In this document: positions 1 through 55,293 of the stretch, piece after piece
Numbering within the stretch: position 1 is the first letter of the stretch
Layout: the number at the start of each line of letters is the position of its first letter
Source of the DNA: an uncultured Nitrospirota bacterium
GTDB lineage: Bacteria > Nitrospirota > Thermodesulfovibrionia > Thermodesulfovibrionales > CALJEL01
NCBI GenBank assembly: GCA_947085365.1
Contig: CAMTWD010000070.1
Coordinates: 1-55,293 of the forward strand
Length of the DNA: 55,293 nt
Reading direction: 5' to 3'
Program-made: the position numbers and the translations under genes
Notes under the pieces: model-generated
The model's database searches: none
Told to the model about the DNA's origin: nothing
Seen by the model: the letters and a program-made list of their open reading frames with translations, nothing else

Positions 1-192
1 CAGCTTTCTCATTGCCTCATAATGCCAGTGTTTAAGCATTCTGCCTGATACTGCCGGAGCTTCTTGTCTCATACCATCTTCGTCAAGGAACTCCATTATT
101 CTTATGTCAGTCACATTCCCTGCTACTGCCTCATTGTTGAGGTCGTGGACATTTAACTGAGTTTTTACTGCAAAAGTTACAAATTTAAGCAT
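1..192 (-). CDS. cas7: Cas7 (type I Cascade backbone subunit, DevR/Cst2-like), 5' fragment; the gene continues past the window start
   Basis: Not in the ORF track because it is open-ended. ATG at 192-190 has AGGAGG 6 nt upstream. All 64 codons to position 1 are open. Translation MLKFVTFAVKTQLNVHDLNNEAVAGNVTDIRIMEFLDEDGMRQEAPAVSGRMLKHWHYEAMRKL shows the Cas7 N-terminal pattern. Confidence 0.65.
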   Translation of the reverse strand, partial: MLKFVTFAVKTQLNVHDLNNEAVAGNVTDIRIMEFLDEDGMRQEAPAVSGRMLKHWHYEAMRKL

Positions 193-202
193 ATGACACC
201 TC

Positions 203-553
203 CTATTTTAATGATCTTTCCCTTATTTTATTTTCTTCAATAATTATAAATTTGTTTTCTAAATCAAAAACCTTCTCAAAAACTTTAATAAGGTTGTCCT
301 TTATAAGATTTAAAGATTCAGGATGTATCCTTAAAAGAATAACACCGTTGCTTTTCTTTCCTTCTTTTACAACCAGTTCTCCGAAATCCTTGTCAAAGGT
401 AATTAGAATCCTTTTTTCCTTTGCAGATAAATTTAAGACATCCAAATCTTTCATTCCTTTTTTTACTTCATCAACCCTCAAAATATCATGACCTAATTTT
501 CTTAATTCCATTATCACGCCCATAGGAAGATTTTCGTTAGCAAGGAATTTCAT
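203..553 (-). CDS. PIN-like DUF5615 (Mut7-C-like) protein, putative toxin of a DUF433/DUF5615 pair
   Basis: 116 aa. MKFLANENLP...ILITFDKDFGELV resembles DUF5615. The start overlaps the stop of the DUF433 gene by 4 nt. Confidence 0.6.
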   Translation of the reverse strand: MKFLANENLPMGVIMELRKLGHDILRVDEVKKGMKDLDVLNLSAKEKRILITFDKDFGELVVKEGKKSNGVILLRIHPESLNLIKDNLIKVFEKVFDLENKFIIIEENKIRERSLK

Positions 554-798
554 AAAACAAAAACCTTCTCCTCTTTCAAAATTTCAAGGCTATACTCTAT
601 GGCAGCGAGGATGTCTTCTTTTTGAAGTTGAGGGTAGTTTTTTAAAATTTCTTCTGTGCTCCATCCAGAAGCAAGAAGTTCAAGAATAAACTCTACTGAA
701 ATCCTTGTGCCTTTTATAATCGGTTTACCCACCAAGACCTCGGGATTTATTTCTATTCTATCCTTGTATCGCATTGGAAACCTCCTGGATAGGCTCAA
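550..798 (-). CDS. DUF433 protein, putative antitoxin
   Basis: IEINPEVLVGKPIIKGTRISVEFILELLASGWSTEEILKNYPQLQKEDILAAIEY is the DUF433 signature. The likely true start is the internal Met (MRYKD) at 774. Confidence 0.65.
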   Translation of the reverse strand: MSLSRRFPMRYKDRIEINPEVLVGKPIIKGTRISVEFILELLASGWSTEEILKNYPQLQKEDILAAIEYSLEILKEEKVFVL

Positions 799-2224
799 TC
801 TTTATTGTTTTATAAGACTCAAAGCTAAATGCAAGTAAATATAGAGTCGTGATGACTTGGTGAAAAGATTCTTCATCTGACTGCATTATGTGATTAATCT
901 GTTCAATATCATCTGGATGCGGAAGATGAGGAGGATTCCCATTTGGTTTATTTTTTTCCTGGTCATATCTTAATTTCGCTTCTCTTATCAATTTCTCAAA
1001 TATCTCTCTTACATCTTTGAACGTTTTGGCATTTCTTAAGCCATCTGCAAAAGAATAATTTTGATGGTCCTTATTCCAGACAAAATAGCCTAAGGTTTTT
1101 GCGATAGACCTTACTGCTTTGTTTTTAATTATCTCTTCCTTAATCATTCCAACCTCCTTTAAAAGATATTTTGCTGTTTCTGGGTATAAAAGATTAACAT
1201 AGTTATTTGTTGATGTTTCTTGCACATAAAGGCGGGCAAATTTGGGTAAATTTTTCTTCTCCGAATACTCCAGAATGTTAGTTATTTCAACTAATGATGA
1301 TATTTTGGGCGAATCACTTAATAATTTTATTATCGTAGCAGAATTATACGGTGAGTCCGAAATGAACTTTGAAAACGGTAAAGCATTTACAAAAGCAGTC
1401 TGCTCAACTACTGTGTCTCCTCTGTTATCTTTGGATAACAATGATAAATGAAATTTCAATTTTAATTCATTGACTATATCACTCAAAGAGGGAACTTTTG
1501 CTAAAAGACCGATAAAAAATGTTCTCAAAGGTTGCAAGTCAGAAAGCCAGAAATTATGCAATGTTTTTTGCAAAGCCAGTAGAAATTGCAAATCATCAGT
1601 TGAAAGATTTTCTTCAGGAATAGGCAATACAATTACATATTTTCTATTTTTCCCTTTACCCAATTGTATATTAAAACCAAAAGAATAAAGTCCCAATACA
1701 GCTAAATACCCACAAATTTCACACAGTCCGAGATTGAATGTATCAGAGCGTTTATCTCTCTCGTAAGGCTTTCCAGCGTGAAAAGAGGAAAGTAATATTA
1801 ATCCGCTTCTTCCACCGAATCTTGGAATTTTATCATGTCCACAAAATGTTTTTCTTTTAAAATCGAAATCTAAAACGGCTCGCTCATTAAATATCTGATG
1901 AAAATTAACATTTTTCCTTTTTAATTCGTTTATAATTTTCTCATCAGCAGAATATTTTGTCTTATCCTTTGCCTTAACTCCTAAATCAAAAAATCTATCT
2001 GCAGATAAAAATCTTTGAAGAAACATTAAAAAAGTATCTGATGCTTTGGTAGAAGAATAATGGTTGTAGGAGACTTGATAAAAACCTTTCTGGGGCACTA
2101 ATTGAACTTCAAACCCTGCCTCTATTCCCACTCTTGCCAGTCCGTAGGCAATTTTGATTTCTAAATCGGGAAAGCCTGTGGCTGGTGTATAAAGAGTTAT
2201 CATTTTATTCCTCTGGTAAATCAA
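758..2224 (-). CDS. cas8: Cas8-like large subunit of a type I (I-B/I-A-like) effector complex; exact family undetermined
   Basis: About 480 aa, sitting between cas3 and cas7 in the operon. It has a Cys cluster (FCGHD...LCEICGY). The assignment rests mainly on position. The Met at 2203 (MITLYTP) has an AGAGGA SD and is the probable start. Confidence 0.45.
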   Translation of the reverse strand: MIYQRNKMITLYTPATGFPDLEIKIAYGLARVGIEAGFEVQLVPQKGFYQVSYNHYSSTKASDTFLMFLQRFLSADRFFDLGVKAKDKTKYSADEKIINELKRKNVNFHQIFNERAVLDFDFKRKTFCGHDKIPRFGGRSGLILLSSFHAGKPYERDKRSDTFNLGLCEICGYLAVLGLYSFGFNIQLGKGKNRKYVIVLPIPEENLSTDDLQFLLALQKTLHNFWLSDLQPLRTFFIGLLAKVPSLSDIVNELKLKFHLSLLSKDNRGDTVVEQTAFVNALPFSKFISDSPYNSATIIKLLSDSPKISSLVEITNILEYSEKKNLPKFARLYVQETSTNNYVNLLYPETAKYLLKEVGMIKEEIIKNKAVRSIAKTLGYFVWNKDHQNYSFADGLRNAKTFKDVREIFEKLIREAKLRYDQEKNKPNGNPPHLPHPDDIEQINHIMQSDEESFHQVITTLYLLAFSFESYKTIKIEPIQEVSNAIQG

Positions 2225-2588
2225 AATATTCTCTTATAATCTTTCTTATCTTTTCCATTATTTTTATACATTCCTCAGCTTCGTCTTTTGACACTTCGTA
2301 GCCAGGATATCTTATGTCTACAGCATAGGTTGAAAGCATAGTTAATTCTTTTCTATATTCTTGTAAATTTGGTAAAAATTTTACACAATCCTTAAGTAGA
2401 ATGTTTAAATCGTGGATTTTTTCAAACTCAATATTGTTCTCTTGTAGTATCGCCTTCATGTATTTTTCAACACATTGTTGAGCATGAAAACAAATTACAG
2501 ATAAAAGTTTCATCTCTGGTTTTAATTTATTAACTGCCAAATAATCTTCTTCTGCTTTTTGAATCCACTCTTCAGTAGATTTTTTCAT
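2205..2588 (-). CDS. HEPN domain protein (partner of the upstream MNT domain)
   Basis: 127 aa. WIQKAEEDYLAVNKL...FHAQQCVEKYMKAIL...IHDLNILL...AVDIRYPG is the HEPN (PF05168-like) pattern. The start overlaps the stop of the HD-MNT gene (ATGA). Confidence 0.7.
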   Translation of the reverse strand: MKKSTEEWIQKAEEDYLAVNKLKPEMKLLSVICFHAQQCVEKYMKAILQENNIEFEKIHDLNILLKDCVKFLPNLQEYRKELTMLSTYAVDIRYPGYEVSKDEAEECIKIMEKIRKIIREYFDLPEE

Positions 2589-3661
2589 AAAACTCTCCCG
2601 TCTCTTAAAATTTTCTTTATAAAAAAATCTCCCATTTCTATTCTTTCTTCTATTTGTTGGGGTGTTCTCACTATAATATCTATCGGAATCGTGTCTTCAA
2701 GTTCATAACGAATTAAAGCAGCCTGTTTTCTCACAGGAATGTCTGTATCCATTATTACAAGTAAATCTATATCACTACTCCTTTTAGGAGTTCCATATGC
2801 ATAAGAACCAAAAAGAATTATTTTTTGAGGATTAAACTTTTCTTTTATCTTTTTTGCAATTGCTCTAATTTGCAGGTTATCAACATATCTTTTTATATTC
2901 TCAACCATTAACCATCCTCCGTAGTAGTCTTTATCAGGATCTTTTTGATATTCCTTTCTTTCAGTGGCAGCAGAGACATCGCATAATTTCAATATGTGGT
3001 GACATAAAGAAGCCTGAATTCTTTTTTTGTGCTGTTCAATGATGCGATCTCCTTTTGCCCATTTTCTTAAACCACGCGCCATTTCTTTTAAATCAGATAC
3101 AGTCAATTTATCATAGCCTTCAGGAAATATTTCTCTATCCAATTCTTTGAGATTATCTTCCCATACAATATTTCCATTAAAATCCACAATCCCCTCCAGT
3201 ATTGCCTGCACGTCTGGTCTTTCAATATTGTCCCCTAAAAGTCCTTTGTCTGTATGGTGAATGGCAACTGCGAAACTTACAGGGTTTTTGATGTCATCAG
3301 GAAGAATTTTCCAAAGATAACCTGCACCAATAGAAGCATGAGAAGGAAGAGGTTTATTAGTTCCTATATTTTCCTGCCATTTTTGTATAAGTTTTCCAAT
3401 GTCATGAAACTTTATCATTTTAGAAAGAGCATCTTTTATAATAGATTCATCTTGGATACCAAGTATGCGTTTTAATGTAGGAATGAATACAGGACAGACG
3501 ACTTCAAATTTTTCCATACACCGTTTTATATGGTCTGTATAATTTTCGTTAGGAGCGCTATATAATAAAACACTCATCAGGACAAACCCCCACTTCTTTT
3601 TTATAATATGCTCCATATAGCAAATAGACTCTGAATGGACCAACCCTTTTATCTTTCTCAT
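2585..3661 (-). CDS. cas3'': Cas3'' HD nuclease fused C-terminally to a minimal nucleotidyltransferase (MNT) domain
   Basis: The N-terminal part carries Cas3 HD motifs FHDIGK, SHASIGA, AIHHTDKG and LKLCDVSAA. The C-terminal ~100 aa carry ILFGSYAYGTPKRSSDIDLLVI...IDIIV (pol-beta-type NTase GS...DxD). The first 28 codons overlap cas3, so the probable start is MSVLLY at 3577. Confidence 0.7.
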   Translation of the reverse strand: MRKIKGLVHSESICYMEHIIKKKWGFVLMSVLLYSAPNENYTDHIKRCMEKFEVVCPVFIPTLKRILGIQDESIIKDALSKMIKFHDIGKLIQKWQENIGTNKPLPSHASIGAGYLWKILPDDIKNPVSFAVAIHHTDKGLLGDNIERPDVQAILEGIVDFNGNIVWEDNLKELDREIFPEGYDKLTVSDLKEMARGLRKWAKGDRIIEQHKKRIQASLCHHILKLCDVSAATERKEYQKDPDKDYYGGWLMVENIKRYVDNLQIRAIAKKIKEKFNPQKIILFGSYAYGTPKRSSDIDLLVIMDTDIPVRKQAALIRYELEDTIPIDIIVRTPQQIEERIEMGDFFIKKILRDGRVL

Positions 3662-5228
3662 CTATCTTTCTTTCGTTACCCAATATATCATTAACCACAA
3701 GTTTGTGTTTATTTTCCTTCTCATCGTATTCCCACTTCATCTCCCATCTTATATAGTTTTCTTTAAAATACTTCCATATCACTCCAACATCTACATCTAA
3801 TGAATGTTCCTTTAAATAATCCGGATTATTCTCTAAAAACTTCTTTATTTCTTCTTTTTTATTCATTACCGATTCTGGTAATACTACTAAAGTTGCTGGT
3901 TTACCATCTCTCAACTGTATATTTTTCGGCTCAGTATCTGCATACAAAACGCATTCATAAAGGTCAATCAATGTATCTGCTGCTTCAAAGTCATTGGCTT
4001 TATAATCAAGGAGATTTACAAATTCACAGGCTGCAGTGAAGTTTTTTATATCAAACTTAGAATTTTTCGTTAACCAATCCAGAGTTATATCAATATGTGC
4101 TTTTTCATAAGGCTTGTAACTTTTCTTTTCGTTCTCCAATGGGAAAATAATCATCTCGCCTTTTTCTCCTTCATATCTTGCACATCTTCCTGCCCTTTGA
4201 ACCAGACAATCTGCTGGAGCAATCTCTGTAAGAAGCAGTTCTGCTGAGAAATCTATACCTGCTTCAAGAACCTGCGTTGATACAACTATTCCTACACCTT
4301 CTGGAATAATCATTTTCCCATCTTTTTTATGAGGAATTAATGAAAGGGCTTTCTCTTCGTGCTCTTTTCTGTCAGCCCTTGTAAATCTTGAATGTAAAAG
4401 AACAATTTCATCATCCTTTAGTTCCAGTATATTTTTCAACTCTTCATAAACTATCTGCGCTCTTTTTACCTGATTAAGGACAATAAGGGTTTTTTTGTTT
4501 TTAATTTTTTCCAGCAATTCTTGTGAAATATTAACATTTCCTTGTTCATATAATGGGAAATCAGATAAAGAAATTTTAAGTTCAGAATTTACCACAACAT
4601 CACCTTTTATGATGTTAGAAGACTTTATGTGTATATTTTCAAAAAGACTATTCTTCAAACCTTCAGGCATAGTCGCTGTCATCAAAACAAAAGGGATTTT
4701 ACTTTCATACAGAATCTCCATTAAAGCACGCATTATAGAAAAGGTAAACTCATCCCTGTACATATGCGCCTCGTCAAAAACAACAAGGGAGGAAGCAATA
4801 GAGCCAGCAGGAATATCTAAATGATGACCAACCTGATGACTTGACCTTGCAAATCCGTAAAGAAACTGGTCGAGTGTCGTAACAACTATATCAGCAATAA
4901 AAAAGGGAGCGTTCGGAACATCTCCATGTTGAATTTCAACCTGAATAAACGGTGAGATTTTCTGTGCATATTTTCTTATTCTTTCAGCCACACTGTTTAC
5001 CAGAACCCTCATGGGCAAAACATAGATTAAACGGGGAGCAATTGAGAAATTGTTAGTAATAAACTGTTCCAAAAATGGAGCTATTATTGCCTCAGTCTTT
5101 CCAGACCCAGTGGGTGCTTTTATTAGCAATGGAAACCCTCCATTTTTAACTGCTTCCCATACATCTTTTTGATGTTCAAATGGCTCATGAATTTGGAGAT
5201 ATGTTGCATAAAATTCTTTAATATCCAT
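3558..5228 (-). CDS. cas3: Cas3 (Cas3') SF2 helicase
   Basis: Helicase motifs KAPTGSGKTEA, VFDEAHMY, MTATMP and QRAGRCAR; 556 aa. It sits between cas6 and the HD gene. Confidence 0.85.
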   Translation of the reverse strand: MDIKEFYATYLQIHEPFEHQKDVWEAVKNGGFPLLIKAPTGSGKTEAIIAPFLEQFITNNFSIAPRLIYVLPMRVLVNSVAERIRKYAQKISPFIQVEIQHGDVPNAPFFIADIVVTTLDQFLYGFARSSHQVGHHLDIPAGSIASSLVVFDEAHMYRDEFTFSIMRALMEILYESKIPFVLMTATMPEGLKNSLFENIHIKSSNIIKGDVVVNSELKISLSDFPLYEQGNVNISQELLEKIKNKKTLIVLNQVKRAQIVYEELKNILELKDDEIVLLHSRFTRADRKEHEEKALSLIPHKKDGKMIIPEGVGIVVSTQVLEAGIDFSAELLLTEIAPADCLVQRAGRCARYEGEKGEMIIFPLENEKKSYKPYEKAHIDITLDWLTKNSKFDIKNFTAACEFVNLLDYKANDFEAADTLIDLYECVLYADTEPKNIQLRDGKPATLVVLPESVMNKKEEIKKFLENNPDYLKEHSLDVDVGVIWKYFKENYIRWEMKWEYDEKENKHKLVVNDILGNERKIDEKDKRVGPFRVYLLYGAYYKKEVGVCPDECFII

Positions 5229-5231
5229 CTT

Positions 5232-6014
5232 TTAATTTCTCTCCCCTTTCCATTTTACCTCATTGTGTTTTTCCTCCCACACCTCTATACATCCAAAGCC
5301 CTGGCTGTTTTTGGAGCCCAGGCCTGATTCAAAGGCCATCCTGAACAGTTCCTCTGGAAGTTCAAGTTGATAAAGACCATCCCATCCTTTTATCACTGTA
5401 TTCTTGTAGATTACTATCCTCTCATTCCTTGAACTGACCCTGTAGGGCTTCACGCTTCCGCCCTCAATATCCCTGCCCGTCCATGTTCGGACCTTCCTCT
5501 GGAGATTCCTGATTATGAGGGATTCAAAATCCTTCTCAAAGGGATTGTAGTAATAGGTCTTCTTTCTGCCATCAGGTGTAAGGAGGGTGCTGTAAACAGT
5601 AATTGGAGAAATCGCCTTAACAATGATTTTTTCTTTATAGGCTGGGACAGGCTCAACCTCTACAGCTACAGGTGTCAATGTCTCTCCTGCAAGACAGACG
5701 GTTCCCCATCTCAAGAGATTTGACGCAAAGGACTGAAGAAATTCGTTTAGAGGAGAAGATATTATAACTGTGATAGATCCTTGAAGAAATATCCTACCAT
5801 CTTCCACTCTGGCACCCTTCTCGGGTATGAGGCGAGAAAAGGTGAAGAGTTTTATCCTTCTTTTACTCAATGGATCCTTGTGGCCTGAATCGTGTATCTT
5901 CTTTGAAAGGTATTCATCAAGGTGTCTGTAAATAAAGGCTTGAACAACACCATTATAATGGCATGGAAGGATAAGATAGGATTTCTCAGGTTGAAATCTT
6001 ATCTTAAGCCTCAA
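5232..6014 (-). CDS. cas6: Cas6 CRISPR RNA endoribonuclease
   Basis: 260 aa with FTFSRL and the C-terminal glycine-rich motif GLGSKNSQGFGCIEV. TTG start has an AAGGAGGG SD. Its GC is clearly higher than that of cas3. Confidence 0.85.
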   Translation of the reverse strand: MRLKIRFQPEKSYLILPCHYNGVVQAFIYRHLDEYLSKKIHDSGHKDPLSKRRIKLFTFSRLIPEKGARVEDGRIFLQGSITVIISSPLNEFLQSFASNLLRWGTVCLAGETLTPVAVEVEPVPAYKEKIIVKAISPITVYSTLLTPDGRKKTYYYNPFEKDFESLIIRNLQRKVRTWTGRDIEGGSVKPYRVSSRNERIVIYKNTVIKGWDGLYQLELPEELFRMAFESGLGSKNSQGFGCIEVWEEKHNEVKWKGERN

Positions 6015-6075
6015 AATCCCTCCTTGAAGGATAAATTAATTAATTTAATAATCTGATGTCAAGCCCAGTGGGCTT

Positions 6076-6090
6076 ACAATCGTGATGCCA
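6076..6090 (-). promoter_or_regulatory. sigma54-type -24/-12 element upstream of cas6 (TGGCATcacgaTTGT)
   Basis: Minus strand reads CTGGCATCACGATTGT. GG and TTG are at canonical spacing; the -12 C is replaced by T. It lies 76 nt upstream of the cas6 start. Confidence 0.35.
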
Positions 6091-6148
6091 GGTTATATCA
6101 GGGGGTGAAAAGGTATTCCCTCCAAAATATCCCTTTGCCGAGTATCTA

Positions 6149-6162
6149 CTGTTACCTCGCCA
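6149..6162 (-). repeat. Dispersed repeat copy (variant ATGGCGAGGTAACAG on the minus strand)
   Basis: Plus strand ctgttacctcgcca. This is the leftmost copy, in the flgL-cas6 intergenic region. Confidence 0.7.
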
Positions 6163-6235
6163 TTTATCGGGATTGGAAACTAAGCAGTGTAAATAGTCCT
6201 CGTCTGAGAAGTGCCGGAGAAGAGGTAAAGTGATC

Positions 6236-7297
6236 TTATTTCAGGAAGTCCAGAAGAGAGCTTGAGAGGACCTTTATTGATGCAATCCTGAGGGCCTCAA
6301 GGCTCGTCTCTGCCTTTTTTATCTCAACAGCAACCTCTGTGAGATCGGCATCCTCTGTCTTTGAAAGATTGTTCTTAAGGGTATTCAGGATGGTCTTTGT
6401 CCTCTCTGTCTCATCCTTGAGGAATGCCCTTCTCGTGGCAAGTTCTGTCTGCCTCTGCAGGACTTGTGTCCGTGCATCGTCTATGATTGGGGCGAGGGCC
6501 TCAATGCGATGCATCGCCCTTGTCTCGCCAATGGATGTGCCATCCAGATCCTCGTATCTCCAGGCATGGCTCAGGAGATTCGCTATCTCCATTATATTTC
6601 TCACTGCAAAGATATCGTGCGCTGGATGAAGGGGGTCACCAATCTCAATAGTGATGGTATTTATCCCTGTAGAGGGGTCATAACTCTGGATATATCTTAC
6701 TGGTGTGCCATCAGATAGATTTGAGGGGATTGATCCCTTGAGAACAAGACTGAAGATCTTTGAGCCAGGTATATTTACTGAAACAGTGGTTGAATTATTA
6801 ACAGGAATCCCCATCTCACCAAGATCACCCTGATAATCATAGGCGAATGTTGAAGGATTGTAGATGAAGGCCTCTCTGTCCGTCCTGAAGCCAGAGAATA
6901 TAAATCTATCTAAGAACCTTGAATTCACAAGTGCGTAAAGGGAGTCCCTCAACAGACCTGCCCGCTGAGAGTTAAATTCCCTTGCCATTGAATCCTGTGG
7001 ATTGATACCTGAGGAGGTGAGTTTTCTGAGCTCCAAAAGGGTATCGGCCACCGAACCTAATACCTTATCAGTAAATTCGAACTGAAGGTCTCCTCTATTA
7101 ATATTTCTGAGATACTGTTCCCTAAGGGATATCTCAATCTTGTAATCAATTGATCTTGAGGTAGATATTACATCATCAGAGGGCTTCAGTATCTTTTTGC
7201 CTGTGGCAAGCTCATCATTTCTTCTGGAAAGCTCCTGAAGGACATCCTGAAGACCCTTCCTGATCTGTTCATATATTATAAGTGAGGATATCCTCAC
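6236..7297 (-). CDS. flgL: Flagellar hook-associated protein 3 (FlgL)
   Basis: MRISSLIIYEQIRKGLQ...LATGKKILKPSDD N-terminus and a flagellin-like C-terminal helix. It follows flgK. Confidence 0.85.
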   Translation of the reverse strand: MRISSLIIYEQIRKGLQDVLQELSRRNDELATGKKILKPSDDVISTSRSIDYKIEISLREQYLRNINRGDLQFEFTDKVLGSVADTLLELRKLTSSGINPQDSMAREFNSQRAGLLRDSLYALVNSRFLDRFIFSGFRTDREAFIYNPSTFAYDYQGDLGEMGIPVNNSTTVSVNIPGSKIFSLVLKGSIPSNLSDGTPVRYIQSYDPSTGINTITIEIGDPLHPAHDIFAVRNIMEIANLLSHAWRYEDLDGTSIGETRAMHRIEALAPIIDDARTQVLQRQTELATRRAFLKDETERTKTILNTLKNNLSKTEDADLTEVAVEIKKAETSLEALRIASIKVLSSSLLDFLK

Positions 7298-7301
7298 GGT
7301 T

Positions 7302-8921
7302 TCACCTCAGATCCAGAACTGTCTGTAAAAGCTCGTCAGCCATCTTTATCACCTTTGCACCTGCCTCAAAGGCCCTCTGGTATCTGATGAGATTTATCGC
7401 CTCCTCGTCAAGATTTACTCCAGAGATTGATTCTCTCTGTCTTGTCAGTTCAGCCATGAGATTCTCCTCAAACCTGAGACTGTCCTGTGCCGTCCTGCTC
7501 ATTACAGCTGTTATGGAGACGAGTTCATTGTAGTATTCAAAGAAGGTGGCTTTGCCAAGGCTATCTCTTGGCTCCTGGAATAATCGTGTTATTAAAAGGG
7601 CATTCCGATTATCTGACGGCAGGGTTGATAATGACAAAGAGGCTGCCACCATTAATGGATCGCTGATCTCAAGGTTTGTCTTATCAATGGCATCCTTGAG
7701 AGGACTTATCACTATCCTCTCACCTGGATTAACAGATCCTGTAATTGTTACCTCAATACCGTCAAAGTTGATAGGAAGGCCCGAGACATAAAGACCTGAG
7801 GTTATAATGCTTCCTGTCTGGATGTTCTTTACATAGTAATTATTTAAATCAAAGGTTATCTCGTATTCGTCAAGGGTGAGCTGGCTCATGTCAGTGATCT
7901 CTGCCACAGCAGATGCACCTTTTGTGTAATTATCTATGTGAAGTGATAGGGGAGTGAAGAAGTCCCTTCCTGTTGAACCATCAAGGCCATAACCCACTCT
8001 GTGCTGTAGGTTTATATCCCTGATGATGGATGCCATGAGTCTCCTTATACCGAAGAGCTGATATCTTTCTACATCATTCCTTGAGGAGAGGAGACCTGCC
8101 AGCTCACCCTGCCTTATTGTATCTGTAATATCCTGGCCATTTATGTAGATATAATTCCTTCCATCATGAGACCTGCGAGAAGAAAGAGGAGAGATCCTTT
8201 CCATTTCAATAAGATTAAATGTCCCGTGAGTTACTGTAATCGATCCGTTTTCCTCCTCATAATAGGAGATGTCTATAAGCCCTGAGAGCTCCCTCAAGAG
8301 TTCCTCCCTTTGGTCCCGGAGGTCATTCGCCCTCACAGAGGAAAGGCCGGATTCGATCTGAAGGATCTTTCCATTCAGTTCTCCTATTCTTGAAAGCAGG
8401 CTGTTTATCCTCACTATGACATCATTGATAGAGCCCTCTATTTCCTTTAGCACATCCTTAATGAAACCCTCTGTCTGTTTCATAACACTTAAAAAGGAGT
8501 TTGCCCTTGCAAGCAAAAGGTTCCGGGCAGGAAGGAGCTCTGGATTAGTTGCCACCTCCTGCCAGGCTGAGTAGAAACCCTCAAGGGCACCTGAGAGTCC
8601 TGAAGTCCTCAGGTCATTAAAGGCCTCTTCAATCCTGCTCAGGATATCCCTCATCACCTTAGACATGCCAATTCTCTGATTCTGTAACAGGATCTGGTTA
8701 TAAATGAATCTATCAAAATGCCTCCTGATCCCTGCTATCCTCACACCCCTTCCAAGAAAACCAGCTCCTGTTGCCACAGGGCTTGTTGTCTCAAGAATCA
8801 CCTCCTGTCTGTTAAATCCAGGGGTGTTCACATTGGCTATATTATGACCTGTTACATAAAGGCCCAGCTGGCTTGCAAAGAGGGCTGATCTTCCAATCTG
8901 GAATAATCCATGTATGTGCAT
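7302..8921 (-). CDS. flgK: Flagellar hook-associated protein 1 (FlgK)
   Basis: GLYVTGHNIANVNTPGFNRQ N-terminal motif and C-terminal NLDEEAINLIRYQRAFEAGAKVI. Confidence 0.9.
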   Translation of the reverse strand: MHIHGLFQIGRSALFASQLGLYVTGHNIANVNTPGFNRQEVILETTSPVATGAGFLGRGVRIAGIRRHFDRFIYNQILLQNQRIGMSKVMRDILSRIEEAFNDLRTSGLSGALEGFYSAWQEVATNPELLPARNLLLARANSFLSVMKQTEGFIKDVLKEIEGSINDVIVRINSLLSRIGELNGKILQIESGLSSVRANDLRDQREELLRELSGLIDISYYEEENGSITVTHGTFNLIEMERISPLSSRRSHDGRNYIYINGQDITDTIRQGELAGLLSSRNDVERYQLFGIRRLMASIIRDINLQHRVGYGLDGSTGRDFFTPLSLHIDNYTKGASAVAEITDMSQLTLDEYEITFDLNNYYVKNIQTGSIITSGLYVSGLPINFDGIEVTITGSVNPGERIVISPLKDAIDKTNLEISDPLMVAASLSLSTLPSDNRNALLITRLFQEPRDSLGKATFFEYYNELVSITAVMSRTAQDSLRFEENLMAELTRQRESISGVNLDEEAINLIRYQRAFEAGAKVIKMADELLQTVLDLR

Positions 8922-9364
8922 CAGACCTCCATTCTCATAGAACCCCTCGATAGATTCACACCCAAGGATTCAAGGAGGCTTGAGGCAGTCCTTACATAAT
9001 TAAGGGATCTCTCGATGAGGATCCTGTTGAAGTCATTCAGCTCTGAGACTGCCTGAAGAAGGGAAAGTAGCCTTGACCTTAGCTCCAGAAAGGTAGTATC
9101 ACCAGTAATCTCATAAAGCCTCCTCAGGGTAATCTCCCTTTCTGTATTCATCTTCTTCTTCATCCTCTCCATCAGCCTGAGCCTCTCTGTTTCGAGAAGC
9201 CTGATCCTGAGGAGAACAAGATCCTTCCTTTTTGAGAGCTCCTCCAATTCAAAGGGTCTCAGGTCCACGAGGAGAGCCCTCTCCTGCTGGAGTATATCCT
9301 TAAGGGCCAGGTATCCTGTAATAAGCTCCCTCAGTATATCCTTGAGATGTCCCAGGTCTGTCAT
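8921..9364 (-). CDS. flgN: FlgN-like export chaperone
   Basis: 147 aa, helical, between flgM and flgK. The start overlaps the flgM stop. Confidence 0.6.
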   Translation of the reverse strand: MTDLGHLKDILRELITGYLALKDILQQERALLVDLRPFELEELSKRKDLVLLRIRLLETERLRLMERMKKKMNTEREITLRRLYEITGDTTFLELRSRLLSLLQAVSELNDFNRILIERSLNYVRTASSLLESLGVNLSRGSMRMEV

Positions 9365-9675
9365 ATCTCCCTTATTAATCTTTCGGCAATCTTCACAGGG
9401 TCAATCCTGTATTGACCTGTTTGGATTGCTGACCTCAATTGTTCCACCACCTCAACCCTTATTTCAGGCAGTGACTTCACCTCTTCTAAGAGTCTTGCTG
9501 CCATCCTTGCCTCAGAAGAGATTTCAACCCTGTCTTTTTGAGTCCCTCCAAAGGGGCTTCCCGTAACCTTCTCAGATAGTTCCTTCGGTTTAACACCAGA
9601 AACCCCCTGATTCTGTGTCTGGGCTGTTACTTCGCCAGTAAGTTTGTTCAGGGACCCTCCATCATAAATTTTCAT
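9361..9675 (-). CDS. flgM: Anti-sigma-28 factor FlgM
   Basis: DRVEISSEA motif and C-terminal VEQLRSAIQTGQYRIDPVKIAERLI. Confidence 0.8.
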   Translation of the reverse strand: MKIYDGGSLNKLTGEVTAQTQNQGVSGVKPKELSEKVTGSPFGGTQKDRVEISSEARMAARLLEEVKSLPEIRVEVVEQLRSAIQTGQYRIDPVKIAERLIREI

Positions 9676-9688
9676 AGCCTAACCTCCT

Positions 9689-9785
9689 CTGCTACTTTCC
9701 AACTGTTGGGCTACACAGGGGAAATTGCCTTTCTCCTGTGAGACCTCCAACTGTTACTTCGCCACTAAAACTGTTACTTCGCCAC
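9689..9785 (-). repeat. Repeat cluster in the flgM leader: degenerate copy, imperfect hairpin, then two core copies 20 bp apart
   Basis: A degenerate copy lies at 9689-9703. A hairpin cacagggga...tctcctgtg spans 9714-9740, followed by gagacctcca. ctgttacttcgccac occurs at 9751-9765 and 9771-9785. Confidence 0.85.
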
Positions 9786-9807
9786 CTATTACGGTGCCTT
9801 TATTTTA

Positions 9808-9834
9808 TTATCGGCAAAAGATCTTAACCCTTTA
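9808..9834 (-). promoter_or_regulatory. Consensus sigma28 (FliA) promoter for flgM-flgN-flgK-flgL
   Basis: Minus strand reads TAAA-gggttaagatctttt-GCCGATAA, an exact TAAA-N15-GCCGATAA. It overlaps the 3' end of the flgJ-like gene, about 130 nt upstream of flgM. Confidence 0.7.
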
Positions 9835-10555
9835 ATCCTTTCAAAAATCCTTCTGGATCAATGGGTTTACCATTGGAGATCACCTCAAAATGGAGGTGAG
9901 GCCCTGTGCTGAGGCCGGTACTCCCAACAAGGGCAATCACCTCTCCCTCTGATACCTCCTGTCCCTGAACTACAAGGTTCAAACTGTTGTGTCCGTATCT
10001 GGTGATGAGTCCATTTCCATGATCAATCTCTACGAGATTACCATACCCATCTCTCCATCCACTAAAGGTAACCCTTCCTTTAAGGGGAGCCCTCACAGGA
10101 GAACCTGGAGGTGCTGTTATGTCTATGCCTTTATGAAATGACCAGAGCCCTGTAACAGGATGTACCCTCATCCCAAAACCAGAACTGATCCTTCCCTGAA
10201 CAGGAAGAAGAGGTAACCTTCCTGGATTGGTAGAGGGGTAAGAGTTCCAGGAACCCTCTGTCCTGATCTGACCATCATTCCTTCTCATTAATTCCCTCTC
10301 AATAGCAGATCCAAGTCCAATACCCCTCTCAGCAAGGACCCTCGAAAGCTCAAGATCAAAAAGGGATGTATAGATATCCTTCTGAAGCCCTCCCTCGGCA
10401 AGGGTCGTTCTCCTCATTGCCTTAAGGAGTTCGTATAAAAAGAGGGATTCCAGCTCCCTCGAGACAACCTTAATTGCCTCTCCTTTTGCCTCACCACCAA
10501 TCCTTGGATCCCTGTTAATGGGGTTGTTTAAACCATTATTCGGAATTATCTTCAT
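9824..10555 (-). CDS. flgJ: FlgJ-like rod-binding domain fused to an M23 (LytM) peptidase
   Basis: N-terminal SRELESLFLYELLKAMRRT (rod-binding domain). C-terminal HKGIDI...GYGNLVEIDHGNGLITRYGHNS...GSTGLSTGPHLHFEV (M23 motifs). Confidence 0.8.
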   Translation of the reverse strand: MKIIPNNGLNNPINRDPRIGGEAKGEAIKVVSRELESLFLYELLKAMRRTTLAEGGLQKDIYTSLFDLELSRVLAERGIGLGSAIERELMRRNDGQIRTEGSWNSYPSTNPGRLPLLPVQGRISSGFGMRVHPVTGLWSFHKGIDITAPPGSPVRAPLKGRVTFSGWRDGYGNLVEIDHGNGLITRYGHNSLNLVVQGQEVSEGEVIALVGSTGLSTGPHLHFEVISNGKPIDPEGFLKGLKG

Positions 10556-10559
10556 AATA

Positions 10560-11654
10560 CTATATAATCTCTATCTCTGCCCTGAGGGCACCTGCCTCTT
10601 TAAGGGCCTGAAGTATTGCTATAAGGTCCCTTGGGGTGACTCCAAGGGCATTGAGTGCCCTTACGATCTCGCCAAGGGTTGTCCCTGAGACCTCCAGAAG
10701 GGATGCCTTCTCCTCTTTTGCCTTAACCTCCATCTCAGGCACAACTACGGTCCCAGCACCTTCAGGTGCAAGGGGTGGAGGCTGGAAAACCTTATAGGTT
10801 GTCTTTATCTCGATAGTCAGATTCCCATGGGCAATGGCAACAGGAGAGAGTCTTACCTTCTCGCCTATAACGACAGTGCCCGTCCTTTCATTTATCACGA
10901 CCTTTGCCTTTGTATCCACTGCCACCTCCAGCTCTTCTATCATCATGATAAATTCCACCGGTCTTTCAATATATTTCTCAGGAATCTTTATCCTCACTGC
11001 AGATGAATCCTCTGCAATGGCTATATCTGGACCAAAGGTCTCATTTATTACCTTCTCTATCCTTGCTGATGTGGTGAAATCAGGTTTAAGAAGAAACAGC
11101 CTGAGAAAACCACTCTCAGAAAGTTTAAAGGGTGGTTCCTTCTCTATAATCACACCTCCCGGGACCTTTCCAACAGAAGGATGATTCTTCTGGATCCTGG
11201 TACCTCCACCACCACCTATAAAACCTCCGATAGAGACGGGCCCCTGGGCAAGGCCATATACCCTGCCATCAGGACCCTTAAGGGGGGTGAGGAGGAGGGT
11301 TCCACCTTGGAGACTCTTGGCATCTCCAATGGTGGATATGAAGGCATCAACCCTTATCCCTGGCTTGGGAAAAGGTGGAAGCTCTGCAGTAACGATTACT
11401 GCTGCAGTATTCCTTGCCTTAATGTCAGAGGGTCTCACGGTAATACCCATCTTCTGAAGCATATTCGCAATTGCCTGCATCGTGGCAATCCCCCTATCCC
11501 CTGTTCCATCAAGACCAACGACGAGCCCGTATCCAATGAGCTGATTTTCCCTGAACCCTTCAAACCTTGCAATATCCTTTATGCGTTCTGCCCAGGAGGG
11601 GGATATTAAAAGGGATAGGGAAAAGAAGATAATCAAGGTCAATCTCTCTGCCAT
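10560..11654 (-). CDS. flgI: Flagellar P-ring protein FlgI
   Basis: Signal peptide followed by ERIKDIARFEGFRENQLIGYGLVVGLDGTGD. Confidence 0.95.
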   Translation of the reverse strand: MAERLTLIIFFSLSLLISPSWAERIKDIARFEGFRENQLIGYGLVVGLDGTGDRGIATMQAIANMLQKMGITVRPSDIKARNTAAVIVTAELPPFPKPGIRVDAFISTIGDAKSLQGGTLLLTPLKGPDGRVYGLAQGPVSIGGFIGGGGGTRIQKNHPSVGKVPGGVIIEKEPPFKLSESGFLRLFLLKPDFTTSARIEKVINETFGPDIAIAEDSSAVRIKIPEKYIERPVEFIMMIEELEVAVDTKAKVVINERTGTVVIGEKVRLSPVAIAHGNLTIEIKTTYKVFQPPPLAPEGAGTVVVPEMEVKAKEEKASLLEVSGTTLGEIVRALNALGVTPRDLIAILQALKEAGALRAEIEII

Positions 11655-11673
11655 AACATCTCTCCCTCCATCC

Positions 11674-12315
11674 TCAGAAAGGCCATATACTGTTAAGTAT
11701 CCTCACAAGCCATCCTGGCCTCTGTTTATCATGAAGGACTCCCTTACCAACAAAATATATCTCCGTATCCGTAAGCCTTGTGCTCAGAATGGTATTATCA
11801 ACAGATATATCCTCAGGCCTTGCCATTCCCTTAAGAACAAGTATCTGTCTCTCATTATTAATCATTATCTCTTTTCTGGCCTCAAGAACGAGGTTACCAT
11901 TTGGCATCACCTCAACAACCTTCGCTGTTATTGTTCCAATAAGTCTGCCCCGCCTGCTCGTCTCACCCCTTCCCTGAAAGTCGTCTTTCATTCCACCCTT
12001 CACAAAGGGTGAAAAATTGAGTGGTGCACCAAAGAGTTCATCAATCCCGGTCTCGAGGCTCGAATCCCTCTTTGTGGATGTATTGGCCTTTCCGGAACCG
12101 GATATGTCCTCTATAACCCTGATTGTCACAATATCATTCAACCTCCTTGCCCTGGAATCCTCAAAAAGCCCTGCCCTCTCAACAAAGAGGGAATTCCTTG
12201 AGGAGGGCTCAGGGATCTCCTCTTTATAAACATATTTAGGTGGAGGAGGTGGAAGACTCGGTGTGGCACAAGAAGTAAGAAAAGATATTATTATGAATGC
12301 AAAGACCCCTCTCAT
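11674..12315 (-). CDS. flgH: Flagellar L-ring lipoprotein FlgH
   Basis: Lipobox FLTSC; the remainder of the translation is FlgH-like. Confidence 0.9.
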   Translation of the reverse strand: MRGVFAFIIISFLTSCATPSLPPPPPKYVYKEEIPEPSSRNSLFVERAGLFEDSRARRLNDIVTIRVIEDISGSGKANTSTKRDSSLETGIDELFGAPLNFSPFVKGGMKDDFQGRGETSRRGRLIGTITAKVVEVMPNGNLVLEARKEIMINNERQILVLKGMARPEDISVDNTILSTRLTDTEIYFVGKGVLHDKQRPGWLVRILNSIWPF

Positions 12316-12316
12316 C

Positions 12317-12979
12317 TCAGAACTCCACCTTCAGTGTATTTTCATCAATGAGAAGGCCTGATATAGGCCTCTTTGTCTGAAGGGTTACGGCCTTTGCAGG
12401 CTCTCCTATCCTTGCCTTCTCTTTGAGCTCACCTGGAAGGGAGATCCTGAATCCCTGGGATTCCACAACAATCAAAACCTTCTTCCCCTTAGGGACAAAG
12501 GCCCTTTCATCAACCATATTCTCTGTAAGAATCATATTCCATGAGAGGTTACGGTTCACAAACCTGCCAACCACCTGTCTCTTTTCCTTAAAGGCTCCGG
12601 GAGGAACCCTCCTCGGTTCTACCAATCTTAAAACTACATCATCCTCGGAGATGACCGCACCCCTCCTCAGGGGCCTTACGGTAAAGACCGCCCTCGTGAG
12701 GAGGGTAACCCTTCCCTTAGCATGGATAATCCTTCCGTCAGTAAGGGCTATCTTAAAGGAGATAAGGCCTGAGGGCTCTTCAATTACATCAACCCCTTTT
12801 ATTAAACTCCCATCAAGAGAGCCGGAGAATTTCAAATCCTCTATCCTTGCATCATCAACTCCGTATCTCTGGAGAAGGGCAGACCTGAGTATATCCTCAA
12901 TCTCTTGTTGAGATCCAGAGGCAGTGAGTGTTAGGTAAAGAAGGATTAGAAGGATTATCCTTAAACAGGACATGATCAC
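12317..12979 (-). CDS. flgA: P-ring assembly chaperone FlgA
   Basis: Signal peptide and a C-terminal SAF/FlgA-type region (VPKGKKVLIVVESQGFRISLPGELKEKARIGE). Position is between flgG and flgH. Confidence 0.75.
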   Translation of the reverse strand: MIMSCLRIILLILLYLTLTASGSQQEIEDILRSALLQRYGVDDARIEDLKFSGSLDGSLIKGVDVIEEPSGLISFKIALTDGRIIHAKGRVTLLTRAVFTVRPLRRGAVISEDDVVLRLVEPRRVPPGAFKEKRQVVGRFVNRNLSWNMILTENMVDERAFVPKGKKVLIVVESQGFRISLPGELKEKARIGEPAKAVTLQTKRPISGLLIDENTLKVEF

Positions 12980-12981
12980 CC

Positions 12982-13770
12982 CTATCTCTTGAGATTGTTT
13001 ATTGTCTGGAGCATCTCGTCAGAGGCCTGAATCGCCTTTGAATTTATCTCGTAGGCCCTCTGACTCACAATCATATTCACCATCTCCTCCACGATATTCA
13101 CATTACTCAGCTCAAGGAACCCCTGTGCAATGGTTCCCAGTCCTTCTGAACCAGGTATGCCTCTTATGGCCTCCCCTGAAGAGTCAGTGGGCATGTAGAG
13201 GTTCTTACCAATGGGCATAAGGCCTGCTGGATTGGCAAACTTTGTCAGCTCTATCTGACCCACCTCAACGGGTGTAGAACTTCCTGCCTGTAAAACCGTC
13301 ACCTTTCCGTCAGCACCAACAGTGATGTTCCTTGTGTCAGGTGGGATAGTGATCCCTGGTTCAAGGATGTATCCGTCAGAATTTACAATCCTTCCCTCCC
13401 TATCGAGCTTGAAGGCACCTGCCCTCGTGTAGGCAATCGTTCCATCAGGAAGGGTTACCTGAAAGAATCCATCCCCCTCTATCACCATATCAAGGCTATT
13501 TCCTGTCTGGATGAAATCACCCTGGGTAAAGATCTTCTGAACTGCCACAAGTTTAACACCGAGACCTATCATGATCCCTGAGGGTATCTGGAGACCTTCT
13601 GCAGAGGGAGCCCCTGGTGTCCTCAGGTTCTGGTACATGAGGTCCTGAAAGTCTGCCCTGCTCTTTTTAAAACCCACGGTGTTTACATTAGCGAGGTTAT
13701 TGGCTATTACATCAAGGTTTAATCTCTGTGCCTCCATTCCAGAGGCTGATATAAAGAGTGACCTCAGCAT
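12982..13770 (-). CDS. flgG: Distal rod protein FlgG
   Basis: [38 protein letters not shown] and C-terminal [20 protein letters not shown]. Confidence 0.9.
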
Positions 13771-13782
13771 ATCTCCCTCCTC

Positions 13783-13797
13783 CTGTTACTTCGCCAC
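13783..13797 (-). repeat. Dispersed repeat copy in the flgF-flgG intergenic spacer
   Basis: Plus strand ctgttacttcgccac. Confidence 0.85.
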
Positions 13798-13804
13798 TTT
13801 ACTG

Positions 13805-14509
13805 TTATATCCTCCCAAGGTCATTATTTATCTTCCCAGCTGCCTCATCGAGGGTCTGGATCGCCTTCTGAAAGGTCTCAAACTTCCTCAAACCTGCAAT
13901 CATCCTGACCATCTCCTTAATAATCTCCACATTTGACCCTTCAAGATAGCCCTGAAGCACCCCAGAAGAGGGCATTATCCCTGAAGTGGATTGGTAAAGG
14001 CCTTCTCCAACCCTGATGAGGTCTTCCGGTCTTTCAAACTCCACAATCCTTATCCTGTCCACAGGATCCCCATCAAGATATATACTTCCATCTCCCTTTA
14101 TCTCCACCTTCCCTTCAGGCAATCTTATAGGTCCCCTTTCGCCCATCACCTTCTTACCTGAAGAGGTGACAAGATATCCCTCCCTTGTCCTCCTTAAATC
14201 ACCTCTCCGGGTATAAAGACCTTCCTCAAGACTGATAAAACCCCTTCCCTCAATGGCGATATCAAGGTCATTATCTGTTTTTATAAAAAACCCGGGTCTT
14301 AGATCTATCTTCACATCTGCCAGATAGGTCATCCTCCTCTCATCAAAGGGATCATTATTTATGAGATAATCACTGAAGGAGAGGGTCCTTCCCTTAAAGC
14401 CAACTGTATTGGCATTGGAGATATTTTCAGATATAACCTCCATCTCCATCTGCTTCATCAGTGCTCCTGAGAGGGCTATGTATATTGCCTTGTGCATGCC
14501 ATAATACAA
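13805..14509 (-). CDS. flgF: Proximal rod protein FlgF
   Basis: MHKAIYIALSGALMKQMEMEVISENISNANTVGFK aligns with FlgF N-termini. The track start is TTG at 14509; the ATG at 14497 is the probable start. Confidence 0.85.
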   Translation of the reverse strand: MYYGMHKAIYIALSGALMKQMEMEVISENISNANTVGFKGRTLSFSDYLINNDPFDERRMTYLADVKIDLRPGFFIKTDNDLDIAIEGRGFISLEEGLYTRRGDLRRTREGYLVTSSGKKVMGERGPIRLPEGKVEIKGDGSIYLDGDPVDRIRIVEFERPEDLIRVGEGLYQSTSGIMPSSGVLQGYLEGSNVEIIKEMVRMIAGLRKFETFQKAIQTLDEAAGKINNDLGRI

Positions 14510-14524
14510 GCAAATATAATGCCA
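14510..14524 (-). promoter_or_regulatory. sigma54 promoter (TGGCATtatatTTGC) abutting the flgF start codon
   Basis: Minus strand reads CTGGCATTATATTTGCTTGTATTATGGCATG. It is a full GG-N10-GC consensus. The ATG lies 27 nt from the T of TGGCAT, with no SD. Confidence 0.55.
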
Positions 14525-14534
14525 GATCTGATTA

Positions 14535-14646
14535 GTGGCGAAGTAACAGTGAGGGTCAGGGATAGGGGGAGTAATCTTTTGAGATTAAAGGGAATTTTTA
14601 AAGGCCCTGAAAGACCCCTTAAAGACCGTCACTGTTACTTCGCCAC
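14535..14646. repeat. MITE-like 112-bp unit with perfect 18-bp terminal inverted repeats made of the dispersed repeat
   Basis: gtggcgaagtaacagtga at 14535-14552 and tcactgttacttcgccac at 14629-14646 flank about 76 bp. Confidence 0.8.
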
Positions 14647-14655
14647 CAACGGGAT

Positions 14656-14994
14656 TTATGACGGGAAATTCTTTCCTTCCTGATAATCTTTGCACACCCT
14701 GAGGATGAGCTCCACCTCTCCTGAGGGTATATGGAGTGACTCAGCAATCTCTCTTACAGAGAGCCCCTTTTTATAAAGGGTGATCACCTCGTAACTCCTC
14801 GTCTCCTTATCCCTGAGGCCCTCTGCCTTTTCAAGGAGTGTCTTCAGGAGCTCCACCTTATCATCAATCCTCTTCTCCATTGCCTTGAGCTCTGTCAGCT
14901 TCTTCTCTATCCTTTTTAAAATAAGGTCTGCCAGCTCCCTCATCTCCTTAACCTCTACAGGGATATCCTTCCTCCTGAGTATCCCTCTAAGCAT
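14656..14994 (-). CDS. Small coiled-coil protein with a C-terminal HTH (flagellar-operon associated, DUF2802-like?)
   Basis: 112 aa. The C-terminal LSVREIAESLHIPSGEVELILRV looks like an HTH. No firm family assignment. Confidence 0.4.
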   Translation of the reverse strand: MLRGILRRKDIPVEVKEMRELADLILKRIEKKLTELKAMEKRIDDKVELLKTLLEKAEGLRDKETRSYEVITLYKKGLSVREIAESLHIPSGEVELILRVCKDYQEGKNFPS

Positions 14995-15003
14995 CTGACC
15001 TCC

Positions 15004-15135
15004 TTAAACCTTTATATCCACTCGTGTCCCTTTCTTCTTCTCCACCTCTTGGGGCCTCTTCTTGGGTCTCTTCTTTGTATCCTTTGGAGGCTGTTCTGTC
15101 ACATTCCTTGTTGGATTTATAGACTCCACTTTCAT
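15004..15135 (-). CDS. Possible 43-aa highly basic small ORF
   Basis: Below the track cutoff. ATG at 15135 has GGAG 6 nt upstream. Translation is MKVESINPTRNVTEQPPKDTKKRPKKRPQEVEKKKGTRVDIKV. It fills the HDOD-to-next-gene gap. Confidence 0.2.
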   Translation of the reverse strand: MKVESINPTRNVTEQPPKDTKKRPKKRPQEVEKKKGTRVDIKV

Positions 15136-15138
15136 ATC

Positions 15139-15993
15139 TCACTCCAGAAAGGATAGCTTCTCTTCCAGATATAATCTCTTGAATTCTTCTGTAATGCTCC
15201 TCAGCTCGTCGGGAGAGATAAAAAGCGCCTTCCTCTTTTCATCCTCTCCAAGGTCGAGGTCATTCATTGGTCCCCTGTATCCAACACCAAGCTTGATGCA
15301 TATGGTGTCAGCAAGACTCACAACCCGGCAGAGGTCATCCTTATAGGGGTCATCTCCGGCCATGGCCTCACAGTTGTGGTGATCCCGGATGACATCACAA
15401 AGAAGGAGAGGAAATCCCCATTTCTCAGCAAGGATATACCCTGCATCAGTATGACTGAATCCAAAGTATTCCTTTTCGAGATTACTGAAAGGCACCCTCT
15501 CATGATATACCTGTTCTATAAGCATGGAAAATCTCTCCGGTTGACTGTTATCCATCAGGACCTTACCAATATCGTGAAGGAGACCTGCCACTGATGCCTC
15601 CTCCACCCTTGCCTTCTTTGTCCTGGCTGCTATAAGGGAGCTTGCAATGGATACACCAAGGCTGTGTTCCCATAGCTTCTGTTCCACTATCCCGAATCTC
15701 CTGTAGACCTCCCTTGTGGCAACCGCAAGGACCAGGTTTCTCAATGTCTTGAAACCCATTATGGAGATTGCCTCTGAAACAGTATCCACATTTTGCCTCA
15801 ATCCATAAAAGGCTGAATTGGCAATCTTCAATACCCTTGATGTCAAGGCCTGATCAGCCATTATCGCCTTCTGAATCTCATCAAGCCTCGTCCCTGGTGA
15901 CTCTATGAGCTTAATAACCTTGAGGGCCACATGGGGCACTGACGGGATATCGCAGGTAGAAAGGATGATCTTCTTCACCTCATCATGAATCAT
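15139..15993 (-). CDS. HDOD domain signalling protein
   Basis: VPHVALKVIKLIESP...IMADQALTSRVLKIANSAFYG...LLHDIGK is the HDOD pattern. Confidence 0.85.
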   Translation of the reverse strand: MIHDEVKKIILSTCDIPSVPHVALKVIKLIESPGTRLDEIQKAIMADQALTSRVLKIANSAFYGLRQNVDTVSEAISIMGFKTLRNLVLAVATREVYRRFGIVEQKLWEHSLGVSIASSLIAARTKKARVEEASVAGLLHDIGKVLMDNSQPERFSMLIEQVYHERVPFSNLEKEYFGFSHTDAGYILAEKWGFPLLLCDVIRDHHNCEAMAGDDPYKDDLCRVVSLADTICIKLGVGYRGPMNDLDLGEDEKRKALFISPDELRSITEEFKRLYLEEKLSFLE

Positions 15994-16430
15994 CCCTTAA
16001 AGCCTCCTCTTTCAAGGGTGACAAGAAGATTTCTGATATCCTCAAACCCGAAGGGTTTAATTATAGTCTTTATGCCCCTTTCTCTTATCAGCCTCTCGGT
16101 CTTGCTGTCAAATATTATTCCAGTAAGCAATACAAATCTATCTCTTAAATCAGGCATCATGGTTATGAGCCTGTCAAAGAATTCAATACCATCAATACCA
16201 GGCATATTCAGATCGCAGAAGACCGCAAAGTAAGGAGGGCCATAAACTCTCTGAAGTGCCAATTCTGCTGATGGAAGGGACTCCACAGAATAACCGAGCT
16301 CTAAAAGGAGAAGGCTTAGAACATCTGAAATATAGTCCTCATCATCAATAACGAGAATCCTCTTCATTGTCTGACCTGCTGTCACTTCGTTGTAAATTAT
16401 ACCATCAAAAGGGCCGTCATACATCTTCAT
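15990..16430 (-). CDS. CheY-like response regulator receiver protein
   Basis: KRILVIDDEDY...FCDLNMPGIDGIEF...IIKPF receiver motifs. Confidence 0.85.
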   Translation of the reverse strand: MKMYDGPFDGIIYNEVTAGQTMKRILVIDDEDYISDVLSLLLLELGYSVESLPSAELALQRVYGPPYFAVFCDLNMPGIDGIEFFDRLITMMPDLRDRFVLLTGIIFDSKTERLIRERGIKTIIKPFGFEDIRNLLVTLERGGFKG

Positions 16431-17247
16431 CCTCCATCAATGCCCTTAATCTCGTAATTGCCTGGCTGTGGATCTGGGATACCCTGCCCTCTGTAAGGCC
16501 GAGAACCTTTGCGATCTCCTTCATGGTGAGTTCATCCCAGTAATAAAGGGAGATAACGAGCCTTTCCCTCTCGGGAAGCCTCTCTATAATCGAGGCAATC
16601 CTCTCTTTCAGCCTCTTTTCTTCATAGAGCAGATCGGGTGTCTTGAAGTTCCTGTCTGGTATGGAATCCTGAAGGGAGAGTTCATCATCATACCTTGAAT
16701 CCGAAAAGTCCTCAAACCTCATTGTAATGGAGGAGGAGAGTTCACTAAGTAATTTGAAATACTCATCAAGAGAGATATTCAGTGCCTCTGCAAGCTCCTC
16801 TGCCTCTGGCATCCTGCCGAGCTTTGCCTTGAGATCTCTATGAGCTCCCCTCAAGGCCGTAAGTTTATTTCTCAATGACCTTGAGAAGGTCATGTTTGAC
16901 CTTATCTCATCGATCATGGCCCCTTTTATCCTCTGCTTCACAAAGGACTCAAGTTTACCGAGCTCCTCTTTATATCTCTCAAGGGACTCAAGCAGTCCGG
17001 TAATTCCTGCACTTATCAGATCATCTATAGTAAGCTGTGGTGGAAGCCTCCAGCTCAATCTCAAGGCAGTGTATTTAATATAGGGGAGGAAGGATCTGAT
17101 TACCTCCTCCACTGTTACCTCGCCACCTCCTGTTGGGGGTACACAGGGGGAAACTTTGTTTCCCCCTGTGAGACCCCCAGCTGTTACTTCGCCACCAGCT
17201 GTGACATCCTCTTTAACAGGATTATCCACAGCTATCCTCCACCCCAT
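16417..17247 (-). CDS. fliA: Flagellar sigma factor FliA (sigma28)
   Basis: Region 2 DDLISAGITGLLESLERYK and region 4 LTMKEIAKVLGLTEGRVSQIHSQA. The first 45 codons consist of repeat and hairpin modules. An alternative GTG start lies at 17112, with GAGG supplied by the repeat. Confidence 0.85.
   Translation of the reverse strand: MGWRIAVDNPVKEDVTAGGEVTAGGLTGGNKVSPCVPPTGGGEVTVEEVIRSFLPYIKYTALRLSWRLPPQLTIDDLISAGITGLLESLERYKEELGKLESFVKQRIKGAMIDEIRSNMTFSRSLRNKLTALRGAHRDLKAKLGRMPEAEELAEALNISLDEYFKLLSELSSSITMRFEDFSDSRYDDELSLQDSIPDRNFKTPDLLYEEKRLKERIASIIERLPERERLVISLYYWDELTMKEIAKVLGLTEGRVSQIHSQAITRLRALMEDEDV
17112..17195 (-). repeat. Composite repeat: core variant, 13-bp-stem GC hairpin, GAGACCCCCA, core copy
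   Basis: ctgttacctcgccac at 17112-17126. Hairpin cacagggggaaac-ttt-gtttccccctgtg at 17142-17170. ctgttacttcgccac at 17181-17195. Confidence 0.85.
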
Positions 17248-17262
17248 ATAAGATTATCCTCA

Positions 17263-17277
17263 CTGTTACCTCACTAC
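17263..17277 (-). repeat. Degenerate repeat copy at the flhG stop
   Basis: Plus strand ctgttacctcactac. Confidence 0.5.
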
Positions 17278-18114
17278 CTTCTGATTAGGGAGTTCCCTTC
17301 CAAGAGAATGGGAAAAGAGGCTTCTGATGAAAAACTGCAACCCGCCTTTGATTCGCCTTTCTCCATCGAGGAGTCTCTCTGCTATCTCTATCATTGCCTT
17401 AGAGGCAGGGGAATTGGGATAGAGGTCCACAACAGAACGCTGAGCCATAACAGCCTGCCTCACACTCTCATCCATCGGAATAAAACCTGTGTAATCAAGG
17501 GATATATTTAAAAATCTCTCTGCTGTTATAGAGAGCCTCCTGAAGATATCAAAGGCCTCGTCAGCATCCTTTGCTGAATTCACAACTATATGGAAATCCT
17601 TCTCCTGATATCTTGTAAAAAGGACCTTTATAATGGCATAGGCATCTGTGATGGCAGTAGGTTCAGGAGAGGTTATAACCACTATATCCTCTGCCGCAGT
17701 ACAGAAGAAGCCCACATTCTCGGATATCCCGGCTGGGGTATCTATGAGCAGGACATCTATGTCAGGTCTGAGGGAGTCAAAGCCCTCTATTATCCTTAAT
17801 CTCTGGAATTCATCAAGATTTGTCAGTTCCTGGATACCCGAACTGGCAGGAAGGATCTTTATGCCAAGGGGGCCCTCAATAATAATCTCCTCAAGCTCCT
17901 TCTCTCCGTTGAGGAAATGCTGGATTGTGTAACGGGGAGCAAGATGGAGAAGGACATCTATATTGCTGAGACCGAGGTCGGCATCGAATATCATCACCTT
18001 CCTACCGAGCCTCCTCATTGCAACAGCGAGGCCTGCGACGAGATTTGTCTTTCCAACTCCTCCCTTACCACTCGTTATGGCTATCGTCCTTATAGGTCTT
18101 TCAGGCATTAGCAC
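17266..18114 (-). CDS. flhG: FlhG (MinD/ParA-type flagellar number regulator)
   Basis: IAITSGKGGVGKTN deviant Walker A. It follows flhF. Confidence 0.85.
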   Translation of the reverse strand: MLMPERPIRTIAITSGKGGVGKTNLVAGLAVAMRRLGRKVMIFDADLGLSNIDVLLHLAPRYTIQHFLNGEKELEEIIIEGPLGIKILPASSGIQELTNLDEFQRLRIIEGFDSLRPDIDVLLIDTPAGISENVGFFCTAAEDIVVITSPEPTAITDAYAIIKVLFTRYQEKDFHIVVNSAKDADEAFDIFRRLSITAERFLNISLDYTGFIPMDESVRQAVMAQRSVVDLYPNSPASKAMIEIAERLLDGERRIKGGLQFFIRSLFSHSLGRELPNQKVVR

Positions 18115-19259
18115 CTCCTGGTTAAGAGAAATTCTTTTGCCTCGCCACCTTTATCTGAAAGACCATCAAAGGATGAGAGGGGATAACCCTTGCTCAGGAT
18201 CAGGTTTGCCAGCTCTTCAGGAGAAGGAAATTTTATATCGTCAGGGACTATCTGCCCTGTAGTAATATACGAGATGGGTCTATTGTATATGAGGGAAAAA
18301 TTATATAACTGACCGAATCGAACAGCCTCATCGATCTTTGTAAAGGCGATACAACTGTAAGGGATCTCCTTATAGATTGAAGATGCCTCGATCATAGAGC
18401 AGTCGTCGGAATTGGCACTTATGAGAAGATGAATCTCCAAGGCAAAACCTCCTGCTGGTTTGCGGAGAAGATCGGAGCAGAGGCTTGAAAGGTTTTTTAC
18501 GAATTCCCTGTCGTAGGGACTCCTGCCGGTGGTGTCTATGAAGATGGTGTCCCTTGAGGAGGAAAATCTCTCAAGACCTTCCCTGAGCCCTGCCTCGGTA
18601 GAGACCACTACAAGGGGGATACCCATAATCTTTGCATAAATCCTGATCTGCTCTATCGCACCTATCCTGTAGGTATCAAGAGAGAGGAGCCCCACCCTTC
18701 TACCCTGCCTCTGAGCAACCCAGGCAAGTTTTGCAATTGTGGTGGTCTTCCCCACCCCTGTGGGCCCTATAAGCATTATGGCCTTTTTATTAAAAGAGGG
18801 TCTCCTGACATTCAGCTCTGAGGCAATGACCATGGGAAGCCCATCAATGGATTCTGCCTTTTCGCAAAGCCTGAGGCCAAATTCCTCTCTAATTGCCCTA
18901 TCCCGGAGATAAAGGAGTATCTCTCTCTTCTTCTGAGGAAGGTTCAACTCATAGCCATAGGCCCTCAATTCTTGGATTGTACCCTTCAGCTCTGAAATCT
19001 CCTGAAGAAGAGACTTCATATCCACCAGATCGTCACCTTTAATCGACCCTTCAACACCTTTCTTTACCGAGACCTGTGATGAGATGGTATGCTCAGGAAG
19101 GGTCTCGTCAAAGTCCACTGCAGCAATTACCTCTACTGATTTCAGAAGACCCCTCCTCTTCTCTTCTGTGGAAAGGATCACTGCATCCCCACCAAGCTCT
19201 TTCTTTACCATCTCAAGGGCCTCAGAAAATCTCCTGGCACTAAATCTCTTAATCTTCAT
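18108..19259 (-). CDS. flhF: FlhF SRP-type GTPase
   Basis: MKIKRFSARRFSEALEMVKKELGGDAVILS N-terminus and IMLIGPTGVGKTTTIAKLA G1 motif. Confidence 0.9.
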   Translation of the reverse strand: MKIKRFSARRFSEALEMVKKELGGDAVILSTEEKRRGLLKSVEVIAAVDFDETLPEHTISSQVSVKKGVEGSIKGDDLVDMKSLLQEISELKGTIQELRAYGYELNLPQKKREILLYLRDRAIREEFGLRLCEKAESIDGLPMVIASELNVRRPSFNKKAIMLIGPTGVGKTTTIAKLAWVAQRQGRRVGLLSLDTYRIGAIEQIRIYAKIMGIPLVVVSTEAGLREGLERFSSSRDTIFIDTTGRSPYDREFVKNLSSLCSDLLRKPAGGFALEIHLLISANSDDCSMIEASSIYKEIPYSCIAFTKIDEAVRFGQLYNFSLIYNRPISYITTGQIVPDDIKFPSPEELANLILSKGYPLSSFDGLSDKGGEAKEFLLTRRC

Positions 19260-21267
19260 ATCTCACCACCCCCACTGTGTATATCTTTACAGAAGGCAAT
19301 ATCTCTGATGTAGAGAGAACCACGAGTGATGGCATAATCCTCTCTATAAGCTTTCTCAGGAATCTCCTCACAATTGGTGATGTTATTATCACAGGCTGTA
19401 TCCCCTTCAGTCTCTCACCAGCACCTGTGATAGCCTCTTCAAGAGACTTAAGGAGTCTTCCATAAAGCTCTGGTGAAATATGACCTCCTGACTCCAATGC
19501 CTCCTTAAGAAGGATCTCCCATTTAGGATCAAGGGTGATGGCATAGATGGAACCATCCTGAGTGGAGTATTGCTTTGTAATAAATCTTGAGAGGGCCTGC
19601 CTCACATACTCTGTAAGGATCTCTATATCCTTTGTCTGGTTGGAGTAGTCAAGTAATGTCTCGAGGATTGTGACCATGTCATTTATCGGTACCCTCTCTT
19701 TAAGAAGGGCCTGAAGGACCCTCTGCACTCCACCAAGGGTCATCTGCTGAGGAATGAGCTCATCTACAATCTTGGGATAGTTCTTTGATACATTATTCAG
19801 GATATTCTGGACCTCCTGTCTCGTGAGAAGCTCCCAGGCATGGGACTTTATGAGCTCTGTTATGTGGGTCACAATAACCGTGGGGACATCCACAACCATA
19901 TAACCCTTGAGCCTTGCATTCTCCACCTCAGCCTCTTCTATCCAGTATGCTGGGATACCAAAAGCTGGCTCCTTTGTGGGTATTCCCCTTATGGGCCCTT
20001 CCTTTCCAGGAGATATAGCTAAGTAATGACCCATTATCACCTCAGCCCTTCCCACCTCGATGCCCCTTATATAGAAGGAATATTCATGGGGCCTGAGCTG
20101 AAGATTGTCCTTTATATGGATTGAGGGGATCACAAAACCAAGTTCTTGGGCAAGCTGTCTTCTCATAGCCTTTATCTTTCCAAGGAGTAGAGCTTCTCCC
20201 TCCACAAGACCTATGAGACCATATCCGATCTCAAGTGTCATGGGTTCTATCTCGATAAAGGACTCAACAGGTGGCTCTTTTGGAGGAGTCTCAGGCTGAA
20301 CCTCCTTAACAGGTCTTCCTATTACATAGGCAAGACCAGCCAAGGCAAGGGAAAGGGTAAAGAAGGGCAGATTGGGAAGGCCAGGAATGATACCGAGGAA
20401 AAAGAGGAGGGCTGAAGCTGTCCAGAGTGACCTGGAACTCATGAGTAACTGAGAGACCATATTCCTTCCAAGATCAGTCTCAGTGCCCGCCCTGCTTATA
20501 ACTATGCCAGCAGCCGTGGAGACAAGGAGTGCCGGTATCTGGGCCACGAGTCCATCACCAATTGTGAGGATCGTGTATGTCCTGAGGGCCTCACTGATAG
20601 GAAGCCCCTGCTGAAGGACCCCGATTATCAGTCCCCCTATAATATTTATCCCTGTGATGATCAGACCTGCTATGGCATCCCCCCTTACGAATTTGCTTGC
20701 GCCATCCATCGCTCCATAGAAGTCTGCCTCTTGGGCTATAAGTGCCCTCCTTCTCCTTGCCTCTTCATCATCTATAATCCCAGCGTTCAGGTCTGCATCT
20801 ATTGCCATCTGTTTTCCGGGCATGGCATCAAGGGTGAATCGTGCTGCCACCTCAGCAATCCTTCCGGCACCCTTTGTAATAACCACAAAATTGATTATCA
20901 CAAGGATCAGAAAGACTATGAATCCCACGGCATAATTGCCTGCCACGAGAAAATTTCCGAAGGACTCTATAACCTCACCTGCAGCCTGTGGGCCCTCATG
21001 TCCCTTAAGAAGTATGAGCCTGGTAGATGCTATATTCAGTGCCAGTCTGTAGAGAGTCGCAACGAGAAGGATCGTGGGGAAGGCAGAAAGATCAAGAGGC
21101 TTTTTTATAAAGATACTTGAAATAAGTATCACAATGGAAAGTGAGATAGATAGGCTCAACAGGAGGTCAAGGACTATCGGGGGTATGGGAAGGATCATCA
21201 CCCCTATTATCCCTGTAATACCAGTAGCAACCACAACATCAGCCCTCTTCTGCAACCATCCTTTCAT
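19249..21267 (-). CDS. flhA: Flagellar export gate protein FlhA
   Basis: 672 aa with an N-terminal TM domain and the FHIPEP-type region FLILVIINFVVITKGAGRIAEVAARFTLDAMPGKQMAIDADL. Confidence 0.95.
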   Translation of the reverse strand: MKGWLQKRADVVVATGITGIIGVMILPIPPIVLDLLLSLSISLSIVILISSIFIKKPLDLSAFPTILLVATLYRLALNIASTRLILLKGHEGPQAAGEVIESFGNFLVAGNYAVGFIVFLILVIINFVVITKGAGRIAEVAARFTLDAMPGKQMAIDADLNAGIIDDEEARRRRALIAQEADFYGAMDGASKFVRGDAIAGLIITGINIIGGLIIGVLQQGLPISEALRTYTILTIGDGLVAQIPALLVSTAAGIVISRAGTETDLGRNMVSQLLMSSRSLWTASALLFFLGIIPGLPNLPFFTLSLALAGLAYVIGRPVKEVQPETPPKEPPVESFIEIEPMTLEIGYGLIGLVEGEALLLGKIKAMRRQLAQELGFVIPSIHIKDNLQLRPHEYSFYIRGIEVGRAEVIMGHYLAISPGKEGPIRGIPTKEPAFGIPAYWIEEAEVENARLKGYMVVDVPTVIVTHITELIKSHAWELLTRQEVQNILNNVSKNYPKIVDELIPQQMTLGGVQRVLQALLKERVPINDMVTILETLLDYSNQTKDIEILTEYVRQALSRFITKQYSTQDGSIYAITLDPKWEILLKEALESGGHISPELYGRLLKSLEEAITGAGERLKGIQPVIITSPIVRRFLRKLIERIMPSLVVLSTSEILPSVKIYTVGVVRYED

Positions 21268-22298
21268 GCCACACCCCTTAATCTGTATATGTAGGCAATT
21301 ATCCTTGCTACAGCCCTGTAGAGTTCTTCAGGGATATAGGAATCAATCTTCAATCTAAAAAGTGCCCTTGCAAGGGCCTTGTCCTCGTAAATAGGGACTC
21401 TGTGAGCCCTTGCTATCTCCTTTATTCTCTCAGCAATAATACCTGCACCCTTTGCCACAACCTTAGGGGCCGGTGTCTCACCCCTTTTATAAAGGAGGGC
21501 AACAGCAATATGAATCGGATTTGTTATTACGACTGTTGCCTTTGGAACCTCTGAAAGCATCCTCCTCCTGGCAAACTCCCTCTGAAGACTCCTTATCCTC
21601 GCCCTGATAAGAGGATCACCCTCCGTCTCCCTGAATTCCTCCTTTAACTCCTGTCTGCTCATCCTTAAGGACCTCTCAAAACGAAATCTTTCGTAGAGGT
21701 AATCAATGGAACCTAACAGGAAGAATATCAGGAATATCGTAATCGTTGAGTGCTTTAGAATCTGAAGACCTCTCTCCTTTATATCTCCGAAATCCATTGC
21801 TGGCATCTCAGAAAGGGGGATAAGGAACTTCTTAACAATGATATAAAGAACAAGGGCACTGAGGAGGAATTTCAATAAATCCTTTAGGGCCTCATAGAGG
21901 ACCCTTATAGAGAAAAGCCTCTTCAGACCTGAAAGGGGATTCAGTCTCTCCAGATTCACTTCAAGTGGCTTAAATACAGCCCCGCCCTGAAGAAATCCCG
22001 AAAGCAATGCCATCAGAAGCCCTGCAATGAGATAAGGCATAAGGAGCATCAAACTCTCCACCATAGCCCTTCTTATCACCTCTATGGGTTCGATCTCGAT
22101 CTTGAATCTCAGGAGTGCCTCCGTCTGAGCGGATACCTCCCTAAGGAGCCTTTCTCCTCCCACTACAAGGGCTATCAATATCCCTCCTGAGGCAGAAACA
22201 GAGATGAGTTCCCTGCTACGGGCAACCTCACCCTTTTCTCTCGCCCTCTCTCTCTTTCGCGGCGTCGCCTGTTCTGTCTTCTCTTCAAATTCAGCCAT
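21264..22298 (-). CDS. flhB: Flagellar export switch protein FlhB
   Basis: EEKTEQATPRKRERAREKGEVARSRE N-terminus and an NPIH autocleavage-type site (VITNPIHIAVAL). Confidence 0.95.
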   Translation of the reverse strand: MAEFEEKTEQATPRKRERAREKGEVARSRELISVSASGGILIALVVGGERLLREVSAQTEALLRFKIEIEPIEVIRRAMVESLMLLMPYLIAGLLMALLSGFLQGGAVFKPLEVNLERLNPLSGLKRLFSIRVLYEALKDLLKFLLSALVLYIIVKKFLIPLSEMPAMDFGDIKERGLQILKHSTITIFLIFFLLGSIDYLYERFRFERSLRMSRQELKEEFRETEGDPLIRARIRSLQREFARRRMLSEVPKATVVITNPIHIAVALLYKRGETPAPKVVAKGAGIIAERIKEIARAHRVPIYEDKALARALFRLKIDSYIPEELYRAVARIIAYIYRLRGVA

Positions 22299-22299
22299 C

Positions 22300-23061
22300 C
22301 TATCTCCTCATGAGATAAAGAAACCTCATCAATTCTTCCTTCATCCCCTCAAAGGATGAGGTGAAGAAGTAGATATAAGCAGGAAGGGAAATCATTATCA
22401 TCAAGAAACCGAGACCTATATAAACGGGATAGGCTACGAAGAATACATTCATCTGTGGAACAGACCTTGAGAGAAAGCCCATTATAATATTCGTAACCAT
22501 CATCACGATCACAACACCTGCTGAGAGCTTAATGCTTAATCTCAGGAGGCGATTACCCATATCTATCATCTCCTCTGGCACTGCCTTAAAGGAAAGGGTC
22601 CCTGGTGGGATTATCTCGAAACTCCTGGCAAATATATAGATGATCTCCCTGTAAACACCTGTAACAAAGAATACAAAGAAGGAGAGTATCCAGAAGAACC
22701 TCGATATCTCTGTGGAATAGCCTGCCTCAGGATCAAAGACTGTTGCCATAGAAAGCCCCATAGTGTTACTTATGATCTGCCCTGACATCTCAGCCACAAT
22801 AAAGACGGTCCTGACAACCATTCCAATAACAATCCCGGCAATCAACTCTGAAAGGATGAGCCCAGAAAGATAGGCCTCACTTAGTGGCGAGGTTTTAATA
22901 TCGACAACAGGTGTAAGAAGAAATGAAAAGGCAATGATAAAACCGATCTTGAATAAAGGCGGAATATTCTTACTCCCTGTTACGGGCAGAAGGACCATCA
23001 CAATGCTGGTTCTCAAAAGTATGATTAAAAACTTTACAATCTCCTTAGCCCCAATCTCCAT
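22300..23061 (-). CDS. fliR: Flagellar export protein FliR
   Basis: 253-aa polytopic membrane protein in the fliPQR position. Confidence 0.9.
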   Translation of the reverse strand: MEIGAKEIVKFLIILLRTSIVMVLLPVTGSKNIPPLFKIGFIIAFSFLLTPVVDIKTSPLSEAYLSGLILSELIAGIVIGMVVRTVFIVAEMSGQIISNTMGLSMATVFDPEAGYSTEISRFFWILSFFVFFVTGVYREIIYIFARSFEIIPPGTLSFKAVPEEMIDMGNRLLRLSIKLSAGVVIVMMVTNIIMGFLSRSVPQMNVFFVAYPVYIGLGFLMIMISLPAYIYFFTSSFEGMKEELMRFLYLMRR

Positions 23062-23076
23062 CTATCTCACCATCCT

Positions 23077-23352
23077 TCAGTGGCGAAGTAATAGTCCTGG
23101 AATCTTCTCCATAATCCATATCGTAAAGGCCATAAGCTCCCTCGCGATCCATGGCAACATAAAGAAGAGGCATAGAAAGACAGCTATTATCTTTGGTACA
23201 AAGACAAGGGTGAATTCCTGTATCTGTGTGACAGCCTGAAAGAGGCTCACAATAAGTCCAACGAGGAGGCTCACCAAAAGCACAGGCCCTGCCACAAAGA
23301 GTAGGGCTTTTAGAGACTCACCCGCTATATCCCTCAGTATATCTATCGTCAT
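23077..23352 (-). CDS. fliQ: Flagellar export protein FliQ
   Basis: The Met at 23352 (MTIDILRD) overlaps the fliP stop. QAVTQIQEFTLVFVPKIIAVF motif. The last codons (GLLLRH-stop) are encoded by a repeat copy. Confidence 0.9.
   Translation of the reverse strand: MTIDILRDIAGESLKALLFVAGPVLLVSLLVGLIVSLFQAVTQIQEFTLVFVPKIIAVFLCLFFMLPWIARELMAFTIWIMEKIPGLLLRH
23080..23094 (+). repeat. Dispersed repeat copy forming the 3' end of fliQ
   Basis: Plus strand gtggcgaagtaatag. Confidence 0.8.
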
Positions 23353-23981
23353 TGAAAACTCCTTACCAGTGAACCTACCAGGAGATTCCATCCATCCACC
23401 ATCACGAATAGCAGTAGTTTAAACGGTAAGGATATGAGAACAGGTGGCAACATCATCATACCCATGGAGAGGAGTATGCTCGAGACGATCATATCTATCA
23501 CAAGGAATGGAAGATATATGAGAAACCCTATCTGAAAGGCGGTACTGAGTTCACTGATCACAAAGGCTGGCACAACAACCCTTAGAGGAAGCTCTTCGGG
23601 TCTTGAGGGAATAGAGACCTTGGAGAGTTTTACGAAGAGGGCAAGGTCCTTCTCTCTGGTCTGCCTGAGCATAAAACCCTTGAGGATTGGCTCTGCCCTT
23701 TTAAAGGCCTCATCTATTGATATCTCCTTCTTTATGTATGGTCTAACTGCCTCTTTCATCACACTGTCCATCGTTGGACCCATTATGTAAAGGGTTAAGA
23801 AGAGGGAGAGGCCTATAATCACAGAATTGGGAGGGATGTTGGGACTTCCAAGACCCTGCCTCAGGATGCTCAATACCACGACTACCCTTGTGAAGGATGT
23901 AAACATCACGAGGATAGAGGGTAGAAGGGATAAGAATCCGATAAGGATGAGTACCTCTATGGCAGGCTCAGTTATCTTCAT
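23349..23981 (-). CDS. fliP: Flagellar export protein FliP
   Basis: FTRVVVVLSILRQGLG...PPNSVIIGLSLFLT...FKLLLFVMVDGW motifs. Confidence 0.95.
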   Translation of the reverse strand: MKITEPAIEVLILIGFLSLLPSILVMFTSFTRVVVVLSILRQGLGSPNIPPNSVIIGLSLFLTLYIMGPTMDSVMKEAVRPYIKKEISIDEAFKRAEPILKGFMLRQTREKDLALFVKLSKVSIPSRPEELPLRVVVPAFVISELSTAFQIGFLIYLPFLVIDMIVSSILLSMGMMMLPPVLISLPFKLLLFVMVDGWNLLVGSLVRSFQ

Positions 23982-24282
23982 TTACCCTCTTCTTCATCTC
24001 CCTTATTAATCTCAATCTACTTTCGGTATCAGAGGTTATCCTATCAGGCACCCTCTTGAGAACCTTCATCTCTGATGGTGTAATCCCTATGTAGAGGAGT
24101 TCATCCCCTATCTTCATGACAGCTATAGCCACACCCCTCCTCTGATCAATCACCCTGTAGGCCAATATATTTATGAGCCCCATCTCCCCAGCCCTTCTCC
24201 TCTGGAGAAATCCATAAAATACAAGGAGGAGGCCAAGGATAACAGAGAAGGCAAGGATTATCTCTATATATGGTGCATTCAT
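23968..24282 (-). CDS. fliO: FliO/FliZ
   Basis: 104 aa with a single N-terminal TM segment, positioned between fliN and fliP. Confidence 0.6.
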   Translation of the reverse strand: MNAPYIEIILAFSVILGLLLVFYGFLQRRRAGEMGLINILAYRVIDQRRGVAIAVMKIGDELLYIGITPSEMKVLKRVPDRITSDTESRLRLIREMKKRVNEDN

Positions 24283-24575
24283 CTTAACTGCCTTATCCTC
24301 TCCTGTGGGCTTATCACCTCGGTGAGTCTGATCCCGAACCTCTCATTAATCACTACAACCTCACCTCTTGCCACGAGCCTGTTATTTACGAGTATCTCTA
24401 AGGGCTCTCCAGCAGGTTTATCAAGTTCCAGTATAGAACCCTGACCGAGCTGGAGGAGGTCCCTTATTGCCATCCTTACCCTTCCGAGTTCCACCGAGAC
24501 CTCCACTGGAATATCAAGAAGAAAGTCAAGGTCCCTCTGCATACCCTTTGTCTCTGACGATGTCTTTTCCGTCAT
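24279..24575 (-). CDS. fliN: C-ring protein FliN
   Basis: DIPVEVSVELGRVRMAIRDLLQLGQGSILELDKPAGEPLEILVNNRLVARGEVVV (SpoA domain). Confidence 0.85.
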   Translation of the reverse strand: MTEKTSSETKGMQRDLDFLLDIPVEVSVELGRVRMAIRDLLQLGQGSILELDKPAGEPLEILVNNRLVARGEVVVINERFGIRLTEVISPQERIRQLR

Positions 24576-24587
24576 ATCCTTATCCTC

Positions 24588-25547
24588 CTAATGTATTGCT
24601 GTAATCCTTACGGCATGACTTCCCCTGCTTGATCCCATGATGCCGCTGAACTTTTTAATCCCCTGAACCTTTACAGGTAGATCATCACCCGTGCCCCTTG
24701 AAAGGGTCAGTACATCTCCTGGCTTAAGGTGCAAGAGCTCACCAAAGGTGAGGGTGAATCGGGCAAGCTCCACAGAAACCTCCAGCTCTGCCTCAAGGAT
24801 TACCCTTTTCAATGCCTCTATCCATTCCCTGTCTTCAGCCACCATCACCTTTCGGAAAACCTGTTCTGCAAAAGGCTCAATAACTGAGAAAGGGATGATA
24901 AGAAAGGCCTTTCCAGAAAATTCATCTATATTCACCTGAAACTCTGCTTTTATAATCGCCTCAGAAGGTGTGGCAATCCCTACAGCATCTATCTCTGTCT
25001 CAAAGCCACTAAATTCAGGATTTATAACAACCAGATCCCTCCAGGCCATACTGAGATCATTCATGGCAAGAAGCACCACCCTCTTTGCCACGCGCTCCTC
25101 AGTAGAGGTAAAGGGTCTCTGCTCAGGGGCCTGCATCCTAACCTTCCGACCTCCAAAAAAGAGCTCTACAAAGGCAAATACCAGTCCTGCCTCAAGAATA
25201 AAGAGGGCACCTCCATTTAAGGGATTAAGTCTAAGGGAGCTTATGGAGGAGCCCGATGGTATCATCTTTTTGAGTTCACTGAATCTTACATACTCTAAGG
25301 GTCTGGGAATAACCTCAATGGGCTTATATAAAAGGGTTGAAAGGGAATTCCGGAAGGAGATGCTGAACTTCTGAAATATCCTTTCAAGACCAGGAGCACC
25401 TCTGAGAGGCCTCAATGCCTCCCTGAAATCGTAGGGCCTTACCTCAAAGGCCTTATTCTTTGACTCAGTGCTTATCCTTCCTGTCTGGATCCCCTTCAAA
25501 AGGGCCTCCACCTCTTCCTGAGAAAGGATCCTGCTCATATTCCTCAC
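24588..25547 (-). CDS. fliM: C-ring protein FliM
   Basis: N-terminal ILSQEEVEALL CheY-binding-type motif; 319 aa. Confidence 0.9.
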   Translation of the reverse strand: MRNMSRILSQEEVEALLKGIQTGRISTESKNKAFEVRPYDFREALRPLRGAPGLERIFQKFSISFRNSLSTLLYKPIEVIPRPLEYVRFSELKKMIPSGSSISSLRLNPLNGGALFILEAGLVFAFVELFFGGRKVRMQAPEQRPFTSTEERVAKRVVLLAMNDLSMAWRDLVVINPEFSGFETEIDAVGIATPSEAIIKAEFQVNIDEFSGKAFLIIPFSVIEPFAEQVFRKVMVAEDREWIEALKRVILEAELEVSVELARFTLTFGELLHLKPGDVLTLSRGTGDDLPVKVQGIKKFSGIMGSSRGSHAVRITAIH

Positions 25548-26021
25548 CTACTGCATCACAAATTCTGTAAAATATAGATTTTTAAATACATCCTTTCCCA
25601 TAACCTGATTTGCCCTCAGGAGTATCTCATCTTTAAGGTGCATCTTCCCCTCAGGACTTGCTATGAGTTCCACGGACTTACTGCTCACAAGGGTGATTAT
25701 GGCATCCCTTAACTGCGGGATTCTTGACATGACAAATTCCCTCTCTCTTTCATCAACCATCTCAAACTGCATCGTGACCTTCAAAAATCTCCCCTGTTCA
25801 AGGAGATTGAGGATAAAGGGATCAAGGGCAACAAGGGCTGGTCTCTGGGTCTTACCATGGATCTCTTCCTGAGGGGTCTCTGACTTCTTCTTTCCAAAGA
25901 CAAAGAAGTAACTGATACCCCCTGCAAGAAGAATAACAAGCACTGATATAATTATTAGCAGTAAACCCCTCTTTCCTCCCTTCCTCTCCTGATGCATCTC
26001 TTCAGTTCTCTCCTCTGCCAT
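25548..26021 (-). CDS. fliL: Flagellar basal-body protein FliL
   Basis: Single TM segment, then LDPFILNL...FLKVTMQFEM pattern. Confidence 0.85.
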   Translation of the reverse strand: MAEERTEEMHQERKGGKRGLLLIIISVLVILLAGGISYFFVFGKKKSETPQEEIHGKTQRPALVALDPFILNLLEQGRFLKVTMQFEMVDEREREFVMSRIPQLRDAIITLVSSKSVELIASPEGKMHLKDEILLRANQVMGKDVFKNLYFTEFVMQ

Positions 26022-26056
26022 CTGACCCTCCCTTCTGAGAATTTACTAATAGAGAT

Positions 26057-26071
26057 ACAAATTCCGTGCCA
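26057..26071 (-). promoter_or_regulatory. sigma54-type promoter upstream of fliL (TGGCACggaatTTGT)
   Basis: Minus strand reads CTGGCACGGAATTTGTATC, 50 nt upstream of the fliL ATG. A normal AAGGGAGGG SD follows. Confidence 0.5.
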
Positions 26072-26161
26072 GATAAAGATCTCCATGAAATTTAAGGATT
26101 TTTACAGGGCAACCCCTTCATCTGCCAAAAAAATGACAAGGAGGTGTTAAAGGAAGGACTA

Positions 26162-26183
26162 ACAGGGGGAGGGGTCCCCCTGT
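26162..26183 (-). terminator. GC-rich hairpin just after the flgE stop (acaggggga-gggg-tccccctgt)
   Basis: 9-bp stem related to the CACAGGGGG hairpin family. There is no adjacent U-tract. Confidence 0.3.
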
Positions 26184-26189
26184 CTCTTA

Positions 26190-27491
26190 TTATCTCTTAA
26201 GGTTCACCATCTCCTGGAGAAGTTCATCTGTTGTGGTGATTATCCTTGAATTCGCCTGGAATCCCCTCTGAGCAGAGATCATCTTAACGAACTCCTCGGC
26301 AAGGTCTACATTGCTGAGCTCTAAGGTATTGGAGAGGATCCTTCCAAGGCCTGAGGTCTGGGGCATTCCCACTATTGGCTGGCCTGAGTCAAAGGACTCT
26401 GCGTAGAGATTTCTTCCCATCTTTACCAATCCCGTAGGTGCCAGGAATCTCGCAAGGGCCACCTGTGCCAGGGTCCTTGTCTGTCCGTTTGTAAATATCC
26501 CGGTTATCACCCCATCCTCGGATATCACAATATTCTTCAAAAAACCAGCAGGATATCCGTCCTGACTGAGGCTCATAAGGGAGAAATCCGATGCAAACTG
26601 TGTGGAGTAGTCAAGACCATTTCCTGGGGGTGATTCGCCTGTGCCAGAGCCATAATTAAATCTGATTGCCTGGGGCAAGAGACCTGTTCCAAAGTTGAAG
26701 TTTATGGGTCTTGTATTGTCAGTATTGAGGGAACCGTCTGGATTAAATATAAGGGTCTGGGTTCCTGCATCAATGAACTGCCCTGGGTTCGCTGGGTCTT
26801 CGTAAAGATAATGGACATCCCATGTATTCGGACCGGTCTTCACGAAATAAAGGGTTACCTGATGGGCACCACCCTGAGAGTCATAGACGGTGACAGAAGA
26901 GGAAAAATTGTAGTTTGCTGGATCATTCTTAATCCCATCTCCGTTTGCATCAATGGTAAAAGGGCCTGGTGGCACTGCTGCCTCTGAGTTGAGATTGATG
27001 CCTATCGTTACTGATGTGGTCATATGGGCTGGAGTCTGCCTCATGGCAATCTTGAGATTCCCCAGGGTACCTGTTATATTGCCAGAGGCATCGGCGAGAT
27101 ATCCCTGAAGAATCAGACCATCAGGATTCACTATATCTCCATCCTTATCAATCTGGAACTGACCAGCCCTTGTATAATACCTCGCACCTTCATCAGTCAC
27201 GATAAAGAAGCCGTCTCCGTCAATGGCAAGGTCAAGGGCATTTGCAGTTGTTTCAAAGGAGCCCTGTGTAAATAATGGGGTTATACTGCTCACGAGCACA
27301 CCCCTTCCAATCTGCGAGGTGCCAGCAAGACCTGTTATTGTCTGACTCAGGACATCACCGAAGGATACCCTGCTTGCCTTAAAACCAATGGTATTCATAT
27401 TTGCGATATTGTCACCAATGACGGAAAGATATACGCCATTGGCATTCATACCACTTATCGCTGTGTAAAGGGATGTAAGCATATCAAACAC
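26190..27491 (-). CDS. flgE: Flagellar hook protein FlgE
   Basis: SLYTAISGMNANGVYLSVIGDNIANMNTIGFKASR and C-terminal LSNVDLAEEFVKMISAQRGFQANSR. Confidence 0.9.
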   Translation of the reverse strand: MFDMLTSLYTAISGMNANGVYLSVIGDNIANMNTIGFKASRVSFGDVLSQTITGLAGTSQIGRGVLVSSITPLFTQGSFETTANALDLAIDGDGFFIVTDEGARYYTRAGQFQIDKDGDIVNPDGLILQGYLADASGNITGTLGNLKIAMRQTPAHMTTSVTIGINLNSEAAVPPGPFTIDANGDGIKNDPANYNFSSSVTVYDSQGGAHQVTLYFVKTGPNTWDVHYLYEDPANPGQFIDAGTQTLIFNPDGSLNTDNTRPINFNFGTGLLPQAIRFNYGSGTGESPPGNGLDYSTQFASDFSLMSLSQDGYPAGFLKNIVISEDGVITGIFTNGQTRTLAQVALARFLAPTGLVKMGRNLYAESFDSGQPIVGMPQTSGLGRILSNTLELSNVDLAEEFVKMISAQRGFQANSRIITTTDELLQEMVNLKR

Positions 27492-27909
27492 CTCCTATCT
27501 CTTTGATATCAGATAGCTGAACCTTATCTCCACCCTCCAGTATGATATAGGTGATGTTATCCTCAAAGGTGATCCCTGTCACAACACCTTCCCTAACCTC
27601 CTCACCGTGAGCATATCTGATCCTCTTTCCAATAAGGGATATGGTTAATGTATTCTGAAGGGAATTCTGGTAGAGGAGGAGATCCTGCATCTTCCTGTCA
27701 AGGTTCTGGAGTTTCTCAAGGGAGCTGAACTGAGCAAGCTGGGCTGTCATACCTGTGCTATCTAAGGGTTTGAGGGGATCCTGGAATCTCAACTGGGTGA
27801 TGAAGAGCCTCAGAAAATCATCCTTTGAAAGACCACTCTTAATGTTAGCAGTAGCCCTCTGAAGGTTATCCCTGATCCTTACTTCGCCACCTATGGCAGA
27901 AGTCTCCAT
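27484..27909 (-). CDS. flgD: Hook capping protein FlgD
   Basis: DDFLRLFITQLRFQDPLKPLD motif. Confidence 0.85.
   Translation of the reverse strand: METSAIGGEVRIRDNLQRATANIKSGLSKDDFLRLFITQLRFQDPLKPLDSTGMTAQLAQFSSLEKLQNLDRKMQDLLLYQNSLQNTLTISLIGKRIRYAHGEEVREGVVTGITFEDNITYIILEGGDKVQLSDIKEIGGV
27878..27890 (-). repeat. Partial repeat copy at the flgD 5' end
   Basis: Plus strand cttacttcgccac; it encodes GGEVR. Confidence 0.6.
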
Positions 27910-27924
27910 AATAACACCTCCTGC

Positions 27925-29124
27925 TTATACGAAGATACTTATGCCCGAAGGGCCTTCTGAATTGCTTAAAAAGGGATTCTGGCAAGATGCCGATTCAAGG
28001 GTTTTGAAACCATCCCTGATAATCCTCTTCTGTTCTGGTGTGATCAGATCATCTCTGTTTCTACCTCCTATATCTACGGCAAGATTACCTACTGTTAAAC
28101 CCTCTTTGATGAGCACTGAGGTTATATGAGGTAGATTTATCTTTATCAGATCAGCCGTAACAGGATCAGAGGCATTTATAGATCCGTTAATAACTCCTTT
28201 CTGAAGGCTCAATCTTATATGAAGCCTTCCAAGCTCCTCTTGGTCAATAGAGACCCTTAGAACCCTGATCTCCCCTTCCATGCCTTTATTATCAATCCAT
28301 TCTATTACCTGATGCCACTTAACTTCATGAGATTGCATCCCCTGAGATTTCTCTCTTACTGTTACTTCGCCACTAAGTGGGGTAGAGAGATTTTCGGAGA
28401 TTATGTTGAAAAAACTGTTTTTATCACTGCTACTGTCACCTCGCCACCCACTGTTACTTCGCCACCAATCGGATGTAAAGATATCGGTCTGCTTACTGTC
28501 AATAGATTCTCCCTTCTTATCCTTCTGGTCTGAAAGGTAAAATATACCCGTCTCTTTAACTGTTACCTCGCCACTAACTGTTACCTCGCCATCTGCTGTT
28601 GGATCAGCAGGAATCACCTCAGGGAAGATAACATCCCCTTTATTCTTTAAAGAGGGAATGGGAGGAGAGACAGGACTTTCCAGGTTCGTTAAAACTGTTA
28701 CCTCGCCACTAGAAACTGCCACCTCGCCACTAAGTAGTGATAGGGAGCTACCAAGGGTGTTATCCGGTCTTGAGGGTGAAGTAGATGATCCACCATTATT
28801 TAGATGAGACCCTACGGGTGGAGTGCCCATCAGGAGGGATGTGGCCTCATCCCCCTGAGGTGAGGGCATATAAGGGAGATTCCTCCTATCCACCTTTATA
28901 AGGGAGGCCTCACCGTTACTTTGCCACTTACTGTCATCCTTACTTAGTCCGGGGTAACTGTCAGAAAGGTCCAAGAGGGCCTCAAAAGAGACCCTGACAG
29001 ATGTGGGAGGTCTCACAGAGTGGGGTACCTCACTTAGTGGCGAAGTAACAGTTGTGAGACCCCCAACTGTTATTTCGCCACCTATAGATGAAAGGGCTTC
29101 GACCACATCAACCATAAGATTCAT
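27925..29124 (-). CDS. fliK: Hook-length control protein FliK
   Basis: C-terminal Flg_hook-type region (LGRLHIRLSLQKGVINGSINASDPVTADLIK). Position is between the ylxF-like gene and flgD. About 10 repeat copies lie in the N-terminal two-thirds. Confidence 0.75.
   Translation of the reverse strand: MNLMVDVVEALSSIGGEITVGGLTTVTSPLSEVPHSVRPPTSVRVSFEALLDLSDSYPGLSKDDSKWQSNGEASLIKVDRRNLPYMPSPQGDEATSLLMGTPPVGSHLNNGGSSTSPSRPDNTLGSSLSLLSGEVAVSSGEVTVLTNLESPVSPPIPSLKNKGDVIFPEVIPADPTADGEVTVSGEVTVKETGIFYLSDQKDKKGESIDSKQTDIFTSDWWRSNSGWRGDSSSDKNSFFNIISENLSTPLSGEVTVREKSQGMQSHEVKWHQVIEWIDNKGMEGEIRVLRVSIDQEELGRLHIRLSLQKGVINGSINASDPVTADLIKINLPHITSVLIKEGLTVGNLAVDIGGRNRDDLITPEQKRIIRDGFKTLESASCQNPFLSNSEGPSGISIFV
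28359..28373 (-). repeat. Repeat copy inside fliK
   Basis: ctgttacttcgccac; encodes SGEVTV. Confidence 0.85.
28433..28465 (-). repeat. Two repeat copies 18 bp apart inside fliK
   Basis: ctgtcacctcgccac at 28433 and ctgttacttcgccac at 28451. Confidence 0.85.
28560..28592 (-). repeat. Two repeat copies 18 bp apart inside fliK
   Basis: ctgttacctcgccac at 28560 and ctgttacctcgccat at 28578. Confidence 0.85.
28695..28730 (-). repeat. Two repeat copies 21 bp apart inside fliK
   Basis: ctgttacctcgccac at 28695 and ctgccacctcgccac at 28716. Confidence 0.8.
28913..28927 (-). repeat. Variant repeat copy inside fliK in the third forward frame
   Basis: ccgttactttgccac encodes WQSNG. The flanking TAG of the consensus reads AAG here. 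Confidence 0.6.
29009..29081. repeat. Inverted repeat pair with GAGACC modules inside the fliK 5' end
   Basis: ggtctcacag at 29009. gtggcgaagtaacag at 29037-29051, then ttgtgagacccccaa, then ctgttatttcgccac at 29067-29081. Confidence 0.8.
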
Positions 29125-29136
29125 GCATGGAGAATA

Positions 29137-29151
29137 TCAAAATCTATGCCA
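29137..29151 (-). promoter_or_regulatory. sigma54-type element (TGGCATagattTTGA) abutting the fliK start codon
   Basis: Minus strand reads CTGGCATAGATTTTGATATTCTCCATGCATG. The ATG lies 27 nt from the T of TGGCAT, identical to flgF. The -12 C is replaced by A, and there is no SD. Confidence 0.4.
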
Positions 29152-29153
29152 GG

Positions 29154-29267
29154 ACTTAGTGGCGAAGTAACAGTACTTAGTGGCGAAGTAACAGTATGAA
29201 ATTGCCCTGAAAAGAATATTTTTCTAAAAAGGTGAAGAGACCGGGAACTGTTACTTCGCCACTAAGT
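29154..29267. repeat. MITE-like 114-bp unit: two direct 21-mers plus one inverted 21-mer
   Basis: acttagtggcgaagtaacagt at 29154-29174 and 29175-29195. actgttacttcgccactaagt at 29247-29267. Confidence 0.85.
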
Positions 29268-29277
29268 AAGGAAATTT

Positions 29278-29808
29278 TTACCTCAATGGAATCCTTTTCC
29301 TCTCTTCAGCTGTTACTTCGACACTAAGTGCAGAGAGGTGCTTTGTAATTGCTGCCACCTTTGAGGGGTCCATTGTGGCAAGGATTGCACCTGCCTTTCT
29401 TGGTCTCATCCCTTTTAATATCCTGGCAGCCCTCTCCTCTTCAATGGCCGAGAGTCTTATCCCTGCCTCTTCTGGGGGCATAGACTCATAAACCTTTACG
29501 AGATACTGCAGATCCTCTGACCTCTTCTGTTCTATTCTGTCCAGGAGGGCATTTATCTCTTTTAAAAGCTCTGAATATCTCTTAATCTTCTCATCGAGCT
29601 CCTTTTTAAGGGCTTTGAGCCTTTCTTCTTCTATCTTAAGGGCTGCCTCCCTTTCGTCAAGTGCCTTCTGCCTTTTCTGGATGAGCGTCACCGGATCATC
29701 CTGACAGTAAAGTAGGTCAGGTAAGAGGAGAGAGAGAACAAAGATGATAGCTCCAAACTTAGTGGCGAAGTAACAGTACTTAGTGGCGAAGTAACAGTTC
29801 CTACTCAC
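29278..29808 (-). CDS. YlxF/MotE-like protein with an MgtE-N-type domain
   Basis: PPEEAGIRLSAIEEERAARILKGMRPRKAGAILATMDPSKVAAI. Position between fliJ and fliK matches Bacillus ylxF. The N-terminus carries two CYFATK repeat translations. Confidence 0.6.
   Translation of the reverse strand: MSRNCYFATKYCYFATKFGAIIFVLSLLLPDLLYCQDDPVTLIQKRQKALDEREAALKIEEERLKALKKELDEKIKRYSELLKEINALLDRIEQKRSEDLQYLVKVYESMPPEEAGIRLSAIEEERAARILKGMRPRKAGAILATMDPSKVAAITKHLSALSVEVTAEERKRIPLR
29310..29324 (-). repeat. Variant repeat copy near the 3' end of the ylxF-like gene
   Basis: ctgttacttcgacac; encodes SVEVTA. Confidence 0.7.
29762..29797 (+). repeat. Two repeat copies 21 bp apart at the 5' end of the ylxF-like gene
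   Basis: gtggcgaagtaacag at 29762 and 29783. Confidence 0.85.
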
Positions 29809-30235
29809 CCCTCAGCCTCCTGGATATGAAATGGAAGTCTGCCTCTCTCTGTTCATCGCGAGAGGCCTTTCTCGCCCTCTCGATAATCATCCTTTTCATA
29901 AGTATCTCAAGAAGCCTCTTTTCCCTGTTAATCTCCAAGGCCCTCTCCTTCTTCTTATTAAGTTCCTCTTCGAGAATCTTCATCTCTGTCTTCTCGTTAA
30001 GGGCCGTATCGTGGAGATTAAAGAGGGCTTGATAATATAACTCCATATCAGAGGGATTAAGAAGAGCAGGAGAATTCCTGAAGGATCTTACAATCCTCTC
30101 TATTTCTACCTCAATAGACTTGAGCCTCTCGTCCTTGGCATCAATCTCATCTCGCGTCCTCTTTATCTCCAGCTCTATCTCATCCACTGCCTGTTCCTTC
30201 AGCCTTATAATCCTTTTTATCCTCTTGTCCGTCAT
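29801..30235 (-). CDS. fliJ: Flagellar export chaperone FliJ
   Basis: 144-aa coiled-coil protein directly after fliI, with overlapping start and stop codons. Confidence 0.7.
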   Translation of the reverse strand: MTDKRIKRIIRLKEQAVDEIELEIKRTRDEIDAKDERLKSIEVEIERIVRSFRNSPALLNPSDMELYYQALFNLHDTALNEKTEMKILEEELNKKKERALEINREKRLLEILMKRMIIERARKASRDEQREADFHFISRRLRGE

Positions 30236-31629
30236 CTTTGCCTCCTGTCAAATAAAAGAATAAGGTCCTGGACACTATCGGAGAGGTCTCGCCTCTCCTC
30301 CATTCCCTGTCTTATATAGACCCTAAGGGATTCCATCATCTCTATGGCATAATCAATCTTGGGATTTGAGCCAGGTTTATAGGCACCAAGATTTATCATG
30401 TCCTCATACTTTTTATATGTAGCAAGGGTCTCTACAAATCTCATGGCATACTCTCTGTGTGTTTCGCTTACTATATCAGGCATAACCCTGCTTATACTCT
30501 GAAGGACATCTACGGCAGGATAAAGGCCTTCTGCTGCGAGTTCCCTCGAAAGGATGATATGTCCATCAAGGATTGCCCTCGATGCATCAGCAATAGGATC
30601 GGCCATATCATCACCCTCGACAAGGACTGTATATATTCCTGTAATGGAGCCCCTTTCAAAGGCCCCTGCCCTTTCAAGAAGTCTCGGAAGGAGTGTAAAT
30701 ACCGATGGGGTGTATCCCTTTGATGTGGGCGGTTCTCCAGTGGCAAGCCCTATCTCCCTCTGTGCCTGGGCAACCCTTGTAAGGGAATCCATAAGGAGAA
30801 GGACATCATGACCTTCATCCCTGAAATATTCAGCGATGGCTGTAGCGGTAAAGGCAGCCCTCACCTTCTTCAAGGGTGGATCCTGGGCAGTGGATACAAC
30901 CACAACTGACTTTTCGAGCCCCTTCTCACCAAGATCCTTTTCTATAAAATCCTTTACCTCCCTTGCCCTCTCACCTATAAGGGCTATCACTGTAACAGTT
31001 GCCTCAGTAAATCGTGTTATCATTCCCATAAGGACGCTCTTTCCCACACCCGAACCTGCCATGATACCAATCCTCTGGCCTTTCCCACATGTGAGAAGAC
31101 CGTTGATTACCCTTATACCGAGATCAAGGGGTTCTGTTATCCTCTTTCTGTTAAGGGGGCTCACAGTAAAACCTGAAAGGGGATAGTCCTTTCCATAGAT
31201 GGGCCCTTTTCCGTCTATAGGGATGCCCTTGGCATCCACGATCCTCCCTATAAGGGATGGAGAGACCTTCACAGAGGTCCTCTTCCCTTCATTAATCACC
31301 CTGGCACCAGGCCTGATCTCCGTCATATCTCCTGTAGCCATAAGGAGGGCCCTTCCATCTTTGAACCCCACCACCTCTGCGTCAATGCCTACAGGATCAT
31401 CAGAGATAATCCTGCAGAACTCCCCAATGACAGGCCTAATACCAGAGACCTTTATCAAAAGACCTGTTATCTCTTCAACCCTTCCATAGACCTTTAACGA
31501 GTCAGCCTCTTTTATCTTTGAGATCAAGTTCGAGATCACCTTCTCTACTTTTACCTCGGGGATACACAGGGGGGAATATTCATTCCCCCCTGTGAGACCC
31601 CCGACTTTTACCTCGCCCTCTGCTGTCAT
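30232..31629 (-). CDS. fliI: Flagellum-specific ATPase FliI
   Basis: Walker A GSGVGKS and Walker B VLLLMDSLTR. The first ~29 codons are hairpin and repeat modules. An alternative GTG start lies near 31542. Confidence 0.95.
   Translation of the reverse strand: MTAEGEVKVGGLTGGNEYSPLCIPEVKVEKVISNLISKIKEADSLKVYGRVEEITGLLIKVSGIRPVIGEFCRIISDDPVGIDAEVVGFKDGRALLMATGDMTEIRPGARVINEGKRTSVKVSPSLIGRIVDAKGIPIDGKGPIYGKDYPLSGFTVSPLNRKRITEPLDLGIRVINGLLTCGKGQRIGIMAGSGVGKSVLMGMITRFTEATVTVIALIGERAREVKDFIEKDLGEKGLEKSVVVVSTAQDPPLKKVRAAFTATAIAEYFRDEGHDVLLLMDSLTRVAQAQREIGLATGEPPTSKGYTPSVFTLLPRLLERAGAFERGSITGIYTVLVEGDDMADPIADASRAILDGHIILSRELAAEGLYPAVDVLQSISRVMPDIVSETHREYAMRFVETLATYKKYEDMINLGAYKPGSNPKIDYAIEMMESLRVYIRQGMEERRDLSDSVQDLILLFDRRQR
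31565..31619 (-). repeat. Perfect 13-bp-stem hairpin plus GAGACCCCC and a degenerate core copy
   Basis: cacaggggggaat-attc-attcccccctgtg at 31565-31594, then agacccccgacttttacctcgccct. Confidence 0.8.
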
Positions 31630-32252
31630 ATCCTCTCCGAAATCTCCTTCAGTAGGGTTTTAAGCTGTTCGTCTATATCTGTTATAACCTCCTGAAAGGG
31701 AGTCATAATTCTGGAACCATAAGGTGGCAGAGATGGATCAGGTTCGATCACAATATCCGGATAGATCTTTAAAAGGCCCGGACTTCCCTTTTCAAATACC
31801 TCAACAAGCAACGGATTTACCCTTATCACGACCTGGCCCTGCCTCTCTATCCTCTTTAACCCCTCCTCCGTCATCTGAAGGACCACCTCAGGATTCACAC
31901 TTATCTCCCTGACCATTATCTTCCTTGCAATACTGAGGGCCAGCTCTATTATCCCATGCTTCATCCTCTCTTTAAACTCTTCTTTAAAGGAGATAAACTG
32001 GGCAATGAGGTCTTCAAGTCTGCTGAGGATAATCTTCATCTCCTTCTCAGCCATCTCCTTACCTGCCCTCTCACCTGAGGCAAATCCCCTCTCATAGGCC
32101 TCCCTTTCTATCTCCTCCAGCCTGCTGGAAATCACAGGAGGATTTTCAAAGACTGGCGGATCAAATCTCGAAAGTCCTTCTGCATCTCCTCTCAGTTTAT
32201 ACAACAACGCCCTCCCCTCCTTTACTGATAATAATCCTTCCTTCCTTTTCAA
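31626..32252 (-). CDS. fliH: FliH
   Basis: 208 aa between fliG and fliI with an EREAYERGFASGERAG-type motif. Confidence 0.75.
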   Translation of the reverse strand: MKRKEGLLSVKEGRALLYKLRGDAEGLSRFDPPVFENPPVISSRLEEIEREAYERGFASGERAGKEMAEKEMKIILSRLEDLIAQFISFKEEFKERMKHGIIELALSIARKIMVREISVNPEVVLQMTEEGLKRIERQGQVVIRVNPLLVEVFEKGSPGLLKIYPDIVIEPDPSLPPYGSRIMTPFQEVITDIDEQLKTLLKEISERI

Positions 32253-33213
32253 GCCTCCTTGCCACAGAGGCTATGTTCTTCTGGGCCTTCTGTATATCCG
32301 AGACCCTCACAGGGCCTTTTGCCTCCATCTCATCTTTAAGTATCTGGACTGCCCTCTGGGACATATTTTTGAATATCTTCTCCTTGAGGGCCTCTGTTGC
32401 TGTCTTGAGGGCAATTGCAAGGTCATCAGTGGAGACCTCCTTGAGGATAAGCTGTATAGACCTGTCATCAAGGGTTATGAAATCCTCAAAGGTAAACATA
32501 TTCTCACGGATCTCATCAGCCAGGTCTATATCCTGTTCTTCTATCTTTTGAAAGACTATCTCCTCAGTGACCTTATCGCAATAGTTCAGTATATCTGCTA
32601 AGGCCTTTGTGCCTTTTAATTCCCTTATCCTTCCCGCCCTTAGTGGCGAAGTAACAGTTGAAATCCTTATCCTTCCCTTCAATATCTCTCTGAGCTCTTC
32701 TATACCCTCCTCAGGGATCCTCTCCATTACTGCTATCCTTGAGGCAACCTCTCCTTTTAATTTATCAGGAAAGAGGTTTAAGACCTTTGCAGCCTTTTCA
32801 GGCTCCATAAGAGAAAGGGCCATGGCAATTATCTGGGGATGTTCATTGCGGAGCACTGCTGCTAAGGCCTTTGGATCGGTTCCTTCAAAAAGCTCAAAGG
32901 GACTCTCCTCGGAGATTATCTCCATAACCTCCCGTGCCCTCTCCTCTCCCAGTCCTCTCGGAAGGAGATTCTTTATAAAATCAGGCCCTGAAACAGGTAT
33001 CTCATCTCTTTCAATGATCCCTGCTGCCTCCTTTATTACTTCCTCAAGGTCTTTCTTTGTCACCCTCCTGAACCTCTTCATCTGAAGGGTAAGGGTTTTT
33101 ACTGTAACAGGATCCAGTGACTTCAGGACCTCAGAGGCCACATCCTCTCCCAGGGCAATCAAAAAGAGGGCTGCCTTCTCATATCCCTTAAGCCCCATCT
33201 CACCTCTCCTCAA
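32197..33213 (-). CDS. fliG: Rotor/switch protein FliG
   Basis: GYEKAALFLIALGEDVASEVLK...IRENMFTFEDFITLDDRSIQ...MSQRA. The probable start is the Met at 33198, which has a GAGGAGAGGTGAG SD. Confidence 0.95.
   Translation of the reverse strand: MRRGEMGLKGYEKAALFLIALGEDVASEVLKSLDPVTVKTLTLQMKRFRRVTKKDLEEVIKEAAGIIERDEIPVSGPDFIKNLLPRGLGEERAREVMEIISEESPFELFEGTDPKALAAVLRNEHPQIIAMALSLMEPEKAAKVLNLFPDKLKGEVASRIAVMERIPEEGIEELREILKGRIRISTVTSPLRAGRIRELKGTKALADILNYCDKVTEEIVFQKIEEQDIDLADEIRENMFTFEDFITLDDRSIQLILKEVSTDDLAIALKTATEALKEKIFKNMSQRAVQILKDEMEAKGPVRVSDIQKAQKNIASVARRLEKEGRIIISKGGEGVVV
32643..32657 (+). repeat. Repeat copy inside fliG
   Basis: gtggcgaagtaacag; encodes TVTSPL within ...RIRISTVTSPLRAGRIRELKG... 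Confidence 0.85.
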
Positions 33214-34729
33214 TCCATCCCTTTATAAGCTGGGCAGCCTTTTGAGGATTCTTCCTTGCCCATTCAAGGATGTCAGGTCTTCTAATACCTTGTAGCTCCA
33301 TAGCCTTCTCAATCTCAGCGACAGTGGCAGGGACCTTCATCTCGACCCTCCTGACGGGAGTTGTAATTGCCTTTATAATCGGCCTTATAACGAAAAGAAA
33401 GAGTAGTATCAATCCAAGAATGGGAAGAGAATATTTCGCAACAGTAATCACTACAGGCACTATCTCCTTTGAGACATCTGGTCTCTCTTCAATCATTATG
33501 GGCTCCTCAGTGAAGGGCATATTGATAACCCTCACATCATCCCCCCTTTCAGCAACGAAACCAACCGCATTCTTTACCATCTCTTCAAATCTCTTCATCT
33601 CCTCCTCTGTCCTCGGGATATATTTCTTCTCCTTTGTTCCCTCTGCCTGGATATAAGTGCCATCCACAAGGGCAACAACTGTAAGCCTCTTTATCTCACC
33701 AGGTGCCACAACTGTATGACTGACGGTCTTGCTTATTTCATAATTAACTGTCTCACTCTTCTTTTCACTGTAAGAGGTTGCAGAAAGGGCTGTCCCGGTC
33801 TTTCCAGGTATATTGGAGGCCACCCCAGGGATACCACCCGGTGCGGTCCTGTTGGTCTTCTCTGTGATCTTCTGTTCACTCCTGGCGACCTGACTCTCTG
33901 GGTCGTATCTCTCCTCTGTCTTCTCGATCTTTGTAAAATCTATCTGTGCAGAGACCTTTGCCCTTACCTTACCCTTACCCACAACAGGCTCCAGTATTGC
34001 CACAACCCTATCCTCAAGGGTCTTCTCAACAGTCTGCTGGAATTCCAGCTGATTCTGGGTAAGGGCAATAAGTTCACCTCTTCCGGGAGAGGAGAGCAAT
34101 GTGCCACTGCTATCCACTACTGTCACATCTTCAGGACTGAGCCCATCCACGCTGCTTGCCACAAGGTGGACGATCCCCTGAATCTGGGACTGGGAGAGCC
34201 TTCTGCCAGGTCTTAATTTTAAAAAGACTGACGCCTTTGGCCTCTCCCCCTCCTTAGCAAAGAGACCTTTTTCAGGGATTGCAAGATGGACCCTGCAGAA
34301 TTCCACCTCCTGAAGACTTCTTATTGTCCTTGCAAGCTCTCCCTGAAGGGCCCTCTGATAATTGAGTCTCTGGACAAAGTCCGTCATGGTAAAGTCTCTT
34401 TTATCAAAGATCTCAAATCCGACCCCTCCTCCCTGTGGCAGACCCAGGGCTGCCAGTTCGAGCCTGAGGCTATAGACCCTGTCAGAAGGAACCATTATCC
34501 CACGGGATGTCACGCGATAAGGAACCCTCATCTCTTTAAGTTTCTGGATTATCTGTCCGCTATCCTCATCAGAAAGGTTTGTATAGAGGACCTGATATTC
34601 CATCTCCCTTGACAAGAAGGCAAAGAGGATGATACCTCCGAGACTCACGGCAAGAACCACAAGAAGGGCTACCTTCTTTTTTGGCTCTAAGGAATTAAAC
34701 CATTCCTGTATCTTCTTAATCATTGCCAA
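33200..34729 (-). CDS. fliF: MS-ring protein FliF
   Basis: 509 aa with LEPKKKVALLVVLAVSLGGI TM segment, EDSGQIIQKLKEMRVPY and RALQGELARTI motifs. Confidence 0.95.
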   Translation of the reverse strand: MAMIKKIQEWFNSLEPKKKVALLVVLAVSLGGIILFAFLSREMEYQVLYTNLSDEDSGQIIQKLKEMRVPYRVTSRGIMVPSDRVYSLRLELAALGLPQGGGVGFEIFDKRDFTMTDFVQRLNYQRALQGELARTIRSLQEVEFCRVHLAIPEKGLFAKEGERPKASVFLKLRPGRRLSQSQIQGIVHLVASSVDGLSPEDVTVVDSSGTLLSSPGRGELIALTQNQLEFQQTVEKTLEDRVVAILEPVVGKGKVRAKVSAQIDFTKIEKTEERYDPESQVARSEQKITEKTNRTAPGGIPGVASNIPGKTGTALSATSYSEKKSETVNYEISKTVSHTVVAPGEIKRLTVVALVDGTYIQAEGTKEKKYIPRTEEEMKRFEEMVKNAVGFVAERGDDVRVINMPFTEEPIMIEERPDVSKEIVPVVITVAKYSLPILGLILLFLFVIRPIIKAITTPVRRVEMKVPATVAEIEKAMELQGIRRPDILEWARKNPQKAAQLIKGWIEER

Positions 34730-34784
34730 CTGTTACCTCGCCACTGGTACTGTTACATCGCCACCAAGACTGTTACCTCGCCAC
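34730..34784 (-). repeat. Three tandem repeat copies with 20-bp period, filling the fliE-fliF intergenic spacer
   Basis: ctgttacctcgccac at 34730, ctgttacatcgccac at 34750 and ctgttacctcgccac at 34770. Confidence 0.9.
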
Positions 34785-34789
34785 TGAAT

Positions 34790-35095
34790 TCAGACCTGCA
34801 TCCTCTGAATCTCTTCATAGGCACTTATAAGCCTGTTACGAACCTCCACCATAAGCTGGAAGGAAAGCTCTGCCTTCTGCATGGCTATAACAGCCTGAGT
34901 AATATCTCCTCCTCGTGCAAGCTCCTTCACAGCCTTCTCAGCATCAGACTGTATCTGCTCAAGTTTTCCTATGGCTTCCCTGAGAAGCAGATCAAAGGAT
35001 CCTTCTGAAACTGCAGAAGGCCTCTGGAGAACTGTTACTTCGCCACTAAGATTGGTATTGATAGAGCTTAGATTATTTATCCTTACCTCAGACAT
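34790..35095 (-). CDS. fliE: FliE
   Basis: C-terminal AVIAMQKAELSFQLMVEVRNRLISAYEEIQRMQV. Confidence 0.85.
   Translation of the reverse strand: MSEVRINNLSSINTNLSGEVTVLQRPSAVSEGSFDLLLREAIGKLEQIQSDAEKAVKELARGGDITQAVIAMQKAELSFQLMVEVRNRLISAYEEIQRMQV
35032..35046 (-). repeat. Repeat copy inside the fliE 5' region
   Basis: ctgttacttcgccac; encodes SGEVTV. Confidence 0.85.
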
Positions 35096-35106
35096 CCTTT
35101 CACCCC

Positions 35107-35520
35107 CTATACCTTTCCAAGTTCAAGGAGCTTCATGAACATATTCTTCGTGGTGTTGAAGGCCGTTATAGAGGCCTCATAGGCCCTGAAGGTCATCAAC
35201 ATATTTACCATCTCCTCAAGGATATCCAGATTGGGAAGCCTGACAAACCCCTTTTCATCAGCATCAGGATGGCTCGGGTCATAGATGATCTTAAAGGGAG
35301 ATTCGTCTCTTATCACCTCTGCCACCCTTACGCCCTGGAGATACTCATTCCCGGGTTCTATCTCCTTTACTTCAAATATCACATCCCTTCTCCTGTAAGG
35401 TTCACCATCGGCAGTTCTTGTGGTATGGAGATTTGCCATATTAGAGACAATAGTATTCATCCTGACCCTCTGTGCCTCAAGAGAAGAAGCGATAACCTCA
35501 AGTATTCTAAAGGTATTCAT
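35107..35520 (-). CDS. flgC: Proximal rod protein FlgC
   Basis: SSLEAQRVRMNTIVSNMANLHTTRT and C-terminal EEMVNMLMTFRAYEASI. Confidence 0.9.
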   Translation of the reverse strand: MNTFRILEVIASSLEAQRVRMNTIVSNMANLHTTRTADGEPYRRRDVIFEVKEIEPGNEYLQGVRVAEVIRDESPFKIIYDPSHPDADEKGFVRLPNLDILEEMVNMLMTFRAYEASITAFNTTKNMFMKLLELGKV

Positions 35521-35888
35521 TATTGCCTCCTCAAGGCATTCTTAAACATCCTTATCTTTGCCGAGAGCATATTAAGTCCTGCCTGATAAAGAAGGGCATT
35601 CTCTGTAAGGGCTGCCATCTCTCTGTCGAGCTCCACATTGTTTCCATCCTTCCATGTCCCATCATCCCTCTCTACAGGAAGGAAACCCTCTTCAATCTTC
35701 ACAGGATTAATGTGCCTTTCTGAGGTAAGGCGAAGCTCCAGCATCGATCTTTCAAGGAGATCATCAAAGGAGATATCCTTTGCCCTGTAGCCAGGGGTGT
35801 CAACATTAGCAATATTGGAGGTTATTACATTATGCCTGAGACCTGTAAATCTCAAAAGGTTCTCGAGTATCCTGAATCCATCACCCAT
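35520..35888 (-). CDS. flgB: Proximal rod protein FlgB
   Basis: LRHNVITSNIANVDTPGYRAKD motif. Confidence 0.9.
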   Translation of the reverse strand: MGDGFRILENLLRFTGLRHNVITSNIANVDTPGYRAKDISFDDLLERSMLELRLTSERHINPVKIEEGFLPVERDDGTWKDGNNVELDREMAALTENALLYQAGLNMLSAKIRMFKNALRRQ

Positions 35889-35935
35889 TTATACCATCAC
35901 CTCCCTGTTGCCTCACACCACCAACTCCATACATT

Positions 35936-35950
35936 CCAATTTTCGTGCCA
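35936..35950 (-). promoter_or_regulatory. sigma54-type promoter upstream of flgB (TGGCACgaaaaTTGG)
   Basis: Minus strand reads CTGGCACGAAAATTGGAA, 62 nt upstream of the flgB ATG. A GGGAGGTGA SD follows. Confidence 0.5.
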
Positions 35951-35989
35951 GAAAGATTCATTAGAATTCCTGGCATCTTAATATCCCTT

Positions 35990-37297
35990 TCACCGGGAAA
36001 TCCTTTCCTCATAAGGAAATTCCTGCCTGTATTGGTTTAATTTGTTCCTGATAGTCCTCACACTCACTCCGAGGATCTTTGCTGCCAGTGTCTTATTCCC
36101 TCCTGTCTCCTCTAAGGTCCTGAGGATCAATTCCCGCTCTATCTCCCTGATCCTCCCTAGCTTCGGGTATTGTATTGAATCCTCAAGCATGAGGTCTCCT
36201 GGCTCGATAACCTCCCTGTTACAGAGGAATACCGCCCTCTGAATCACATTCTCCAGCTCCCTCACATTTCCCCTCCAGGGTCTCTTAAGAAGGATCTCCA
36301 TAGCCTCTTCAGAAAATCCCCTTATATCCTTTCCTACCTCACGGGAAAACCTCTCAAGGAATCTTTTACTTAAGAGCTGGATATCCTCAGGTCTTTCTCT
36401 CAAGGGTGGTAGTTTTATGGGAAAGACATTGAGTCTGTAATAGAGATCCTCCCTGAATCTCCCCTCCCTTATCTCAGAGGGTAGATCCCTGTTTGTGGTG
36501 GCAATAACCCTTACATCAATACTTATTGACCTCGTAGAACCAAGCCTCTCTATGGATCTCTCCTGAAGAACCCTCAGAAGCTTTGCCTGAAGGTGAAGGG
36601 GCATCTCACCAATCTCATCCAGAAGAAGGACCCCGCCATGGGCAAGTTCGAATCTGCCCTTTTTCGTCTCATGAGCACCTGTGAAGGCACCCTTCTCATA
36701 ACCGAAGAGTTCTGATTCAAGGAGATTTTCTGGAATGGCTGCACAATTAACCGCAACGAAAGGTCCATGAGCCCTTTTACTCCTTCTGTAAATATACCTG
36801 GCAAGGAGCTCCTTTCCTGTCCCACTCTCACCAGTAATAAGGACAGTGATATCGCTCATGGCAAGATGATCCGCTATGGTGAGTATCCTCTTCATCTCTG
36901 GATTTGCTGTTATAATCTCCTCTTCATGAAAGCCCTTTCCCTCAAGTACTGACTCTATTGCCCTTTTAAGGATTTCGATAGAAAAGGGCTTCATTATATA
37001 ATCGGTGGCACCACTCTTCATGGCATTCACTGCATTCTCCACTGTTGCATATCCTGTAATGACGAGCACAGGGATCGCCCCAGCAATCCTTCTTATCTCC
37101 CTTATCAGGGCAATCCCATCCATACCTGGCATCTTCATATCTGTAATCACTAAGGAATAGCCCTTCTCCTTCAATCTCCTGAGGGCAGATGCCCCTGATT
37201 CCACCACATCTGCAGAATAACCAAGACTCTTCACAGCCTCCCTCAGGGCAATCCTCATCTGGCTGTCGTCATCCACTATCAGAATAGGGGCCTTCAT
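35990..37297 (-). CDS. sigma54-dependent response regulator (NtrC family; FleR/FlrC/FlgR-like)
   Basis: Receiver domain (ILIVDDD...ITDMKMPGMDG), AAA+ domain ([14 protein letters not shown]) and C-terminal Fis-type HTH. Confidence 0.9.
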   Translation of the reverse strand: MKAPILIVDDDSQMRIALREAVKSLGYSADVVESGASALRRLKEKGYSLVITDMKMPGMDGIALIREIRRIAGAIPVLVITGYATVENAVNAMKSGATDYIMKPFSIEILKRAIESVLEGKGFHEEEIITANPEMKRILTIADHLAMSDITVLITGESGTGKELLARYIYRRSKRAHGPFVAVNCAAIPENLLESELFGYEKGAFTGAHETKKGRFELAHGGVLLLDEIGEMPLHLQAKLLRVLQERSIERLGSTRSISIDVRVIATTNRDLPSEIREGRFREDLYYRLNVFPIKLPPLRERPEDIQLLSKRFLERFSREVGKDIRGFSEEAMEILLKRPWRGNVRELENVIQRAVFLCNREVIEPGDLMLEDSIQYPKLGRIREIERELILRTLEETGGNKTLAAKILGVSVRTIRNKLNQYRQEFPYEERISR

Positions 37298-38508
37298 GAG
37301 GTCATCTCCTTTAGTGGCGAAGTAACAGTTGGTGGCGAGGTAACAGTTACTCCCTGGGAGACCTCATCACTGAGAAGGGATGGGATAGAGAGGATAAAGG
37401 TGGTTCCCTCACCAGGTCTGCTCTCCACATTTATAAATCCACCGTGAGCCTGGACTATCCTTGCTGTAATGGTAAGACCGAGACCTGTGCCAGTAGGTTT
37501 TGTTGTAAAGAATGGATCAAATATCCTATCAATAATCTCAGGTTCAATACCTGTACCGGTATCCTTGATGATAAAGGAGGTATATCCACCATCCTCTTTG
37601 AGATCAACGCTTATATTCCCACCCTCAGGCATTGCCTGGATAGCATTTATAAAGAGGTTCAGGAGGGCCTGCCTCAGGAGATCACCGTCAGCCATGAGAA
37701 GAGGATCTTTATCGGTCACATCTATCTGGACATTGCTGGATCTCAAGATTGGGTCGATGATCTCCAGGACGGACCTAAGCAGGTCTCTGAAGGTGATGGG
37801 CTTAAGGTTTACCCTCTCAGGTCTTGCAAAGATTAGGATATTCGTTAAGATATTATTTAGTGTTCTTATCCCTGATGTGATACCCCTTGAAAGATCCTTC
37901 CCTTTTTCGCTCAGTATCTCATGCTCCAGCATAGTGGCAAAAAGTTCGATACTGCAAAGGGGATTCCTTATCTCGTGGACTATCCTTGCGGCCATCTCAC
38001 CCATGGCTATCAACCTCTGATTCCTTTCATGTTGCATCTCCAGTTCTCTGAGCCTTGTAATATCTTTTATGATGATGACCTCTCCGATGAGATCTCCATC
38101 GCTCACAACAGGTGCACTGGAAAGGATAATGTTCCGCCTCTTCCCATTTGAATAAAGGACAGCCTCTGGACCTTCCCGGTTTATAGAGAAATCCATCTCC
38201 GAAAGACCTCTGCCAAGGACCTCCTCAGCCCTCACACCAAAGAGTTCTTCAGCGGAATGATTAATCATTATTATCCTCTCCTGAGGATCTATCACGACCA
38301 TCGCCTCTTCCATGCTCTGGATAATGGCATTAAGAAAGTCCCTATTTCGCTCCACCTCCTTCAGGGCAGACTCAAGGGCAGAGTTTTTCTTCTGGACCTC
38401 CTCTGTAAGAGACCTTATCTTCTCCTGAAGAGATGCATAATAGGACTCAAGACTCTTTGATGCCTTTGTAAAGTTATCAAAGGCCTCATTGAGAAGCTTC
38501 AGATCCAT
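37294..38508 (-). CDS. Sensor histidine kinase (PAS-HisKA-HATPase; FleS/FlrB/FlgS-like)
   Basis: H-box HEIRNPL, N/G boxes ([21 protein letters not shown]). The C-terminal tail TVTSPPTVTSPL is encoded by two repeat copies. Confidence 0.9.
   Translation of the reverse strand: MDLKLLNEAFDNFTKASKSLESYYASLQEKIRSLTEEVQKKNSALESALKEVERNRDFLNAIIQSMEEAMVVIDPQERIIMINHSAEELFGVRAEEVLGRGLSEMDFSINREGPEAVLYSNGKRRNIILSSAPVVSDGDLIGEVIIIKDITRLRELEMQHERNQRLIAMGEMAARIVHEIRNPLCSIELFATMLEHEILSEKGKDLSRGITSGIRTLNNILTNILIFARPERVNLKPITFRDLLRSVLEIIDPILRSSNVQIDVTDKDPLLMADGDLLRQALLNLFINAIQAMPEGGNISVDLKEDGGYTSFIIKDTGTGIEPEIIDRIFDPFFTTKPTGTGLGLTITARIVQAHGGFINVESRPGEGTTFILSIPSLLSDEVSQGVTVTSPPTVTSPLKEMTS
37314..37346 (+). 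repeat. Two repeat copies 18 bp apart forming the C-terminal tail of the kinase
   Basis: gtggcgaagtaacag at 37314 and gtggcgaggtaacag at 37332. Confidence 0.85.
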
Positions 38509-40534
38509 AGAGATCCTCCTTAAGCCTCTTCAATAATAGGGTCTCCTCAGCAAGGAGGCCAGTAAGGTTCGTAGAAAAAGGTGCTGTCTTATTCCCTGAA
38601 TCCTCTCCTGTGATTACAGAAACCCTATAGATTGTCCAGTCCATCTCCTGGGGTGTAAGTTCTCTCTTCTTCTCATCGGAGAGGGCAATCCTGTAATATT
38701 TCAAGGCGTCATCCCTTTTCCCTCTTTCGTAAAGAAGGTCTGCAAGCCTCACATAGGAGGATGCATCAGCACCATATTTATCTATGAGCCTCTTTAAAAG
38801 TTCTATGACCCTTCCTTCCTTTGTATAAAGGGAGATGGTCATGAGGGTGGGGATATCCTCTTGCTTCAATTCCTTTATCTTAATAAGGTGATCAAGTCCC
38901 TTCTTATAATCACCCCTTTTTACCAATGTCATGGCATATGTCCTCTGCTCGCGGTCTGTTAAGGGTATGATGTTACTGATCATGGTAAAGGCCTTCTCAA
39001 CATCACCAATGGAGAGATAAAACTGGGCCATCAAAAAAGAGGCTCTCCTCTTTTCTTCTCCTTTAGTCTTTCTGAAAAGCCATGAGGAGAGTTCAAAAAA
39101 TTCCTTTTTAGATTCCCCCATGAGTTCTGCAACCCTGAAGAGAAAATCTGTATTTGAGGGGTCAAGGAATAATCTTGAAAAGTCCCTCCATATAGTGATG
39201 AATTCCTCTCTATTACTTCTGCCTGCCTCAAGGAGCGTATCCTTCAGAAACCTCATCGCCTCCTGAGAAGGGTCTCTTTTTAATATCAGTGGCAGGAGGG
39301 TACGGGCAGACTCCCTAAGCTTATTCCCTTTTCTGTAAATCTCTGCCTGCAATAGAAGTGCCCTCTCGTAATCCTCTCCGTAGGGATATAGGGATCTCAG
39401 TGCAATGAGCCTCTTCATTGCCTCATCAGATCTGCCAAGTCTTATGAGTGATTCGGCACTCATAAGAAGTGCCTTCTGCCTTAGAGATGGCCCAACTGCA
39501 GGAACTGTTACCTCGCCACTGGCAACTGTTACCTCGCCACTAAGTGTTGAGTGAAGGATCTGTTCAAAGTATTTCAGGGCCTCCTGAGGTCTGTTCCTTT
39601 TTAATTCCAGTATCCCGAGATCCAGATAGGCCCTGTATCTCAGGGGAGCCTCTTTTACTGATGTAAGATACCTTATTGCCTCTTCATATCGACCCAGGGC
39701 CAGCCTATTCTCCCCTATATAAAGCCTTGTCTCTGGAGAGGTCTTTATAAATCCCGTATCCCTGAGGAGCAGATCAATATAAAGCTTATTTGCCTCTGAG
39801 ATCCTTCCCATGAGATGAAGGGTATTTGCCTTTCCAAACTGCACTGCCATGGAATCCCCTGCCATCTCATAATATTTGAGGGCCTCCTGATAAAGACCCT
39901 GTGCCCTGAGGGATTCAGCAATACCATAGAAGGCCTCTCTTTTATACTGAGATTCGGGAAAGAGCCTCAACAAAAGCCTGTAGGCCACAGTTGCCTCAGG
40001 ATAAAACCTCATTCGGGCATAAAGATCTGCCCTTTTAAAATGCGCCTCTTCCTTTATCCGTCCAGTTCCATAGGAGACTGCCCTTTGAAGATGCTCAAAG
40101 GCCTCATAATACCTGTTAAGGCCTATTAGAACCTTGGCATAAAGGAGATGGTATAGACCCCTCTCTTCTGCAATGGGCCTTACAGATTGAAGAAGGCTGA
40201 GGCCCTTCCTTAATTCACCAGATTTTATAAGCTCGGAAACCTTAGTAAGATCCTCACTTTGTGGCGAACTACCACCACCCTTCGTGGCAAAGGAAAGGTG
40301 CTGAAGTAAAGAAAAGAGAAAGAACAGAATAAAGAGGAGGGTCTTCCACCCTCTGCACTGAGTGACGAAGTAACGCTTCAAGCCTCCTGAGAGCCTCATG
40401 CCAGAGAAAAAGCAATAAATATGCCAGAATAGAACTACTTGATTAGTAAAGGTTTTTCTGGAAGGTGTCACTTTAATGACATGGGTGGCAAAGTAACAGT
40501 AGGGGGTCTCACAGGGGGGAACGACGGGTCGCAC
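38486..40534 (-). CDS. TPR-repeat protein
   Basis: Many TPR-like AxxYY/ALKYY repeats. The probable start is the Met at 40399 (MRLSGG...), followed by a TM segment; the upstream extension is repeat-derived. Confidence 0.75.
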   Translation of the reverse strand: MRPVVPPCETPYCYFATHVIKVTPSRKTFTNQVVLFWHIYCFFSGMRLSGGLKRYFVTQCRGWKTLLFILFFLFSLLQHLSFATKGGGSSPQSEDLTKVSELIKSGELRKGLSLLQSVRPIAEERGLYHLLYAKVLIGLNRYYEAFEHLQRAVSYGTGRIKEEAHFKRADLYARMRFYPEATVAYRLLLRLFPESQYKREAFYGIAESLRAQGLYQEALKYYEMAGDSMAVQFGKANTLHLMGRISEANKLYIDLLLRDTGFIKTSPETRLYIGENRLALGRYEEAIRYLTSVKEAPLRYRAYLDLGILELKRNRPQEALKYFEQILHSTLSGEVTVASGEVTVPAVGPSLRQKALLMSAESLIRLGRSDEAMKRLIALRSLYPYGEDYERALLLQAEIYRKGNKLRESARTLLPLILKRDPSQEAMRFLKDTLLEAGRSNREEFITIWRDFSRLFLDPSNTDFLFRVAELMGESKKEFFELSSWLFRKTKGEEKRRASFLMAQFYLSIGDVEKAFTMISNIIPLTDREQRTYAMTLVKRGDYKKGLDHLIKIKELKQEDIPTLMTISLYTKEGRVIELLKRLIDKYGADASSYVRLADLLYERGKRDDALKYYRIALSDEKKRELTPQEMDWTIYRVSVITGEDSGNKTAPFSTNLTGLLAEETLLLKRLKEDLYGSEASQ
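39505..39540 (-). repeat. Two repeat copies 21 bp apart inside the TPR gene
   Basis: ctgttacctcgccac at 39505 and 39526; encode SGEVTVASGEVTV. Confidence 0.85.
40362..40376 (+). repeat. Degenerate repeat copy
   Basis: gtgacgaagtaacgc. Confidence 0.5.
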
Positions 40535-40560
40535 AGGGGGAAACTTTGTTTCCCCCTGTG
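40485..40560. repeat. Composite repeat: core variant, inverted GAGACCCCC half, 13-bp-stem hairpin
   Basis: gtggcaaagtaacag at 40485-40499, then agggggtctcacagggggg. Hairpin cacagggggaaac-ttt-gtttccccctgtg at 40532-40560, just after the stop of the upstream regulator gene. Confidence 0.85.
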
Positions 40561-40577
40561 TACCCCCAACAGTGGGG

Positions 40578-42125
40578 TTAACTGATACCCAATCTCTTCA
40601 TCTTCTCAATGAGGGTGGTCCTGTTTATGCCAAGAAGTGCCGCTGCCTTTGACCTCACACCACCTGCCTTCCGGAGGGCATTGAGTATGAGGTTCCTCTC
40701 TGTTTCCTCAAGAACCTTCGCCAGATCGATCCCTCCTTCAGGTATATCCTCCAGGGTTGGTGGCGAAGTAACAGTGCTCAGTGGCGAAGTAACAGTAGGA
40801 AGTCCCTTATCCACCCCTTCTCTCTTCAGGAATCTCTCAGGAAGGTCATCGGGCATCACAACCTCATGAGAGACCAATATCGTCAATCTCTCCACGAGGT
40901 TTTCCAGCTCCCTGACATTTCCTGGCCAGTCATATCTCATTAGTACAGCCAGTGCCTCCTCTGAAAATCTGAGAGGCTTACCCTTTCTCTTCCTCTGAAA
41001 CCTTTTCAAAAAATGATCTAAAAGGAGTGGAATGTCCTCCCTCCTCTCTCTTAGTGGAGGAAGATGGATAGGGATAACATTCAACCTCCAGTAAAGGTCT
41101 TCCCTGAACTTACCCTCTCTTACAGCCTCTTCAAGATTCCGGTTTGTTGCTGCAATTATCCTCACATCCACCTTTATGGTCTTCACACCACCAACCCTCT
41201 CGAATTCCCTCTCCTGTAAAACCCTCAGGAGTTTCACCTGAAGGGATGGATCGAGTTCTCCTATCTCATCAAGAAAGAGTGTCCCCTTATTTGCAAGCTC
41301 AAACCTCCCTATCCTTGTATTAACAGCTCCTGTAAAGGCACCCCTTTCGTGTCCAAAGAGCTCTGACTCGAGGAGGTCCCTCGGGATGGCTGCACAATTT
41401 ATCGGCACAAAGGGGCCTTCAGCCCTTGAGCTGTTGTAGTGTATGGTCTTTGCCACAAGCTCCTTGCCCGTCCCACTCTCACCAGTGATGAGGATCGTGC
41501 TGTCTGTATCGGCTATCTTCTCAATCAGATCGTAAATCCTCTGCATCTTAATGGAATCTCCCACGAGGACTGAAAAGTGATATCTCTGTCTCAACTGCCC
41601 TTTCAGGGCAATATTCTCCCTCTCAAGTCGTGAAACCTCGAGGGCCTTCTCGATAATCAATTGGAGTTCCTCAAGGTTAAATGGTTTAGTAATATAATCA
41701 AAGGCGCCGAGTTTCATAGAAAGCACGGCATTCTGTATCGTTCCATAGGCTGTCATAATGATAACAGGCACCTTTATCCTTCTTGAATTAAGTTCCTTCA
41801 ATATCTCAATACCTCCAACCCTTGGAATCACGAGGTCTATGATGGCAAGGTCAAATCTCTCAGATATCAATAATTCAAGACCTGATTCACCAGAATCAGA
41901 AAGGGTAACCTCGTAACCCTTTTCACTCAGAAAGGTTTTCAACACATCCAGCACAGTGGGGTCATCATCGATAACAAGTATCTTTGCCATATAACTATTG
42001 TAGTGCCCTTTATTCCTTAAGTCAATATTTTGACAACTCTTAATTAAAGTTTTACCCTTGCCATCCGAATTAAAAATAGGAGCCTTCTGTAGTGGAGGTG
42101 TTGGTATGACCATATCTCCCTTCAA
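40578..42125 (-). CDS. sigma54-dependent transcriptional activator with receiver domain (NtrC family; FleQ/FlrA-like candidate)
   Basis: Receiver (KILVIDDD), AAA+ ([14 protein letters not shown]) and Fis HTH. The probable start is the Met at 41990 ([10 protein letters not shown]). The linker carries [13 protein letters not shown] from two repeat copies. Confidence 0.9.
40760..40795 (+). repeat. Two repeat copies 21 bp apart in the AAA+-to-HTH linker of the activator
   Basis: gtggcgaagtaacag at 40760 and 40781. Confidence 0.9.
42045..42071 (+). promoter_or_regulatory. Weak sigma28-like promoter candidate (TAAA-N15-TCCGAATT)
   Basis: TAAA and the 15-nt spacing are exact; the -10 matches only 4 of 8 positions. 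Confidence 0.2.
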
Positions 42126-42384
42126 GATTTATGAGCTGATGCACCTCTACGACCGCATCTCTAAAGTAAGGAATCCCGGCACCGTTACCTCGCCACTAAG
42201 GGAAGGGCCAGTTGGTGGCGAAGTAACAGTTCCTAGTGGCGAAGTACCAGTTGAGAAGACCATCTTCTGGGGTGGCACCGAGATGGAGGAACCAAAGGAT
42301 GTGGTCCACATCTCCTCAGAAGCAAAAAGGAGACAGATTATTGAGGAGACAAAAAAGGAGGTCCTCGAAAAGATAAGAGAGTGA
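42106..42384 (+). CDS. Small protein with a FlgM-like DVVHISSEAK motif
   Basis: ATG at 42106 with a GGAGGTG SD 5 nt upstream. The C-terminal DVVHISSEAKRRQIIEE resembles DRVEISSEARMAARL of flgM. The middle is made of three repeat copies. Confidence 0.4.
   Translation: MTISPFKIYELMHLYDRISKVRNPGTVTSPLREGPVGGEVTVPSGEVPVEKTIFWGGTEMEEPKDVVHISSEAKRRQIIEETKKEVLEKIRE
42182..42250. repeat. Three repeat copies (one inverted, then two direct 21 bp apart)
   Basis: ccgttacctcgccac at 42182, gtggcgaagtaacag at 42215 and gtggcgaagtaccag at 42236. Confidence 0.85.
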
Positions 42385-42385
42385 T

Positions 42386-42958
42386 GTGAAAAGGGAAGAA
42401 TTCAGGATACTTATTGCTGATGATGACGAGATAGCAAGAGATGTCCTCAGCGAGATTCTTAAGAAAGAAGGTTTCCCTGTAAGCACTGCAAAGGATGGAC
42501 TTGAGGCAATAGGTCTTCTCAGGACCGAGGAGTTCAGTCTCGTCATTACAGACCTCAGGATGCCCGGTGCAGATGGAATGGAGGTCCTCAGGTATGCTGC
42601 CAGAAACAGTCCCCAGAGCATGGTGGTGATACTTACTGCCTATGGCACAATTGATATAGCCCTTGAGGCTATAAAAGAAGGTGCCTATGACTACCTTGCA
42701 AAACCCTTCAAGGTGGAGGAGATAGTCTTCCTGGCATTAAAGGCCTTTGAAAGGGCCCAGCTCCTTGAGGAGTTGAAGGAATTGAGAGGTATCCTGAGGG
42801 AGACATTCCGGGATATGAAGGTGATAAACAATATATCAAAGGGTGAACCAAGGATGATAACAGACTGGATAGAAAGGATAGAGAGGCTCAAGGAGAAGGA
42901 TATACTCACTCAGCAAGAGGCTGAGATACTGAAAAAGAGGTTGGTGATGGGAGATTGA
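42386..42958 (+). CDS. CheY-like response regulator with a C-terminal helical extension
   Basis: GTG start; RILIADDDEIARD...ITDLRMPGADG...LAKPF. Confidence 0.85.
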   Translation: MKREEFRILIADDDEIARDVLSEILKKEGFPVSTAKDGLEAIGLLRTEEFSLVITDLRMPGADGMEVLRYAARNSPQSMVVILTAYGTIDIALEAIKEGAYDYLAKPFKVEEIVFLALKAFERAQLLEELKELRGILRETFRDMKVINNISKGEPRMITDWIERIERLKEKDILTQQEAEILKKRLVMGD

Positions 42959-42974
42959 GAAGGCCAGAATCCTC

Positions 42975-44408
42975 GTGGTTGATGATGACCCTACTGTGCG
43001 GAATGTCCTGAAGGAGATAATATCAGGTCTTGGTATGGAATGCCATACCGCTGAGGATGGCAGAGGAGCAATAGAATTGATTGCCAGTAATCCCTATGAT
43101 GTCATCCTCTCAGACATAACCATGCCTGTAATGGATGGACTCCAGTTCCTCAGGGAGATCAGGGAGATTACACCCTTCACACCTGTAGCCATAATCACCG
43201 GTTATCCCACCTTCGAAAATGCCGTAAATGCCATGAAGGAAGGGGCAAGGGATTTTATAGTAAAGCCCTTCAATGTAGAGAAGATAAGAACCACCCTCGA
43301 AAGACTCCTGAAGGAAAAGAGGCTCATGGGCTCACCACAGGGGGCATCAAAGGATGAACTCCGAAGGGAGCTCATAAAGAAGCTTCAGGAGATAGCAATA
43401 CTTCAGTCCATAAGCTCTGAGCTTGACGAGCTCTATGATAACAGGAAGATCTATGAGCAGATAGTGGAGATGGTCTCAAGGCTCCTTAGGGCAAGGGAGG
43501 TTGCCTTTGGAATAATAAAGAAAGGCTTCATAAGAATAGAGAATGCCACCTTTTCGACGCGGAAGGAGATACCTATATCAGAGCCGATAGAGGTGATGAT
43601 GAAAAATAAAGGACCTCTCCAGCTTAAGAGAGGAGATAGAGATCCTCTAAGGGGTGTGACCCTTGAAGAGGAGCTCCTCTTAGTGCCCCTCATCCTCAAC
43701 GGTGAGGTCTTCGGAATCCTCAGTATATCCGATAAGATTGACGAGGAGCCCTTTTCAGAGGATGAGATCTATCTTGCTATAACCTTTGCAAAAAAGGTAT
43801 CCCTCAGGATAGAAAATAATGCCCTTTATGAACTCTTCTACAATAATCTCCTGAATACCCTGAGATCACTCATCGCAAGTATAGAGGCAAGGGACTCCTA
43901 TACAAAGCAACACTCTGAAAGGGTCACAGCCTATGCCCTTCAGATCGCAGAGGTGATGGGACTGAAGGAGGAGGATAAGGAATCACTCCATTTTGGTGGT
44001 TATCTCCATGACATAGGAAAGATAGGGGTAAAGGATACGGTCCTTCTGAAGAAGGGTCCCCTTACAGAGGAAGAGATAGCCGAGATAAGACTTCATCCAG
44101 TAATAGGTGAAGGCATCGTAAGACCATTGAAGTTTCTTCCATCAGAAAGGGAGATCATCCTCTACCATCATGAGAGATTTGATGGAAGGGGGTATCCTGA
44201 CGGCCTTTCTGGAGATAGGATACCACTCCTTGCAAGGATCCTTGCGGTTGCTGATACCTATGATGCCATGACATCCACAAGGCCATACAGGGATGCCCTC
44301 AGTCACGAAAAGACTATAGCAGAGATAAAGGCCTCTTCAGGATCACAATTTGATCCTGAGATTGTAAAGGCCTTTCTCCAGACACCTATTGCGAGGAGGA
44401 TAGATTGA
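42975..44408 (+). CDS. Response regulator with GAF-like and HD-GYP (c-di-GMP phosphodiesterase) domains
   Basis: Receiver motifs (VVDDD, SDITMPVMDG, VKPF). HD-GYP motifs HSERV...YLHDIGKIGV...HHERFDGRGYPDGL. The reading frame is open from 42948, so the true start may be a non-ATG codon upstream. Confidence 0.85.
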   Translation: MVDDDPTVRNVLKEIISGLGMECHTAEDGRGAIELIASNPYDVILSDITMPVMDGLQFLREIREITPFTPVAIITGYPTFENAVNAMKEGARDFIVKPFNVEKIRTTLERLLKEKRLMGSPQGASKDELRRELIKKLQEIAILQSISSELDELYDNRKIYEQIVEMVSRLLRAREVAFGIIKKGFIRIENATFSTRKEIPISEPIEVMMKNKGPLQLKRGDRDPLRGVTLEEELLLVPLILNGEVFGILSISDKIDEEPFSEDEIYLAITFAKKVSLRIENNALYELFYNNLLNTLRSLIASIEARDSYTKQHSERVTAYALQIAEVMGLKEEDKESLHFGGYLHDIGKIGVKDTVLLKKGPLTEEEIAEIRLHPVIGEGIVRPLKFLPSEREIILYHHERFDGRGYPDGLSGDRIPLLARILAVADTYDAMTSTRPYRDALSHEKTIAEIKASSGSQFDPEIVKAFLQTPIARRID

Positions 44409-45199
44409 AGGAACTAAAAAAAGGAGAAAGGATACTCCTGAGCCCAGCAAAATGTGGCGAGGTAACGATTGGGAAGATCAGGTGGAGTGGCAATATCCTA
44501 TCAGTTGATGGAGATGGGGTGACCGTGGAGCTTGACACTGATATAAAGGAGATAAGGCCTGGAGATGGGGTGATACTTATAATTGAAAGGCCTGACTACT
44601 ATAATGAATTCCATGCCACTGTTATGGAGAAAAAAAAGAGGGTATGGAGGCTGAAATGGCACTGGCCTGAAAGGAGGGAATTCTTCCGGATAGACGATCT
44701 GATAGGAATCTCTGCAAGAAAGATATGTCCTGAGATGAAGAGGGCATCACGAATAATTCATACCAGCAGTGGCGAAGTAACAGTTGGTGGCGAGGTAAGA
44801 CTCTCTGAATTTGATATCCCCGATCCATCCATCAGCCCAGGTCTTTGGAAGATTCTCAATGAGATCAATAGAAAGCTCAACATCCTCCTTGAAAGGATGA
44901 ATCAGCAAAAGGAGGATGCACCAAGTCTTGAATACCAGAAGGTGAACATCAGTGCGGGAGGGATAAGGTTTATAAGTTCAGAAAAGGTGGAGAGAGGGGA
45001 TATCATGGAGGTGAGACTCCTTCTCCCTACATGCCCTCCATTAGATATCCTCACCTATGGAGAGGTGGTAAGGATTAAGGAGACTGACCATGGTTATGAG
45101 GTGGCTCTGAGCTTCAAGGAGATAGAGGAGGAGGTGAAGGAGGCAATTCTCAGATACACCATCCAGAAACAGAGAGAACAACTGAGAAAACAGAGATGA
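44405..45199 (+). CDS. PilZ-domain c-di-GMP receptor (YcgR-like position upstream of motA)
   Basis: RREFFR (RxxxR) and NISAGG (D/NxSxxG) motifs, separated by about 80 aa that include a repeat-encoded SGEVTVGGEV. Confidence 0.75.
   Translation: MKELKKGERILLSPAKCGEVTIGKIRWSGNILSVDGDGVTVELDTDIKEIRPGDGVILIIERPDYYNEFHATVMEKKKRVWRLKWHWPERREFFRIDDLIGISARKICPEMKRASRIIHTSSGEVTVGGEVRLSEFDIPDPSISPGLWKILNEINRKLNILLERMNQQKEDAPSLEYQKVNISAGGIRFISSEKVERGDIMEVRLLLPTCPPLDILTYGEVVRIKETDHGYEVALSFKEIEEEVKEAILRYTIQKQREQLRKQR
44454..44468 (+). repeat. Degenerate repeat copy in the PilZ gene 5' region
   Basis: gtggcgaggtaacga. Confidence 0.5.
44769..44801 (+). repeat. Two repeat copies 18 bp apart inside the PilZ gene
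   Basis: gtggcgaagtaacag at 44769 and gtggcgaggtaagac at 44787. Confidence 0.8.
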
Positions 45200-45948
45200 G
45201 CAAGTCAAGTCTGATAGGACTCATAATGGGGGTGACAGCGATAGTGGGAGGGCATATCCTTGAGGGAGGAAGGGTTGAATCCATCCTCCAGCCAACAGCA
45301 GCTGTCATCGTCTTTGGGGGAACCTTTGGGGCAACCCTTCTCAGTTACCCCATGAGGGATATTATCAAGGCAATAGGAGCTCTGAAAGAGGTCTTTGGAA
45401 AGGAAAAGATAGATTATGAGTTCTACATAAAAGAGATAATGAGATATTCTATGATCACTCGTAAAAGCGGCCTGATAAGCCTTGAGCAGGAGATCCAGAG
45501 ACAGGAAGACCCCTTTATAAAAAGGGCACTGAGACTCGCTGTGGATGGTGCAAATCCTGCTCAACTGAGGGATATCCTCTCTCAGGAGAATATGACCTAT
45601 TCAGAGGAGAGGAAGAGGATAGCCAGGGTCTTTGAGACAGCCGGAGGTTTTGCTCCTACCATAGGGATAATAGGGGCTGTCCTCGGTCTCATACATGTCA
45701 TGGAAAACCTGGCAGACCCATCAAAACTCGGTGCCGGAATAGCCGTGGCATTCGTGGCAACCATATATGGAGTGGGATCAGCAAATCTGATCCTTTTACC
45801 TATTTCAAAGAAGATCATAAATAACCTCCACTCAAGACTCTTCCTCAGGGAGATGATTATTGAAGGGATTGTAGGAATACAGACAGGCATGAACCCTTAT
45901 TATCTTGAAGAGAAGCTGAGGGCATTCCTTACAGAGGAGAAAAGATGA
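45196..45948 (+). CDS. motA: Stator protein MotA/PomA (set 1)
   Basis: 250 aa, MotA/TolQ/ExbB channel pattern (GFAPTIGIIGAVLGLIHV...AFVATIYGVGSANLILLP). Confidence 0.9.
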   Translation: MSKSSLIGLIMGVTAIVGGHILEGGRVESILQPTAAVIVFGGTFGATLLSYPMRDIIKAIGALKEVFGKEKIDYEFYIKEIMRYSMITRKSGLISLEQEIQRQEDPFIKRALRLAVDGANPAQLRDILSQENMTYSEERKRIARVFETAGGFAPTIGIIGAVLGLIHVMENLADPSKLGAGIAVAFVATIYGVGSANLILLPISKKIINNLHSRLFLREMIIEGIVGIQTGMNPYYLEEKLRAFLTEEKR

Positions 45949-46640
45949 AAGCCGATAAGGAAAAGATAAAGAGCCCAGAGCCCATTGATAATCCTGATAG
46001 ATGGGTGATCTCCTATGCTGATTTTATAACGCTCCTGTTTGCCTTCTTCACCACAATGTATGCTATAAGCCATGTGGATATGGGAAAACTTGAAAAATTT
46101 ACGGGCTCGATGAAAGAGGCCTTCAAGACCCAGAAGGTCTCACAGCATATAACCCCCATTGAGGGTATAAGACCCATCCACCAGGAGGCGTTCCAGATCG
46201 AGAAGGACCTCAGGTCAATAATAGAGGAATCTGGTAAAATAGAGGGAATAAATATTACAGTTGAGCAGGAAGGGGTGAGGTTGTCCTTTTCTGATTCTAT
46301 AATATTTGAGAGCGGTTCTGCAGAGATAAAAGAAGAGATAAAGCCACTTCTCAACTCCCTCCTCTCCTTGATAAAAAGGACCACTAATCCTGTAGTGATA
46401 GAAGGGCATACAGATAATATCCCGATAAAAGGTTCAAGGTATTCTTCAAACTGGGAATTATCCTCTGCTCGTGCAACGAGTGTCCTCATGTATCTACTGA
46501 AAGACCGATCAGTAGATCCCAGGAGGTTTTCCGTAGCAGGTTATGGTGAGTTCAGGCCTGTGGCACCAAATACCACACCTGAGGGAAGGGCAAAAAACAG
46601 GAGGGTGGATATCCTCTTTCTCATAAAAGAGGTGAGATGA
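45945..46640 (+). CDS. motB: Stator protein MotB/PomB (set 1)
   Basis: WVISYADFITLLFAFF plug/TM segment with the conserved Asp. OmpA-like C-terminus (GHTDNIP...NWELSSARA...NRRVDI). Confidence 0.9.
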   Translation: MKADKEKIKSPEPIDNPDRWVISYADFITLLFAFFTTMYAISHVDMGKLEKFTGSMKEAFKTQKVSQHITPIEGIRPIHQEAFQIEKDLRSIIEESGKIEGINITVEQEGVRLSFSDSIIFESGSAEIKEEIKPLLNSLLSLIKRTTNPVVIEGHTDNIPIKGSRYSSNWELSSARATSVLMYLLKDRSVDPRRFSVAGYGEFRPVAPNTTPEGRAKNRRVDILFLIKEVR

Positions 46641-48142
46641 TGGAAGGTTCCTGTCTCGTCATAGGCAACTGCTCTCTTGAGGAAGAGACCCTGAAAGGGG
46701 TGTTCAGTAAACAGGATCTTCAATTGAAGATCCTCCACCTTACAGAGCTTAGTGGAGAGATAAGAATAAAAAGCTCTATCCAAGAGGCAATAAAAAGGAT
46801 ACCAGACCTGAGGGTGATTATCCTATCAGGTGACAGGGACCATCAGGAGATACTGAAGACGATTGAAGGATTGAGAGAGAATGATATAGATATCCCCATC
46901 ATAGTCCTCAGAAGTCTCATGGATAAAGAGTTACAGGCAGAACTTTTAAAGAAGGGTGTATATATGTGGCAGAAAGATGAAAGACAGATGGAGTCACTTC
47001 CCTTAGTTGTACAGTGTGTCATAACGAAATATGAACTGGAAAAGGAAATGATCAGGAAAAAGGAGATGATTGCTGAAAGCAGAAGAGAGTGGGTGGCTAT
47101 ATTTGATGGAATCACTGATTTTATATTCGTAACTGACGAGGCCCTAAACATCGTAAAGATCAACAGGTCCCTCGCCTCCTACTTTAAGAAAACGCCAAAG
47201 GAAGTCATAGGAGAGAAGTGCTATAATCTCTTTGGATGTAATTTAGAGGAATGCAAGGTAAGGACAATCTCCTCATCACAGATGGACTGGACATACGAAA
47301 AACAATTGAGCGAGAGGGTCTATCAGGTAACCCTTTATCCCTGTGTAGATAGAAGACCCCTCATAATCCATTATATGAAGGACATAACTGAGGTTGTAAG
47401 ACTGAAAAAACAGCTCTACCATGCAGAAAAGCTCACCTCCCTGGGTCTCCTCGTATCAGGTGTGGCCCATGAGATAAATAATCCCCTCACCGGCGTGATA
47501 GCCTACACAGAACTCCTCCTGCTCAAGACCGATGAAGGCCCTTTAAAGAATGAATTAAGAAAGATCCTCCACAGTGCCGAAAGGTGTAAGAAGGTGGTGG
47601 AGAACCTCCTCACCTTTGCAAGACAGAGGGAACCCCTAAGGAGTCTTGAGTCCGTCAACGAGATTATAGACAGGGCTATAGAGCTGAGGGCCTACTGGTT
47701 AAGGACAAATAATATTGAGATTGTAAGGGATTACGGAGACATACCGAGTCTCTTTCTGGACAGTCAGCAGATGCAACAGGTATTTCTCAATATAATCTTA
47801 AATGCTGAACAGGCAATACAGGATGCAGGTGTAAAGAATGGCAGGATAAAGTTCACAACAAGATATCTACAGGAGGAGGATAAGGTGATCGTAAGGATCT
47901 CTGATAACGGACCGGGCATCCCAGAGGAGAATCTTTCGCGGATCTTTGACCCATTCTTTACCACAAAGCCTGTAGGGATAGGCACAGGCCTCGGGCTCTC
48001 CATCTCTCATGGGATCGTCTCAGAACATGGTGGCAGTATATGGGCTGAAAATTCTCCTGAAGGTGGTGCCATCATAAACATCGAACTTCCAGCAAGAGAT
48101 TCTAACTACTCCCTTCAGAAACAGAGAGGAGGTGCCTATTAG
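46637..48142 (+). CDS. Histidine kinase with an N-terminal pseudo-receiver-like region, PAS, HisKA and HATPase
   Basis: H-box HEINNPL; [13 protein letters not shown]. Confidence 0.85.
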
Positions 48143-48144
48143 AG

Positions 48145-48999
48145 ATGTTGGTAATCGTGGGAGCTATAGTTGTTTTTTCATCAGTAATGGGAGGTTTTCT
48201 CCTTGCAAAGGGAAATCCCCATGTCCTCTTCCAGCCAGCAGAGGTGGTGATAATAGGTGGTGCTGCCATTGGAGGTTTCATTATTGCATCACCTCCGAAG
48301 GTCCTCTCGCTGGTTATGAAGAATCTCTTCAAGATATTCACTGTAAAGGGCTTCTCTAAGCCCTTTTATATGGAGCTCCTCAGTCTTCTTTATCAGCTCT
48401 TCTCAAAGGCAAGAAGGGAGGGCCTCGTGGCTATTGAGGCTGATGTGGAGGCTCCAGAGAGAAGTCCTATCTTCCAGAGATATAAATCAATAATGGCAAA
48501 TAAGGAGATCGTAACATTCATAGCCGATAACTTTAAGGTCATCATCTCTTCCAATGTTCCATCCCACGAACTCGACAGCCTCATGGAACTGGAGATAGAG
48601 ACAGAACACAAAGAGGCCTCCATCCCCTCCATGAGTATTGGAAGGATAGCTGACGCACTTCCAGGGCTTGGAATTGTTGCAGCAGTCCTCGGGGTGGTCA
48701 TCACAATGCAGAAGATAGACCAGCCACCAGCGGTCCTTGGACAGAGCATAGGTGCTGCCCTTGTGGGGACATTCCTGGGAGTCCTTATGTGTTATGGATT
48801 TGTGGGACCTCTATCCCATCACCTTGAGCATCTTGCAAGGGAGAAGACGATCCCCTTCCAGGTAATAAGGGTTGCCATGGTATCCTTTGTGGGTGGTTCT
48901 GCACCACAGATAGCGGTGGAATTTGGAAGGAGGGCAATCCCTGAGAAGGAAAAGCCGACATTCAAAGAACTGGAGACAGCCTTAAATAAACTGAAATGA
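48145..48999 (+). CDS. motA: Stator protein MotA (set 2)
   Basis: 284 aa, long-form MotA (ADALPGLGIVAAVLGVVITM...ALVGTFLGVLMCYGFVGPL). Confidence 0.9.
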   Translation: MLVIVGAIVVFSSVMGGFLLAKGNPHVLFQPAEVVIIGGAAIGGFIIASPPKVLSLVMKNLFKIFTVKGFSKPFYMELLSLLYQLFSKARREGLVAIEADVEAPERSPIFQRYKSIMANKEIVTFIADNFKVIISSNVPSHELDSLMELEIETEHKEASIPSMSIGRIADALPGLGIVAAVLGVVITMQKIDQPPAVLGQSIGAALVGTFLGVLMCYGFVGPLSHHLEHLAREKTIPFQVIRVAMVSFVGGSAPQIAVEFGRRAIPEKEKPTFKELETALNKLK

Positions 49000-49781
49000 A
49001 GAACAATAAGGCAGTAATAATTAAAAAGTTAAAAAAGGCAGAATCGGAAGGAAGGCACGGAGGAAGCTGGAAGGTGGCCTATGCTGACTTTGTGACAGCC
49101 ATGATGGCCTTTTTCCTCCTTCTGTGGCTCATAACAATGGTATCCCCTGAAAAGAGGGCAAGGATTGCCACATACTTTAAACACTTCAGCATATTTGAAG
49201 AGAGTGGAACCTCCTTTCTGGAAAAATCCTCAGAGATAATGAATGAGGCCGGGGAGTCTGAACAGAAGATCCAGCCGGAGATTGGGGGGCCCTTTGCGAT
49301 GAAGCCCGAGGACTTCAAGGAGATGATTAAGAAGGCCATAGAGGATAAACTTTCTGATATAAAGGATCAGGTTATTGTGGAGATCTTTGAAGGAGGGGTG
49401 AGGATACAGCTTGTGGATAAGGAGGGAAAGCCCATGTTTGACCTCGGCTCAGTAGAACCCACTCCCTTGGCAAAAAGGAGTCTTGAGGTAATAGCACAGC
49501 AGATAAAAGACCTTCCCAATCAGGTGGCTGTGGAGGGACATACAGATGCCCTTGCCTACAAGGGCTCCCATTACACCAACTGGGAACTCTCAACAGAGAG
49601 GGCACTTACAGCAAGAAAGGAGCTCGAGAGGTTTGGCCTTGACCCAAAGAGGATTACAAGGGTGGCAGGTTATGCCGATACCATCCCTTTCATAAAGGAA
49701 AATCCCAATGACCCAAGAAATAGGAGGATAAGCATCATCCTCATCTTTCCTGAAAAGAATCCACCTTCACAACAAAGATAA
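48996..49781 (+). CDS. motB: Stator protein MotB (set 2)
   Basis: WKVAYADFVTAMMAFFLLLW and OmpA-like GHTDALAY...NWELSTERA...NRRISI. Confidence 0.9.
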   Translation: MKNNKAVIIKKLKKAESEGRHGGSWKVAYADFVTAMMAFFLLLWLITMVSPEKRARIATYFKHFSIFEESGTSFLEKSSEIMNEAGESEQKIQPEIGGPFAMKPEDFKEMIKKAIEDKLSDIKDQVIVEIFEGGVRIQLVDKEGKPMFDLGSVEPTPLAKRSLEVIAQQIKDLPNQVAVEGHTDALAYKGSHYTNWELSTERALTARKELERFGLDPKRITRVAGYADTIPFIKENPNDPRNRRISIILIFPEKNPPSQQR

Positions 49782-49782
49782 T

Positions 49783-50853
49783 CTAAACCTTCTCTTTCAG
49801 AAATTCAAGTATCTCCAATTCCCTCTTTCTTATATACTGAACAATCAGCTCCTCATCCTGGGGATGGATAAAGAACTCAGCACCGTATCGAAAACCTGAG
49901 GCCTCGGGCCTTTTGAATCTGATGATTCCGCAGGTCATGATAAACTTCAGACTGTCAGGGAGCTGGATACCAAAGATATATACCTCCTGTTGCCGAAGAT
50001 CCCTTGGGGTAAAAAAGCCAATACCCCTCTGACTGATGTCCACAACCTCAAGGTTGAGGGTTGCCTCTCCAGGCAGTAGGAGATAGAGTCTCACAGGTCT
50101 CTTTATATTCGGGACAACCCTCACATGCCTTCGCCTCTCGATAAAAAGCCTCTGGGGTAATCGAACCTCTACCTCGTGTTCACACACACTAACTACATTC
50201 ATAATACCCTCATAATTGAGGTCCTTGTAAGGCAGAACAGCCTTGATGGCTTTACCCTCCTTCATGCCCTTTATAAGTAGAAGGGGGTTAAATTGATAAA
50301 GGATGGGTTTATCCTTCCTGAACCTTATCCTGCAGACACCCCTTACAGTAACAGGCCTTCCATATTCTTCTATCTCAAAGGAGATGATTATGGGTATCTC
50401 CTTCTTAAGAATATAGGAAAGGATATCCCTTATCTTCTCCGGATCCTCCTCAGGTCTGTCGGATATGGTCTCTCCAAATGTTACCTGTGGTGATATCTTT
50501 ATATCTGGGATTGCCCTTAAAAGGCTTAAACGAAAGATAAAGTTTATGAGCATACCCATCTTTATGATATCATCCTCTAAGAGGCTGAAACAGAGGGCAT
50601 TAAGGGGATAGAGGAACTCATCAGGTACCCGTGTAGTATTGTCTGCTATAAATATAACAGGGCCTGTAACACCCTTTGACCTCAATTGTGAAAGGAATCT
50701 CTTGTAATCCTCATCAAGTGGGATGAGTGCCCCATCACTTATACCAGCCTCTCGAAGCATCACCTCCTTTACCTCTGAGGATGCCTCAATCCTCAATCGG
50801 AATTCAGGCTCTGCAAGGATGTCCTTCAGGTCATGGGTCGTCCAGATGAGCAT
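49783..50853 (-). CDS. PilZ-domain protein with a large N-terminal domain
   Basis: C-terminal RRRHVR ... DISQRGIGF at canonical PilZ spacing. Confidence 0.75.
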   Translation of the reverse strand: MLIWTTHDLKDILAEPEFRLRIEASSEVKEVMLREAGISDGALIPLDEDYKRFLSQLRSKGVTGPVIFIADNTTRVPDEFLYPLNALCFSLLEDDIIKMGMLINFIFRLSLLRAIPDIKISPQVTFGETISDRPEEDPEKIRDILSYILKKEIPIIISFEIEEYGRPVTVRGVCRIRFRKDKPILYQFNPLLLIKGMKEGKAIKAVLPYKDLNYEGIMNVVSVCEHEVEVRLPQRLFIERRRHVRVVPNIKRPVRLYLLLPGEATLNLEVVDISQRGIGFFTPRDLRQQEVYIFGIQLPDSLKFIMTCGIIRFKRPEASGFRYGAEFFIHPQDEELIVQYIRKRELEILEFLKEKV

Positions 50854-50855
50854 GA

Positions 50856-52082
50856 CTAAACTATAAGAGAAAGGCCAGTGTATTCATCCGCATCGGGATC
50901 AACGGTATTTCCATAGGCATCCCTTCCGTAGAATCGGAAGACAAGGTGGGAAGGATCTATCGTGCCGTCTCCGCTCTGATTCTGTCTCAGGGTGAAATAT
51001 ACTGTGGCACTTCTGGCTGTAGAGTCGTATATAACCATCTTTGGCACTGGATAGGGCCTCACCTCTGTTTTAGGTAAAGGCAGACCCCAGTTATAGGGAC
51101 CGCCATGCCTCATATCCATTGACCATGATATAGACCAGTTGAATATATCTTCCACCGAGCCCCTGTCCATCTCTTTATCAAAATAGACAATCAATCTGAA
51201 GTCCTTCGAACTCCCTGGTGCTGAAAGGGCTGGGTCAAGGGAACTCAGAGGTGTTCCTGGTCCCTGTTTCATATCAAAGGCAAAGAGGGTATTTACAGAC
51301 CTTATCCTCGGCCTTCTTTTTCTGTAGATATAAGACCACAGCTCAAGGGCAAGGGCACTGTCAAGGCCTTCAAGGATCTTAACCTGTTCATCAGCCTTCT
51401 CAAATTCACCCACATCAGTATAAACAATACCCAGATCATAATAGGCATAGGCAAAATCCCTCTTTATCTCTATTGCCCTTTTAAAAGCCTTTATTGCCTC
51501 ACCATAGATCCCCTGCTTTGACCAAAGCAGACCTAAGGAATAGTGGGCACCGTAATTGTCAGGCTCATACCTCAATATCCTCTGGAAGGTCTCTTCAGCC
51601 TCTTTATATCTCTGAAGCTGTATATATGCCTGGCCAAGGGGATAGAGGTTGTCGGTGGATGGGTTTATCCTAACTGCCTTGAGATAATACTCCATTGCCT
51701 CATTGTATCTTTGTTGATCATACAGGATGTTGCCAATCTTTAGATATAGGAAATCAACTGTTATCTCTCCACCAAGTTTTGCGAAGAATAATCTTATTGC
51801 CTCCTCATAGACCTTAATTGCCTCTTCAGGCCTCTTCATCTTCAGATATGCCTGTGCCATGAAGTCATAGGCCTTCAGGCTATTTTCTGAATAGGGGTCA
51901 AAGGCTATTGCCCTCCTGAATTCCCTTACAGCATCGGAGTAAATACCCTTCTGGTAGAGTTCAATGCCCCTTGACAGGGCAGTTCCTGAAAGACCTGAAT
52001 AGGAACGGAGGGTATTGCTGAGAAGAGAAAATAGCTTATCCTCCCTTAAGGGCGAGGTAAGGGTCACTGGCAATGGATTCAT
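50856..52082 (-). CDS. TPR-repeat protein with a C-terminal Ig-like/unknown domain
   Basis: TPR repeats (AIKVYEEAI, AMEYYLKAV, AEETFQRIL, AIKAFKRAI). The N-terminal VTLTSPL comes from a degenerate repeat copy. Confidence 0.75.
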   Translation of the reverse strand: MNPLPVTLTSPLREDKLFSLLSNTLRSYSGLSGTALSRGIELYQKGIYSDAVREFRRAIAFDPYSENSLKAYDFMAQAYLKMKRPEEAIKVYEEAIRLFFAKLGGEITVDFLYLKIGNILYDQQRYNEAMEYYLKAVRINPSTDNLYPLGQAYIQLQRYKEAEETFQRILRYEPDNYGAHYSLGLLWSKQGIYGEAIKAFKRAIEIKRDFAYAYYDLGIVYTDVGEFEKADEQVKILEGLDSALALELWSYIYRKRRPRIRSVNTLFAFDMKQGPGTPLSSLDPALSAPGSSKDFRLIVYFDKEMDRGSVEDIFNWSISWSMDMRHGGPYNWGLPLPKTEVRPYPVPKMVIYDSTARSATVYFTLRQNQSGDGTIDPSHLVFRFYGRDAYGNTVDPDADEYTGLSLIV

Positions 52083-52233
52083 AATTTTTAATTCGGTTCT
52101 CTTTAATTAAAAATTTAATCATCTTCTCTTGTTTGGCGGCAAGATAACAGTGCGAGGTAACACTTTTGACTGAAATCAGCGTCAATTTTTTGACCAAAAG
52201 AGACCATTACAGGCCCTTCAGCCCATTGCAGAC

Positions 52234-52248
52234 TGGCACAGTTCTTGC
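52234..52248 (+). promoter_or_regulatory. Consensus sigma54 promoter (TGGCACagttcTTGC) facing the glycosyltransferase remnant
   Basis: Plus strand reads CTGGCACAGTTCTTGCTTT, about 19 nt upstream of the ATG at 52267. Confidence 0.5.
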
Positions 52249-52266
52249 TTTAATACTCTTATAAGG

Positions 52267-52722
52267 ATGTCTCAGAGGATAGCGAGGTAGTAGAGGATTT
52301 CAGTAATCTGTGTTTACAACAATAAAAAGATCTTTGAAGAATGCCTCCTGAAGAGTCTTGAGGCCCAAACCATTCACACTACTACTTTGCCACCTTACGA
52401 ACTGATCGCCTTAGATAATTCAGATCGCCTCTTTAGATCTGCCTCTATTGCCCTTAATTACGGAGGATCAAAGGCAAAAGGAAGATACCTGCTCTTTGCC
52501 CATCAGGACATAGTCCTCTCTGACGAGAGGTTTTTAGAGAAGGCAGAGAGGCTCCTTGACTCTTTACCTGAAGTGGGAATCGCTGGAGTGGCTGGCGTGA
52601 ATGAGATGGTCATTGTAGATACAGGTTCTGAGGAGAGGACAAAGGATAGGATCGCCTATATCATGACAACGAGGAATTACTTTTATGTGAAACCTCTTCG
52701 AGTTGGAAGGCCTTTTTTGTGA
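52267..52722 (+). pseudogene. Family-2 glycosyltransferase remnant (in-frame TAG TAG at codons 8-9, and C-terminally truncated)
   Basis: ATG at 52267 gives MSQRIAR, then TAG TAG at 52288-52293, then in frame RISVICVYNNKKIFEECLLKSLEAQ...YELIALDNSD...LLFAHQDIVL (GT2 N-terminal pattern). It ends after about 150 codons, where composition changes. Confidence 0.5.
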
Positions 52723-53100
52723 CCTTTGTTCTCTAAAGTTTTTCCAGAAAACCTGCGTTAAGAAGCGATTCAAAGATTGAGTAGAGTTGTCCAGTTGATA
52801 TGGTTTCGGACTGTGAAGTGATGTGTGCAGTAGAGTTCATTTTCCTTTTTAATGAAACATTAAATGGAAATTTCCAGTACTTGTAAGAAAGCCCTATGCC
52901 TTCAGATATAGGGAAAAGTGACTCACTCAAACCAAGCTAAAAAAGGCTGGTAAATCTGTTTCCTCTGCAAGGAGACTGGTGGGGACAAAAGTTCCCTGTC
53001 AGTAACGAGGCATTAGCAGACTCTGGCTTCGTTAATTAACCTCTGGAGTGGCTGTCCACGACAGCAAACACCTTTGGAGTGCCCTATTCAAGTCAGAGTT

Positions 53101-53145
53101 TTTCCCTGCAAAGGGAAACCACCACTAAAGCGCCAGCTTAGTGGT
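53101..53145 (-). terminator. Two adjacent hairpins just 3' of the PLD-NTPase gene
   Basis: accactaa-N9-ttagtggt at 53121-53145 and tttccct-gcaa-agggaaa at 53101-53118. There is no clear U-tract. Confidence 0.3.
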
Positions 53146-53154
53146 TGGGGGATG

Positions 53155-55185
53155 TCATAGTCCCAATCTTTTAATAAACCTTTTTATTTTGCTTGGTTTT
53201 TCTTCAATGAAATCAAAAAACTTATCCCTGTTTAAAATAAGTAATCCTTTGTCTTCAACCACAACCTCAGGAGGAAGATACAGAAGATAGTCATCTCTTT
53301 CCTTTTTCTCAAGGTCAAGGTTTACAACAATCTTTCCATCCCTTGGAAGTTCTTCAAAGATTTCTTTTTTCCTCATGTAAAGCATCCGCCATATGTTTTT
53401 CCCTCTTTCATAATAATCTCTCAATGGCTCTGGATTAAACCAAGCAGGCACTGAAATTCCTGTTTCATTAAAGTAGGACTTAAATATTTCTCTTCCGAGA
53501 CTTAAAAAATCTCCTTCCATCTTTACATTTTTAATTGCATCTTCAACTCTAAATACAAAATCTCTGAATAGGTCTGTCCCAAAATTTTCTCTTATCTCTT
53601 CAAAATGTTTTAATGCCTCTGCTTCCTTTGATAGGTCAAAGGAGTTGTTTAACTGGATATAATAAATCCGTTTTATAACCTGTGCATCGGACTGAAATGT
53701 TGTGTTAGTTGTTGCAATAACTGTTGGATGTTTCCCTATTAAAGTATTCGATATCTCCTTTATAAAACTTTCACCCATAAAAGGTTTTGATACATTTTTT
53801 GAAGAAAAGTAAGCTCTATCTATTTCGTCTACAAAGATTGGGCAAAGATTCTCCTCCTTTAAAAACTCTTCAATAACCTGAGGTGGAATCTCTTTGTAGG
53901 ATGAGATCGTTGTTCTTGTGTAATAGTGGTAATACTGCTCATTGTTTCCTATTGCGAGGCTTACAAATCTCAGAAGGTGAGTCTTCCCTGTGTTTGCCTT
54001 TCCTGCAATGAGCAGGAAAACAGGGATTTTATAAAGTAATTCTGTTCTGTTTCTAAACTGCTTTCTTATGAACCACAAAAAAGGAGACATAAATGAGTAA
54101 AGAATAACCTCAAAGACTCTTTTTGGCGTTTGTTTATCTTCCTGCGAAGTAAATATCTCATAGGATTCAATAAATCTATCAAGTAAATTGAGCTTTTCCT
54201 TAAGTATATCTGGAGAGGCTGGTCTGCCAAACCTTTCAGCCCATTCTCCTCTTATTGCAACCAGACTTCCGTCATCCCATCTGAGGTCTATTCTCTGGTC
54301 TTCAAACTCAGTTCTTGTCTTTCTTTTTGTAAGAATCTGGATTATTCTATCCTTTTGTTTTTCAATCTCCAATTTAGGAAGAATTACTCCACGGGCATCT
54401 CTCTCTTTTCTTTTTATGATTAGATCGATTAACTCTCTTTCCTTCCTGATAATTCTAATCTCTTCATCCTTTCTCTTCTCTGCAGACTCAAGCATTTCTA
54501 TTGCTTCTTTAATCTCTTTTGCTGGAATTACAGGATTCTGTTGTCTTATCTCATCAGCAATCTCCTTTACAACATTTAAACTATCTTCTGGAACAATAAG
54601 GGTGACTTTGCCAGTTTTTAAGATCTTTTCCTTAAGGGATTGAGGGATAAAATCAATGCTTTTGCTGTAGATATTTCTGATTCTTTCAGCATAGTATTGG
54701 CACCACTGGGGATTAAAATTACTGTCATATCCGACAAGTTCTTCAAACTGTCTTCCCTCAAATGCAGACTGTGTGAAATTTGCTGAGCCAACAAAAACAA
54801 TTGAGAAGGCATCTTTTATGAGCCTGTAAATCTTTGAATGAATTCTCCATCCAATCGGTGCATATCTGATCTCAATATCTCCATGAGCAATCCTTTTCTG
54901 CGTTTCTTCGTCCAGCTCTTTGAGAAAGTCTTCCTGTGGTTCAGGGGAAAAATGAGTAAGAATTTCCCTGTCCTCTATCCCGAGGATTAAAAGAATCTTC
55001 TTAAAACCTTTCAATGTTTCAAAAAAGAATTTTGGAGAAGAGACATAGGTTACGACTTCTACTGTATCAAATCTTTCTGGATTAAAAAACTCCTTGAATC
55101 TTCCTGAAAACCTCTCGTTATTAAAAAGAATTGAGAGAGCCTCTTTCTGGGCAATAATCTCATTCTGTTTTTCAAAAAGATCCAT
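53155..55185 (-). CDS. PLD-family (HKD) nuclease domain fused to a P-loop NTPase (SF3/AAA-like)
   Basis: N-terminal IHSKIYRLIKDAFSIVFVGSANFT (HxK...GSxN). A central K/E/R-rich coiled coil. Walker A LLIAGKANTGKTHLL, Walker B PIFVDEIDRA, then VIATTNT. AT-rich, stand-alone gene. Confidence 0.7.
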   Translation of the reverse strand: MDLFEKQNEIIAQKEALSILFNNERFSGRFKEFFNPERFDTVEVVTYVSSPKFFFETLKGFKKILLILGIEDREILTHFSPEPQEDFLKELDEETQKRIAHGDIEIRYAPIGWRIHSKIYRLIKDAFSIVFVGSANFTQSAFEGRQFEELVGYDSNFNPQWCQYYAERIRNIYSKSIDFIPQSLKEKILKTGKVTLIVPEDSLNVVKEIADEIRQQNPVIPAKEIKEAIEMLESAEKRKDEEIRIIRKERELIDLIIKRKERDARGVILPKLEIEKQKDRIIQILTKRKTRTEFEDQRIDLRWDDGSLVAIRGEWAERFGRPASPDILKEKLNLLDRFIESYEIFTSQEDKQTPKRVFEVILYSFMSPFLWFIRKQFRNRTELLYKIPVFLLIAGKANTGKTHLLRFVSLAIGNNEQYYHYYTRTTISSYKEIPPQVIEEFLKEENLCPIFVDEIDRAYFSSKNVSKPFMGESFIKEISNTLIGKHPTVIATTNTTFQSDAQVIKRIYYIQLNNSFDLSKEAEALKHFEEIRENFGTDLFRDFVFRVEDAIKNVKMEGDFLSLGREIFKSYFNETGISVPAWFNPEPLRDYYERGKNIWRMLYMRKKEIFEELPRDGKIVVNLDLEKKERDDYLLYLPPEVVVEDKGLLILNRDKFFDFIEEKPSKIKRFIKRLGL

Positions 55186-55293
55186 AAAATATTATAAACA
55201 AATTGAGACGAATAAAGGGAGGTGCCGCATTAGATCATAAAAAATGTCCCCGAATCACCTCTGGTTAGATCAAAATTACTGTCCCTAAGTAAA

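What the first reader, a model, noticed from the sequence alone, without database searches (positions are those of the whole stretch)
53155..55185. Stand-alone PLD-nuclease / P-loop NTPase gene on an AT-rich segment: candidate single-gene defence or mobile-element function
The 676-aa protein combines an N-terminal HKD motif (IHSKIYRL...VGSANFT), a charged coiled coil, and a C-terminal NTPase. The NTPase has Walker A GKANTGKT, Walker B IFVDEID and an ATTN motif resembling SF3/AAA+ motif C. Nuclease-plus-NTPase single polypeptides are a recurrent design of anti-phage systems. The gene is AT-rich, free of the host repeat, lacks an SD (TATAAT lies 5 nt before the ATG), and sits next to a truncated host gene. 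All of this points to recent horizontal acquisition.
Basis: partly seen in the sequence, partly recalled or inferred. Interest (0 to 1): 0.65.

Follow-up and report, generated by a model that had tools for sequence, protein, structure and literature searches.

The report
Lone PLD-nuclease / SF3-like ATPase gene
A recently imported, stand-alone gene encodes a DNA-cutting (phospholipase-D-type) domain fused to a ring-helicase-like ATP motor; it belongs to a widespread but untested protein family that most likely acts as a methylase-free, ATP-driven restriction-type defence enzyme.

Summary
A 676-aa ORF (53155-55185, minus strand) carries one HKD nuclease motif, a charged helical linker and a P-loop NTPase. 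All catalytic residues are invariant in 40 homologues. The N-domain is a BfiI/NgoFVII-type PLD nuclease (Pfam above cut-off; fold matches NgoAVII-R, BfiI, SauUSI, Zucchini). The C-half is too divergent for sequence methods. By fold it is closest to SF3/D5-type hexameric helicases (MPXV E5, vaccinia D5, ASFV PrimPol, SCCmec Cch, AAV Rep40).

The protein belongs to an uncharacterised family, Pfam PF27394 'Aq_aa27' (about 270 clusters at 50% identity, many phyla, a few plasmids, no phages). The two modules were only found fused. No neighbour recurs across lineages, so the gene is stand-alone.

Recent horizontal acquisition is well supported. The gene is 35% GC against a 46% core and lacks the host's 46-copy repeat. 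A 96%-identical copy sits in an unrelated context, sharing only the ORF plus 38 nt.

A defence role is plausible but untested. The family has no significant PADLOC v2 model match and I found no literature on it. Stable synteny in two genera tempers the defence reading. Verdict: new variant of the PLD-nuclease-plus-motor restriction design; moderate interest.

The parts
53155..55185 (-). Complete ORF of 676 aa: a PLD(HKD) nuclease fused to an SF3-like NTPase. It belongs to the PF27394 'Aq_aa27' family.
54661..55137 (-). N-terminal PLD nuclease domain (residues ~17-175), BfiI/NgoFVII type, with a single HKD motif per chain.
   Evidence: Pfam PF09565 E 2.3e-10 above cut-off. Foldseek matches to 4rct NgoAVII-R, 2c1l BfiI, 7clg SauUSI and 4gel Zucchini.
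54772..54843 (-). Catalytic HxK...GSxN motif (residues 115-138: IHSKIYRL...VGSANFT).
   Evidence: H116, S117, K118, G133, S134, A135 and N136 are invariant in 40 homologues.
54316..54642 (-). Charged helical linker (residues ~182-290), modelled as long helices of moderate confidence.
54028..54300 (-). Small beta-sheet plus two long helices that precede the P-loop (residues ~296-386). Possibly a collar or oligomerisation element (inferred).
   Evidence: F338, Y342, E359 and L362 are invariant.
53641..54024 (-). P-loop NTPase core (residues ~388-515). Walker A is at 53980-54003, Walker B at 53818-53838, the sensor-1 'ATTN' at 53704-53715, and the candidate Arg finger is R506.
   Evidence: Pfam AAA 27.2 bits against a cut-off of 21.2. 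Invariant G395, G400, K401, D453, E454, N494 and R506. Fold closest to SF3 helicases.
53158..53634 (-). C-terminal helical bundle plus a small alpha/beta (winged-helix-like) domain (residues ~518-676). The last 4 codons found in relatives are replaced here.
55186..55223 (-). The 38 nt upstream of the ATG that travel with the gene. They contain TATAAT (55191-55196) 5 nt before the ATG and no SD. The mRNA is probably leaderless (inferred).
55226..55293 (.). Multi-copy repeat that starts where homology to the sister copy ends. Depth is 469 against 12.8, and many different sequences join it. It is probably an IS or MITE end and the reason the contig stops here.
52935..53158 (+). Hairpin-rich element that abuts and slightly truncates the gene's 3' end. 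Its depth in metagenomes is 2-5 times the baseline. The + strand folds with z = -3.4. No Rfam match.
52387..52722 (+). Truncated family-2 glycosyltransferase ORF (111 aa, matching profile positions 30-102 of 210).

Best explanation
The gene encodes a stand-alone, ATP-dependent DNA endonuclease that most likely restricts invading DNA (phage or plasmid) without a partner methyltransferase.

Proposed mechanism:
1. The C-terminal SF3/D5-like P-loop module oligomerises, probably into a ring, on DNA. It uses ATP to translocate or unwind. (Inferred from fold and invariant motifs.)
2. Each chain has only one HKD motif. Two N-terminal PLD domains must therefore pair to form one active site, as in Nuc, BfiI, NgoAVII-R and SauUSI. 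(The single motif is shown; the pairing follows from established PLD-nuclease structures.)
3. The paired PLD site cuts DNA through a metal-independent phospho-histidine intermediate. The long charged helical linker couples the motor state to nuclease pairing. (Inferred.)
4. How self is distinguished from foreign DNA is unknown. No known modification reader or sequence-recognition domain is detectable.

In this genome the gene is a recent import from a low-GC Thermodesulfovibrio lineage. It is probably expressed from its own -10 box as a leaderless mRNA.
For: Nuclease half:
- PF09565 is above cut-off.
- Fold matches to restriction and nucleic-acid PLD nucleases.
- HxK/GSxN/E are invariant.

Motor half:
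- Walker A, Walker B, sensor-1 N and R506 are invariant.
- The C-terminal model is confident (pLDDT 87, pTM 0.84).
- Its best PDB matches are MPXV E5, SCCmec Cch, ASFV PrimPol, vaccinia D5, AAV Rep40 and SV40 LTag.
- Its best viral-library matches are D5/P4-type primase-helicases.

Architecture and context:
- The fusion is obligate.
- No methyltransferase or other partner recurs among 150 neighbours.
- Copies occur beside a helicase-MTase-helicase cluster on plasmid pATS1, beside a type I R-M system, on an Arcobacter plasmid, and next to an IS.

Horizontal mobility is shown.

Precedent: N-terminal BfiI-like PLD nucleases with swappable C-terminal modules are proven single-gene, methylase-less defence enzymes (END nucleases and SauUSI; PMC12191111). 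PLD nucleases driven by ATP motors are also known (CglI/NgoAVII; PMC5861437).
Against: - There is no experimental datum for any family member.
- There is no significant match to any of the 5027 PADLOC v2 models.
- I could not compute a statistical defence-island enrichment. Many neighbourhoods are plainly housekeeping.
- The ~34% clade sits in one fixed housekeeping context on 14 Thermodesulfovibrio contigs.
- The ~23% clade is syntenic in more than 20 Limosilactobacillus species. This looks like long vertical inheritance.
- No sensor domain was identified.
- TM-scores to SF3 helicases are modest (0.34-0.37). No SF3 Pfam family matches by sequence.
Confidence: 0.5

Rival explanations
1. It is a cellular accessory nuclease-helicase for DNA repair, recombination or stalled-fork processing. 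It would be kept for the host's own DNA metabolism and occasionally transferred.
For: - Stable single context between housekeeping genes on 14 Thermodesulfovibrio contigs.
- Synteny across more than 20 Limosilactobacillus species.
- Neighbours such as RecC/UvrD-like genes in Leptonema and an SbcCD-like pair in Arcobacter.
- One copy per genome.
Against: - Patchy distribution across phyla, with about 270 clusters at 50% identity.
- Plasmid copies exist.
- Foreign composition and absence of the host repeat in this window.
- Near-identical copies in unrelated sites.
- The PLD domain is of the restriction-enzyme type.
Confidence: 0.2
2. It is a replication or mobilisation protein of a plasmid or integrative element. 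An HKD nickase forming a covalent phospho-histidine link would be joined to an SF3 helicase, functionally parallel to the HUH-SF3 Rep proteins.
For: - SF3/D5-like and Cch-like folds are typical of replicative helicases of viruses and mobile elements.
- Copies on plasmids lie next to parAB/rep and on pATS1.
- The family is named after an ORF of Aquifex (Pfam name).
- PLD enzymes use covalent intermediates (established knowledge).
Against: - The plasmids carry their own Rep (Rep3+DnaB; replication initiation protein).
- Chromosomal copies have no integrase, origin-like repeats or other element genes around them.
- The family is absent from 50,697 phage records.
- No primase or origin-binding domain is present.
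Confidence: 0.12
3. It is a selfish single-gene mobile cassette that moves itself in a homing-like or transposon-like way, using its own nuclease and helicase.
For: Copies that are 96% and 77% identical lie in three unrelated chromosomal sites. The shared DNA is limited to the ORF plus 38 nt. One copy lies directly after tRNA-Arg.
Against: - No terminal inverted or direct repeats and no target duplications in four loci.
- One copy per genome in 80 genomes.
- Fixed position in other clades.
- In the window both borders coincide with other repeated elements, which can explain the rearrangement.
Confidence: 0.05
4. It is an RNA-directed nuclease-motor, as in Zucchini or Mokosh logic, that degrades foreign transcripts rather than DNA.
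For: By profile, the PLD domain's best sequence matches in the PDB are Zucchini/MitoPLD and NucT. Zucchini also gives the best TM-score for the domain (0.52).
Against: - The Pfam assignment is to the restriction-endonuclease PLD family.
- SF3-type motors are DNA helicases in the structures matched.
- There is no match to the Mokosh models in PADLOC.
Confidence: 0.05

Closest known systems
SauUSI (type IV ATP-dependent restriction endonuclease, PDB 7CLG)
   Same: A single polypeptide with an N-terminal single-HKD PLD nuclease followed by an NTP-driven motor. No cognate methyltransferase. It was the top Foldseek hit for the full-length model.
   Different: The SauUSI motor is an SF2 helicase, and it carries a C-terminal DUF3427 5mC/5hmC reader. 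Here the motor is SF3/AAA+-like and no modification reader is detectable.
NgoAVII / CglI (R-protein PLD+B3 domain with an ATP-hydrolysing H/N-protein) and BfiI
   Same: The same PLD subfamily (PF09565; 4rct and 2c1l fold matches). In NgoAVII/CglI, nuclease action depends on ATP-driven translocation (PMC5861437).
   Different: Those systems are multi-subunit. They have a B3-like sequence reader, an SF2 DEAD-Z1 motor and an adjacent methyltransferase. None of these is present here.
END nucleases (END-PaCF1; PMC12191111)
   Same: A single-gene, methylase-less defence enzyme with an N-terminal BfiI-like PLD nuclease and a modular C-terminal domain. Also missed by PADLOC and DefenseFinder.
   Different: The END C-terminal domain is an inactive EndoIII sensor with no ATPase. 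Here the C-terminal half is an ATP motor.
D5/E5/P4-type SF3 primase-helicases, SCCmec Cch and AAV Rep40
   Same: The best fold matches for residues 296-676. They share a P-loop with sensor-1 Asn and a downstream Arg.
   Different: Those proteins are replicative helicases fused to primase, HUH or origin-binding domains. No such domain is present here. There is no sequence-level match to their Pfam families, and TM-scores are only 0.34-0.37.
Mokosh type II (MkoC) and DISARM DrmC / Azaca ZacB
   Same: Defence proteins that use a PLD nuclease, in Mokosh fused to a helicase.
   Different: The only match is a 16-40-residue HKD-motif stretch (ZacB E 1e-4, DrmC E 0.03). Domain order and helicase superfamily differ.

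Membership tests
PLD-superfamily nucleases, BfiI/NgoFVII subfamily (PF09565) | Single HxK(x)nGSxN motif with a conserved downstream acidic residue | tested here: met
   H116-S-K118, G133-S-A-N136 and E148 are invariant in 40 sequences.
PLD-superfamily nucleases, BfiI/NgoFVII subfamily (PF09565) | Profile match above the curated cut-off | tested here: met
   40.4 bits against 23.8, E 2.3e-10. 39 of 40 members match.
PLD-superfamily nucleases, BfiI/NgoFVII subfamily (PF09565) | Fold similarity to solved members | tested here: met
   4rct_A prob 1.0, rmsd 5.0 over 177 columns. 2c1l_A, 7clg and 4gel also match.
PLD-superfamily nucleases, BfiI/NgoFVII subfamily (PF09565) | Metal-independent DNA cleavage by a homodimeric active site | not testable with these tools
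   Needs biochemistry.
Type IIS R-M of the BfiI/NgoFVII kind | Adjacent cognate DNA methyltransferase | tested here: not met
   No MTase lies next to the gene in the window. None recurs among 150 neighbours.
Type IIS R-M of the BfiI/NgoFVII kind | C-terminal B3-like (pseudobarrel) DNA-recognition domain | tested here: not met
   The C-terminal half is a P-loop NTPase.
SF3 helicases | Walker A, Walker B, motif C (sensor-1 Asn) and a downstream Arg finger | tested here: met
   GKANTGKT 395-402, IFVDEID 450-456, ATTN 491-494 and R506, all invariant.
SF3 helicases | Motif B' beta-hairpin between Walker B and motif C | tested here: inconclusive
   The conserved G471-E472..K476..N480 segment exists. 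It is modelled as loop plus helix, not as a hairpin.
SF3 helicases | Fold closest to solved SF3 helicases | tested here: met
   The top PDB hits of the C-terminal model are E5, D5, PrimPol, Rep40 and LTag, plus Cch, with prob 1.0 and TM 0.34-0.37. Clamp loaders and classical AAA rank lower, with rmsd 16-22. The BFVD top 40 are mostly D5/P4-type.
SF3 helicases | Sequence-profile match to an SF3 family (D5_N, VirE, Parvo_NS1, PPV_E1_C and the like) | tested here: not met
   Only PF00004 AAA (27.2 bits) and generic AAA_14/16/22 families match at E<=1.
SF3 helicases | Hexameric ring with 3'-5' helicase activity | not testable with these tools
   Needs multimer modelling, cryo-EM and assays.
SauUSI-type type IV restriction enzymes | SF2 helicase motor and a DUF3427/SRA-like modified-base reader | tested here: not met
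   No SF2 or DUF3427 profile match.
Known or candidate defence systems in PADLOC-DB v2.0.0 | Significant full-length match to a system protein model | tested here: not met
   Best match is ZacB at E 1.4e-4 over 39 residues of the HKD motif.
Pfam PF27394 'Aq_aa27' | Precomputed Pfam hit on the product | tested here: met
   Listed for the window protein and essentially all homologues. C-terminal-only fragments carry it alone, so it covers the NTPase module. This Pfam entry is not in the local Pfam copy, so I could not read its description.
HUH-SF3 Rep / D5-type primase-helicase replication proteins | HUH endonuclease, AEP/Toprim primase or origin-binding domain N-terminal to the helicase | tested here: not met
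   The N-terminal domain is PLD.

The most novel reading that the evidence does not exclude
The HKD-SF3 fusion is a functional analogue of the HUH-SF3 Rep proteins. The PLD domain would nick DNA through a covalent phospho-histidine link and the SF3 ring would unwind from the nick. The single gene could then replicate, mobilise or home itself, or a minimal element. This would explain why only the ORF plus 38 nt is shared between unrelated sites.
Probability: 0.06. Interest if true: 0.9.

Novelty: new variant of a known kind. Interest (0 to 1): 0.5.

Why it matters
ATP-driven restriction enzymes and defence nucleases described so far use SF1/SF2 helicases, McrB-type AAA+ GTPases, or ABC/SMC ATPases as motors. 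A ring-helicase-like (SF3/D5-type) motor welded to a restriction-type PLD nuclease would add a new motor class to this repertoire.

It would also show replicative-helicase hardware, otherwise typical of viruses and mobile elements, re-used for DNA destruction.

The family is compact (one gene of about 2 kb). It is spread from thermophilic Nitrospirota to Bacillus relatives and gut lactobacilli. Mesophilic members are available, so testing is straightforward.

For this genome, the gene also marks a recent transfer between Thermodesulfovibrio lineages in hot-spring communities.

Tried and rejected
- A literature search for 'aq_aa27' returned only DOI-string noise. Searches for HKD or PLD together with SF3 helicase found nothing relevant except the CglI paper.
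- The NCBIfam and PHROGs scans gave nothing significant.
- PDB searches with the single sequence and with the family profile recovered only weak PLD hits. They found nothing for the NTPase.
- The Rfam scan of the window and a permissive scan of the flanks found no RNA family. The window has no tRNA.
- The search for terminal repeats or target duplications around four copies found only chance AT-rich matches. I therefore rejected the transposon-like reading.
- Exact-protein look-ups for the window protein, its TPR neighbour and the T. hydrogeniphilus homologue (P0005) were not on record. I could not see beyond the contig end or recover an empty site.
- The metagenome scan for close relatives gave only two short fragments.
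- The flanking repeats were not found in the fetched loci or in viral contigs.
- No RNA-seq run holds the gene, so the leaderless start is untested.
- The search for the C-terminal module with other N-terminal domains found none.
- The P-type ATPase lying downstream in three Thermodesulfovibrionales loci was considered as a partner and rejected. The proteins are only 35-44% identical to each other and are absent at other loci.
Full report
**1. Observation**

The ORF is real. It runs 53155..55185 on the minus strand, starts at ATG and encodes 676 aa.

The quoted motifs are at IHSKIYRL 115-122, VGSANFT 132-138, GKANTGKT 395-402, IFVDEID 450-456 and ATTN 491-494.

Residues 195-295 hold 24 K/R and 23 D/E out of 101. 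AlphaFold2 models them as long helices.

TATAAT lies at 55191-55196 on the minus strand, 5 nt before the ATG, with no Shine-Dalgarno sequence.

The gene is 35.3% GC. The core of the window is 46.0%.

The 'host repeat' is a dispersed unit, GTGGCGARGTAACAGT. It has 46 copies (0.02 expected), all between 6148 and 51772. There are none in 51773-55293.

The neighbouring ORF 52387-52722 is a fragment of a family-2 glycosyltransferase. It matches profile positions 30-102 of 210.

Contigs from two independent studies cross the 3' junction without mismatch (X1 record 5 and X3 record 17). The arrangement is therefore not a chimera.

**2. What the protein is**

Pfam places residues 56-170 in RE_NgoFVII (PF09565) at 40.4 bits against a cut-off of 23.8. 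It places residues 391-507 in AAA (PF00004) at 27.2 bits against 21.2.

PADLOC v2, NCBIfam and PHROGs give nothing beyond short HKD-motif matches.

About 100 full-length homologues at 30-95% identity were found. All are about 670-700 aa, and nearly all carry a precomputed Pfam PF27394 'Aq_aa27'. An exhaustive profile search gives 1087 proteins at E<=1e-3 and 270 clusters at E<=1e-30, nearly all with the same architecture.

In a 40-sequence alignment the following are invariant: H116, S117, K118, G133, S134, A135, N136, E148, G395, G400, K401, D453, E454, G471, K476, N494 and R506. E472 and N480 are nearly invariant. Both halves are therefore under selection as active enzymes.

The full-length AlphaFold2 model has pLDDT 83.
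- The N-domain matches NgoAVII-R (4rct), BfiI (2c1l), SauUSI (7clg) and Zucchini (4gel).
- The C-half matches ASFV PrimPol, MPXV E5, AAV Rep40 and papillomavirus E1 ahead of clamp loaders and classical AAA proteins.
- In the viral library the top hits are D5/P4-type primase-helicases.

A separate model of residues 296-676 has pLDDT 87 and pTM 0.84. It ranks MPXV E5, SCCmec Cch, ASFV PrimPol, vaccinia D5, Rep40 and SV40 LTag first. TM-scores are 0.34-0.37 and rmsd 7-13 Å. AAA+ clamp loaders and Msp1/katanin follow with rmsd 16-22 Å.

Sequence profiles do not reach any SF3 family. The SF3 assignment is therefore fold-level and moderately confident.

The expected B' hairpin is not clearly modelled.

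PF27394 corresponds to the C-terminal module, because C-only fragments carry it alone. That module was never found with a different N-terminal domain.

**3. Context and mobility**

The window ends 108 nt upstream of the gene, so wider context had to come from relatives. All are lone genes:

| Copy | Context |
|---|---|
| Thermodesulfovibrio TK110 (78% protein identity) | Directly after tRNA-Arg(CCT), between a lytic transglycosylase and a P-type ATPase |
| L008 (95% protein, 96% DNA identity) | Between an ABC ATPase and an aminotransferase |
| A Spirochaetota copy | Among signalling genes |
| An Arcobacter copy | On an 83-kb plasmid beside parAB |
| A Solibacillus copy | After an HTH gene and before an IS |

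Across 80 genomes there is one locus per genome.

Clustering all neighbours shows recurrent partners only within Limosilactobacillus, where a divergent (~23%) clade is syntenic in more than 20 species.

Among 150 flanking genes from other lineages, no Pfam or PADLOC family occurs more than twice.

Some neighbourhoods are defence-like. These include type I R-M beside a truncated copy, MADS components, SoFic, HepT/MNT and Tn7 TnsD/TniQ. Plasmid pATS1 has a helicase-methyltransferase-helicase cluster next to the gene.

Other neighbourhoods are plain housekeeping.

The ~34% clade common in Thermodesulfovibrio sits in one fixed site on 14 contigs.

The family occurs on 14 of 72,556 plasmid records and in none of 50,697 phage records.

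**4. Recent acquisition in this genome**

DNA shared with L008 is limited to 53159-55223, that is the ORF plus 38 nt upstream. Identity is 96% and the flanks are unrelated.

In L008 and TK110 the gene (34% GC) matches its flanks (35-36%). Here it is 11 points below the core. The donor is therefore a low-GC Thermodesulfovibrio and this organism is the recipient.

The window copy has lost the last four codons seen in relatives (...LGLSK*). The flank supplies its stop codon.

Both borders coincide with other repeated DNA:
- 55226-55293 has about 37-fold excess depth and many alternative joins. It is probably an IS or MITE end, and the reason the contig stops.
- The hairpin-rich 52935-53158 element is 2-5 times over-represented.

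No terminal repeats or target duplications belong to the gene itself. I do not read it as a self-transposing unit.

The -10 box abutting the ATG is conserved in eight Nitrospirota copies. Bacillota, Spirochaetota and Campylobacterota copies have ordinary GGAGG sites. This suggests leaderless expression in the Nitrospirota lineage. No RNA data were available.

**5. Mechanism**

The best-supported reading is an ATP-dependent, methylase-independent DNA endonuclease.
- A single HKD motif per chain requires pairing of two PLD domains, as established for Nuc, BfiI, NgoAVII-R and SauUSI.
- The SF3-like module would assemble on DNA and burn ATP to translocate or unwind.
- The charged helical linker would couple the two activities.

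There are precedents.
- SauUSI is a PLD nuclease plus SF2 motor with no methylase.
- NgoAVII/CglI are PLD nucleases activated by ATP-driven translocation (PMC5861437).
- END nucleases are proven single-gene, methylase-less defence enzymes. They have a BfiI-like N-terminal PLD and a swappable C-terminal domain, and defence predictors also miss them (PMC12191111).

Shown here: domain identities, conserved catalytic residues, the stand-alone status and horizontal transfer.

Inferred: oligomeric state, DNA as the substrate, coupling between the modules, the defence role and how self is distinguished from foreign DNA.

**6. Rivals**

- A cellular repair or fork-processing enzyme. Stable synteny in two genera favours it. 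Patchy distribution, plasmid carriage and foreign composition count against it.
- A Rep-like nickase-helicase of mobile elements. The SF3 and Cch fold and plasmid carriage favour it. Against it, the plasmids have their own Rep, the chromosomal copies are isolated, and phages lack the family.
- A self-mobile cassette. It has no ends and occurs in single copy.
- An RNA-directed nuclease with Zucchini-like affinity.

**7. Novelty**

I found no paper describing a PLD/HKD nuclease fused to an SF3-type ATPase. No PADLOC v2 model covers it.

The family is nevertheless already catalogued, as Pfam PF27394 and under NCBI names such as 'phospholipase D family protein' and 'restriction endonuclease PLD domain-containing protein'.

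It is best described as a new variant of the known design of a PLD nuclease plus an NTP motor. It has a new motor class and no recognisable sensor. Interest is moderate at 0.5. The family is testable and widespread, but its function remains a prediction.

Noticed in passing
window 1-6147: The other end of the contig is also AT-rich (32-35% GC) and lacks the host repeat. It encodes Cas6 (5232-6014), a Cas3-like DEAD helicase (3558-5228), a nucleotidyltransferase (2585-3661) plus HEPN (2205-2588) pair, and an unassigned 488-aa protein (758-2224). All are on the minus strand.
   Followed up: partly
window 6148-51772: The dispersed ~21-nt repeat GTGGCGA[A/G]GTAACAGT occurs 46 times (0.02 expected). 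It appears in both orientations, often in tandem pairs in intergenic regions. It frequently lies beside a conserved GC hairpin, CACAGGGGGAAAnnnTTTCCCCCTGTG (9712, 17142, 31566, 40532).
   Followed up: partly
window 52935-53160 (+): This hairpin-rich 226-nt stretch folds much better than shuffled controls on the + strand (z = -3.4) but not on the - strand (z = -1.5). It has no Rfam match. Its depth in metagenome contigs is 2-5 times the baseline. It may be an unannotated structured RNA or a small repeat element.
   Followed up: partly
window 55226-55293: This is a high-copy repeat, with depth 469 against 12.8 in run X1, joined to many different sequences at 55225/6. It is probably the end of an IS or MITE and the cause of the contig break. 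It was not found in the fetched loci or in viral contigs.
   Followed up: partly
L001, L008, L009, L023, L028, L031, L036, L038 (upstream of the homologous genes): Nitrospirota copies of the gene all have TATAAT 4-6 nt before the ATG and no SD. This implies leaderless mRNAs. Copies in other phyla have canonical GGAGG sites.
   Followed up: partly
L055-L084 (Limosilactobacillus loci): A divergent clade (~23% identity, ~770 aa) is syntenic in more than 20 species. It lies beside a secreted DNA/RNA non-specific endonuclease-like gene and an amino-acid permease. In several species tblastn matches only the NTPase half.
   Followed up: partly
L089 (Athalassotoga plasmid pATS1) 1-8859: A DEAD/DEAH helicase, a ~990-aa DNA methyltransferase and an ATP-dependent helicase form a DISARM/BREX-like cluster. 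The cluster is divergently adjacent to the family member.
   Followed up: no
L004/L005 (Arcobacter plasmid) 10271-18094: Downstream of the homologue lies a minus-strand run of unannotated genes. It includes a 1372-aa protein and a cREC_REC-domain protein, and may be another conflict system.
   Followed up: no
L001 12047-14725, L023 5924-8569, L037 12830-15430: Three Thermodesulfovibrionales copies have a P-type cation ATPase downstream. In TK110 its ATG directly follows the stop codon. The ATPases are only 35-44% identical to each other, so this is probably coincidence or weak synteny.
   Followed up: yes
L006/L024 7445-7987 and equivalent: In Solibacillus and Lysinibacillus a 180-aa HTH_3 (XRE-type) gene ends 14 nt before the homologue. 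It may be a controller protein, as in some R-M systems.
   Followed up: no
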